Of a stretch of DNA of 64,000 nt, positions 1 to 64,000 are shown in pieces (the first letter of the stretch is position 1; the number at the start of each line of letters is the position of its first letter). The notes under the pieces are model-generated. The model had not been told where the DNA came from and searched no databases. It saw only the letters and a program-made list of their open reading frames with translations. Origin of the DNA: Eledone cirrhosa (taxonomy: Eukaryota); NCBI GenBank assembly GCA_964016885.1, contig OZ024760.1, forward strand, positions 11,718,001 through 11,782,000. Direction: 5' to 3'. A program made the position numbers and the translations under genes.

Positions 1-436
1 CTGGCCTGGCCCAGTAGTAACACCAGACCATCCCATACCATCCCTACCCACTGGCCTGGCCCAGTAGTAACACCACACCATCCCATACCATCCCTACCCA
101 CTGGCCTGGCCCAGTAGTAACACCAGACCATCCCATACCATCCCTACCCACTGGCCTGGCCCAGTAGTAACACCACACCATCCCATACCATCCCTACCCA
201 CTGGCCTGGCCCAGTAGTAACACCAGACCATCCCATACCATCCCTACCCACTGGCCTGGCCCAGTAGTAACACCAGACCATCCCATACCATCCCTACCCA
301 CTGGCCTGGCCCAGTAGTAACACCACACCATCCCATACCATCCCTACCCACTGGCCTGGCCCAGTAGTAACACCACACCATCCCATACCATCCCTACCCA
401 CTGGCCTGGCCCAGTAGTAACACCACACCATCCCAT
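1..436. repeat. 50-bp minisatellite, about 8.7 copies (runs off the window start)
   Basis: Unit CTGGCCTGGCCCAGTAGTAACACCA(G/C)ACCATCCCATACCATCCCTACCCA. Confidence 0.95.
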
Positions 437-907
437 CACATTATATATATATATATACATACACACATATACATGTGTGTGCGTTTGTGTATACATATAC
501 ATACACACATGCTGGAAATAATATCCAGTAAGAGTCTTGAAATAGAGACATTGTAAAAGTTCAGCTTATATTGAATAAAGTTTTCTAATATATTAAATAC
601 TCTCATGTTTTCTCTTACCTTTTCATTTATGTCAACACGTGTGTATTTTTACGCACTCATACATGGATTATTTTTACACACTCATAAATGTGTATTTTTA
701 CACACTCATACATGTGTATTTTTACACTCATACATGTGTATTTTTACACACTCACGCATGTGTATTTTTACACTCATACATGTGTATTTTTACATTCTCA
801 TACATGTGTATTTCTACATTCTCATACACGTATGACTTTTACACACTCAACTCTTCATTTAACCTTTAGCTTGCTGATTTTTTTTATGAATTGCTTTCCT
901 TGACACT

Positions 908-1230
908 ATCATCATCATCATCAGTCCCTTGATTTCTGTAGTCGTCGGAGGGGTGGGGGGTCTTACTGTAGAAGCAGCACACACTCCAAATAGTCTATCA
1001 ACAGTGGCCATCAACAAATTTGGTGTAGTCATGTATGTCCATTCTTTGAAGATTGTCCAACCAGTTTTAGCATTGGCGTCCTCTTCTTTGTCCACCTTCA
1101 ACGGTGCCTTGCATGGAGGTCTTGTACAGGCTGTCATGTCGTGTGACGTGGCCAAACCACCCCTGTTTCCTCCGCTTGACTGTGGCAAGGAAAGGCAACT
1201 GTTTCACCAACATGGTTGTAAATTATCTTT
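908..1230 (-). mobile_element. RTE-clade LINE 3' fragment (decayed)
   Basis: The minus strand reads LATVKRRKQGWFGHVTRHDSLYKTSMQGTVEGGQRRGRQC*NWLDN/KEWT, the RTE C-terminal WFGHV..R...G.R.RGR...W.D pattern, and ends in a (GAT)n tail. Confidence 0.85.
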
Positions 1231-1248
1231 AGAGTAGTTGGCTCATAT

Positions 1249-1750
1249 GGGCAGTGTTATATCATAGAACCAGGGGTACTATTAGGTATGTTTGTATTGT
1301 TAAATGACTATAGTATAGTGTAGTGTAGTGGGCAGTGTTATATCATAGAACCAGGGGTACTATTAGGTATGTTTGTATTGTTAAATAACTATAGTATAGT
1401 GTAGTGTAGTGGGCAGTGTTATATCATAGAACCAGGGGTACTATTAGGTATGTTTGTATTGTTAAATGACTATAGTATAGTGTAGTGTAGTGGGCAGTGT
1501 TATATCATAGAACCAGGGGTACTATTAGGTATGTTTGTATTGTTAAATGACTATAGTATAGTGTAGTGTAGTGGGCAGTGTTATATCATAGAACCAGGGG
1601 TACTATTAGGTATGTTTGTATTGTTAAATAACTATAGTATAGTGTAGTGGACAGTGTTATATCGTAGAACCAGGGGTACTATTACACAGGTTTGTATTGT
1701 TAAATGACTATAGTATTGTATTATATCATAGAACAAGAAGTACTATTACT
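1249..1750. repeat. 81-bp minisatellite, about 6 copies
   Basis: Unit starts GGGCAGTGTTATATCATAGAACCAGGGG at 1249, 1330, 1411 and onward. Confidence 0.95.
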
Positions 1751-2509
1751 TAGTAATTTTGATATTCCATAAGAGTATCTTGGTCATAGACTATGAACTT
1801 TTCAGCCGACCCTCGTAACATGCAGAGATAGGGGCTACCCATATTAGGTGGGGTGGGGGAGGGAGAGGTCATTCAACTAACGAATACTGCAGGGAGATTC
1901 TCAGTTCAACATGGTTACTGAGCCCACTTAGATTTCTCAAGCACCCATCTAAAATCTGCCCCCAGTTTTATGCCTTGATTAAAAAAGCTGAGAAATTTAC
2001 CAACTTGAAATATTCTGTTTTTGTTTAGACAAAACTGAAGTGGACGATTTTTAAATTAATTTGAAGTGCTTTTTTTTTGTTATTAATGTTTCATCGGATA
2101 TTTTATATATTTAGAAAGTGTTCTTTTCTCTCATTTCTCCGTATTAGGCCCTATATTTGAGATTTAAGGGGGGAATACAACGAAGGATTTGGCCCCAGGA
2201 ATCTACCAAACCGCTGCATGCCACAGCATCAACAACTAGGATTTGTAAATTTGGATGCACAAAGTGATTCATATTTTTGGGAGATGGATAAGGGAGGGAG
2301 GGTGGGTGTTCAGTTGATTGAAATGAACCGTCCTTCCCAGTACTTGGCTGTTAGTTTATTTAACTAATCCCCACACCCCTGGGCAAGGATGAAAGGCAAA
2401 TATGAACCTAATAAGCATTTAAACTAACAATGTGAAATATATTGAGATGGAACTAAATTATCATCACAGGGTCTGATTGTTTGTTGCTCTACAAATTATT
2501 ACATCCACC

Positions 2510-3295
2510 AGCACCACTGCCATCCTTCCCTACCACTACCACCACCATCATCACCACCAATACCACCTCCACCCATCCACCCACCCCATCACCACCTCCA
2601 CCCACCCCATCACCACCACCTTCACCATCATCACCACAACCACTATCACCACCACTACTACCATCACCATCACCACTGCTACCATCATCCCCACCACCAC
2701 CACAACCATCATCACCACAGCCACCACCACCACCACTATCACTACCACCATCACCTCAACCACCACCGCCACCAATACCACCACTATCACCACTACCTCC
2801 ATCACCACCATCACCACTACCACCACCATCACCACAATCACCACCACCACCACCACCACCACCACCTTCACCATCATCACCACCACCATCACCACCTTCA
2901 CCATTACCACCAACATCATTACCACCACCACCACCACCACTAATACCACCACCACCACCAATACCACCATCACCACTACCACCATCACCACTATCACCAC
3001 CACCATCACCACCACCACCACCACCACCACTATCACCAATACCACCCCACCATATTACATTATCTAACATAACAGGATATTTCGCTAATGAAGACACACA
3101 TACATACATGTATAGCAACACATATACACACATGTACAGCAACACACACACATACATGTACAGCAACACACACACACACACACACATACATGTACTGCAA
3201 CACACACATACATGTATAGCAACACATACACACATATACACACATACATGTACACACATACATGTACAGCAACACATACACATACACACACACCT
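2510..3295. repeat. Compound (CAC/CAT)n and (CA)n microsatellite
   Basis: Seen directly; source of the poly-T/P/H ORFs. Confidence 0.95.
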
Positions 3296-4387
3296 TCCTC
3301 AGAACAATAATAAAGGTAATTGGCAATGGTGGGGTGAAGTTGGGGGTGGGGACAGAGAGACTGGGAAGGTGGGGCTGGTACTAATTGCTTTGATCTGCCT
3401 TAAATTTCCTTTCCCTTCCCCTGCATACCACTTAGTTTCCTCAACCCTTGGCTTTTCAGCAAAAGGATTGGATGGTTGTATGAAGAGATGTGTGTGGGTG
3501 TGTGAAGGGGTTATTATGTCTTACCAGAGATACCCTTATTGAATTAACTCATCTACACATAGTTGTGAGTGTGTGTATCATCATCATTATTTCATTTTAC
3601 GTCCACTTTTCCCTGCTTGCAAGGGTGGGACGGGAACTGATTCTAGCTTGATTTCTACAGCTGGATGCCCTTCCTAACACCAACCTCATTTACAGTGAGT
3701 GCTGGGTGCTTTTTTTTTTTTTCGTGGCACCTCCACGTCCACTTTACAGTGAGTGCTGGGTGATTTTTGCCATGGAACCTACATGACCACTTTGCAGTGG
3801 AATGATATGGACCCCAGTCCCTATCATCTCATTTCTACAGCTGAGTAAACTGGAGAAATGTGAAATAAAGTATCTTGCTCAAGGAAACAACACATCACCC
3901 GGTCTGAGAATTGAACTCACAACCTTTCGATTGCAAGACCAATGCTCTAAGCCATGTGCCTCCATGTGTATATTTTATTATTTTATGTAATTCTGGATGT
4001 ATATATGTCAGCTTTGATGTCTTTATGGTATTTCTCCCACCTTTTTGTGCACTCGGAGTTCAAATCCTGCTGTAGTCAACTTTGCCTTTCATTCTTTCAG
4101 GGTTGATAAAAAAAAAGTACCAGTCTTGTACTGGGGTCAATTCTTCCTCTGTAGAAAAAATTGGCTGTGTTTAGACCTGGAGAGGGTTGGGGTCAACCAG
4201 GTTTAAATGTGCCCTAGACATGCTATATGACGGTGCCCTAGACATGCCATATAACAATGCCCTAGACATGCCATATGACGGTGCCCTAGACATGTCTTAT
4301 GACAGTGCCTCTACGACTCCACAAGGAGTTATGGGATCTTTATCCTATATATTATTAGTAGAGATTAAAGTTTAAGCAAATAATTTC

Positions 4388-4446
4388 TACTTTCACCCCA
4401 TACAGGATCTTCTGAATTTCAGAAGATCCTGTATGGGGTGAAAGTA
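4388..4446. repeat. 29-bp perfect palindrome next to a TA run
   Basis: TACTTTCACCCCATACAGGATCTTCTGAA-T-TTCAGAAGATCCTGTATGGGGTGAAAGTA. Confidence 0.85.
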
Positions 4447-4689
4447 TATATATACAATCCTTATCGAGCCCTCTTTGGATTTCCTTGGCAGTATCGGTAG
4501 AGGGTCGGACGCCATGCTTTCCAGCATAGTTACGTCCCTTTACGATCTGAGTTCAAATCCCGCCAAGGTTGACTTTGCCTTTCATCCTTACGGGGTCGAT
4601 AAAATAAAGTACCAGTAATGCACTGGGTATGTGCTGGCCTTGTGCTAAAAGTAGAAACAATTATTACTACTATATATATATATATAGGC

Positions 4690-5370
4690 TGTGTGTACTC
4701 TGTTTAGAATAGGTACACTGTATCCCTGGGGCATCGTAAGTAGCGCCTAACACAGCAACGAAGGTGTGACGAAAGGGGTCACTGCAGAATTAGCACAACC
4801 GCTGTTCGGCATACTTGCGCAGGGCATTCATACTGCGGTATAGGTGCAACTAAAGGGGTATTAGAAGAAGTAGCGCAGATGTGAGTTTTACGGTGTCAAT
4901 AACATGGCAACATACACAGAGCCTGGATTTAAATTTAAGGTCCTCCTCATTTCCTCAATTCCCCGAAAAGGGTCCTGCTTAAAAGTAAGTAAGTGTTGTG
5001 TCCTCTGTTAAATAAACCAAATTTTTAACGAAATATTATACATTACTTATGAAGTTTAAGTAGCGTTTATATTGAAAATGAAAAAGGCATGTAATGCCCA
5101 ATGCTAATTCGTAAATTTCCTAGAAACCATTAATGGAATCAGAAATTTTTGTCTACAGCAATGCGAGGAGACCAACTAATGTGTACTGCAAATTTCGAGG
5201 AAATCGGCTGGAATATCTTTAAGTTACACCTCAAAAGTGCCTAAAAATGCCTAAAAAAATGCGGCCTTTCACCTAATGCCCTAGGGTATTGCACTTCAAG
5301 AAATATAAGTAACGCATGTGTAAAGTTTGAAAAAAATCGGTCGGGTACTTCTCGAGTTTTAGGCATATTC
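4690..5370 (+). mobile_element. Possible Helentron/HINE-like non-autonomous element or composite
   Basis: Two AA(A/G)TTT.GA..AAATCGG..G...AGTT motifs (about 5190 and 5325) followed by a microsatellite resemble DINE/HINE 3' ends; CpG-retaining and bounded by TA runs. Confidence 0.35.
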
Positions 5371-5403
<33 letters not shown>

Positions 5404-5570
5404 AATATATATCTATATATCTAAATATATATTTATATATATAAATATATAAATATATATATATATAAATATAAATATATATATATATCTAAATATATAT
5501 ATATATATATCTAAATATATATATATATATATCTAAATATATATATATATATATATATATCTAAATATAT

Positions 5571-5607
<37 letters not shown>

Positions 5608-5659
5608 AATATATATATATAAATATATATACATATAAATATCTATCTATCTATAGCTC

Positions 5660-5722
<63 letters not shown>

Positions 5723-6934
5723 TTGAGTGTAAGAATGTATAATGTTATATATATAAAATCTATGCCATTGTTGTTCTTAAAATCTTTACATAAATTCTAT
5801 TTGGTCCTCTATTTAATTTTCCTTTGTCTTTTCTATTTTAAAATCCTATTTTAATCGATTCCAATCCCATCCAATTCATTCCTATTTAATTCCATTCCCC
5901 AGTTTTCTAAATATAAGGGAACACGTGAATGTCACTATAAAGCCCTTTAAAAAAATGCCATATGATAGGGATAAGGTAGTTGGTTTTATTGATTAAATTA
6001 TTTGTCTGTCTGAGACGAGAGGTTGGATGGCTGCTGGAATAATAATAATAATAATTGTTTCTACTTTTGGCACAAGGCCAGCAATTACCCCAGTGTATTA
6101 CTGGTACTTTATTTTATCAACCCCCGTAAGAATGAATGGCAAAGTTAACCTCGGCGGGATTTGCCGTATGATAGGGATAAGGTAGTTGGTTTTATTGATT
6201 AAATTATTTGTCTGTCTGAGACGAGAGGTTGGATGGCTGCTGGAATAATAATAATGGCAGTAATAATGGCAGTAATAATGGTAAGGCTGATATCTGGCTT
6301 CTATAAATGATGTAACAGGGAAAAGTCTCTCTTCTTTCCTCCGTATCCCTCCATCACCCCCCCATTCCTAGACAATGGACCCGTCTAAAATTCTTAGGTA
6401 ATAACGATCTGCCGGAAGTTAGGGTGTGTGTAATGGTGTGTGTGTGTGTCTGTCTGTGTGTGTGTCTGTGTGATGGTGTGTGTGTGTGTCTGTCTGTGTG
6501 TGTGATGGTGTGTGTGTGTGTGATGGTGTCTGTCTGTGTGTGTGATGGTGTGTGTGTAATGGTGTGTCTGTGTATGATGGTGTGTATGTGTGTCTGTCTA
6601 TAATGGTGTGTATCTGTCTGTGACTCTGTGAAGGTGTGTCTGTCACTTTCACCCTATCTGTGTATGTGAGTCTGTGTGTTCATGTATGTATGTCTGTCTG
6701 TATGTCTGTATTTGTGTGTGTCTATGTAGCTATGTCTGTCTGTGTCATGGTGTGTGTGTGTGTGTGTACATACATGTGTGTGTGTGTGTGTGTGTTTGTT
6801 TCTATTTATCTGTTTGTCTACAAATCAGTTTCTCTCATTCCCTTTATATCTATCTACTTATATGCCTATCTACCTACTCCTCTACCTATCTATCTTCCTC
6901 TCTCTCTCTATCTATCTATCTATCTACCTACCCC

Positions 6935-6974
<40 letters not shown>

Positions 6975-6982
6975 CCTACCCC

Positions 6983-7014
<32 letters not shown>

Positions 7015-7015
7015 C

Positions 7016-7048
<33 letters not shown>

Positions 7049-7062
7049 CATCTACCTACCCC

Positions 7063-7099
<37 letters not shown>

Positions 7100-7436
7100 A
7101 TCTATCTATCTATCTATCTATCCATCTATCTCTATATCAGCCTGTAGGTTGAGGAAAAGGAGGAGGAGAGGAAAGGAGTACAAACTCTTCGTACTCCTGG
7201 AGATGAGGGTTGCACATTTTTTCGGGGGTATGTGTTACCCAAATGTAATGTGTCCCCCTATTGGGGAAAATCGACTAACTTTTTAAATTGCATTTGTGAT
7301 AACATTTTACACGTTTTTATTGTATGTAAACTTCCCCCTTTGTATTTGTCCCCTTCTTTTGTGCCCCTCTGGCTAATAAATAAACATATCTATCCATCTA
7401 TCTATCTATCTATCTATCTACCTCTCTATCTATTTA

Positions 7437-8912
7437 CAAATCACCCGGTCTAGATGGTCTACCCTATGAGTTTTACATAGGCATGCTGGACTTGTTCTCT
7501 GGCATCCTCAAAGCCGTCTACTGCAATTGGCAGCAGAACGGCAAAATTCCCAGTTCTGCAGGCAAGGGCGTAGTAACGCTGATCAGGAAAGATGAGAACA
7601 AAGGGTACGAAATTAACACCTTCAAGCCCATAACTCTGCTCAACACAGAGTTAAAGATTTTGGCCAAGGTGTTAGCGACGAGGTTGGCGCTTGTTGTCGA
7701 GAACCTGGTAGGGAAAACGCAAACGTGTGCAATCCCGACCAGGTCCATACACGACAACCTCCACCTCATGCAATACATCATAGAGAGGGTAGGTAGTAAA
7801 CCCAGCTTCAGTGGGGCTCTGAACATGTGCTGAGGCTGCGGCATCTCCAGGTATTCCTCACCGAACCCCAACCGGTGTGGGCACCGTTTGTGAGACAGGC
7901 TTTCTCGCAGCTCGTCTCGCTGATGGACCTGCAGTCCTGAGTCAAGAAAAGACTGAAAACGATGGGTGCCTGGCACATTGAATGCACTGAGGCGCTCACA
8001 GTCCTCTGGCAAGCGGGCACAGCAATCAGTGAAGACTCCACTTTGACATTCTATAGAGAGATTGTACATTACAAGGGTGACGACGTGCTCGGAGAGACTC
8101 TGGGCATCGAAGACGATGAGCTCACCAGTCTGTTTGGTAGGACTTTCCGCCCGGGACCTATGGACAACTTCCCTGGCCTAGCAGTGCTACCGACGAGCTC
8201 TACCAGTTCGTGACAAGATCTACAGGCACAGACGCCCCGGCAGGGATCCTTCCAAGAGGACATATCCAAGACGCACGCAAGACATTGAAACCGTCCTGCA
8301 CGCAATTGTATACTGCCCGAGCGTAACAGACCTGTGGAACTACGCGGAACAACTGCTGTCACGTATAGGACAAATCCAGTTGACTGCCGAGTCCATAGTA
8401 AGGATCAAACGGCCAACTTCTTTCAAAAATGAAAGAGAGGCGGTTTTCCTCTGTATAGTGGCTATGGTGAAAGAGGTTATATGGTGGACGAGATTGAGAG
8501 GACTGAGGACAGATGCCTTTCTCTCCAGACAACAACTCATTCCCTTCTTTAGATACCACTTTAGAAGGAGAATCAGAATGGGGAGAGAAGCACTGCACCC
8601 CGGTAAATTTACTGAAAGGTGGGTGAATGTGGAACAAATGGCCCGAGTGATTGGGCCTTCTCTATATATAAACCTATGAGTTGAAGAAGAGAGCAAAAGG
8701 AGAAAGGAGCACTTGCACAACACGCTCCTGAAGTTGAGGGTTGTTCTATCTACGGGGTATTAAACAACCCATTTGTGGCGCCTCCCCCCTATTGGGGATT
8801 TCGATTGTTATAATTGTTTGTTTTATATTTTTTTACACGATTTTATGTAAAATCCCCAGCATGTCTTTGTTTTATCCCCTTTTCTTGTGCGCCCTTGTGG
8901 CAAATAAAGAAA
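7437..8912 (+). mobile_element. L1/Tx1-clade LINE, 5'-truncated and internally deleted
   Basis: KSPGLDGLPYEFY...FKPITLLNTELKILAKVLATRL...QTCAIPTRSIHDNL (RT N-terminus) jumps at about 7820, before the LD..KAFD motif, to C-terminal sequence. The 3' UTR ends AATAAAGAA followed by (TCTA)n. Confidence 0.85.
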
Positions 8913-9134
8913 TCTATCTATCTATCTAGCTAGCTCTCCCTCCCCCCACACATATATATATAATTTTCTAATCATATGAATGAAACAGTCCTAGTCCTGT
9001 AGAAGTCATTTCTATATATATATATATAATAAAGATGCCTATACTCTACCAATGTATTGAGTACCTTTGTTAACAGTGGTTATCCCCCACACCCCAACTC
9101 AACCCGGGAATCTACATATTATATATATATATAT

Positions 9135-9620
9135 TTTGATCTCCATGTGTCTAACACACGTGGACATGCCTACAAAATCAGAAAACAGCACAGCTCCCAT
9201 GACTTTCGTAGACATTTTTTCACGCTCAGAGTTGCTGAAGCATGGAACAAACTGCCTGCGTCAATTGTTAGCTGCCGAGACACTACATCCTTTAAGACAC
9301 TCATGCTTCCCGAAATACGCCAAAACTACACCTGATGTACCCCTTCCATGCACATGCACACATGTGTGTATCATGACTCGTGCACTGTTCATTTTACTGA
9401 TGTTTGTGCATTGCCCTATGTACTGTACATGCACTTTTTTGATGAGTTGTGGTGCACCTGGGCACTGTACACAATATTTCATTATTGTTATTGTTATTAT
9501 TTCATGACTCGTACACTGTTCATTTTCCTGACATTTGTACATTATTCTATGTACTATACATGCACCTTTGATGAGTTGTAGTGCACCTGAGCACTGTACA
9601 CAATAATTTCATTATTATTA
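9135..9620 (+). mobile_element. CR1-type LINE 3' end (further copies at 19860-20395 and about 49580-49730)
   Basis: TRGHAYKIRK...RRHFFTLRVAEAWNKLPASIV, the typical CR1 ORF2 terminus, then a 3' UTR and (ATT)n tail. Confidence 0.85.
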
Positions 9621-10110
9621 TTTATATCATATAGAAATAGTTTCTACAGGACTAGAACTGTTTCATTTGTTTGAAATCATACTAACCATCAAGATGTATG
9701 TTTGTGTCTGTATGACAATCTACAACATATCAAGCATGAAAGAATTCAATAATTTCTAGAATCTAGGGTATATAATATATTTATTCCCATGGGACCATCT
9801 GGGTGACATCTTATGGTTTATATAAAAGATTAGTCTATCTATCTATCTATCTGAACACCTACAAAACGTGTTCCTGGTGTTGAGGGTTGTTCTATCCACG
9901 GGGGGGGGGGGGGGGGGGGGTAAAACAACCCCACAGTAGCGTCCCCCCCCCTAATGGGGATTTCAATTGCTTTATTTTTATATAGTTTAATGATATTTAT
10001 CATTGTTAAAGATTTTATGTAAAATCCCCGCCGTCACGTCTTGTAATGTCCACAATTTGTACGCCCCTGTGGCAAATAAAGAAAGATATCTGTCTGACCA
10101 TTCATTTTTA

Positions 10111-10143
<33 letters not shown>

Positions 10144-10429
10144 GTATATATATGTATATATATACATCTATCTTTCTATCTTGTCTATCTACCTATCTAT
10201 ACATATCTATCTATATATATCTATCTACATTTTTTCGGGGTGTGTACAACCCCTGTGTAACGCCTCCCCCCCTATTGGGGATATCAATTGTTATTTGTTA
10301 TTTTATTAATAGTTTTATTTTCATATACCTGTATGTAAACTCCCCATTTGTATTTGACCCCTTCTTTTGTGCCCTTGTGGCTAATAAAGAAATTTATCTA
10401 TCTATCTATCTATCTATCTGACTATTCAT

Positions 10430-10480
<51 letters not shown>

Positions 10481-11019
10481 TATATATATATACACATATA
10501 TCTATCTATTTACCTACCTATCTATCGATTGATGTATATCTACCTATCTATATATCAATCTACCTATCTGTATATCTATCTATCTATCTATCTATCTACT
10601 TTACTACCCTTATAAATTCTCTCTCCTCGGACTCCCTCTTTCTCATGCTCTGTCCCTTTTTAGTGGGCTCTGTTCTCTCTCATCCTACCATGCACCCCTT
10701 ATCCTGAAATGGAACTGCTCCCCTTTGTGTGTGACTGTTAAACTGCAGATGTAGAGTACATTCTGACCCCAGATTTGCTAAAATACAGAAAAAAGGGGAC
10801 ATATATCTGTATGTCTTACGGTTATTCCAACACTACAACAACAATAACAACAACTTGAACTACAAGAGCCTATATAATTTATATTATATAATATATATTA
10901 TATATATTATATACACAGTCAACTGTAAGTCTTATTGTTGTTCTTCTTTCTTTTCTTTTTCTTCTTCTTCTACTTCTTCTTCTTCTTCCTGGTGTTGTTT
11001 CTTTTCAAGGTTCTTCCTA

Positions 11020-13960
<2,941 letters not shown>

Positions 13961-14330
13961 CATACAGTGAGAAAACTGCACATTCGCTCCTGTTAGGCCC
14001 ACCCCCGACCCCCCTGACCCACCCCGTGTCCCAAGATCCCATCCTCCGCCTCGCCCCTCCAGGACCCCAGCTAACACCCCCTCCCCCCCACCATTACTGA
14101 CATCAGTCATTCTTCTGGGTCACATATGTCACATGGCTTTTACGGGGAGGGGGAGGGGGTCATATGCATCATCTCCACTGTAGTATTGGGGTGTCTTATG
14201 TCATTGGTGGTGGTGGCGGTGGTGGTGGTGGCGACGGTGAGGAGGCAGCGGTTGGTGGTGGGGGGGGAGGGTCATATATATATATATATATATATATATT
14301 TCCTTTTTTCCTCCTTTTAGCTATATTATA

Positions 14331-14431
14331 CAGGGTGTCCCAAAAAATTGTATACACAATTTGATTACCTGTACAAGCAATATTTATTAGAATGCTGTTG
14401 AAGTGTGTATATATTTTTGGGGGACACACTG
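14331..14431. mobile_element. Tc1/mariner-derived MITE
   Basis: TA|CAGGGTGTCCCAAAAAATTGTATACAC ... GTGTATATATTTTTGGGGGACACACTG terminal inverted repeats. Confidence 0.7.
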
Positions 14432-14454
14432 TGTATGTGTATATATATATATTT

Positions 14455-14852
14455 ATAACGAAGGAAATGTGGTAAGGAACCAGGTGGAGCATAACGCACC
14501 TGAGTACTCAATACTTAGGGTAGTAGAGTGGGAAATAGGAAAAAGTATGACCCCGACGGCAGAGCTCAAATTTATTCTAGAAATAGCCGTCGAAACGGCT
14601 TTAGCTCTGCCGTCGGGGTCAAACATTTTCCTATATATATATATCTATATATATATATAACGAAGGAAATGTGGTTAGGAACCAGGTGGACCATAACGCA
14701 CCAAAGTACTCAATACTTAGGGTAGTAGAGTGGGTAATAGGAACGAGTAGGACCCCGACGGCTGAGCTCAAGCTGTTTCGACGGCTAATTCTGGACTGAA
14801 TTAGCCGTCGAAACGGCTTGAGCTCAGCCGTCGGGGTCCTACTCGTTCCTAT
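14455..14852. mobile_element. Two tandem copies of a (TA)n-inserted fold-back element
   Basis: Two related units of about 180-195 bp separated by TA. The second has 55-bp arms (14737-14791 / 14798-14852, one mismatch). The GAGTACTCAATAC-like motif is shared with 21793, 25751, and reversed at 17560 and 9054. Confidence 0.75.
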
Positions 14853-15149
14853 ATATATATATCAATGATATTAATAAATGGAAACTATATTTATAAAACC
14901 ATATTTATTCTATTTACCAAAGTTTTGGTACCCTTGAAATATGTATAATAAAATAAATATGGTTTTATAAATATATTTCTATTTATTAATATCATTGATA
15001 TTATATTCCAGGTAAACTGTTGAGTGCTTCGAATCTGTTATAAATATATATATTTGTTGAATTACCAACAAATTAAATATCCCTTTGCTTATATATATGT
15101 ATATATATGTATGTTTGTGTGTATGAGTGACTGCCTATTTCTATCTATC

Positions 15150-15156
15150 CCTCGGT

Positions 15157-15228
<72 letters not shown>

Positions 15229-15820
15229 ACCTTTCTATCTCTCTCAGTCTCTATCTATCTCTATGTCTCTCTCTCTTTCTCTCTATCTATCACTCTATCT
15301 ATTTCTCTCTATCTTTCTCTCTCTCTATCTCTGTCTCTATCTATCTACCCCCCCTCTCTCTCTCTCTCTCTCTCTCTACCTCTCTCTCTCCCTCTCTCTG
15401 TCTCTATCTACCCCTCTCTCTTTCTCTCTATCTATCACTCTATCTATTTCTCTCTCTCTTTTTCTCTCTCTCTCTCGCTCTCTCCCTCTCTCTGTCTCTA
15501 TCTACCCCTCTCTCTCTCTCTCTATCTATCTACCTCTCTACCTATCTGTCTCTATTCCCTGTCAGTCAAGGTCAGGTTAACCCTAAACAAGCTCCCCTTA
15601 ATACACACACATACACATACACACATACACATACACACATACACATACACATACACACACACATACATACACATACACAGAAACACACACACTCATACAC
15701 ATACACAGAAACACACACATACACATACACAGAAACACACACACACACATACACAGAGAGACACACACAAACATAGACATACACAGAGACACACACACAG
15801 ACACACACACAGAGACATAC

Positions 15821-15851
<31 letters not shown>

Positions 15852-16640
15852 CAGAGACACACACATACACATACATACACACATGCATACACACATACGT
15901 ATACACATACACACATACACACTCATACACAGAGATACACACACACACACATACACACACATGCACACACAGATACATACACACACACATACACATACAT
16001 CCACACACACACATACATATACACATACATACACTTATTATACATACATTTATATGTGTGTGTGTGTCTGTCAATATATATATGTGTGTGTGTGTGTGTT
16101 GAGATATATGTGTGTGTGTCTGTCAATATATATATGTGTGTGTGTGTGTTGAGATATATGTGTGTCTGTCAATATATATATATGTGTGTGTGTTGAGATA
16201 TATGTGTGTGTGTCTGTCAATATATATATGTGTGTGTGTGTGTCTGTTGAGATATATGTATATGTGTCTGTCAATATATATATGTGTGTGTGTTGAGATA
16301 TATGTATGAGTCTGTCAATATATATATGTGTGTGTGTGTGTCTGTTGAAATATATGTATATGTGTCTGTCAATATATATATGTGTGTGTGTGTGTCTGTT
16401 GAAATATATGTATATGTGTCTGTCAATATATATATGTGTGTGTGTGTGTGTTGAAATATATGTGTGTGTGTCTGTCAATATATATATGTGTGTGTGTGTG
16501 TTGAGATATATGTGTGTGTGTCTGTCAATATATATATATATGTGTGTGTGTGTGTCTGTTGAGATATATGTATATGTGTCTGTCAATATATATATATGTG
16601 TGTGTGTGTGTGTTGAGATATATGTGTGTGTGTCTGTCGA
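15150..16640. repeat. Compound (TC)n/(CA)n/(TG-TA)n microsatellite with higher-order units
   Basis: Seen directly. Confidence 0.95.
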
Positions 16641-16836
16641 GATATTTTCTGCATCTTGTGAAAATATCTGCCTGTACCATTGCATTTAGCTGCAGTGCTG
16701 AATAACAACCCCACTATGCACTCTCTCCATACTCGCCATTCACGATCTCCCTCTTGTTGCCCTCTATTGCATTTCTAATGTTCATGTGACTAAGCTCGGT
16801 AGAGCTTATACTCAGCACTGTATTTTTGTTTATAAA

Positions 16837-16881
16837 GCTCTGATGATTCCTGCCCAATGGTATGGATGAAACATTGTCAGT
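16837..16881 (+). ncRNA. Degenerate hammerhead ribozyme motif
   Basis: GCT-CTGATGA-T-TCCTGCC..GGTATGGA-T-GAAAC[ATT]GTC-AGT; the loop is one base shorter than the AATT of related copies. Confidence 0.5.
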
Positions 16882-18636
16882 AAATAAAAATTGCATGAGT
16901 ATGTAGGCGTTCTTTGATTTCTTTCACATATAACGGCTCTGTTCTTGTACATTGAGCTTATACAATGCTGTCACAAATACGACACGGTACAGGAGCGTTT
17001 ATGCACATATACTCTGTGGTCTACGTAAATAAATATATATACATATATGTATATATATATATACATATATACATATATATATACACATATATACATATAT
17101 AAATATATACATATATATATATACATATATATATATATACATATATACATATATATATACATATATATACATATATATATATACATATATACATACATTT
17201 AATGTTCAAACCAGCCAGAATTCTCTACCTCTTTCTGTTGAAACTGGCTGTAACTGGCTACTCATACTGATGTTTAGGTATTGTTCTCAAAACAAATACT
17301 TTCAAAATCTCATAGATTCGATATTATGTGAGATAACTATCTGAGGTAAAGCCTTTACCATGAAAATATAATAGTATATATAGAGTAATGTGAATGCTAA
17401 ACAGATATATACATATATACAAATATATATACATGCATATATATATATATATATACACACATACATACATACATATATGGAACTAACTGTAGATATGGCA
17501 AGAGCTCAGCCGTGAGGGTCACAACTCTTTATAATATAACCATACTCTACTACTCCAAGTATCGAGTACTCTGTTGAGTAATGGTCTAACCAGTTTGAAA
17601 CTGAATCCATCCTGATGTATATAGCTCCTACTAGAGTAGTACAGCAACCCAATGCCACCCCTCTATCCAGCTTTAATTATATATATCATCATTATCATCA
17701 TTTCATTTTACGTCCGCTTTTTCCCTGCTTGCAAGGGTGGGACGGGAACTGATTCTGGCTTGATTTCTACAGCTGGATGCCCTTCCTAACACCAACCTCA
17801 TTTACAGTGAGTGCTGGGTGCTTTTTTGCCGTGGCACCTCCACGACCACTTTACAGTGGAATGATAGGGACCCCACTCCCTATCATCTCATTTCTACAGC
17901 TGAGTAAACTGGAGCAATGTGAAATAAAGTGTCTTGCTCAAGGAAACAACACATCACCCGGTCTGAGAATTGAACTCACAACCTTTCGATTGCAAGACCA
18001 ATGCTCTAACCACTAAGCCATGTGCCTCCATTATATATATATTTATATGTATGTCTTGCTGGACTTACAAGCAAAAGGATGTGCTTTTTCCTGCCCGTGG
18101 CATATCACAAAATCGAATTTCATCTGAGGATACCGTTCTCATAACAGCAATAAATGCATGAATTACATCTTGATTGCATGGGAGAACTGTTGAAATAATT
18201 ATAATGAATTTATGTAACATCAGCATCTTTATTAATGTTGTTATTGGCAGTATCAGTAGAGGGACGGACGCCATGCTTTGCAGCAAAGAGTTACGGCCAT
18301 TTATAGACTGGGTGCTTTTTGTTGTGATACCTACATGACCACTTTACAATGTGGACTGGGTACTTTTTGTTGTGACCAACACAACCACTTTACAAAGTGG
18401 ACTGGGTGCTTTTTGATGTGACACCTACATGACCGCTTTACAGTGTGGACTGGGTGCTTTTTGTCATGTCACCAGCACAACCACTTTCCACAAATACTCT
18501 CTACATCCCTAAAACAACATTATCATTTCTCTATTCAAATAATTGTCTTTGTTGCTTTCCAGTGAGAAGAATATTTTCTGCAGATTTCCCTCCATAACAA
18601 CAACACCAGAAGTACAACAACAACAACAACAACAAC

Positions 18637-20946
18637 ATGAATGTAAAGAGGAACAACTTAAGTTGCCTGGCTCTGGTTTGGCTCTACATCTGCTGTTACT
18701 GCCTGTCTTGCTGTTATGCTGGTTCGTATTAAAATATTTCAGTTACCTTGTAAATTTTCACAATAATCTGTCTACTAATAAAGTTAGTATAAACATTTGA
18801 ATTAACAAACCTGTTCACAGATATTTTCTGCCGAATCATTACAAGATGTTAAGAGATAATACTACAAATTTTTACAACAATCTGTCCTCTTATAAAGTTA
18901 CTATAAACATTTGAATTGATAAACCCAGTTATAGATATATAGATATATTGGTAAGCTCCTTCTTGGATATGAAAACAAATGATGATCAACTGCAAACTGT
19001 AAAGAAATTGGTGTATAGGTGGTACCAGATGCACAATAACATGTGGAGGGGTGAGACAGGAGTTTCTGACAGTAATGTCTACCATTTAGGTACTGCCAGA
19101 TACATAATAACATGTGGAGGGGTAAGACAGGAGTTTCTGACAATAATGTGTACCATATAAGGCAGTACTAGATGCTCAATAACATGTGGAGAGGTGAGAC
19201 AAGAGTTTCTGACAATAATGTGTACCATAGAGGCAGTACTAGATGCTCAATAACATGTGGAGAGGTGAGACAAGAGTTTCTGACAATAATGTGTACCATA
19301 GAGGCAGTACTAGATGCTCAATAACATGTAGAGAGGTGGGACAAGAGTTTCTGACAGTAATGTGTACCATATAGGCAGTACTAGATGTTCAATAACATGT
19401 AGAGGAGGGGAGGCAGGAGTTTCTGACAGTAATGTGTACCATATAGGCAGTACTAGATGCTCAATAACATGTAGAGGAGGGGAGGCAGGAGTTTCTGACA
19501 GTAATGTGTACCATATAGGCAGTACTAGATGCTCAATAACATGTGGAGAAGTGGAACAAGAATTTCTGACAGTAATGTGTACCATATAGGCAGTACTAGA
19601 TGCTCAATAACATGTGGAGAGGTGGGACAAGAGTTTCTGACAGTAATGTGTACCATATAGGCAGTACTAGATGTTCAATAACATGTAGAGGAGGGGAGGC
19701 AGGAGTTTCTGACAGTAATGTGTACCATAGAGGCAGTACTAGATGCTCAATAACATGTGGAGAAGTGGGACAAGAGTTTCTGACAGTAATGTGTACCAAA
19801 GTTGCCTTGGTGTAAAAGTAATAAGGTAAAACCTGAAGTTTCTTCTCATTAAGATCATTGAGAAATTGAACCTACCACCCTTAGATATTTAAATTGCTCC
19901 CCTATTGGGTGTGAGCACCTCACTTTATCTGTTTTTAAGTCAATGTACCAACAACAACAACCCTGAGCACCTTTTTGAATCCCATATGTCTAACACCTGT
20001 GGACATGCTTGCAAAGTCAGAAAACTGTACAGCTTCCATGACTTTTAGAAACATTTCATGGTCAGGGTTGCAGAAGCATGGAACAAAATACCTGCATCAG
20101 TTGTTAGCTGTCAGGACACTGCACTCTTCAAAACCTCCATGCTTCCCGAAATTCACCAACACTACACCTGATATTACCCCTCCATACACATGCAGTCATG
20201 TGTGTCTGTGTGTATATATATATATGTATGTATGCATGTACGCACGCACGCTCGCACATGTGTCTGTGTGTATATCATGACTCACACACTGTTCACTTCC
20301 CTGACATTTGTACATTATTCTATGTACTATACATGCACCTTTGATAAGTTGTAGTGCTTCTGAGCACTGTACACAATAATTTTCATTATTGTTATATTAA
20401 TATATATTTGTACCGTCCTGCATTGTCCTGCACTGTCCTTAATGTCTACTTTATGTAAACCCTTGTGGTTAATAAAGAAATCGTTATATTAATATAACTT
20501 ATGAACCATGTCTGACAGGGGGCTGGTTGCCATTTGGTGACATAAAACTGGACATTGCACCTCAGCGGCTCGCCAGATGCAGACATCAAGATCTGTGAGT
20601 AGAGGTGCTTGGCTGTAGCAGAGGGCTGCAGAATGTGTGTAGGAGCTTCGTGGATAGCAATACAGTAGAAACAGGTTCTGGTGCTATGAAATATAACCAT
20701 ACCTTTCAAAGGGTTCATATTTAAATTAAAATCTTCCAGCATAGTTTTATATAGCAACCAAGTTACACTAACTTAGTACCTTAGTGATGAGATGAAATAA
20801 TTATTAGTTTTAGTAAATCCCTCAAAATTCTTCATCAATTAATTGAAATAGAGTGTATTTCATTAAAAATACAATCACAAAAAGATTAACGTGTTTTTCC
20901 AACAAAATTTTATATATGAACCATGTGTTAAGTTACTATAATGATG

Positions 20947-20981
<35 letters not shown>

Positions 20982-22308
20982 AAGAATTTATATCTAGTAA
21001 CATTTACATACATACAGATGCATATCAATGCTAGCAAATATATAGGTTTTGTCTTAGTAACATTGTGGTTCAATGCATGGGGTTGCAGAACAATAATATG
21101 AGAGACATAAGATAAGAAAATTATAAAATTAACTTACTTATATAGTAAGTCAATTATATATATATATACATATATATAGAAAGAGTGAAGAATAACATGG
21201 TCAACAGTACAAAAAAGGTTTTTATTTACAGCCTAACAATTGTTTCACTGATTAAGTTGTCTAAAAATTGCTGAACATTTGAAGCTGTGCCACTCAATTT
21301 TAAATACGTCGTTAGCTTAACCAGATCATCAGAGAAAAAAAATCTTTTTTGTACTGTTGACCATGTTATTCTTCACTCTTTCAATATTATTACTCCAAGA
21401 TAAACTTGGAATGCAAAAGAACTCATAAACTCGCCACCTATGTAAACCCCTTGTTGAGTCAAACAACGCCGTACGCTAAAACTATCCACAATACGAAGTA
21501 TTCACAACCTCGAACTGGATTACCTATAACGATATTTTGTTATCCCATATATATATATATATATCTAATGTATAATAAACAATACAATATGACTTTTTAA
21601 CCATTGTCTCAGTTTGTATGACCATTTTAACTTATGTTTATAGCTCTGGTATCTTCATATCCATGGAGCGCTTGTCTGCACAATACGGAAGTTGCGTTTC
21701 GCCAATTTCTACCCCCTGAAATGCGATTCTCGCTAAATTTATATTCATATTTGTATATATATATATATTTGTAGTTGACGGCTGAGACAAAGGAGTACTC
21801 AATACCGAAGTAGAGTTTAAATATTTGTTTTATTATGGCTAGCTATTAAGTCTTGTTACTCTAGAGTTTCGTCAGATGAAACTTCAGAGTAACAAGACTT
21901 ATTATTTAGCATTGATATATATATATATATTTAAAAGAATAGAGGTGTAACACACAAGTTATGATATATTGGTAAACGGAAAAGAAAATGCTGACAAATT
22001 GTTCACAGTGAAAAATAGCTTAATTAGGAATAAGTGAGAATTAGTAATAGTATTGGTTAGTATTCAGTTTTGGTTTTAAGTTTTACCGGTTGCGCATTTC
22101 TAATGCTTTTCAAAAATAATTTTGAGATAGAGCGTCCGTGATGTTTGCTCTAATCTGTATGTATATATATATATATATATATATTGAATATATATAGTAA
22201 TAATAATAGTAATAATAATAAATTTGAAGACTAAAATCCAAAGAGGAGGATAAATATATAAAAACCCTAGTGATTCTTTGCTTAAACTTTAATCTGTTAT
22301 TTTAATAA

Positions 22309-22363
<55 letters not shown>

Positions 22364-23720
22364 TACATACACACACATATAATCTAATAAATCACACAAA
22401 TACATCAATTTCACAGTTAAAGGACTAACATTTATTACATAACTGACACGTGTTTCACCAATAAGTAGGTGAGAAATACCTAGAGTCGCTAATCCAATGG
22501 GATTTATTGGAAAACTTGATTTCCAATACTTTGTGTTATATATATATATTTACTCAGCTGTAGAAATGAGATGATAGGGACTGGGGTTCCTATCATTCCA
22601 CTGCAAAGTGGTCGTGGAGGTGCCACGGCAAAAAAGCACCCAGCACCCACTGTAAATGAGGTTGGTGTTAGGAAGGGCATCCAGCTGTAGAAATCAAGCC
22701 AGAGTCAGTTCCCGTCCCACCCTTGCAAGCAGGGAAAAAGCGGACGTAAAATGAAATGATGATGATGATGATGATACTTACGGTAAATATTGATGCAATT
22801 AAATTCAAGTACACTACGTACTTTTTCCACATAGGAATGACCGAGAACGGAACCTTATTATGTAAGAAGCAGGCATATTGATTTATTCATTTATTTATTT
22901 ATTGGCGGTCATTTCAGACGGGGTCAACTTTACTGTCCAGCCAGAACAGCCTGAAGAGGTGAGCACCACGTTAAGCCCAACAAATGCCAAACAGATGGCT
23001 GTGATGGGTGAAAAGAAAGAGAAAGTATCACATGATATCTACATACAGGACGGTAAAGGTAGCAGCAGTGGTGGTGGTGGTGGTGAATCTGGAGCTGCTG
23101 CTGCTGCTGTGGCACATATTGAGGGTACTGAGTCTCCCAACCAGACAAATGAACTGACCAGCAGTAAAAATTACATCACTAACCAGGTGGAGAACTCTGC
23201 TGCAACAAGTTTCGGACTGGTAAGAAGTCTTTCTTTTTTTTTTTTCTTTTTTTTTTTTATATATAGTGTGTTTGATTTTCACGCGAAGATGCGTTCATGA
23301 ACACGGCACATAAAGGAAATTCGTGTAATTCAAGCTTAATATTTCTGATAAATAAAAAAATAAAAAAAACCACACGAATTATAGAGCGTTATTTGCATAA
23401 AGTGAATATTTGATATTTTTTTCAAGACGCATTAAATTAAAGTACTTCAAGATTGCGTAAAAAGCAAACAGACTATAATTGTTGCTGTTTTTGTTTTTGT
23501 TGTGGTACCAGTATGACCACCTTATTGGGTGGACTGGGTATTTTATTTTATCATATTTTTATATTTTTATTTTATTTTATTTTATTTTATTTTATTTTAT
23601 TTTATTTTATTTTATTTTAATTTTATATTTTTATTACTTTTATCTTTCCAGAACATGGTGTTTGCTATCTGCTGCTTCTGTGCGACATTTGCAGCCATTT
23701 TCCAAGCTAAATTTCTATAA
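18637..23720 (+). CDS. Unrecognised 151-aa secreted, predicted GPI-anchored, low-complexity glycoprotein; join(18637..18721,22918..23219,23652..23720)
   Basis: Exon 1 encodes MNVKRNNLSCLALVWLYICCYCLSCCYA+G (signal-peptide-like) with a GT donor at 18722 (phase 1) and an upstream acceptor ttgctttccag at 18562. Exon 2 follows atttcag (AG 22916-17) in the matching phase, DGVNFTVQPEQ...ENSAATSFGL, donor GTAAGA at 23220 (phase 0). Exon 3 follows a T-rich tract and ctttccag, NMVFAICCFCATFAAIFQAKFL*. The frame stays open across both junctions. Confidence 0.75.
19010..19797. repeat. 71-72-bp minisatellite, about 11 copies, in intron 1 of the GPI-protein gene
   Basis: Unit GAGTTTCTGACAGTAATGTGTACCATATAGGCAGTACTAGATGCTCAATAACATGT(G/A)GAG... 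Confidence 0.95.
21179..21382 (-). mobile_element. Fold-back Penelope-like relic containing a minus-strand hammerhead core
   Basis: 39-bp inverted arms 21179-21217 / 21344-21382 beside (TA)n. The minus strand reads CTGATGA-T-CTGGTTAAG...CTTAATCAG-T-GAAAC[AATT]GTT-AGG. Confidence 0.6.
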
Positions 23721-24245
23721 AGTTCACCAGTTGAGCAATGGGAGAAGATGAAGTTGTATCATAGATCAGATTTTGAAGCTGACACCCAGTCAAATCCAGT
23801 TGTGTTCTTTGAAACACACTTTTCAAATTCTGAAACTCCTCTCATTTGCAACCACTCATATTCTATTTATTACAACTTTTCCTCGCCTCTTTATCTTTAT
23901 TATTATTAAGGGTGGTGGATTAGCAGAATCGGTAGAGCGTCGGACAAAATGCTTTGCAGTAATTTAGTTACAGCCCTTTACATTCTGATTTCAAATCATT
24001 CAGAGGTTTGCTTTGCCTTTCATCCTGACGGGGTCGATAAAATAAAGTACCAGTAATGCCCTGGGGTTGATTTAATCGACCCCCCCCCCCCCCACCCCGC
24101 CTAAAATTGCTGGCTTTGTGCCTAAATCAGAAACCATTATTATTTTTTTTGTCATTTTTTTTTTCAAATTCCATTTCTCTGTTCCAAACCTCTATCTCTC
24201 TTCTATATATTTTTGTATCATCATTTATATATATATATATATACC

Positions 24246-24276
<31 letters not shown>

Positions 24277-24312
24277 ATGTGTGTGTGTGTGTGTTAGCTG
24301 AAAAGTAAACTG

Positions 24313-24423
24313 CCAAACAAGTTAGGGTTAGACATATAATCCCCTAGAGAGACAGAAAAATTTGACTGTACTGTCACCATTTCTGTATCTAGGGGCTTAT
24401 ATGCCTAACCCTAATTTGTTTGG
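24313..24423. mobile_element. MITE-like hairpin element
   Basis: About 36-bp imperfect TIRs: CCAAACAAGTTAGGGTTAGACATATAATCCCCTAGA / TCTAGGGGCTTATATGCCTAACCCTAATTTGTTTGG. Confidence 0.6.
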
Positions 24424-24648
24424 GTGTATTTCAAAACCTATTTTGAAGTAGTATACTATAAGCTAAAATACATCCAAAATTCCATATTTACTCAACATTT
24501 TGTGAGTACAATTAATTCAGTGTTTACCATTTATATTTTTTTTTTTTCACTTGTTTCTTTCTACACTCATTTTTATCTCATCCTTTGCCATTTAATGTAA
24601 GAGCAAAACATTTGAATGTTTGCCATTTTAATTTTGTAAACATTTTAA

Positions 24649-24679
<31 letters not shown>

Positions 24680-25150
24680 TAATCTTATCTATAGTTTTCT
24701 ACCATGATTAAAGTGTGCTGGCGAAGGGAGACAACTTCAAGAAAAACAAAATCTTCACTTCCTCCATCAAACCTATTTTGACTAACATTCTATACTTGCT
24801 ACCCCGGTGCTAGTCACTAAGCAATCAATATATTGATTGATTGATCCATGTTTTTGACTGTGTGTGAGCTCCTTTTTCTGTCCCGGGTGATTCAAATCTA
24901 CTTCTTCCCTCATACCAAATCTTACAGCTGCCTCATGGCTCTGCTTCTTATCAAATTTTCATTCTGTGTGTTTGTGTGTGTGCTTGCATGTGTAAATGTG
25001 AGTGTGCATGTGTACATATATATGTGTGTATGTGTGTGCATATATATGTGTATGTTTGTGTGTGCGTATTAGTGCCAGTATGCATCTACATTAGTGCATG
25101 TATATATTTATATATATGTGTATATATGTATATATATATATATACATGTT

Positions 25151-25210
<60 letters not shown>

Positions 25211-25343
25211 GGTACATATATATATGTATATATAGGTACATATATATATATATGTATATATAGGTACACATATATATATGTATATATAGGTACATATATA
25301 TATGCGCGTATATATAGATATATATATATATACATATATATGC

Positions 25344-25384
<41 letters not shown>

Positions 25385-25651
25385 CATATTGAACAGTTAA
25401 AGAGACCATTAAAAAATTGCATGCGTGTGTGTGTATAGGCACATATGTTTGCGTATGTATCTCTGTGCATATGTGCATATGTTTGTGTGTGTGTGTGTGT
25501 GTATTTTTTCAGATCATCTATTTTATAATTGTAACAGCGATTCGTGGCTTGATTGTTTTGTGCAAGTGGAAAATTGGAATTTGTAGTTTCCTTGCTCTCT
25601 CTCACAGATTTTGAGTTAGTCAGCTTGGACACACAATATATATACATACAT

Positions 25652-25702
<51 letters not shown>

Positions 25703-25704
<2 letters not shown>

Positions 25705-25908
25705 AATCAGGATGGATTCAGTTTCAAACTGGTTAGACCATTACTCAACAGAGTACTCGATACTTGGAGTAGTTGAGTATTGTTATATTATAAAGAGTTG
25801 GGACCCTGACGGCTGAGTTCTTGCCATTTTAACAGCTAGTTCTAGACTCGAACTAGCTATTAAAATGGCAAGAACTCAGCCGTCAGGGTCCCAACTCTTT
25901 ATAATATA
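25703..25908. mobile_element. (TA)n-inserted fold-back element; a non-folded reverse copy lies at 17478-17620
   Basis: About 59-bp arms 25784-25842 / 25850-25908 with a 7-nt loop; matches the reverse complement of 17478-17620. Confidence 0.75.
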
Positions 25909-26337
25909 TATATTTCTTGTTCAAGCAACTGAAGGAAACTGTTTAACAGATATGTAACTTAGACATTTTTTTCAATCTATCTTTAAATGTCTTTCTCTAA
26001 ATGTTGTCTCATGTATATTTATAAAAAATATAACATTCATTTTTTTCTTTTAAAACAAAAACCACATGGGGGCTTTGTAAGTGTTGAAGTGTATTTGTAG
26101 CATACCATAGGCACAAGAGAGTTGTCTTAACAAGCTTAGAATTCCTTTCCATTATTTCAAAATCTTATTGGAAACAATAATAAACAAAGTGGCTTTTTTT
26201 TTTTTTATTTAATCGTGTGTGACTGGTGGCTAGAAGGTAAAAGAGGTTGTCCTATCTGACACAGAATTCCCTCAGCCAATGCACCCTCTAGTTTTCAGTT
26301 TTTCTCAACCACTCAGCAGAATATTTGATTCTTTGAG

Positions 26338-26371
<34 letters not shown>

Positions 26372-26639
26372 TCGAATCCAACTACTTAAAAAATCATATG
26401 TAGACAACAAACTTTCTATAATTCTCTCTCTCTCTCTCTGTCATTTTGTTATAGACAAGCTATCTTTGCTGTGGTTGTAACAGTCACATCTCTCCACGTC
26501 TCCTAATATTATCTTAAGTACAGTTTAGGTTTTAGGGTTTACCCACATAATGGAATAACTGCTGATGGTTGGATGACTTTGGAAACTGACCTGTGCTCAC
26601 TAGATGCTGGGATCTGCAAAATCAAGCAGAGGTGAGAGA

Positions 26640-26900
26640 CAAATCTTTTCCCTGGATAAGAAGCTAGTCTGTCATAGCCAGCTATTGCCCTCAGCCAGAT
26701 ATACCGGCGTGGGTAGAGTGAGATATCTTTCCCCTGGATAAGAAGCTAGTCTGTCATAGCCAGCTATTGCCCTCAGCCAGATACACCGGAGTGGGTAGAG
26801 TGAGATATCTTTCCCCTGGATAAGAAGCTTGTCTCTCACAGCTAGCTACTGCCTACAGTCAAATAAACTGAAGTGGGTAGAGTGAGATATCTTGCCTGCC
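26640..26900. repeat. 82-bp tandem repeat, about 3 copies
   Basis: CCTGGATAAGAAGCT recurs at 26651, 26733 and about 26815. Confidence 0.85.
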
Positions 26901-27997
26901 CTTCCCCCAGGGACATAATAATACATCTACAATAATAATAATAAAAACCATCCCTTAGGGAGATCCAAACTCAGTCAACTCTGACCTGGTTAGTCTGACT
27001 GCCACTCTATCCACAGAGCCACCGAACTACTCCAACCTTTTTAATTCATATTTATTTTAACAGGTAAACAAACAAGACTCAAAATAAAAATAATCTTTGT
27101 GTGTCAGTGTCAATATTTATTGTGAACAGTTTCGGAAAATAAAGTATCATTATTTAACAATCAATGTTCAATATATTTTTTGAAATTTATTTCATCATCA
27201 ATAAATGTTTTTATATGTATAAACAACAACAATAACAGCAATAATAGCAGCAGCAGCAACAACAACAACAGCAGTGACAACAACAACAACAATAACAACC
27301 GCAGCGACAACAACAATAACAACCAACAACAGCAATAGTAATAGCAACAGTAGCAACAACAACAACAATAACAACAACAACAACAACAACAGCAATAACA
27401 ACAACAACAACAACAGCAACAATAACAACAGCAATAACAACAACAGCAGCAATAATAATAATAATAGCAACAGCAGTGACGACAACAATAACAACAACAA
27501 CACCAATTACACCAATAATAATTGTTTCTATTGTTGGCCCAGGGCCAGCAATTACCCCAGTGTATTACTGGTACTTTATTTTATCGACCCCGTAAGGATG
27601 AAGGGCAAAGTTAACCTCGGCGGGATTTCAACAATAATAATAGCAGCAGCAGCAGCGACAACAATAACAACAACAACAACAACAACAATAGCAACAACAA
27701 CAACCATAACAAAGCAATGAGAACAGTGTTGTTGTTGTTGTTGTTGTTGTCTCCAAAAACTATATTTACAGAAAGTACTTGGTACATTATTTTATCAGGG
27801 ATAAGTCAACTCAATCTAAGTAATCAGAAATTATTTGCATAAACTACCACCACTACTACTACTACTACTACTAATACTACTATTACTACTACTACTATTA
27901 CTAAGTAATCAGAAATTATTTGCATAATACTACTACTACTACTACTACTACTATTACTAAGTAATCAGAAATTATTTGCATAAACTACCACCACTGA

Positions 27998-28035
<38 letters not shown>

Positions 28036-28108
28036 TTACTACCACCACTGCCACTACTACTACTATTACTACCACCACTGACACTACTACTACTACCACC
28101 ACTACCAT

Positions 28109-28144
<36 letters not shown>

Positions 28145-28894
28145 ACACCTCCAATACCGTATATACTGATCAGGTGTGAACTGGTATAATCCAGTCGAAG
28201 ATAAGATAGAACTGATATATATAAACAAGTTTTCTTTCCTCCACTCAGTTCACCTCAACACATGTCACAGTCTCTGTCACACATAGTTCTATAACACTAT
28301 AACAACAACAGCAACAACAACACCAATAACAGGAGCACCACCACCAACACCACCACCACCACTACAATCAACAACACCAGGAACACCACCACCGCCACCA
28401 CCAACAACAACAGCACCAGGAACACCACCACCACCACCACTACAATCAACAACACCAGGAACACCACCACCACCACCACTACAATCAACAACACCAGGAA
28501 CACCACCACCGCCACCACCATCAACAACAGCACCAGGAACACCACCAGCGCCACCACCAACAACAACAACACCAGGAACACCACCACCGCCACCACCAAC
28601 AACAACAGCACCAGGGGCACCACCACCGCCACCACCAACAACAACAGCACCAGGAACACCATCACTACCATTAACAACATCAGGAATAGGAGCCCCGAAT
28701 AACTGACAGTCCTGTTATGTACCCTACGTTGGCCAAACAATATTCTAACACATCTCTCTATATTCCTCTACCAACTAAATTCACAATGCTGCATGTAAGT
28801 GAAACTACCTTTTGGTTTTTCCTGTTTTTATTTGACCTGCTAGAGATAGCAGCCAAAGCTCCCCTCCACACACAGCGCTTCAAAGCTTATTCTA

Positions 28895-29748
28895 TCTTCT
28901 TCTTCCCCCACTTTTTCTTGAGAGGGTCATGGACTCCAGCCTCACTCAAACATTCCTGCCAGAGAGTCCTGTCAGAAGCAACGGTCTACAACTGATCCGG
29001 CTGGATCTCCAAGCAAGACCAGACAAGCTCATGGATGTTATCCAACCATCTTGCTCGGGGTCTACCCCTGGGTCTCCCGTCGGTTAGTTTTGCCCGTAAA
29101 ATCTGTCCAATGATACTTTCCTGAGACATTCTAACCACATGCCCATAGTATTGGAGCTGTGATCTCTTATTTCAGAGATTCCTTCCTGAGACATTCTAAC
29201 CACATGCCCATAGTATTGGAGCTGTGATCTCTTATTTCAGAGATTCCTTCCTGAGACATTCTAACCACATGCCCATAGTATTGGAGCTGTGATCTCTTAT
29301 TTCAGAGATTCCTTCCTGAGACATTCTAACCACATGCCCATAGTATTGGAGCTGTGATCTCTTATTTCAGAGATTCCTTCCTGAGACATTCTAACCACAT
29401 GCCCATAGTATTGGAGCTGTGATCTCTTATTTCAGAGATTCCTTCCTGAGACATTCTAACCACATGCCCACAGTATTGGAGCTGTGATCTCTTATTTCAG
29501 AGATTCCTTCCTGAGACATTCTAACCACATGCCCATAGTATTGGAGCTGTGATCTCTTATTTCAGAGATTCCTTCCTGAGACATTCTAACCACATGCCCA
29601 TAGTATTGGAGCTGTGATCCCTTATTTCAGAGATTCCTTCCTGAGACATTCTAACCACATGCCCATAGTATTGGAGCTGTGATCTCTCAATTCGGAGAAG
29701 TAGCAGCTCTACCTGGAGTGACTCTCTGATATCTGAGCTATACACTCT
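28895..29748 (-). mobile_element. RTE-clade LINE 3' fragment with an internal 65-bp tandem amplification (about 9 copies, 29121-29687)
   Basis: Minus strand [31 protein letters not shown]...GRPRGRPRARWLDNI with a (GAA)n tail. Same family as 43222-43650 and 40480-40770. Confidence 0.85.
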
Positions 29749-30290
29749 ATTGAGTAATATTATTCCAAAGACCTTCAGAGGAACCCCCATCGAAGGGTCT
29801 TTGGAATATATTAACTAATTGATAGGAGTTATGCAACACCATAGTATTAGCCTCAACAAATCTCACTTTGATGGGATATTCATATCTCCACTACATTGAG
29901 TTCTAACAGAGTTATATGTCCTACCTTAATTGATTTAGTAGAATATATCTATATATATATATATAAGGTGGTTGTGTAGGTGTCATGACAAAAAACACCC
30001 AGTCCACACTGTAAAGTGGTTGTGTAGGTGTCATGATAAAAAGCACCCAGCCCTCACTGAAAAGTGGTCGTGTAGGTGTCATGATAAAAAGCACTCGGCA
30101 CACACTGTAAATGTGGGTGGTATTAGGAAAAGCATCCAGCTGTTGAAATCTTGTCTAAAACAGTTCTATATGAGTAAGACACGGTCACCTGACCCAACTT
30201 GCTTCAAATAGGACAACCCGTCTAACCCATGCTAGCATGGAAAATGGACATTAAACAGTTATGATGATATATATATATATATATATGATG

Positions 30291-30322
<32 letters not shown>

Positions 30323-30349
30323 GTGTGAGTATATATATATATGTGTGTG

Positions 30350-30390
<41 letters not shown>

Positions 30391-30632
30391 ATAGATATAT
30401 ATAAATCAAGAAAGATGAGTGACATGGTTTGCTATACAATAAGGGCTTTATTCACATTGCTGACAATTGTTTCTCTGAACTGGTAGGTCTAGAGATCGCT
30501 ACCCACCTGATTTTATATAGTTGCCATGATGCCAGGCCTCTATATCATCCAATCAGCCACAAGGAAACATGTATTTGATGGGTATATATAAACAGCAAAT
30601 ACTTGTTTATTTATATATATATTGTACTGTAT

Positions 30633-30685
<53 letters not shown>

Positions 30686-30688
30686 CTG

Positions 30689-30731
<43 letters not shown>

Positions 30732-30739
<8 letters not shown>

Positions 30740-30868
30740 ATCAAAAGATGGTTAAATGAGTTCCATGTATTTTATTATGCGCATTTCAAAAACAAATATC
30801 ATCATGCATTTTGAAATGCGCATAATAAAATACATGGAACTCATTTAACCATCTTTTGATCTTATATA
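30732..30868. repeat. (TA)n-flanked fold-back element with hammerhead-like half GAAAT[GCGC]ATA
   Basis: About 60-bp perfect arms with a 17-nt spacer containing TCATCA (TGATGA on the minus strand). Confidence 0.75.
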
Positions 30869-30955
30869 TTATGTATACTCCAGTCCTACAAACTGTAGAG
30901 TGCTTCTTATCCCATATCTGCATTGCTTTATTGTACTACAATAAAACTCGCCTCC

Positions 30956-31003
<48 letters not shown>

Positions 31004-31084
31004 GACTACCAAATCAACTTTTTAAATGGAAGTTGAAGTTGTAAGGTATGTCAAATCTATCTATTTATAAGACTGTTTATATTG

Positions 31085-31150
31085 TATTTTGTCTGATGAA
31101 GGCATACCATATTTTTAATATGATATCCCTGAAATATATATAATGAAATA
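31085..31150 (+). ncRNA. Minimal type-I hammerhead ribozyme motif (Penelope-like element derived)
   Basis: CTGATGA at 31093-99; helix II AGG.ATA.CATATT/AATATG.TAT.CCT; GAAA-T[ATAT]A-TA; 8-bp helix I pairing 31085-92 with 31143-50; triplet AUA. Confidence 0.7.
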
Positions 31151-31190
31151 AATATGGTTTTATAAATATAGTTTCCATTTATTTAATATC

Positions 31191-31232
<42 letters not shown>

Positions 31233-31504
31233 ATACACATTCTATTCGTAACTGGTACTTTCTAGAGACGGGACAAAAGTAATGTGACACCGGAACAGCT
31301 TACCATAGTGACTAACTGCCGCAGCAAAGCTTTCTGCGTCTTTAGTTTCAAACTGACACCAAAAACAAATCTCCTGGTTTCACAGTTAAATTACATCATT
31401 GTTTACACACACGTGTATATATATATATATATATATACCTCCTTATATAATATATATATATTTATAAACAACTTTAGTCTGCTATAAGCTCTTATCAAGG
31501 TCAT

Positions 31505-31588
31505 ATGCTGGACGATGTATCACCTGGAAACGTTAACAAGCATCCACAAGTGTCCCAGCATACCTCGATTTCCAAGTATCCTACTTCT
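31505..31588 (+). CDS. SLC25A38: SLC25A38 probable first coding exon ([28 protein letters not shown])
   Basis: ATG, 28 codons, donor GTGAGC at 31589 in phase 0 matching the next exon. Gives a total length close to the 304-aa human protein; the peptide itself is not conserved. Confidence 0.6.
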
Positions 31589-32181
31589 GTGAGCGAAATT
31601 CCTCTATATTTACCACTTCTGTCTGTTTTATATATACACACACACACACATGTATATGTCTGTTTTATATATACACACACACACATGTATATGTCTGTTT
31701 TATATATATACACACACACATATATATGTACATGCATATAGATATAAACACACACATATATATATACATGCATATAGATATAAACACAGACACACACATA
31801 TATATACATGCATATGGATATAAACACACATACACGTATAGATATAAACACACACACACGTATATATACATGCATATAGATATAAACACACACACACATA
31901 TATATACAGGCATATAGATATAAACACACACACACACACACACGTATATATACATGCATATAGATATAAACACACACACACGTATATATACATGCATATA
32001 GATATAAACACACACACACGTATATATACAGGCATATAGATATAAACACACACACACACGTATATATACATGCATATAAACACACACACGTATATTGTTG
32101 ATTATGATTTACACGCCACACTTTCTATCACCTTTCGTTGTTCTCTGGGTTATTTTAAAGAATTTATTATGAATGAACCTA

Positions 32182-32223
<42 letters not shown>

Positions 32224-34215
32224 AATAATATACACAATATTTAGTTACGCATTAATATATAACTTCAAAACGAAATAAAATATATTATAATCACATAAAA
32301 ATAGTATTTATGGAACCTTATAAATATTATAAAGGTTTCTAGCAATAATTAATTGATTATATATACTTCGATTAAATCTTATATATTTGTTATTTGATGA
32401 TAACAATCTATAAACAGAATGGTTTGATTTAGAGTGAATGCCAACCATTTTGGAGGGGGAGGAGGAGAAAGTCGATTAAATCAAACTCAGTGTGTTACTG
32501 GTACTTTATTTTATAAATATAATACACACAAATATACAATCAAAGCGAAAAAAGCCCTCAATTTAAATCTAAGTGCGTGAATTAGTCACACACCACAAGG
32601 GGGTTGTTGGGGTCACCCTACTAATATTAAATTAAAAATAAAACGGTATTTCTATTTATATATTAACACAGCATAAAAATTGATAATTGAAAATATAGAA
32701 AAATATTTGTACTTCCTTCTTTTAGGCAACAAGAAATGTTTTCATTCTTAATTTAATTGTACACCCCCCCCCCTCCCTCTAATCTGGGATCTAATCTGTG
32801 TTACTCAAGAAAAGTTTAATAGGATTTTTTTTACAGAAAAGCTAATAACCCCCCTCCCCCCATCTCGATGTAACCAGTAGTAATTGGTAAATATGTGGGT
32901 TGTTATGTAAGTCAGTTTGTTGTTCAACTTTTCCTAGGTTTTGGAATAACTTAACCCCTTTAGTTACCACCCCTGCCAAAACCAGCTCTGGTTCTATGAA
33001 ATAAAACCACCCATTTTGAAGGGCTACTATTTAAATTAAAATCTTCCAACATAATTTTATATAAGAATCTTATATTAAGTTAATATCTTAGTAATGAAAT
33101 AATTAATAATTTTAGTAAATCCCTCAAAATTCTTTATTAATTAGTTAAAATTGAGTTTATTTCCTTATAAAGGCAGTTATGAAAGGGTTAAACAAGTTCT
33201 CACCCTTCTAACTCTACTCTATCCCTTCTCATTTTGTGGCGCAGAATTTGGTGGGCGGGTGATGACGAAACGTAGATGCTTAGCCGAATAACTCTTAAAC
33301 AGGTCCTTGGCATAAGCTGTGATTGTGACACAACCGCGTTAAAACATATGCCATGATAGCCACAACAATAATATAAAACAACAACTTCAACAACAATAAT
33401 AACAGTAACATTGATGAGAGTTTGGTGTGTCAAGTGTGTTACCCTTAACTGAATTTTTGTGCTTTTCTTATCACCTTATCTCTCTTGTCACTTATAAACT
33501 GTTGATAACATGTTTAACCCCTTTTGGATAACAAAACCGCCTGTCTAGGAGGACAGTAGCCCCGATTATGTTCCAGTTTGGGCAGGGTTTCTATAGCCAG
33601 ATGCCTTTGCTAATACCAACCTAATTATAGAGTGTATTGGGTGTATTTTATCATTTGATATGGTTTCTAAGACTAGATGCCCTTGCTAATACCACCCACT
33701 TTACAGAGTGTACTGGGTGTATTTTATTGCGGCATCAACTCTGGAGAGGTTGTGTCCTTCACACAACCGAAGACTCCTCTCAAACCTTTGTTTTTGGCAG
33801 AGTTTCTACAGCCAAATGTCTTTGTTAATGCCAACCTCATGTACTGGATGTATTTCATCTTGGCACCAACCCAAAGTTGCCATGTCCTTTCTTTGGTATG
33901 GTTTCTAAGACTAGATGCCCTTCAAATTTTTTCTTTTTCCAAAAGTTATTCACTCTAAAATCTCTGTTCTAATATTACTCTGCATTAAGGTGGTGGGTTG
34001 GCAGAATCGGTAGAGCTTCACATAAAATGCCATTGCAGTGGTATTTGTATCAGCTCTTTACATTCTGAGTTCAAATCCTGCCATGATCAAATTTGCCTTT
34101 CATCCTTCCGGGATCAATAAAATACCAGTAAAGTACCAGTAATGCATTGCGGTTGATTTAATGAACTTTGCCTTTCCCCTCCACAGGTCTCTATCAATGT
34201 CTACCTAACATTACA

Positions 34216-34251
<36 letters not shown>

Positions 34252-37200
34252 AGGCAGCTATCATCAAATCTTTTGTAGCTGGTTCACTCAGTGGGACATG
34301 CTCAGCTTTTCTCTTCCAACCATTAGACTTAGTGAAGACCAGACTCCAGTCACCAATTAAATCTGGGTGAGTGGCTTTCTATGTCAGATGTATAGTGGTG
34401 GTGGTGGTGGTGGTGATCTTGTGGTGGTGGTGGTGGTAGTGGTGATCTTGTGGTGTTGGTGGTAGTGGTGATCTTGTGGTGGTAGTGGTGATCTTGTGGT
34501 AGTGGTGATCTTGTGGTGTTGGTGGTAGTGGTGATTTGGTGGTGGTGGTGATCTTGTGGTGTTTGTGTGGGTGAAGACCTGGCTCCAGTCACTATTTAAA
34601 TCTGGGTGAATGGCTTTCTATTTATGATGTAAACACTGTATGTGTGGTGGGGCTGATGGTGATCTTGATGGTGGTGGTGTTGGGTGTCGGGGTGATAGCT
34701 AACTTAATTTCAATTATCCTAGTTTCATTAAACCTAGTTTTACCCTCCTTACTGCTCCTTTCTCCACTTAATAAACTCTCCCAGTCTTAGCTTAATTATG
34801 TTATCTAGTTCCCCCCTACCTCCCCTCCACCACATAATAGACTCCCCTAGTCTTACTTTAAGTCTGTTATCTCTCCAGATAAAATGAAGCTACAATATTA
34901 TTTCTTGTGTAATTTCTCTAGTGAAGGTCGTCTGGGTGTTCTATCTGTGATAACCAATGTACTGAAACAAGATAATATCACTGGACTATGGAAAGGTCTG
35001 GCCCCAGTAAGTTCTCATTTCCTTTCCTTTTTTTTCTCTTTCTTTTCTTTGTTTTCTTACTTTTTGTCCTTTTCCAATGTCATTGCATCTTACCCTCTCA
35101 CTGTATGTCCTTACCCCGTCACTGTATGTCCTTACCATGTCACTGTATGTCCTTACCCCGTCACTGTATGTCCTTACCATGTCACTGTATGTCCTTACCT
35201 TGTCACTGTATGTCCTTACCCTCTCACTGTATGTCCTTACCCCGTCACTGTATGTCCTTACCCTCTCACTGTATGTCCTTACCCCGTCACTGTATGTCCT
35301 TACCATGTCACTGTATGTCCTTACCCCGTCACTGTATGTCCTTACCCTCTCACTGTATGTCCTTACCCCGTCACTGTATGTCCTTACCATGTCACTGTAT
35401 GTCCTTACCCTCTCACTGTATGTCCTTACCCCGTCACTGTATGTCCTTACCATGTCACTGTATGTCCTTACCCCGTCACTGTATGTCCTTACCATGTCAC
35501 TGTATGTCCTTACCTTGTCACTGTATGTCCTTACCCTCTCACTGTATGTCCTTACCCCGTCACTGTATGTCCTTACCATGTCACTGTATGTCCTTACCCT
35601 CTCACTGTATGTCCTTACCCCGTCACTGTATGTCCTTACCCCGTCACTGTATGTCCTTACCATGTCACTGTATGTCCTTACCCTCTCACTGTATGTCCTT
35701 ACCCCGTCACTGTATGTCCTTACCCCGTCACTGTATGTCCTTACCATGTCACTGTATGTCCTTACCCTCTCACTGTATGTCCTTACCCCGTCACTGTATG
35801 TCCTTACCTTGTCACTGTATGTCCTTACCCTGTTACAGTATGTCCTTACCCTGTCACTGTATGTCCTTACCATGTCACTGTATGTCCTTACCCTCTCACT
35901 GTATGTCCTTACCCCGTCACTGTATGTCCTTACCATGTCACTGTATGTCCTTACCATGTCACTGTATGTCCTTACCCCGTCACTGTATGTCCTTACCCTG
36001 TCACTGTATGTCCTTACCATGTCACTGTATGTCCTTACCCTGTCACTGTATGTCCTTACCCTGTCACTGTATGTCCTTACCCTGTCACTGTGTGTCCTTA
36101 CTCTGTCACTGTATGTCCTTACCCTGTCACTGTATGTCCTTACCCTGTCGCTGTGTCATTACCCTGTCACTGTGTGTCCTTACTATGTGTATGTGTCCTT
36201 ACCTCATATGTGTCTTTACCCTGTATGTGTCCTTACCCTGTATGTGTCCTTACCTCTCTCTGTGCATTTCCTTGTGTAATCAGCTTTCCCATTCTGTAAA
36301 TTGTTGGCTTTGTACCTCAATTAGACATTTTTTCATCCTTACTGGGTAAATAAAACAATAAAATAAAGCACCAGTAATGCACTGGGGTCAATTTAATCAA
36401 CTTTCTTCCTCCCCCAAAATTGTTGGCCGTGTGTCTAAATCAGAAACCATTATTATTTCAGACTATTACAAGATGTGTGCCAGGCATTGGTATCTACTTC
36501 TCCCTGGTTTATTCCTTTAAAACCCATTTGGGGTGAGTATATTACCTTCAGCATTTTACTTCATTTTTTTTTTGTTGCTGGAATTTGTTGGACTTTGGGT
36601 TGTTGTTTGACCCCAGGCCAGCCCACACTGAACTGACCCTTTTAGTCAAACATGTTCCAGCCATTACTGCCACATTCCTTCTCTCGGGCATTGTGTTGCC
36701 AGGAAAACATTATCCAACACATCGCTCTTGTTTCAGCTAACCTCTTCTCTAGCAGAGAGAGAGAGAGAGAGAGAGAGAGAAGACATGACCCTTGTTTGTC
36801 CCCAGGTCAGCCCTCACTGAACAGAGCCTATAAGCCTATTAAAATATAGAGGTTTGTATCAGACATAGAACCAGAGTCAATTTCAAGGGAATTTGTATCA
36901 AAAGGGTTGAATGAAATAGTACTACAAGCGTAGAAGTTGCATGAGCACCTTACAAGGTGGACTGGGTGTTTTTTGTCGTGGCCCCAGCATGACCACTTTA
37001 CAAGGTGGACTGGGTGCTTTTTGTCGTGGGCCCCAGCATGACCACTTTACAAGGTGGACTGGGTGCTTTTTGTCGTGGGCCCCAGCATGACCACTTTACA
37101 AGGTGGACTGGGTGCTTTTTGTCGTGGCCCCAGCATGACCACTTTACAAGGTGGACTGGGTGCTTTTTGTCGTGGGCCCCAGCATGACCACTTTACAAGG

Positions 37201-39847
37201 TGGACTGGGTGCTTTTTGTCGTGGCCCCAGCATGACCACTTTACAAGGTGGACTGGGTGCTTTTTGTCGTGGGCCCCAGCATGACCACTTTACAAGGTGG
37301 ACTGGGTGCTTTTTGTCGTGGCCCTAGCATGACCACTTTACAAGGTGGACTGGGTGATTTTTGTCGTGGCCCCAGCATGACCACTTTACAAGGTGGACTG
37401 GGTGCTTTTTGTCGTGGCCCCAGCATGACCACTTTACAAGGTGGACTGGGTGCTTTTTGTCGTGGCCCTAGCATGACCACTTTACAGAGTGGACTAGGTG
37501 CTGTTTTTCATGGAACTATCATGGCCATGTTACAGGGTGGACTGGGTGCCTTTTTTCATGGCATCAGCACTACCACTTTACAGGGTGACTGCTTGCTTTT
37601 TGTTGTGGCCCCCAACATTGTGAGGGAGGGAATTGTAGAAGTGGTGGTGAGGTTAGACTGTTTGTTATTGAAAGGGCTAAAATGCTTGTTAACATTGTTG
37701 TTGTTGTTCAAAGAAATTTGTGTATTTTGTTTGTTTGTTGCTTATTAACTGTTTGTGAAATATTTACTTATTTATTTCTATTTTATTATTTTTAACTTCA
37801 GATCTGATGTCCCTACCATTATAGAATCTCTGTCTGTGGGTGCTGCTGCCCGCACCATTACAGTCGCCATTATGCATCCATTCAGTGTCTTGAAGACAAG
37901 ATACGAGGTTAATCTTCTTTTATTATTCTTTACCGTTGGTGGATTGGCAGAATCGGTAGAGCGTCGGGCACCATGCTATACAGCGTAGAGTTACGTCCCT
38001 TTGCATTCTTGATTCAAATCCTGTCGAGGTTAGCTTTGCCTTTCATCCTTATGGGGTCGATAAAATGAAAGTACCAGTAATGCACTGGGTTGATTTAATC
38101 TACTTTCCCCTCCCCTTAAAATGCCAGAAGTCTCCACATCTAACAGAGAGTAGCCAATATGTTGACAGTTTTCCCTTTGGCCTGATGGGCAATGATCTCT
38201 CAGATAGGCCAGGACCTCATCTCACATGATTCACCAACATTAGGGAGGTTGTCATTTCTTTCACACAACTAAAGAGTCCTCTCTTGCAAGTTTTTCTATA
38301 TCTGGGTGACCTTCCTATCACCAACCACTTTACTGGGTGCATTTTACCATGACACCAGCACTAGAGGCACTATCGTGTCTTTGACACAAATAAAGGGTCC
38401 ACTCTACCCTTTGTTTAACAGGCTTTCTATGGTTGGATGACTTTCATATCACCAACCACTTTACAGAGTGTATTGGGTGCATTTTGATAGTTTCTCACTG
38501 AAAGTATCATTTGTTCTATTTTCAGAGTGGTATTTATAATTACAAAAGTATTCCAGGAGGTTTAGGGAACATTTACTATTCTGAAGGTCTGCCTGGTAAA
38601 TATATCTTTATCATTCTGCTCTATAAATCTTATATTATAAAAGAAAAGCTGTTTCTCCATCACACATATATGTAGAAGGAATGAAAAGGGGAGGAGTGAT
38701 TACATATAGGGGTTTTTTGTTGTTGTTTGCGCGAATGGCCTTCAACATATAGACATCACAACACAGACTTCAAAAACACTTTCACTATAATGACATGTTA
38801 TTATTGAGAGAGTGGATTGGCAGTATCAGTAGAGGGTCGGACGCCATGCTTTCCAGCATAGTTACGTCCCTTTACGATCTGAGTTCAAATCCCGCCGAAG
38901 TTGACTTTGCCTTTCATCCTTACGGGGTCGATAAAATAAAGTACCAGTAATGCACTGGGTAATTGCTGGCCTTGTGCCTAAAGTAGAAACAATTATTGAG
39001 AGAGAGAGAGTGTGTGAAAGAAGATGGATAGGTAGAGAGTGTTGACACCATAGTAACTAACGAGTTTTGATTGAAAATGCAGGAATTATAAGTGCAAGTC
39101 TGTCAGCACATGTGTGTGTGTGTTTCTCTATATCCTAAGGAAAACCGGGCTACAACTAGTATATCTTTATTCTACTTCTCCATAAGTATATTTTTATTCT
39201 TCTTCTCTATAAATATATCTTTATTTATTCTGATCATGTCTATCTCTGTCCTCTTTTGTCAGGTTTTTACTCTGGTTTGGTTCCCACCCTAGCTCGAGAT
39301 GTCCCGTTTTCGTCTCTTTACTTTGCAATTTACACACAAGCTAAAATTCTTCTGCCTTCTGGTAAGTGACCTCTATACAACTAATCTGACCTTTTTTTGT
39401 GAACTCCCTGCAGTGGGTTATGTCCAGCTTTTACTGAGTTGTACCACACCCAAATGTACTATGGCTTAGCTAAGTTTGTCGCCCATGCTCTCTCACAGTG
39501 GGGCCACAACAAAAAACACATAGTCCACCCTGTATTTATATTTATATATATATATATATATATATTTTTTGCTTTTGATTTTTACTTTTACTTATACCTA
39601 TTACACTTCCAACCAGTGCTGCCTGTAATTGTGTTAGTTAAATCGGAACATCGTTTTAACTCCTGACTCTCCACATGATGCCTATGACACTAATAACAAC
39701 TATGTACCCTAAATGTTCTAAATTACTAGGATTCTAGTTAGACGTTTTCGACATTCCTTATGTTCTGATGATTCCAGACTTCCCTCTGGAAGAAACAATT
39801 GTCAGCTAATAAATGTTCTAAACTAAAATTTGATCGTTTTAACACTT

Positions 39848-39883
<36 letters not shown>

Positions 39884-42800
39884 TATCTAAATATGTATAT
39901 ATATCTATATATTATATGTATTTTATGTATTATATATACATATATCACATTGGTGCTTTAGTATGGCCACAATTTAAACTGGTTTATAGCCACTACTGTA
40001 AAGATTTCCAATGTTAATTGTATAAGTTTGTGAAATATCTTCCTGTTTCTCTGCAGACATCGTCAGTGAGGCTTATCTCCCTCTTGTGCATTTCAACTGC
40101 GGTATCCTTGCTGGTCTTTTGGCGTCAATACTCACACAACCTGCAGACGTGGTGAAGACACACATGCAGCTGCACCCCAAGACTTTTCCAACCATCAAAG
40201 ATGCTGCACTCTACATCTACCAGGTGAGTGGCTGACACTTTTTGCAACAATACTTAGTGCATCATAATCAAAATTGACTGAGTTGACACGGGAGAGGCGC
40301 CCTTCTATGTGGTTACTTTACTTGCTAGAAATAACAGCTGGAGTTCCCTAAATTTACATCAACATCATCACCACAATCATCATCATACTATCATCACCAT
40401 CACCATCATCGTTATTACCGTCGTCATTTAGCGTCTGTTTTTAGAGTTGGATGAATTGTCATATTACACACATGTAGAAAGAATTACTGGACAGATTTTA
40501 GAAGCAATGTCTACTGGAAGAAGACTCAGTGGGAGACCCTCAGTAAAGATGGTTGGATAACATCCATGACCTTCGTTGGTTTTATTTGGGGATCTATCAG
40601 CTGGGTCATTTGGAGACCGGTTTGCTTCGAATAGGACCCTCTAGAAGCTGTCTGAGGACTCTGTCTCCCTAACCCTCAGTTGCTTCTGACAGGACCCTCT
40701 GGAAGGTGTGTCTGATGACTCTGCCCTCCACAGCCCTCTCAGAAATAAGTGGGTGAAGAAGAAGAGAAGAAAACATTACTTTAAACCAAGAAGTTTGTCA
40801 TCATAGAATTATGACATTTTGGGGTGAGTTGTTATTAAAAGCGTGAAAAACGATTTTGCACTCTAAAAATAAAGTTAATAACTTGAACCGTTTTGTTACC
40901 GACCCAGCCAAAACCAGTTCTGGTTCTATGAAATAAAATCACCTGTTTTAAAGGTTTCCTATTTAAATTAAAATCTTCCAATATAATTTTATATAAGAAC
41001 CTTACATTAAGTTACTATCCTAGTAACAAAATAATTAATAATTTTAGTAAATTTGTTTAACCTATACTAGCATGGAAAGTGAATGTTAAACAGTGATAAT
41101 TGTTTCTACTTTAGGCACAAGGCCAGCAATTATCCAGTTCATTACTGGTACTTTATTTTATCGACCCCGTAAGGATGAAAGGCAAAGTTAACCTCGGCGG
41201 GATTAAACAGTGATAATGATGATTAAATCTCTAACAAATTCTTCATTAATTAATTGAATACAGGGTTCCTATTCAAATTAAAATTATCTAACATAATTTT
41301 ATATAAGAACTATATAAATCCCTCAAAATTGTTCATTAACCCTTTTGATACCAACCTAGCCAAAACCAGCTCTGGTCCTATGAAAAACCCACTCATTTTA
41401 ACTAATGTGGTGATGAAAGGGTTAAAAATGGTAATTCTACATGTATGTGGGTCAGTGCTGGATTTAGGACAAATGAGGACCTGTGCTAGTTATGTTATGA
41501 GGCCCCTTACTTGGGCCCTGAAGGAGGTAAGCCTAGTAGGCCTACACAGGCAGTCATTAGGAAGATGGGACCCCCTAGCCAACTGGAGTCCCGTGCTTAA
41601 GCAAACCTAAACACAATGGTAAATCTGACACTAATGTGGGTCCAAGTGTTTCAAACAGGAAATTTTTGACTATTTTCTACTAATGTGATGTTTTTGTATT
41701 TCTGTCTTTTCCAGAAAGATGGCGTCATTGGTTTCCAGTGTGGCTTTGTTCCTCGTGCCTTACGGCGCTGTCTCATGGCCGCCATGGCTTGGACAGTTTA
41801 TGAACACGTAAGTAATATATTATTATTCCATCTGTTTATCTGTGTCAAGGGGTAAATTAACAGACGGTAACCACATCAGATAATATTGTTTATGTCTGGT
41901 AGACATGTCCAGTTTGCTTTCATGAAGAATATTCTTCAGTTGTTTAAAGTGGGCCGGGGGGAATTTAAAAAAAACCTTGCCCACCTAAAATATTTCGAAT
42001 AAAATATATAATTCTAATAATAATAATTGTTTCTACATTTGGCACAAGGCCAGCAATTACCCAGTACGTTACTGGTACTTTATTTTATCGACTCCGTAAG
42101 GATGAACGGCAAAGTTAACCTCGGCAGTTAACCTTACAGTGTGGGCTGGGTGCTTTTTTGCCGTGGCACCTCCACACGACCACTTTGCAGTGGGAGGGGA
42201 TGGGGCATATTGTCTATATGCTTCAGCTTATAATATATATAATAAATATAATCATCGTTTTTACCTCCATATATATAAGGCGCGTGGCTGAGTTGTTAGA
42301 GAATTGAATTCGTAATCGTGAGATTGTGAGTTCGGTTCTCGGACTGGGTGACGTGTTATGTCCTTGGACAAGACACTTTATTTCACGTTGCTCCTTCTAC
42401 CTGGAGTTGCAACTAATTGATAATATTAACAATTGGGAAGACCAATGGAAACATTGTTTCCTCGGTCCTATTTGATAAAAGTTGATTGACTGTCAAGATA
42501 TATATATATATATATATAATGTATAATAAACAATACAATATAATTACCTCATTACCAGAGGTTTCCCAAATAAGACGAATACAAGAAACGTCCATATATA
42601 TATATATATTTATTTATATATATATGTATTATGTGGCAAATTGAACATAATGTTTTGCTGAATTCGTGCTGTCTCTGAGGTCAACATACAGGGTGAGCTG
42701 GGTGCTTTTTATCATAACTCTGGCCCTACCACCTTACAGGGTGAGCTGGGTGCTTTTTATCATAACTCTGGCACTACCACCTTACAGGGTGAGCTAGGTG

Positions 42801-43737
42801 CTTTTTATCATAACTCTGGCACTACCACTTTACAGGGTGAGCTGGGTGCTTTTTATCATAACTCTGGCACTACCACTTTACAGGGTGAGCTAGGTGCTTT
42901 TTATCATAACTCTGGCACTACCACTTTACAGGGTGAGCTGGGTGCTTTTTATCATAACTCTGGTACTACCACCTTACAGGGTGAGCTGGATGCTTTTTAT
43001 CATAACTCTGGCACTACCACTTTACAGGGTGAGCTGGGTGCTTTTTATCATAACTCTGGTACTACCACTTTACAGGGTGAGCTGGGTGCTTTTTATCATA
43101 ACTCTGGGACTACCACCTTACATGGTTGACTAGGGGTGTTTTGTTGGGGCATCAGCTCTATTACTTTACAGATATGGGCTGAGACCATTTTCATTATGGC
43201 ACCAAGACTGAAGAGATTTGTAGCTCAGAGATCAGAGAGTCACTCCAAGTAGAGCTGCAACTTCTCCGAATTGAGAGATCACAGCTCCGATACTATGGGA
43301 ATGTGGTTAGAATGTCTCGGGGAAAGAATTGCTGGACAGATTTTACGGGCAAAACCAACAGGTAGGAGACCCAGGGGGTAGACCCTGAGCAAGATGGTTG
43401 GATAACATCCATGAACTTGGCTGGTCTCGCTTGGGGATCCAGACGGTTGCTTCGGACAGGACCCGCTAGAAGGAGAGTTTAAGGACTCTGACCCTACGGC
43501 CCTCTCAGGAATAAGTGGGGAAGATGTGATATAACATCCATGAGCTTGACTAGTCTCACTTGGGGGATGCTTGCTTCGGACAGGACCCGCTGGAAGGAGT
43601 GCTTGCGGGCTCTTCCCCCACGACCTCCCAAGAATAAGTTGGTGAAGAAGATATATTTTTTTTGTTTGATTTTAAGTCTTTTTTTTTTTTCCTTTTTTTT
43701 CTCTTAGATGATGAAGAAATTTGGTTTAGAAACTTGA
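31505..43737 (+). CDS. SLC25A38: Mitochondrial glycine transporter SLC25A38 (Hem25-like), 305 aa; join(31505..31588,34254..34366,34922..35006,36462..36532,37802..37907,38526..38595,39263..39361,40057..40223,41715..41807,43708..43737)
   Basis: 918 nt spliced with all GT-AG junctions in phase. Three carrier signature motifs ([30 protein letters not shown]). Segments recognisable from human SLC25A38: [42 protein letters not shown], terminal MMKKFGLET*. The first exon is the least certain. Confidence 0.95.
32951..33191. mobile_element. piggyBac-type MITE (related copies at about 20675-20890, 40885-41290, 41336-41425)
   Basis: TTAA|CCCCTTT ... AAAGGG|TTAA termini with a shared internal sequence. 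Confidence 0.75.
34254..34366 (+). CDS. SLC25A38: SLC25A38 exon 2 ([38 protein letters not shown])
   Basis: (TC)n polypyrimidine tract plus tacag acceptor; GTGAGT donor; carrier motif 1. Confidence 0.95.
34922..35006 (+). CDS. SLC25A38: SLC25A38 exon 3 ([28 protein letters not shown])
   Basis: tttctctag acceptor, GTAAGT donor, GLWKG motif. Confidence 0.95.
35085..36255. repeat. 21-bp minisatellite, about 55 copies, in SLC25A38 intron 3
   Basis: Unit CCTTACC(CTG/CCG/ATG/CTC/TTG)TCACTGTATGT; it explains the stop-free ORFs in several frames. Confidence 0.97.
36462..36532 (+). CDS. SLC25A38: SLC25A38 exon 4 ([24 protein letters not shown])
   Basis: tttcag acceptor, GTGAGT donor, RCVPGxGIYF motif. 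Confidence 0.93.
36946..37580. repeat. 48-49-bp minisatellite derived from the SINE-B tail
   Basis: Unit ACCACTTTACAAGGTGGACTGGGTGCTTTTTGTCGTGGCCCCAGCATG, about 12 copies. Confidence 0.92.
37802..37907 (+). CDS. SLC25A38: SLC25A38 exon 5 ([35 protein letters not shown])
   Basis: acttcag acceptor, GT donor, carrier motif 2. Confidence 0.95.
38526..38595 (+). CDS. SLC25A38: SLC25A38 exon 6 ([23 protein letters not shown])
   Basis: ttttcag acceptor, GTAAAT donor; matches the SGKYGY..IY..EG segment. Confidence 0.93.
38812..38997 (+). mobile_element. tRNA-derived SINE, family A (other copies: 4476-4665, 23910-24143, 33988-34180, 37937-38120, 52245-52620 tandem pair, 62765-62976, 52035-52205 -, plus many 3' fragments)
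   Basis: A box TGGCAGTATC(A/G)G, B box GAGTTCAAATCC, conserved body CTTTGCCTTTCATCCTTACGGGGTCGATAAAATAAAGTACCAG and an (ATT)n tail. Confidence 0.9.
39263..39361 (+). CDS. SLC25A38: SLC25A38 exon 7 ([33 protein letters not shown])
   Basis: ttttgtcag acceptor, GTAAGT donor, RDxPFS motif. Confidence 0.95.
39758..39809 (+). ncRNA. Minimal type-I hammerhead ribozyme motif in SLC25A38 intron 7 (sense strand)
   Basis: CTGATGA at 39765-71; perfect 7-bp helix II TTCCAGA/TCTGGAA; GAAAC[AATT]GTC; short helix I GTT/AGC. Confidence 0.75.
40057..40223 (+). CDS. SLC25A38: SLC25A38 exon 8 ([56 protein letters not shown])
   Basis: tctctgcag acceptor, GTGAGT donor, carrier motif 3. Confidence 0.95.
41453..41633. 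mobile_element. hAT-type MITE (related, LTR-interrupted copy at about 55567-56075)
   Basis: TIR CAGTGCTGGATTTA / TAAATCTGACACTA with an 8-bp target-site duplication ATGTGGGT (41445-52 and 41634-41). Confidence 0.8.
41715..41807 (+). CDS. SLC25A38: SLC25A38 exon 9 ([31 protein letters not shown])
   Basis: ttttccag acceptor, GTAAGT donor; near-identical to the human [18 protein letters not shown] segment. Confidence 0.96.
42688..43125. repeat. 48-bp minisatellite derived from the same SINE-B tail segment
   Basis: Unit CAGGGTGAGCTGGGTGCTTTTTATCATAACTCTGGCACTACCACTTTA, about 9 copies. Confidence 0.92.
43222..43650 (+). mobile_element. RTE-clade LINE 3' fragment in SLC25A38 intron 9
   Basis: Un-amplified copy of the [15 protein letters not shown]...[11 protein letters not shown] segment with a partly duplicated 3' end. 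Confidence 0.8.
43708..43737 (+). CDS. SLC25A38: SLC25A38 last coding exon (MMKKFGLET*)
   Basis: Long T-rich tract plus cttag acceptor; resembles human MMAKMGLKS*. Confidence 0.88.
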   Translation: MMKKFGLET

Positions 43738-44046
43738 TTTGGTGATCAGAATCCATTCAACTTTTAACTCATCCCAAAATGTCCAAATCTGATGTATTCC
43801 TTCAGTAATAGATTTGTCCTTTCAAGTCCTTTCTTCCGTCAAACTGTTCACCGAGCAGAGAAAAGGGGGCAGCGTCTTTTTTTTCCAAATTTCTGGTTGT
43901 TCGGGTTAAGTGGCAGCAAGTTTTGGTGAGGGAAGGCTTCCTTGATCCTTAATGTCATAGTTCGAGACTCTGAAAGTCTGCGTGATATCTTGCAAGAGAG
44001 AGGGAACGGGCTGCCATTCGGCCTCGAAAGAAAAATCAAAATTAAA

Positions 44047-44112
44047 AATAAATAAATATAAATACAAAATCTTTTAAAAAAACAATGAAAAAACAACGTA
44101 AAATGCAATAAA
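44047..44112 (+). terminator. Candidate polyadenylation signals of SLC25A38
   Basis: AATAAA at 44047 and 44107, followed by a T-rich downstream tract, 310-370 nt after the stop codon. Confidence 0.55.
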
Positions 44113-44354
44113 ACATTTATTTTATTAATTTATTTGTTTTATTTTATCTTTTTTGAGTTTTTAACCTGTTCCTTATTTTCTGTGGTGAATTCTGGGATTT
44201 TTTTTATAGTCTTTGACTGGTTTCAGCCATACAGAGGCATCACATTCTTTTATTCTTTTACTGGTTTCAGTCATTAGACTGTGGCAATGCTGGGGCACCA
44301 CATTCTTTTATTCTTTTACTGGTTTCAGTCACTACACTGTGGCCATGCATTGGA

Positions 44355-44580
44355 ATCAGAAGGCCCAGAGAGTAAACTTATCCAAAACTGAAGTGCTAGT
44401 GAGTAGGAAAGACAGGACCCAGATTCCTTCAGGGATGTGGCCATGTTCAATATTCAGAAAAAGAGTAGACATAGACTCCATACAATGTAAATCTTGGGTA
44501 CACAAAAGATGGAGTGGGATAATAGGAAGGGAGGACTTTGTATGTAGAAGATGCAGAGGAAAAATTGAAAGGAAGTGTGT
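44355..44580 (+). mobile_element. RTE-like LINE RT fragment with a Cys-rich (PHD-like) insert
   Basis: RVNLSKTEVLVS...WPCSIFRKRV..SIQCKSWVHKRWSGI..FVCRRC: RT N..KT motif followed by a degenerate zinc finger. Confidence 0.65.
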
Positions 44581-44884
44581 GTCAAAGGCGTCCCTTTGGA
44601 TTACTGGTACCGTGCATCTTGTAGTGTAGTGGCTAGTGGCTGAGCATTCCACAGAAACGTGTACCCTTAATGTAGTTCTCAGGGAGATTCAGCATGATGT
44701 GTGTGTGTGACAAGTCTGTCCCTTTGAATTATTGGGTATATCAATCCAACAGGCTTCCAAACAGTCACTGTCCACCCAAATTCACTCACAAGGCATGAGT
44801 TGACGTAAAGCTATGGTAAATAGCATTTTTCCAAGTTACTATCACACATTGGAATTGAATTTGGGACCTAATGATTGTCAACTT

Positions 44885-45435
44885 AACCCCTTAACCATCC
44901 CACCATGCTGTATATACAGGTATGTCACCTAGCAACTCTCCTTAACCATCCTACCACATTATATATACAGGTATGTCACCTTAACCATCCTACCACATTA
45001 TATATACAGGTATGTCACCTAGCAACTCACCTTAACCATCCTACCACATTATATACAGGTATGTCACCTACCAACTCACCTTAACCATCCTACCATGCTG
45101 TATATACAGGTATGTCACCTACCAACTCCCCTTAACCATCCTACTACATTATATATACAGGTATGTCACCTACCAACTCCCCTTAACCATCCTACCACAT
45201 TATATATACAGGTATGTCACCTAGCAACTCACCTTAACCATCCTACCACATTATATATACAGGTATGTCACCTAGCAACTCCCCTTAACCATCCTACCAT
45301 GCTGTATATATACAGGTATGTCACCTAGCAACTCCCCTTAACCATCCTACCACATTATATATACAGGTATGTCACCTACCAACTCCCCTTAACCATCCTA
45401 CCATGCTGTATATACAGGTATGTCACCTACCAACT
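44885..45435. repeat. About 51-bp minisatellite, about 11 copies
   Basis: Unit CTTAACCATCCTACCACATTATATATACAGGTATGTCACCTAGCAACTCCC. Confidence 0.92.
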
Positions 45436-45915
45436 ACTACAGATAACAGATATTGATACCTGAGTGACTTAAACAGTTGATAATGTTGATCATTAGGTAA
45501 CAATGGAATTAGTTTTCTTACAGTTGTAGCTGTTATTGTTATTGTTATTGTAGTTACTATTGTAATTTAACCCCAGGACAGACCTCACTGAGCATATTAA
45601 ACAAAAATGTTCTGGCTATGATACAAGCTTTTTAATATATATGAGGGTTACAATCGTGAGGTTGTGAGATCGATTCCTGGACTGGGTTGTGTGTTGTTTT
45701 CTTGAGCAAGACACTTTATTTCACATTGCTCCAGTTCACTTCACCTTCGCCTTTCCCTTGGACAACATCGGTGGTGTGGAGAGGGGAGACTGGAATGCAT
45801 GGGCGACTGGTGGTCTTCGACAAACGAACTTGCCTGGACTTCGGCTTCAAAGGGGAACTTTCTAAGTGCAAATCCCATGGTCATTTGTGACCAAAGGGGG
45901 TCTTCACCGTCTACT

Positions 45916-45953
<38 letters not shown>

Positions 45954-46149
45954 ATATATGTATATATAACATTGATAACTTTGACAGGTTTTGTCAAAGT
46001 GGACCATGGTGTCCAAATCCTGATTTGAAAGACTTCGCCAGGTGGTACTATTAAGTTAGACATGGCCTGGGCCAATACTAGCCAAAACCTGTCAAAGTTA
46101 TCAATGTTATATATATATCATTATCATCATTTTCATTTTGATGATGATG

Positions 46150-46992
46150 ATGTATATATAACATTGATAACTTTGGCAGATTTTGGCTAGTATTGGCCCA
46201 GGCCATGTCTAACTTAATAGTACCACCTGGCGAAGTCTTTCAAGTCAGGATTTGGACACCATGGCCCACTCAAGAAGGGAGTTATTGTTTACGGAGACAT
46301 ATCCAAGTGTAGGAGGCTTATCCGGGATTTCTTGAAGGAATTTGTCGAAAGACTTCTTGAACTTCATGGGATCTGTTTCTGTTTTAATGTCTTTTGGTGT
46401 TATGTTAAAGAGAGCGGGGCCAATTGAGGTGGAATAATTGTGCCGTATTGTTGTTATGAGATGTGAGTGAGATTTTTGTTGTGGGTGTATAGCACAGGAA
46501 TCAATCTTTACTTTAAAGGTGATGCCAATATTATTTGGGCAATGCTGATGGAATATTTTCCACATCTTACAGATAATGTAGCGTTCATGGCGGCGTTGAA
46601 GAGAATAAAGTTTGAGTTTTTTTAGTCGACCCCAATGGTTAAGGCCTGTCATGCCATCTATCTTTTTCGTGATTGACCTTTGAGGAGCTTCAATTTTCAT
46701 GATACTTTGTTTCATGTGAGGAGACCACAGTGGACAACAGTATTCAAGGTGGGGTCAGGCAAAAGTGGAGAAGAGAAGGATAATAGTGTGGATATCTCTT
46801 GATTGGAAGGTTCTGAGAATCCAGGAACCCATTCTGCAGGCCATGTCAACTTTGCTGTTTATATGAGTGGCCCAGCTTATGTTGTTGTCTACAATTACTC
46901 CCAAATCTCTGATGTTGTTGGATCCCACGAGAGTTTCACCTGAAGGAAGGGAGTATGGGAGTTTCAGGGCATCCGCTTTTCCAAAGTGGACT
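46150..46992 (-). mobile_element. CR1-group LINE 3' portion
   Basis: Minus strand IRDLGVIVDNNISW...PHLEYCCPLWSPH...RLKKLKLYSLQRRHERY...FDKFLQEIPDKP; ends in TA. Confidence 0.88.
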
Positions 46993-47174
46993 TCTCCAAA
47001 TCTACAAAAGCTAAGTAGAGGGGTTTACTTTTAGCTAGGTAGTCTCCTGTAGTTGTCGTACAATTTCCGTATATATTCGAGGAATATGTGAATAAAAAAT
47101 CGATGGTAAAAAAAGGGGTCGGCTTATATTTGGGGTCAATATTTTGACGATTTTTACCAACTTTATAAAGTGTA

Positions 47175-47530
47175 CAGCGGCTCGCTTAACAGAGGTAACT
47201 GGTGAAGCTCGTGAGGGCGCTTGGTTGTTCCAACGCATCAGCCACGCCATCACTCGAGCTAACGCCGCGAGCGTGTTGGCTTGCCTCAAAAATTATTAGA
47301 GGTTTCCCAGAGCTCCTCGCGATATTGTTATCTTTTACTCTGGTAGTTTCATGGTTGTCCACCCCTTTCGCCTGTCTTTTATTGTTTGTGGTCCCAGATG
47401 TGTGCGCTAACCGCTTCTGTGTGTTTTTTTTGTTTTCCTTTCCTTTATATTATATTTGTTTGTGCTTTCTTTCTGTAAGCATTATATTATTATATTTCTT
47501 TTTTATACAACAGTGAATACTTTAATAAAT
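47175..47530 (+). mobile_element. Second CRE-like family, 3' end
   Basis: RLTEVTGEAREGAWLFQRISHAITRANAASVLAC aligns by eye with the C-terminus of the 48901 element. Confidence 0.65.
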
Positions 47531-48431
47531 TTCAACTATTTATTTTTTCAATAAGGTGCTTAAAATATCTGGGTTTTCTGTGGTCCTCACCACCCTAGAA
47601 TACTTTAATAAAACGTTTTAGCGCTATCTCTAACAGGTCAACTGACCGCATTGAGGCCTCTCCTGTTGTTGATTTTGTAAGTACGATTGTTATTGTAGTA
47701 GTTGTTGTTGTTAGAGTTGTCGTCATCATCGTCCTTGATGATAAGACATGCGACGGAGTATAAATGTCTTTTTTGTATTTTTTGTGTGATCGAGGTTGAA
47801 AGTTGGCTTATAAAACAAAAAAAAAAAGAGTTTTGTTCTTGCTAATCTAATCAATACAGGATGACATATCTCACGCTTGAAATGTTCAACATTTTTATTT
47901 TATTTTAATTTTATTATCATTATTTTATTTATCGTCAACTATAAGATAACCTCGTTTGTGGACAGTGCAATATGTGAATTAATGTTGGCTATCTCTCAGA
48001 ACAGAGTTTGTATGACGCCGTTAATGTTTGGGAAGGACAGTCGTTGGTATAACATGTAAGAACTGACGCAATTATTGATATCGTGGTTTTATTTTTGATT
48101 TATTTATTTCACGTGGGAGACAACAGAACTGATTCTGGGCGCAGGCTTAACAATAATTTAGAAGTTCGTTTCATAAGCTTGGTACCACGACTCTATTAGA
48201 TTTTTTTTACTATATGTATATAGAAATGTTATTTATAGTTGTATAAATAACATTACAAATATAACCAACATCATAATATTTGTTTCTACTTTAGGCACAA
48301 GGCCAGCAATTACCCAGTTCATTACTGGTACTTTATTTTATCGACCCCGTAAGGATGAAAGGCAAAGTCAACCTCATCATAATATTACAAATAAAAGAGA
48401 AAAGGGAAAGGAAAAAAGAGAAAAAAAAAAC

Positions 48432-48913
48432 ACACACATCTAGGACCACATACAACACATAAGCAGGTAATACACACATCTAGGACCACATACAACACAT
48501 AAGCAGGTAATACACACATCTAGGACCACATACAACACATAAGCAGGTAATACACACATCTAGGACCACATACAACACATAAGCAGGTAATACACACATC
48601 TAGGACCACATACAACACATAAGCAGGTAATACACACATCTAGGACCACATACAACATATAAGCAGGTAATACACACATCTAGGACCACATACAACACAC
48701 AAGCAGGTAATACACACATCTAGGACCACATGCAACATATAATCAGGTAATACACACATCTAGGACCACATACAACACACAAGCAGGTAATACACACATC
48801 TAGGACCACATGCAACACACAGGCAGGTAATACACACATCTAGGACCACATATAACACACAGGCAGGTAATACACACATCTAGGACCACATGCAACACAT
48901 AAGCAGGTAATAC
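48432..48913. repeat. 40-bp minisatellite, about 12 copies, at the 5' junction of the CRE element
   Basis: Unit ACACACATCTAGGACCACATACAACACATAAGCAGGTAAT; the last unit runs into the CRE frame. Confidence 0.93.
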
Positions 48914-49492
48914 TGCCATGCTGCCCTCAACGAAGTCATAAAGCATGGCTTCGATGTTGCAGGCTTCCCCTCCCAGCTCGAGCCGATGGGGCTGGACCGA
49001 GGGGACGGCAAAAGGCCAGATGGTATGACCATCTTCCCGTTCCGCGGTGGTAAAACCCTCGTCTGGGTTGCCACTTGCTGCGACACATTCTCCAGCCGCA
49101 ACCTGGTGCAGTCTGCGACTAGCCCAGGTTCTGCTGCACTTCGGGATGAGGAGGGTAAACTCTCCAAGTATCGGTCGCTCTCCGACAGGTTTGCAGTCGA
49201 GCCCCTAGCAGTGGAGACTTCTGGTGTCCTTGACCCTAGGGCTACCTCCCTACTTACCACCATAGGCGCTGAGCTGGCGAGCGACAGGTGTGAGCCTCGC
49301 GAGATGGAATGGCTCTTCCAGCTCATCTCCCTTACCATCCTCCGGGGAAACGCCTTCTAAATTCTGTCCGCCGGGGCCGTGAGGCGGTCAGCGCGTGGGA
49401 CCCCATTTGCTCACTATACAGAGAGATGGGGGCGATGACAGTGGGAGTTCGGCTCCTCTGTGTTTGGAGCTGGTGTGCAGCGTCAGTTGTGA

Positions 49493-49495
<3 letters not shown>
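48901..49495 (+). mobile_element. CRE-clade non-LTR retrotransposon 3' end (restriction-like endonuclease domain)
   Basis: HAALNEVIKHGFDVAGFPSQLEPMGLDRGDGKRPDGMTIFPFRGGKTLVW.ATCCDTF...KLSKY...EPLAVETSG...WLFQLISLTILRGNA; the 3' UTR runs into (TA)n. Confidence 0.85.
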
Positions 49496-49550
<55 letters not shown>

Positions 49551-49939
49551 TATTATAGATCAATATATATATATATATATACTGTTTTATGCCTTGTTCT
49601 CAAGGTTTGGGTGTATACAATTATATGCCTACATGCAAATATCAGCGTTAATCTGTCCACTATTAAAATGGTCAACACCTGACTCATACGCTGTTCACTC
49701 TCCTGACATTTGTACATTATTCAATGCAATGGATTGGCAGTATCGGTAGAGGGACGGACGCCATGCTTTGTAGCATAGAGTTACGCCCCTTTATGATCTG
49801 AGTTCAATAATTTTCACCATTATTATTAAATGATTTATGTCGATAAAATAAAGTACCAGTAATACACTGAAATAATTGCTGGCCTTGTGCCAAAAGAAGA
49901 AACAATTATTAAATGATTTAACTTGTGGTTGTGTGTATG

Positions 49940-50192
49940 TGCCAGCCGCACCGTGATTCTAGGGGACTAGAATGAAGAAAGAGTTATCCCCGCCGAAGAA
50001 TAGCGAGAAAGACGTCTAAGAAAAGAATGATAGTGGTAAGGCGTCGAGTTGTCTCCCTTCGTAACGTAAACCAAACGTGGGAGAATCATTTTTACGTGTA
50101 AATGAGAGTTTTGTTGCAGCCTTTCTAGAGTCCCGGAAGGGAGCAAACCGAGAAAATTGGAACCTGGAATACAACAGCCGTTACAGGTAAGG
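49940..50192 (+). promoter_or_regulatory. Possible CpG-rich promoter or non-coding first exon of a downstream gene
   Basis: Unique, CpG-enriched sequence ending in a strong donor CAG|GTAAGG at 50186/50187; no coding exon was identified in the window. Confidence 0.35.
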
Positions 50193-50422
50193 AGCAGGAA
50201 CTAATGGGGGAGACTAGATATAGTTGGTGTTTCCTCAACAAAGTTCTGTGAAGATGGAAAATCTAATATTCAGGTGGGGATACTCACAAGCGCCCGGCTG
50301 TCAGGATGTGTTATGGACTGGATCCCGTTAGGGGGGGGGGGGGGGGGGGAGGATTTGCTTCTCTGTGGCTGGTGCAAGGTTTTACACCAAACAAGGAGTC
50401 CGAATACAGGTCCTTCTTTGAT

Positions 50423-50955
50423 GAAGGGTTAATAACAAAGGCAGTGTCTTTCATTAGAAATATGGCAATAAAAGGGTTAATGACATAGACAGTGTCTTTC
50501 ATTAAAAATATGGCAATAAAAGGGTTAATGACATAGACAGTGTCTTTCATTAGAAATATGGCAATAAAAGGGTTAATGACATAGACAGCGTCTTTCATTA
50601 GAAATATGGCAATAAAAGGGTTAATGACATAGACAGTGTCTTTCATTAGAAATATGGCAATAAAAGGGTTAATGACATAGACAGCGTCTTTCATTAGAAA
50701 TATGGCAATAAAAGGGTTAATGACATAGACAGCGTCTTTCATTAGAAATATGGCAATAAAAGGGTTAATGACATAGACAGTGTCTTTCATTAAAAATATG
50801 GCAATAAAAGGGTTAATGACATAGACAGTGTCTTTCATTAGAAATATGGCAATAAAAGGGTTAATGACATAGACAGCGTCTTTCATTAGAAATATGGCAA
50901 TAAAAGGGTTAATGACATAGACTGTCCTTCCCTAAAAATATGGTAATGAAAGGAA
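50423..50955. repeat. 48-bp minisatellite, about 11 copies, derived from a piggyBac-MITE end
   Basis: Unit GTCTTTCATTAGAAATATGGCAATAAAAGGGTTAATGACATAGACAGT contains the AAAGGG|TTAA terminus. Confidence 0.92.
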
Positions 50956-51409
50956 AATGCTTACGGAATCGAGGGAAGAGATGGGGGGAGGGGTGCTATT
51001 TTATTTAAATTAAATAAATTCAGAAACTAAATATATTTGTTATTCCAAAATTACATACATGCATACATACATATATACATACATACATACACACATACAT
51101 ACATACATACACACATACATACATGCACACATGATAACCGAGTTCTTGCTCTACTCTCTCATTAATACAAACCAGTGTTTACCAGTTCTGTTAATTTAAT
51201 GTGAGATATTCACCAACACGATCAGACAGACAATCAGGTAGGGAGACAGGTAAATAGACAGTCGGACGTACAGACAGGTAAAAACACCGACATACAGGTA
51301 AACAAACAAATAGATGGATCAAATTAATGGTAAATAATTGTGGGGCTGAGTCCCCCACCTTGTCTAAAAGAAAAATCTAAAATCTGTCTCAAAGCCAGGC
51401 TCTCATCAA

Positions 51410-51915
51410 GCCGGTATTTACCACAGTTTCTTTGGTGTTAAGGGACTGACTGTACAAGACTCCCTCCCTCTGGATAGGACGCCAGTCCACAGCAGGATTA
51501 AAGTATGTCTCAAGTCCAGACGTTCACCAGACCGGTGTTTACCACAGTTTCTTTGGTGTTAAGGGACTGAGTGTATAAGACTCCCTCCCTCTGGATAGGA
51601 CGCCAGTCCACAGCAGGATTAAAGTATGTCTCAAGTCCAGACGTTCACCAGACCGGTGTTTACCACAGTTTCTTTGGTGTTAAGGGACTGAGTGTATAAG
51701 ACTCCCTCCCTCTGGATAGGACGCCAGTCCACAGCAGGATTAAAGTATGTCTCAAGTCCAGACGTTCACCAGACCGGTGTTTACCACAGTTTCTTTGGTG
51801 TTAAGGGACTGAGTGTATAAGACTCCCTCCCTCTGGATAGGACGCCAGTCCACAGCAGGATTAAAGTATGTCTCAAGTCCAGACGTTCACCAGACCGGTG
51901 TTTATCACAGTTTCT
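51410..51915. repeat. 121-bp tandem repeat, about 4 copies (SINE-like sequence on the minus strand)
   Basis: Period 121 (GCCAGTCCAC at 51481, 51602, 51723, 51844). Confidence 0.92.
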
Positions 51916-53846
51916 CAATATGTAAACAAAATGACTAATTCTATTTTCCTGGCCAACAGGGCCCTGTGCTTAAGCACACCTAAGCACAATGGTAAATCTG
52001 GTACAGCCCGAACGGAATAATATTCTAAAATAGCAGGAATAATAATTGTTTCTACTTTTGGCACAAGTCCAGCAATTATTCCAGTGTATTACTGGTACTT
52101 TATTTTATCGACCCCGTAAGGATGAAAGGCTGGAATTGAACCCAGTCCGTAAAGGGGTATAACTCTGTGCTGCAAAGCATGGCGTCTGAACCCGCCAATA
52201 CTCCCAAACTATAATAATATTATTTTCTAGTCTGTGGATTCTAGGGCGATGGATTGGTAGAGTCGGACACCATGCCGTGCAGCACAGAGTTAAGGTCTTT
52301 AACGGTCTGAGTTCAAATCCCACCGGAGTTAACTTTGCCTTTCATCTTTACGAGGTCGATAAAATAAAGTACCAGTAATGTACTGGCGTCGATTTAATCG
52401 ACTTTCCCCTCTCCCTAAATTACTGGCCTTGTGCCTATACTAGTGGCAGTATCGGTAGAGGGTCGGACGCTATGCTTTGACGCATAGAGTTACGTCCCTT
52501 GCCATTCTGAGTTCGAATCCCGCCGAGATTAACTTTGCCTTTCATCCTTACGGGGTCGATTAAAATAAAGTACCAGTAATGCACTGGGTAATTGTTGGCC
52601 CTGTGCCAAAAAGTATAAACACTTCCTGTAACATATCAGTAACACAGGTTTGACCTAACCTATAGATGTGGGGGCGTTAAGGTGAAGATTGGGGTTAGGG
52701 TGGTGGTGGTGGTGGTGGTGGAGGCGGCTCTAAGTTACTGTTGTTGTTAGTGGTGGCGGGGATGGTGATGGTGGTGTTTATGATAATGGTGGCGCGTAGC
52801 TACTGTTACAAGAATTGTGTCACGTTAAGCAGAGATAAGAAATACAAATATACAATATATAGAGATTGTAACATGGTTTCTGTTGCGTGTGCATTGGTGG
52901 CGGCGGTGGTGAGGAGTGTACTGGCGGTGGCGGTGTGTATTGGTGGTGGTGGTGGTGGAGTGTGTATTGGTGGTGGCGGTGAGGAGTGTATTGGCGGTGG
53001 CGGTGTGTATTGGTGGTGGTGGTGGTGGAGTGTGTATTGGTGGTGGCGGTGAGGAGTGTATTGGCGGTGGCGGTGTGTATTGGTGGTGGTGGTGGTGGAG
53101 TGTGTATTGGTGGTGGCGGTGAGGAGTGTATTGGCGGTGGGGTGTGTATTGGTGGTGGTGGTGGTGGAGTGTGTATTGGTGGTGGTGGTGAGGAGTGTAC
53201 TGGCGGTGGCGGTGTGTATTGGTGGTGGTGGTGGTGGGGTGTGTATTGGTGGTGGCGGTGAGGAGTGTACTGGCGGTGGCGGGGAGTTTATTTGTATCTC
53301 ATATGTACGTAAAGTGCAAATGGATAATACACACAAACACACATAGACACATACAGAGACACACATAGACACATACACATAGACACATACAGAGACACAC
53401 ATAGACACATACACACAAACACACATAGACACATACAGAGACACACATAGACACATACAGACAGACACACATAGACACATACAGAGACACACATAGACAC
53501 ATACAGAGACACACATAGACACATACAGACATACACACATAGAGACAGACAGACGCACACTCACAAATAAATAAATATAGGATTCATTCAAAACTCACTT
53601 GGTACCCTAACAACAACATATTACTCTACAGCCTACCATGGGTTAACCCTTAAAAATGATAAACTGGAGCTTAGGGCCTCAAGTAAAGAAATAGCCCCAT
53701 ACAATACCATACCATGAGATAGCCCCGTAACTCTGGGGAGTCATAGGGTCACCGTAGTGACATACAGCATTTTTGGGGGCAATTTAAAAACCTGTCGGGG
53801 CCCATCTCCTCTCCAGGTCTGACCACAGCAGATTTCTTCCAGAGAA

Positions 53847-53890
<44 letters not shown>

Positions 53891-53894
<4 letters not shown>

Positions 53895-54277
53895 GTTAGA
53901 ATATGTGTAATAAGGCCAAGGCAATGCAGATATGGATATAGAAAAAAGAATGCAATAGTGAAAGATATTGATGTGAATTCGTCTTTCACCTTGAATTTAT
54001 TTAAATGTCCTTAATTTTCGAGATAATATCTCTTCTTCGGAGGGAAGTAAAGGTCTCAGACCAGCGTCTTTAAATCTCTAATGAAGCACATTAGAGATTT
54101 AAAGACGCTGGTCTGAGACCTTTACTTCCCTCCGAAGAAGAGATATTATCTCGAAAATTAAGGACATTTAAATAAATTCAAGGTGAAAGACGAATTCACA
54201 TCAATATCTTTCACTATTGCATTCTTTTTTCTATATCCATATCTGCATTGCCTTGGCCTTATTACACATATTCTAAC

Positions 54278-54281
<4 letters not shown>
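53891..54281. repeat. Perfect 193-bp inverted repeat with a 5-nt spacer, embedded in (TA)n
   Basis: 53891-54083 is the reverse complement of 54089-54281; spacer AAGCA; long TA runs on both sides. Confidence 0.95.
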
Positions 54282-54318
<37 letters not shown>

Positions 54319-54542
54319 AATAAATTAACGGAGCCATAGGCTCTCGCTATTCCCTGTCAATAATGTGCTCAAAGGAGAAGAAATCCTGAGCTCTTTAAAA
54401 TATAATATGTTGAAAAGGTAAGACACTAGAGAGAGATACAATGCGCTATCAATAAAACAGGGAAAAACCACCTGTGTATGGAATCTATACACTGGCGGCT
54501 TTTCCCTGTTTTATTGATAGTGCACTGTATCTTACCTTTTCA

Positions 54543-54585
<43 letters not shown>

Positions 54586-55039
54586 AGTGAGGAAGCAATA
54601 TAGAGGAATAATCGACCCAGTATTAAACTGGTACTTTTTTATGTACCTCAAATGGTTGAGAGGCAAAGTTGACCTCTGTGGGATTTGAATTCAGAGAGAA
54701 GAGTGCCGGAACGAATACCACAAAGTACACTAATACGATATATAGTATATGGGGTTTCCATATTTTCTGTGCTTAGGACCTCAAAGGGTTTTAATCTGGC
54801 CCTGGCTTCATCCCCAAAACCACCCACTTCTCTCATCTACCCAACCTATATCTCGTTATCACAATTTCACGGCCTCGTGATAGTCTTAAACCCTTCCACT
54901 CTTATTTCAATTTCCACCCCGTCACTTCTCATTTCCCACAAACATGAAACTAATACTATTTACCAGTTTACACCTGAGATATTCATCATCACGAAGAGGC
55001 AGACACAGGGACAGGTAAACAAACAGATTAATAAATAAA

Positions 55040-55210
55040 TAAACACCGTAGTAGATGCGATGACACCCAGACTTCGTTGCCCTACAAAGTGAAGACCCAC
55101 CGCCCCAAGTTGTTGAAGTATCGGCTGCTTTCTGATAGATTTGTCGTTGAATCTATCTATAGTGCTGGAAACTTCTGTGGTCCTGGATCCCCCCCCCCAT
55201 CTACCTTAAT
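55040..55210 (+). mobile_element. Decayed CRE fragment
   Basis: KLLKYRLLSDRFVVES...ETS.VLDP, matching KLSKYRSLSDRFAVEPLAVETSGVLDP in the 48901 element. Confidence 0.6.
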
Positions 55211-55634
55211 CGCTGCTGTTGTTGTTGTTGGTGGTGTTGGTGGAGATAGTGGTGGTGGTGGTGGGATGGAAGAGACAAAAGAGTGAGATAAAGCTAGAAA
55301 ACGAGCGAGAGAGAGGGTGCAATAGGTACAAACGTGATACAAACCAAAAATGTTGTTACTACGTTTGTACTTATATCAAGTTGTAACCCAGTAACATATT
55401 TATTGTTATTCTTGTTCTTGTTGTTGTTGTTATCAAATAACAATAACAAATGTGACAATGTTTTGGTTTGAGAAATTATCATATTTGTTTTTTGTTTTGT
55501 TTTATCGCGCAACCAATTTTTATGTAAACATCATTACGTTATGTAACTTCCCCGAATTGGGAGAGCACCGGTGCCCGATTTAGGACAAATGAGGTCCTGT
55601 GCTAGTTATGTTATGAGGCCCTGGGCTAGTTAAG

Positions 55635-55875
55635 TGTAGCCGGAGGCATTCAGACTTACCTTGCATCTCTCTTGTCCACGTGGGGGTACTTTCCGCTCGC
55701 GTCTGTCTTCACACGTCCGTCACCTCGCAGGGCGTATAGCTAAGAGACCTCTGTTGACCGCCTGGTCCCTCGAGTCGCCCCCGTCCTCCTGCTTCCGTTC
55801 AGGCATCCCCCAACTTCCAGCAATCCCCCTCCCATGGCAGCTCTACACCCTCCTCTATCTCGCGGCAGCCCCACA
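55635..55875. mobile_element. Solo LTR (241 bp) nested in a hAT MITE
   Basis: TGT...ACA ends, 5-bp TSD TTAAG (55630-34 and 55876-80), GC/CpG-rich compared with its flanks. Confidence 0.75.
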
Positions 55876-56087
55876 TTAAGTTACGAGACCCTGTGCTAAT
55901 TATGTCATGAGGACCTACTGTGCTAGTTAAGTTTTGAGGCCCTGTGCTAGTTAAGTTATGAGGCCCCTTAGTTGGGCTTTGAAAGAGGTTAAACAAATTT
56001 TGGCTGGAAGATGACCCCTCCGGCCAATGGGACGTTGTCCTTAAGCACACCTAAGCACAATGGTAAATCCAACAGTAGAGATATTAG

Positions 56088-57742
56088 CCCTGATATTACA
56101 GACATGTGGTTAGAATGTCTTAGGAAAGAATCACTGGACAGATTTGAGAGATCACAGCTCTGATATTACAGACATGTGGTTAGAATGTCTCAGGAAAGAA
56201 TCACTGGACAGATTTGAGAGATCAAAGCTCTGATATTACAGACATATGGTTAGAATGTCTCAGGAAAGAATCACTGGACAGATTTGAGAGATCACAGATC
56301 TGATATTACAGACATGTGGTTAGAATGTCTCAGGAAAGAATCACTGGACAGATTTGAGAGATCAAAGCTCTGATATTACAGATATGTGGTTAGAATGTCT
56401 CAGGAAAGAATCACTGGACAGATTTGAGAGATCACAGCTCTGATATTACAGACATATGGTTAGAATGTCTCAGGAAAGAATCACTGGACAGATTTGAGAG
56501 ATCAAAGCTCTGATATTACAGACATATGGTTAGAATGTCTCAGGAAAGAATCACTGGACAGATTTGAGAGATCAAAGCTCTGATATTACAGACATATGGT
56601 TAGAATGTCTCAGGAAAGAATCACTGGACAGATTTGAGAGATCAAAGCTCTGATATTACAGACATATGGTTAGAATGTCTCAGGAAAGAATCACTGGACA
56701 GATTTGAGAGATCAAAGCTCTGATATTACAGACATATGGTTAGAATGTCTCAGGAAAGAATCACTGGACAGATTTGAGAGATCAAAGCTCTGATATTACA
56801 GACATATGGTTAGAATGTCTCAGGAAAGAATCACTGGACAGATTTGAGAGATCAAAGCTCTGATATTACAGACATATGGTTAGAATGTCTCAGGAAAGAA
56901 TCACTGGACAGATTTGAGAGATCAAAGCTCTGATATTACAGACATATGGTTAGAATGTCTCAGGAAAGAATCACTGGACAGATTTGAGAGATCAAAGCTC
57001 TGATATTACAGACATATGGTTAGAATGTCTCAGGAAAGAATCACTGGACAGATTTGAGAGATCACAGATCTGATATTACAGACATGTGGTTAGAATGTCT
57101 CAGGAAAGAATCACTGGACAGATTTGAGAGATCAAAGCTCTGATATTACAGACATATGGTTAGAATGTCTCAGGAAAGAATCACTGGACAGATTTGAGAG
57201 ATCACAGCTCTGATATTACAGACATATGGTTAGAATGTCTCAGGAAAGAATCACTGGACAGATTTGAGAGATCACAGATCTGATATTACAGACATGTGGT
57301 TAGAATGTCTCCGGAAAGAATCACTGGACAGATTTGAGAGATCACAGATCTGATATTACAGACATGTGGTTAGAATGTCTCAGGAAAGAATCACTGGACA
57401 GATTTGAGAGATCACAGCTCTGATATTACAGACATGTGGTTAGAATGTCTCAGGAAAGAATCACTGGACAGATTTGAGAGATCACAGCTCTGATATTACA
57501 GACATGTGGTTAGAATGTCTCAGGAAAGAATCACTGGACAGATTTGAGAGATCACAGCTCTGATATTACAGACATGTGGTTAGAATGTCTCAGGAAAGAA
57601 TCACTGGACAGATTTGAGAGATCACAGCTCTGATATTACAGACATGTGGTTAGAATGTCTCAGGAAAGAATCACTGGACAGATTTGAGAGATCACAGCTT
57701 CAATATTACAGATATGAGTTTAGAATGTCTCATGAAAGAATC
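56088..57742. repeat. 70-bp minisatellite, about 24 copies, derived from an RTE LINE
   Basis: Unit TGATATTACAGACAT(G/A)TGGTTAGAATGTCTCAGGAAAGAATCACTGGACAGATTTGAGAGATCA(C/A)AGCTC. Confidence 0.97.
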
Positions 57743-58265
57743 TTTTCTATATTTTATCTGCCTGTCACCTGCCTTGTGGATTGTTCCTTTGTCGTCCACA
57801 GGTTTCTGTCCTGTGAAGCATATTTGCCCATCACTGTCTTTGACAGCATTTAGCTGTTTTAACAGCTGTTCTAGTGATGAGTTTTCTTATTTTTATATAT
57901 ATTCAAATATACTTTTTCTTCGTCTTGATCAGAGAAAAAATTGTTTTAATTATGTATATATATATACTTACGGTAAACATTGATGAAATTCAATTCAAAC
58001 ACTCAATGTACTTTTTCTACATAGAAATGACGTAGTATATTGATTGGGTTTTTTTTTGTGGGGATGGAGACCTGCCTAGGCTAGCTTAGTTGTGTTCTGG
58101 GGTAGTACTTAGATGGTCAACTTCCGTCACATTTGCGCCTGCGCAAAGCTGTGGATATGAACTGGGGCTCAAGGGAACAGCCAAAGGCTTCAACAACATC
58201 ATCTTTGTCCGTCCCCTTGTCATTTTAATTTGGATTGCCTCAAGAACGTAACTTTATTATGTAAG

Positions 58266-58344
58266 AAGCTGTCTGATGAGATCACGGCACTGGGTACACG
58301 GAATCATGTGGCCACTGTTGCCATTGAAATATGTATCACAGCCT
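58266..58344 (+). ncRNA. Minimal type-I hammerhead ribozyme motif
   Basis: GCTGT-CTGATGA (58273-79) ... GAAAT[ATGT]ATC-ACAGC: 5-bp perfect helix I, bulged helix II GAT..GGCA/TGCC.ATT, triplet AUC. Confidence 0.65.
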
Positions 58345-58388
58345 TATCAATAAAAGACTTTAACATCTGAAACTACTTCGCATTTTCT

Positions 58389-58592
<204 letters not shown>

Positions 58593-58934
58593 GGAGGCAC
58601 ATGGCTTAGTGGTTAGAGCATTGGCCTTGCAATCGAAAAGTTGTGAGTTCAATTCTCAGACCAGGTGATGTGTTGTTTCCTTGAGCAAGACACTTTATTT
58701 CACATTGCTCCAGTTTACTCAGCTGTAGAAATGAGATGATAGGGACTGGGGTCCCTATCATTCCACTGCAAAGTGGTCGTGGAGGTGCCACGGCAAAAAA
58801 GCACCCAGCACTCACTGTAAATGAGGTTGGTGTTAGGAAGTGCATCCAGCTGTAGAAATCAAGCCAGAATCAGTTCCCGTCCCACCCTTGCAAGCAGGGA
58901 AAAGCGGACGTAAAATGATGATGATGATGATGAT
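58593..58934 (+). mobile_element. tRNA-derived CORE-like SINE, family B, full length (other copies: 3577-3963 -, 17686-18029 -, 22551-22775 + 3' half, 63770-63978 - 3' half, 42279-42410 + head, 45645-45920 + variant)
   Basis: A box TGGCTTAGTGG, B box GAGTTCAATTC, CORE-like CCTTGAGCAAGACACTTT...CAGCTGTAGAAATG and a (GAT)n tail; near-identical copies are dispersed through the window. Confidence 0.9.
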
Positions 58935-59027
58935 ACGATATATTAACAAATGAAAACTATATTTATAAAACCATATTTATTTCATTATACATATTTCAAG
59001 GACACCAAGTTAAATTATGGTGTGCTT

Positions 59028-59058
<31 letters not shown>

Positions 59059-59279
59059 ATATAGTACCTCGAATCATATCATTCTATCTAACAAAGAAGG
59101 ATGCTATGGAACAGGGCTGATGAACCGGAAAACAACAACAATGACACCATAACAATAACAACAACAATAGCATCAACAACAACAACTATAACAATGCTTT
59201 TATTTACATCTTATTTACCTTTAGTTATTAGAACAATCAGTTGATATCACCTCCTCCTCCTCTCTTTCCATCCCCTTCT

Positions 59280-60553
59280 CATCATCATCACCACTACCAT
59301 CACCACTACCACCACCACTACCACCATCAACCACCAACCACCATCATCACCGCTATCATCACCACCACCATCATTATCACCATCTCCACCAACAACCATC
59401 ATCACCACTACCACTATTACCACTATCACCAACACCATCACTATCATCATCACCATCAACCACTAACACCACCACCACCACCATCACCACCACTACCGCC
59501 ACCACTATCATCATCACCAATACCATCACCCCCAACCATCACCACCATCACCACCATCACCACTATCATCACCACCATCACCAACACCATCACCAACACC
59601 ACCACCACCATCACTACTACCACCACCACCACCACCATCACCACCGTCACCACTAATACGACCATCACCACTACCACAACCACCATTATCATCACCACCA
59701 TCACCACCATCACCACCAACAACCACCACCACTACCACCATCACCACCATCACCACCACCACCAACACCACCACCACCACCACCACCATCACAACCACCA
59801 CCGCCACCATCACCACCACTACCACCACCATCACAACCACCACCACCATCACCACCACCACCACCATCACCATCACCACCCCCACCACCATCATCATTAT
59901 CATCATCTTCCTTTACCCGCTTCACCATACACTCCCTCCCAGCAATGCTGGTCCCAGGTAAAGGGGAGATGGTATTATGTCTGTTTAACAATTGGTTGCT
60001 ATAAGTCCAAACCCTTATCTCATCTGCTGTCTATGACATCCCCACCCCACTCCCCAACTTCACCCCCACGCCGCCTCACTCCACCTAACCCACCACCTTA
60101 ACCTAAAATAACAACAACATCAACAAGAAGAAAAAAAAACACAAAATAAAACAAAGTCCATAAGCTACTGACATTGTGTGTATATATCTGTGTGTGTATC
60201 TGTGTGTGTGTATATCTATCTGAGTGTGTATCTGTGTGTGTGTATATCTATCTGAGTGTGTATATGTGTGTGTGTGTGTATCTATCTGAGTGTGTATCTG
60301 TGTGTGTGAGAGTGTGTATATGTGTATGAGGGTGTGTGTGTATGTATGCATGTGTATATGTGTGTGTGAGAGAGAGAGTGTGTTTGTGTGTATGTGAGAG
60401 TATATATATATATATGTGTGTGTGTGTGTATATCTATCTGAGTGTGTATCTGTGTGTGTGAGAGTGTGTATATGTGTGATGAGGGTGTGTGTGTATATAT
60501 GCATGTGTATATGTGTGTGTGAGAGAGAGAGTGTGTTTGTGTGTATGTGAGAG

Positions 60554-60584
<31 letters not shown>

Positions 60585-61552
60585 ATATCTATCTGAGTGT
60601 GTATCTGTGTGTGTGAGAGTGTGTATATGTGTGATGAGGGTGTGTGTGTATATATGCATGTGTATATGTGTGTGTGTGAGAGAGAGAGAGTGTGTTTGTG
60701 TGTATGTGAGAGTATATATATATATGTGTGTGTGTATCTGTGTGTATATCTATCTGAGTGTGTATCTGTGTGTGTGAGAGTGTGTATATGTGTATGAGGG
60801 TGTGTGTGTATATATGCATGTGTATATGTGTGTGTGAGAGAGAGAGTGTGTTTGTGTGTATGTGAGAGTATATATATATATGTGTGTGTGTGTGTTTTGA
60901 TATATTTTACACTAATTAAACTTAATTTAAACCACTCGTGATTCTTCTACCACCACCACCACCACCACTACTACTACTACTGCAGCAGGGTAATCATCAT
61001 CATCATCATCATTGAAATCATCACCATCATCATTATCATCATCATTGTCATCATCATCACTATTGCCATCATCATCATCATCATCATCATCATATAATGT
61101 CTATTGTCCAAGCTAGCAGCCGTCCTTCCTAACACCAACCACTTTACAGAGTGTACTGGGAGTATGGTTTCTATGGCTGGATGTCCTTCTTTAAGCCAAC
61201 CACTTTACAGAGTGTACTGGGAGTATGGTTTCTATGGCTGGATGTCTTTCTTTAAGCCAACCACTTTACAGAGTGTACTGGGAGCATGGTTTCTATGACT
61301 GGATGTCCTTCTTTAAGCCAACCACTTTACAGAGTGTACTGGGAGCATGGTTTCTATGGCTGGATGTCCTTCTTTAAGCCAACCACTTTACAGAGTGTAC
61401 TGGGAGCATGGTTTCTATGGCTGGATGTCCTTCTTTAAGCCAACCACTTCTTAGAATTTCAAAATATTTTGGTAATCTTTGTTTCTATTTCAATAAATAT
61501 AAATAAAATCTTTGACATTTCTTTCTTATCCACTGTTGGTAATTTTACTTAT

Positions 61553-61607
<55 letters not shown>

Positions 61608-61610
61608 AAC

Positions 61611-61673
<63 letters not shown>

Positions 61674-62112
61674 AACATATATATATATGTATATATATAT
61701 ACATATATATATATACATATATGTACATATATATATATGTATATATATATACATATATGTACATATATATATATGTATATATATATATATGTAGATATAT
61801 GTATATATATATACATATATGTATATATATATACATATATGTACATATATATATATGTATATATATATGTATGTACATATATGTATATATATATACATAT
61901 ATGTACATATATATATATGTATATATATATACATATATATATATGTTTGTATATATATATACATATATATATATGTATATATATATACATATATATATAT
62001 GTATATATATATACATATATGTACATATATACATATGTATATATATATATATATACATATATGTACATATATGTATATATATATACATATATATATATGT
62101 ATATATATATAC
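59280..62112. repeat. Microsatellite block: (CAC/CAT)n, (TG/TA/GA)n with higher-order duplications, (TA)n
   Basis: Seen directly. Confidence 0.93.
61130..61449. repeat. 61-bp minisatellite, about 5 copies, derived from a SINE tail
   Basis: Unit CCAACCACTTTACAGAGTGTACTGGGAG(C/T)ATGGTTTCTATGGCTGGATGTCCTTCTTTAAG. Confidence 0.92.
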
Positions 62113-62226
62113 AACATACATTGGGTACATTTTATTGGAAATACAGGTGTTGAATATTTTCTTTTGGAACTGTACTTTTGACAACCTAGCAAACACATAT
62201 AGTGTTATCATTATTATTGTTAATGA

Positions 62227-62800
62227 GGGTGGTGGGTTGGCAGTATTGGTAGAGGGTCGGACACCATGGGTGGTGGGTTGACAGTATCGGTAGAGGGTCG
62301 GACACCATGGGTGGTGGGTTGGCAGTATCGGTAGAGGGTCGGACACCATGGGTGGTGGGTTGGCAGTATCGGTAGAGGGTCGGACACCATGGGTGGTGGG
62401 TTGGCAGTATCGGTAGAGGGTCGGACACCATGGGTGGTGGGTTGGCAGTATCGGTAGAGGGTCGGACACCATGGGTGGTGGGTTGGCAGTATCAGTAGAG
62501 GGTCGGACACCATGGGTGGTGGTTTGGCAGTATCGGTAGAGGGTCGGACACCATGGGTGTGTGGGTTGGCAGTATCGGTAGAGGGTCGGACACCATGGGT
62601 GTGTGGGTTGGCAGTATCGGTAGAGGGTCGGACACCATGGGTGTGTGGGTTGGCAGTATCGGTAGAGGGTCGGACACCATGGGTGGTGGGTTGGCAGTAT
62701 CGGTAGAGGGTCGGACACCATGGGTGGTGGTTTGGCAGTATCGGTAGAGGGTCGGACACCATAGGTGGTGGGTTGGCAGTATCGGTAGAGGGTCGGACAA
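62227..62800 (+). repeat. 41-42-bp tandem array (about 14 copies) of the SINE-A head
   Basis: Unit GGGTGGTGGGTTGGCAGTATCGGTAGAGGGTCGGACACCAT; the last unit continues into a complete SINE body ending near 62976. Confidence 0.95.
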
Positions 62801-64000
62801 CAGGCGCTTTGCAGCATAGAGTTATGCCCCAGTTGCTAATACTATCTATCTAATCTGAGTTCAAATCCTGCCAAGGTTAACTTTGCCTTTCATCCTTACA
62901 GGGTCGATAAAATAAAGTACCAGTAATACACTGGGATAATTGCTGGCCTTGTGCCAAAAGTAGAAACAATTATTATTGTTGTTGTTGTTTAGTAGTAGTA
63001 GTAGTAGTAGTGGTAGTAGTAGTAGTAGTAGTGGTAGTTACTGCCAATTTCTCAACTCAACTGGTTCCATCAGGCTAAAGTTCTTATCTTTGATTTTCAT
63101 GACATCAAATGTTTATTATGAGGCAGTGAACCAATTATAGAAATCTCTACTGCTCCACCCCCTCTACAACCACTGCCACCATCACCACCACTTATATATA
63201 TATACACACACACACCACTACCAATATCATCATCACCCCTACCATCTCCACAACCTCCACCAGTAACAATAACTACAACACCCCTTCTCACCACCACTAC
63301 CACCACACCATCAGTACCTGGCCACACCTCCCACCATCGCTACCACATCCACCACCATCACTACCCCCCACCCCCACCACCACCGCCTCTACCCCCCACC
63401 ATCACTACCACCTCCATCACCACAACCATCGCTATCATCACCATCACACCACCTCTACTACCACATCCACCACCCTCGGTACCTCCCCTCTACCCACCAA
63501 AGATAACAACAAGATGATGTGGCTCCCTCTTCAGGTGAGTCAATAAATTGAAGTGGAATGGTTATAAATAAGACATTTAGTTGTTGACAGTTAGACATTT
63601 CTACTGAATCACAACTGAGAAGAACATCACACTGACAGAAAGCAACAACAACAGCAATAACAACAACAGAAATAACATCAACAACAACAGCAGCCAAAAC
63701 AACGACAGCAACAACAATAACAAGGAGAATCAACAGCAGCAAGATCACAAGTAAGATATTTCATTTTTCATCATCATTTCATTTTACGTTCGCTTTTTCC
63801 CTGCTTGCAAGGGTGGGACGGGAACTGATGCTGGCTTGATTTCTACAGCTGGATGCCCTTCCTAACACCAACCTCATTTACAGTGAGTGCTGGGTGCTTT
63901 TTTGCCGTGGCACCTCCATGACCACTTTGCAGTGGAATGATATGGACCCCAGTCCCTATCGTCTCATTTCTACAGCTGTATATTATGTATATTATATGTA

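What the first reader, a model, noticed from the sequence alone, without database searches (positions are those of the whole stretch)
18637..23720. Hidden three-exon orphan gene for a small GPI-anchored, Cys-free, disordered surface glycoprotein with a Gly/Ala core
Seen: three fragments that the ORF track never joins splice in phase into 151 aa. The parts are a signal-like MNVKRNNLSCLALVWLYICCYCLSCCYA; a polar mature chain with no Cys and two sequons (NFT, NQT); a central GSSSGGGGGESGAAAAAVA; and small residues NSAA about 30 aa from the end followed by a hydrophobic tail with no cytoplasmic domain. Established: that tail pattern is typical of a GPI-attachment signal, and signal + disordered chain + Gly/Ala tract + N-glycan + GPI is the architecture of vertebrate Shadoo/PrP and of CD24/CD52-type small surface proteins. 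Inference: this may be a lineage-specific cephalopod surface protein, analogous rather than homologous. The Gly and Ala runs are encoded by (GGT)n and (GCT)n microsatellites, and the ORF is split by introns, unlike PRNP/SPRN.
Basis: partly seen in the sequence, partly recalled or inferred. Interest (0 to 1): 0.75.

Follow-up and report, generated by a model that had tools for sequence, protein, structure and literature searches.

The report
Octopus-restricted small cell-surface glycoprotein gene
A real spliced gene, so far found only in octopuses and already listed as uncharacterized in three species, encodes a small protein that is likely floppy, sugar-coated and lipid-anchored to the cell surface, and its prion-like glycine/alanine stretch is only a repeat insertion missing from the three relatives.

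Summary
The gene is real. The three pieces join through GT-AG introns into 151 aa. Contigs of one public run lack the last intron exactly and reveal a fourth, non-coding 5' exon ending at 10924. The 18721^22918 junction was not seen in reads, but 141-aa orthologues annotated in Octopus sinensis, O. bimaculoides and O. vulgaris are colinear across it (102-106 of 140 identical). In O. vulgaris the orthologue has the accession next to the same neighbour, SLC25A38. So it is not hidden; it is uncharacterized, single-copy, and undetected outside Octopus. The Gly/Ala 'core' is a 10-residue (GGT)5/(GCT)5 insertion absent from all three orthologues, so the Shadoo/PrP analogy fails. Conserved instead: a signal-peptide-like start, two sequons, ENSA plus a hydrophobic tail ending KFL, and a mature chain as conserved as the neighbouring carrier (69 of 84 vs 215 of 265). 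Best reading: a CD24/CD52-like GPI-anchored surface glycoprotein (0.6). A tail-less transmembrane anchor is the main rival; no GPI predictor could be run. No earlier scan finding bears on it.

The parts
10807..10924 (+). Upstream non-coding exon (not in the finding). The 3' end is fixed by the donor GTAAGT at 10925. Holds a 15-codon upstream ORF.
   Evidence: Loose end of X4 contig before 18563; match at 10910-10924, single place in the genome; sequence; uORF
10925..18562 (+). Intron 1, 7638 nt, GT..AG
18563..18721 (+). Exon 2: 74 nt of 5' UTR with an in-frame stop before the ATG at 18637, then codons 1-28 and the first base of codon 29
18637..18720 (+). Predicted signal peptide, residues 1-28: basic n-region, hydrophobic Cys-rich h-region, C-Y-A before the predicted cut
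   Evidence: Hydropathy and alignment; helix 8-30 in the model; cleavage site by the recalled (-3,-1) rule, no predictor run
18722..22917 (+). Intron 2, 4196 nt, GT..AG, phase 1, weak donor GTTCGT; contains a 71-bp tandem array at 19014-19798
   Evidence: junction supported by orthologue colinearity only
22918..23219 (+). Exon 3: residues 29-129, the whole predicted mature chain and the candidate GPI site
22926..22934 (+). Sequon N32-x-T, kept in 4 of 4 sequences (NFT here, NVT in the others)
23013..23057 (+). Block K61-K75, identical in 4 of 4 sequences
23058..23108 (+). Gly/Ser/Ala tract with (GGT)5 and (GCT)5; 10 residues longer than in the three orthologues
23100..23168 (+). Block A90-K112 including sequon N103-Q-T, identical in 4 of 4 sequences
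23193..23198 (+). Candidate omega site N121 or S122 (E-N-S-A kept in 4 of 4)
   Evidence: rule scan, by the layout in PMC2571997
23220..23651 (+). Intron 3, 432 nt, GT..AG, phase 0
   Evidence: skipped exactly by X4 contig 31
23652..23956 (+). Exon 4: hydrophobic tail (residues 130-151), stop at 23718-23720, then 3' UTR to at least 23956

Best explanation
This is a spliced, single-copy octopus gene whose 151-residue product is likely a small, unfolded, glycosylated protein that is predicted to be held on the outer cell surface by a GPI lipid anchor, where it would act as a CD24/CD52-like recognition or adhesion tag. Shown: the exon structure, transcription in one run, orthology, synteny, and conservation of the middle chain. 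Inferred steps: residues 1-28 lead it into the ER and are cut off; N32 and N103 are N-glycosylated and the Ser/Thr-rich chain is O-glycosylated; the transamidase cuts at N121 or S122 and swaps the last 29-30 residues for GPI; the roughly 93-residue mature chain presents glycans and two invariant peptide blocks (K61-K75, A90-K112) to a partner, and any signal would need a co-receptor. The Gly/Ala tract is a tolerated microsatellite length change in the linker between the two blocks, not a functional core.
For: Splicing. Orthologues in 3 Octopus species, 102-106 of 140 identical. Adjacent accessions CAI9739384 (SLC25A38) and CAI9739385 in O. vulgaris, and the same scaffold lengths for both genes in the other two species. 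Two hydrophobic ends (19-residue hydropathy 2.07 and 2.12), none inside (0.42). AlphaFold: helices 8-30 and 112-135, coil between. The PredGPI layout (PMC2571997, passages) is met in the window protein: polar linker, omega N or S with small omega+1/+2, 7-residue spacer (hydropathy 0.43), 20-21-residue hydrophobic tail, and no basic cytoplasmic tail beyond KFL. The mature part is more conserved than the two ends (69 of 84 vs 34 of 56, Fisher p=0.006; regions fixed by the predicted cuts) and as conserved as the neighbouring carrier (215 of 265), as expected if the ends are discarded signals. Gly/Ala insertion absent from 3 of 3 orthologues.
Against: No SignalP, NetGPI or PredGPI run was possible. 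In the three orthologues the spacer is hydrophobic (1.9-2.7) and the uncharged run is 27 residues, long enough for a transmembrane helix. The propeptide of 28-30 residues is at the upper end of the 20-30 range, and omega-1 is Glu if omega is Asn. GPI and transmembrane ends are hard to tell apart from sequence (PMC10863630 section 23). The AlphaFold model has mean pLDDT 44.5 from a 4-row alignment, so low confidence may reflect missing data, not disorder. There is no tissue, localisation or partner data. The recognition role rests on architecture alone; the CD24 lead in the Atlas scores 0.83, below the 0.9 bar. Transcript evidence is one run of unrecorded kind at depth 2-9.
Confidence: 0.6

Rival explanations
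1. Type I single-pass membrane glycoprotein: signal peptide cleaved, the C-terminal hydrophobic helix stays in the membrane with a three-residue KFL stub, possibly palmitoylated on its C-x-x-C.
For: 27-28 uncharged residues before the last Lys in 4 of 4 sequences; hydrophobic spacer in the three orthologues; one continuous helix 112-135 in the model; KFL and C-x-x-C kept in 4 of 4.
Against: No basic cluster or cytoplasmic tail; the tail is the least conserved part (15-16 of 28); E-N-S-A kept at the expected distance. In Drosophila Dprs/DIPs most such ends proved to be GPI signals although a TM predictor called 15 of 32 TM (PMC10863630 abstract and section 23).
Confidence: 0.25
2. The N-terminal Cys-rich helix is an uncleaved signal anchor, giving a doubly anchored protein (tetherin-like topology or a two-helix hairpin) with the glycosylated chain as an outer loop.
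For: Basic residues before a 19-residue stretch of hydropathy 1.6-2.1; 5-6 Cys in the segment; helix runs 8-30.
Against: C-Y-A|D fits a cleavage site in 4 of 4 and coincides with the exon end. The conserved sequon N32 would sit too near the membrane to be used if the helix stayed (recalled rule of about 12-14 residues). Only 4 of the 6 Cys are kept, the same as the segment's overall identity (18-20 of 28).
Confidence: 0.08
3. A functional analogue of Shadoo/PrP in which the Gly/Ala tract is a self-associating hydrophobic core.
For: Same coarse layout as Shadoo: signal, disordered chain, N-glycan, GPI, similar length (PMC4324250 passages).
Against: The tract is absent from 3 of 3 orthologues, is coded by pure triplet repeats and has hydropathy 0.42. 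No RGG; net charge -7. ORF split by two introns, where SPRN's ORF is in one exon. No Pfam or PDB match to prion-family proteins.
Confidence: 0.03
4. A precursor whose invariant block between K61-K62 and G74-K75 is cut out as a short amidated peptide.
For: The 15-residue block is identical in 4 of 4 and is flanked by KK and GK.
Against: KK and single K are weak convertase sites (recalled); no KR or RR; a hydrophobic tail is atypical of peptide precursors; the second invariant block has no such sites.
Confidence: 0.04

Closest known systems
Octopus uncharacterized proteins LOC115223720 (XP_029650261, O. sinensis), LOC106877760 (XP_014782255, O. bimaculoides), CAI9739385 (O. vulgaris)
   Same: Orthologues: colinear over the whole length, 102-106 of 140 identical, same neighbour gene, same sequons N32 and NQT, same ENSA and KFL.
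   Different: They are 141 aa, lack the 10-residue Gly/Ser/Ala insertion, carry an extra sequon (N42) and a more hydrophobic spacer.
CD24 / CD52 small GPI glycoproteins (Pfam PF14984 for CD24)
   Same: Layout only: signal peptide, short Ser/Thr/Asn-rich unfolded chain, hydrophobic tail (CD24/CD52 layout recalled). CD24 cluster is a features lead at 0.83.
   Different: No Pfam match; predicted mature chain of about 93 residues against about 30 and 12 (recalled); vertebrate families; lead below the 0.9 bar.
Shadoo (SPRN) and prion protein
   Same: Signal + disordered chain + N-glycan + GPI, about 150 aa (PMC4324250, PMC9247643 passages).
   Different: No RG repeats, no conserved hydrophobic domain, acidic, ORF split by introns, no sequence similarity.
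C1orf54 (DUF4634) and LLCFC1/SOF1
   Same: Top named Atlas feature leads (0.86, 0.84): small signal-bearing chordate proteins.
   Different: Scores under 0.9 and 144-150 shared features; the lead falls to 0.75 when only the mature chain is given, so it mostly reflects the hydrophobic ends.

Membership tests
Octopus LOC115223720 orthogroup | Full-length sequence similarity | tested here: met
   E 7e-29 for exon 3 alone; 102-106 of 140 identical
Octopus LOC115223720 orthogroup | Same genomic neighbour and single copy | tested here: met
   SLC25A38 downstream here; adjacent accessions in O. vulgaris; one locus in G000
GPI-anchored proteins | N-terminal ER signal peptide | tested here: inconclusive
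   Hydropathy and a C-Y-A|D site fit in 4 of 4; no predictor or experiment
GPI-anchored proteins | Omega site C/D/G/N/S with small neighbours, 20-30 residues from the end, after a polar linker | tested here: met
   N121/S122 here, N112/S113 in orthologues; propeptide 28-30; linker hydropathy -1.2 to -2.0; omega-1 is Glu for the Asn site
GPI-anchored proteins | Spacer omega+3..+9 then hydrophobic tail to the C-terminus | tested here: inconclusive
   Clean in the window protein (spacer 0.43, tail 1.97); spacer hydrophobic in 3 of 3 orthologues
GPI-anchored proteins | No internal transmembrane helix and no cytoplasmic domain | tested here: met
   Best internal 19-residue hydropathy 0.42-0.44; one Lys in the last 25 residues
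GPI-anchored proteins | Release by PI-PLC / GPI found on the protein | not testable with these tools
   bench test
Shadoo/PrP family | Conserved Ala/Val/Gly hydrophobic domain | tested here: not met
   Tract absent from 3 of 3 orthologues; hydropathy 0.42
Shadoo/PrP family | Basic N-terminus with RG repeats or octarepeats | tested here: not met
   No Arg in the predicted mature chain; net charge -7
Shadoo/PrP family | ORF in a single exon | tested here: not met
   ORF spans three exons
Shadoo/PrP family | Profile or structure match | tested here: not met
   No such Pfam family at E<=1 for 4 of 4 proteins; PDB search gave one unrelated hit at E 0.65
CD24/CD52 | Sequence match to the family profile | tested here: not met
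CD24/CD52 | Heavy glycosylation of a GPI-linked short chain | not testable with these tools
   Two conserved sequons and 21% Ser+Thr allow it but do not show it

The most novel reading that the evidence does not exclude
A young gene born within benthic octopuses from repeat-rich non-coding DNA, its Cys/Tyr-rich signal peptide recruited from a TGY-type microsatellite, which has become a strongly constrained GPI surface tag for an octopus-specific trait such as neuron, sucker or gamete recognition. Allowed by: no hit outside Octopus although at least one Argonauta hians protein, the neighbour's orthologue at 182 of 265 identity, is in the database; simulated relatives at 40% identity are found 190 of 200 times; the signal peptide weakly matches translated microsatellites. 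Not excluded: fast divergence, or a missing annotation in Argonauta and squids.
Probability: 0.2. Interest if true: 0.6.

Novelty: new member of a known kind. Interest (0 to 1): 0.3.

Why it matters
Modest. It turns an anonymous octopus gene model into a testable candidate for a lineage-restricted surface tag: a chain with no detectable fold that is as conserved as a housekeeping mitochondrial carrier probably binds something. Taxonomically restricted genes underlie other cephalopod novelties such as reflectins and suckerins (PMC9068888, passages). It is also a clear case of a prion-like Gly/Ala look produced by triplet repeats in one species. Without expression or binding data it does not yet address an open question.

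Tried and rejected
No RNA holder listed by record; X4 is read as RNA only from its spliced contigs. X4 has no cover on 18649-18740 or on 22918-23018, which is no evidence against these parts. Paralogues: 3 weak own-genome hits besides the locus itself (E 0.017-0.79) fall on simple-repeat or unrelated sequence. Pfam: 0 families for 3 of 4 proteins, and two sub-threshold hits for P0003 (Mucin E 0.037, FAM186A E 0.089). PDB by sequence: one chance hit. Atlas structure rows all under its naming bar. No fold search was run because the model is low-confidence. Literature: 0 papers hold any of 5 accession terms; 0 for octopus + GPI-anchored + lineage-specific genes; 0. Supplements: no occurrence in 2 of 5 files of PMC9712504 (one unreadable, two too large, among them the data zip, which may hold marker lists), in 1 file of PMC11202624 or in a 393-character file of PMC12607849. 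The 2015 octopus genome paper is not held. One search listed no squid or cuttlefish among 7 hits of 18 candidates, so it does not show that their proteomes are in the database. The promoter scan is bacterial and says nothing here. Earlier scan notes: nothing relevant. Rejected: chance join of fragments, processed pseudogene as the source of the spliced contigs (no intronless copy in G000), ER-retrieval dilysine or PTS1 reading of KFL (does not fit the recalled motifs).
Full report
1. Observation. Joining 18637-18721, 22918-23219 and 23652-23720 gives 456 nt, 151 residues and a stop, with GT..AG introns of 4196 and 432 nt. The predicted mature chain (29 to about 122) has no Cys, but the two hydrophobic ends hold 9. 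The Gly and Ala runs are (GGT)5 and (GCT)5.

2. Transcript evidence. Four public runs hold exon 3, all of unrecorded kind, from two samples of one study. X1-X3 run through exon-intron borders (22785-23223; 18649-18778) and behave as DNA; they may be the source of the assembly. X4 behaves as RNA. One 506-nt contig lies on 23019-23218 and goes on at 23651-23956 with no other letter, the predicted last junction shifted by a shared G. A 151-nt contig at depth 2.1 lies on 18563-18595, directly behind an AG acceptor, and has 118 loose letters before it. The 30 letters shown match 10895-10924, a single place in the genome, followed by GTAAGT. The gene therefore has at least four exons. The junction 18721^22918 was not observed: X4 has no contig there. 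No intronless copy exists in the genome, so the spliced contigs are not from a retrocopy.

3. Relatives. Exon 3 finds one cluster among 8 candidates. Its 3 members are 141-aa uncharacterized proteins of O. sinensis, O. bimaculoides and O. vulgaris. They align end to end with the 151-aa join, across both coding junctions, at 102, 106 and 103 of 140 positions. The next gene downstream in the window is SLC25A38, the mitochondrial glycine transporter. In O. vulgaris its accessions are CAI9739383/84 and the orthologue is CAI9739385; scaffold lengths agree for both genes in the other two species. HMMER over 1.84 billion representatives returns only that cluster, and a profile search scores 1 of 1091 candidates. 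The first search hides relatives over 50% identical to the representative; the second should see those through shared words but covered only 55-247 residues. Ungapped simulated relatives are found 200 of 200 times at 50% identity, 190 at 40% and 81 at 30% (optimistic, no indels). An Argonauta hians protein is in the collection, the neighbour's orthologue at 182 of 265 identity, yet no Argonauta hit appears for this gene. That suggests restriction to benthic octopuses, but depends on that annotation being complete; I did not show that squid or cuttlefish proteomes are held.

4. The Gly/Ala tract. Between K75 and H95 the window protein has 10 more residues than all three orthologues. Pure triplet runs suggest recent slippage (inference); three close Octopus species cannot fix the direction. 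The best internal 19-residue hydropathy is 0.42. Shadoo is defined by RG repeats, a conserved hydrophobic domain and a one-exon ORF (PMC4324250, passages). None is met, and Pfam and PDB give no prion-family match. The analogy shrinks to the generic layout of a small GPI protein.

5. What is conserved. Against O. vulgaris: signal 19 of 28, middle 69 of 84, tail 15 of 28; middle versus ends p=0.006. Eight SLC25A38 exons give 215 of 265 against the same species (exons placed by best fit to the reference). The middle chain is thus as constrained as a carrier protein, with two invariant blocks (K61-K75, A90-K112) on either side of the insertion and two kept sequons. AlphaFold shows helices only at the ends, pLDDT 44.5; the Atlas model has pTM 0.24. 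Both fit disorder but are weak with so few sequences.

6. Anchor. By the layout in PredGPI (PMC2571997, passages) the window protein fits well: omega N121 or S122, polar linker, 7-residue spacer, 20-21 hydrophobic residues to the end, one Lys. A third candidate, A124, passed my looser rule in the window protein only. Hydrophobic helices at both ends and none inside is also the criterion of FT-GPI (PMC9876418, passages). The orthologues keep E-N-S-A at the same distance but have a hydrophobic spacer, giving 27 uncharged residues that could span a membrane. Sequence alone separates these poorly (PMC10863630, abstract and section 23). I put GPI at about 0.65 and the full reading, a GPI-anchored glycosylated recognition tag, at 0.6.

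7. Mechanism. Shown: exon structure, transcription in one run, orthology, synteny, constraint. Inferred: ER entry and signal cleavage after A28, N- and O-glycosylation, GPI transfer at 121/122, display of a roughly 93-residue flexible chain whose invariant blocks and glycans bind a partner on the same or a facing cell. Tissue and partner are unknown.

8. Print. No paper holds the five accession terms; two searches found nothing either. Supplements searched had no occurrence, but the main data archive of the O. vulgaris brain atlas (PMC9712504) could not be read and may list the gene. PMC9247643 and PMC9068888 were seen as passages only. CD24/CD52 sizes, the (-3,-1) rule and the glycosylation distance rule are recalled.

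9. Verdict. Observation confirmed and extended by one exon; interpretation partly supported. A genuine, already annotated but uncharacterized octopus-restricted gene of a known architectural kind. Interest 0.3.

Noticed in passing
window 34254-41811 (+): SLC25A38 mitochondrial glycine transporter, at least eight coding exons, 215 of 265 identical to O. vulgaris.
   Followed up: yes
window 28714-28800 (+): 29-codon stretch 52% identical to the N-terminus of the Argonauta SLC25A38 isoform but not matched by the O. vulgaris isoform tested: a likely alternative first coding exon.
   Followed up: partly
window 10811-10858 (+): 15-codon upstream ORF in the non-coding exon, partly an ACA repeat; may dampen translation.
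   Followed up: no
window 18733-18750 (+): The start of intron 2, read in the frame of exon 2 after a stop, spells the same six residues (NISVTL) as positions 42-47 of the O. sinensis orthologue. Probably chance; unexplained.
   Followed up: partly
window 7384-8676 (+), 46248-47024 (-), 28989-29814 (-): Decayed LINE-like fragments; the first has a weak reverse-transcriptase match (E 2e-4), the others are judged by recalled motifs and had no Pfam hit.
   Followed up: partly
window 48911-49357 (+): 149-codon frame with a DGKRPDG motif that recalls the endonuclease end of site-specific non-LTR retrotransposons (recalled; no Pfam hit).
   Followed up: partly
window 18306-18487, 29964-30116, 36939-37612, 42687-43126: Four 48-bp tandem arrays sharing a CTGGGTGCTTTT core, and related single copies in very high-copy SINE-like repeats at about 22550-22740 and 23900-24150.
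   Followed up: no
window 3787-3987 (+), 17753-18013 (+), 58609-58869 (-): Three near-identical copies of a short interspersed repeat.
   Followed up: no
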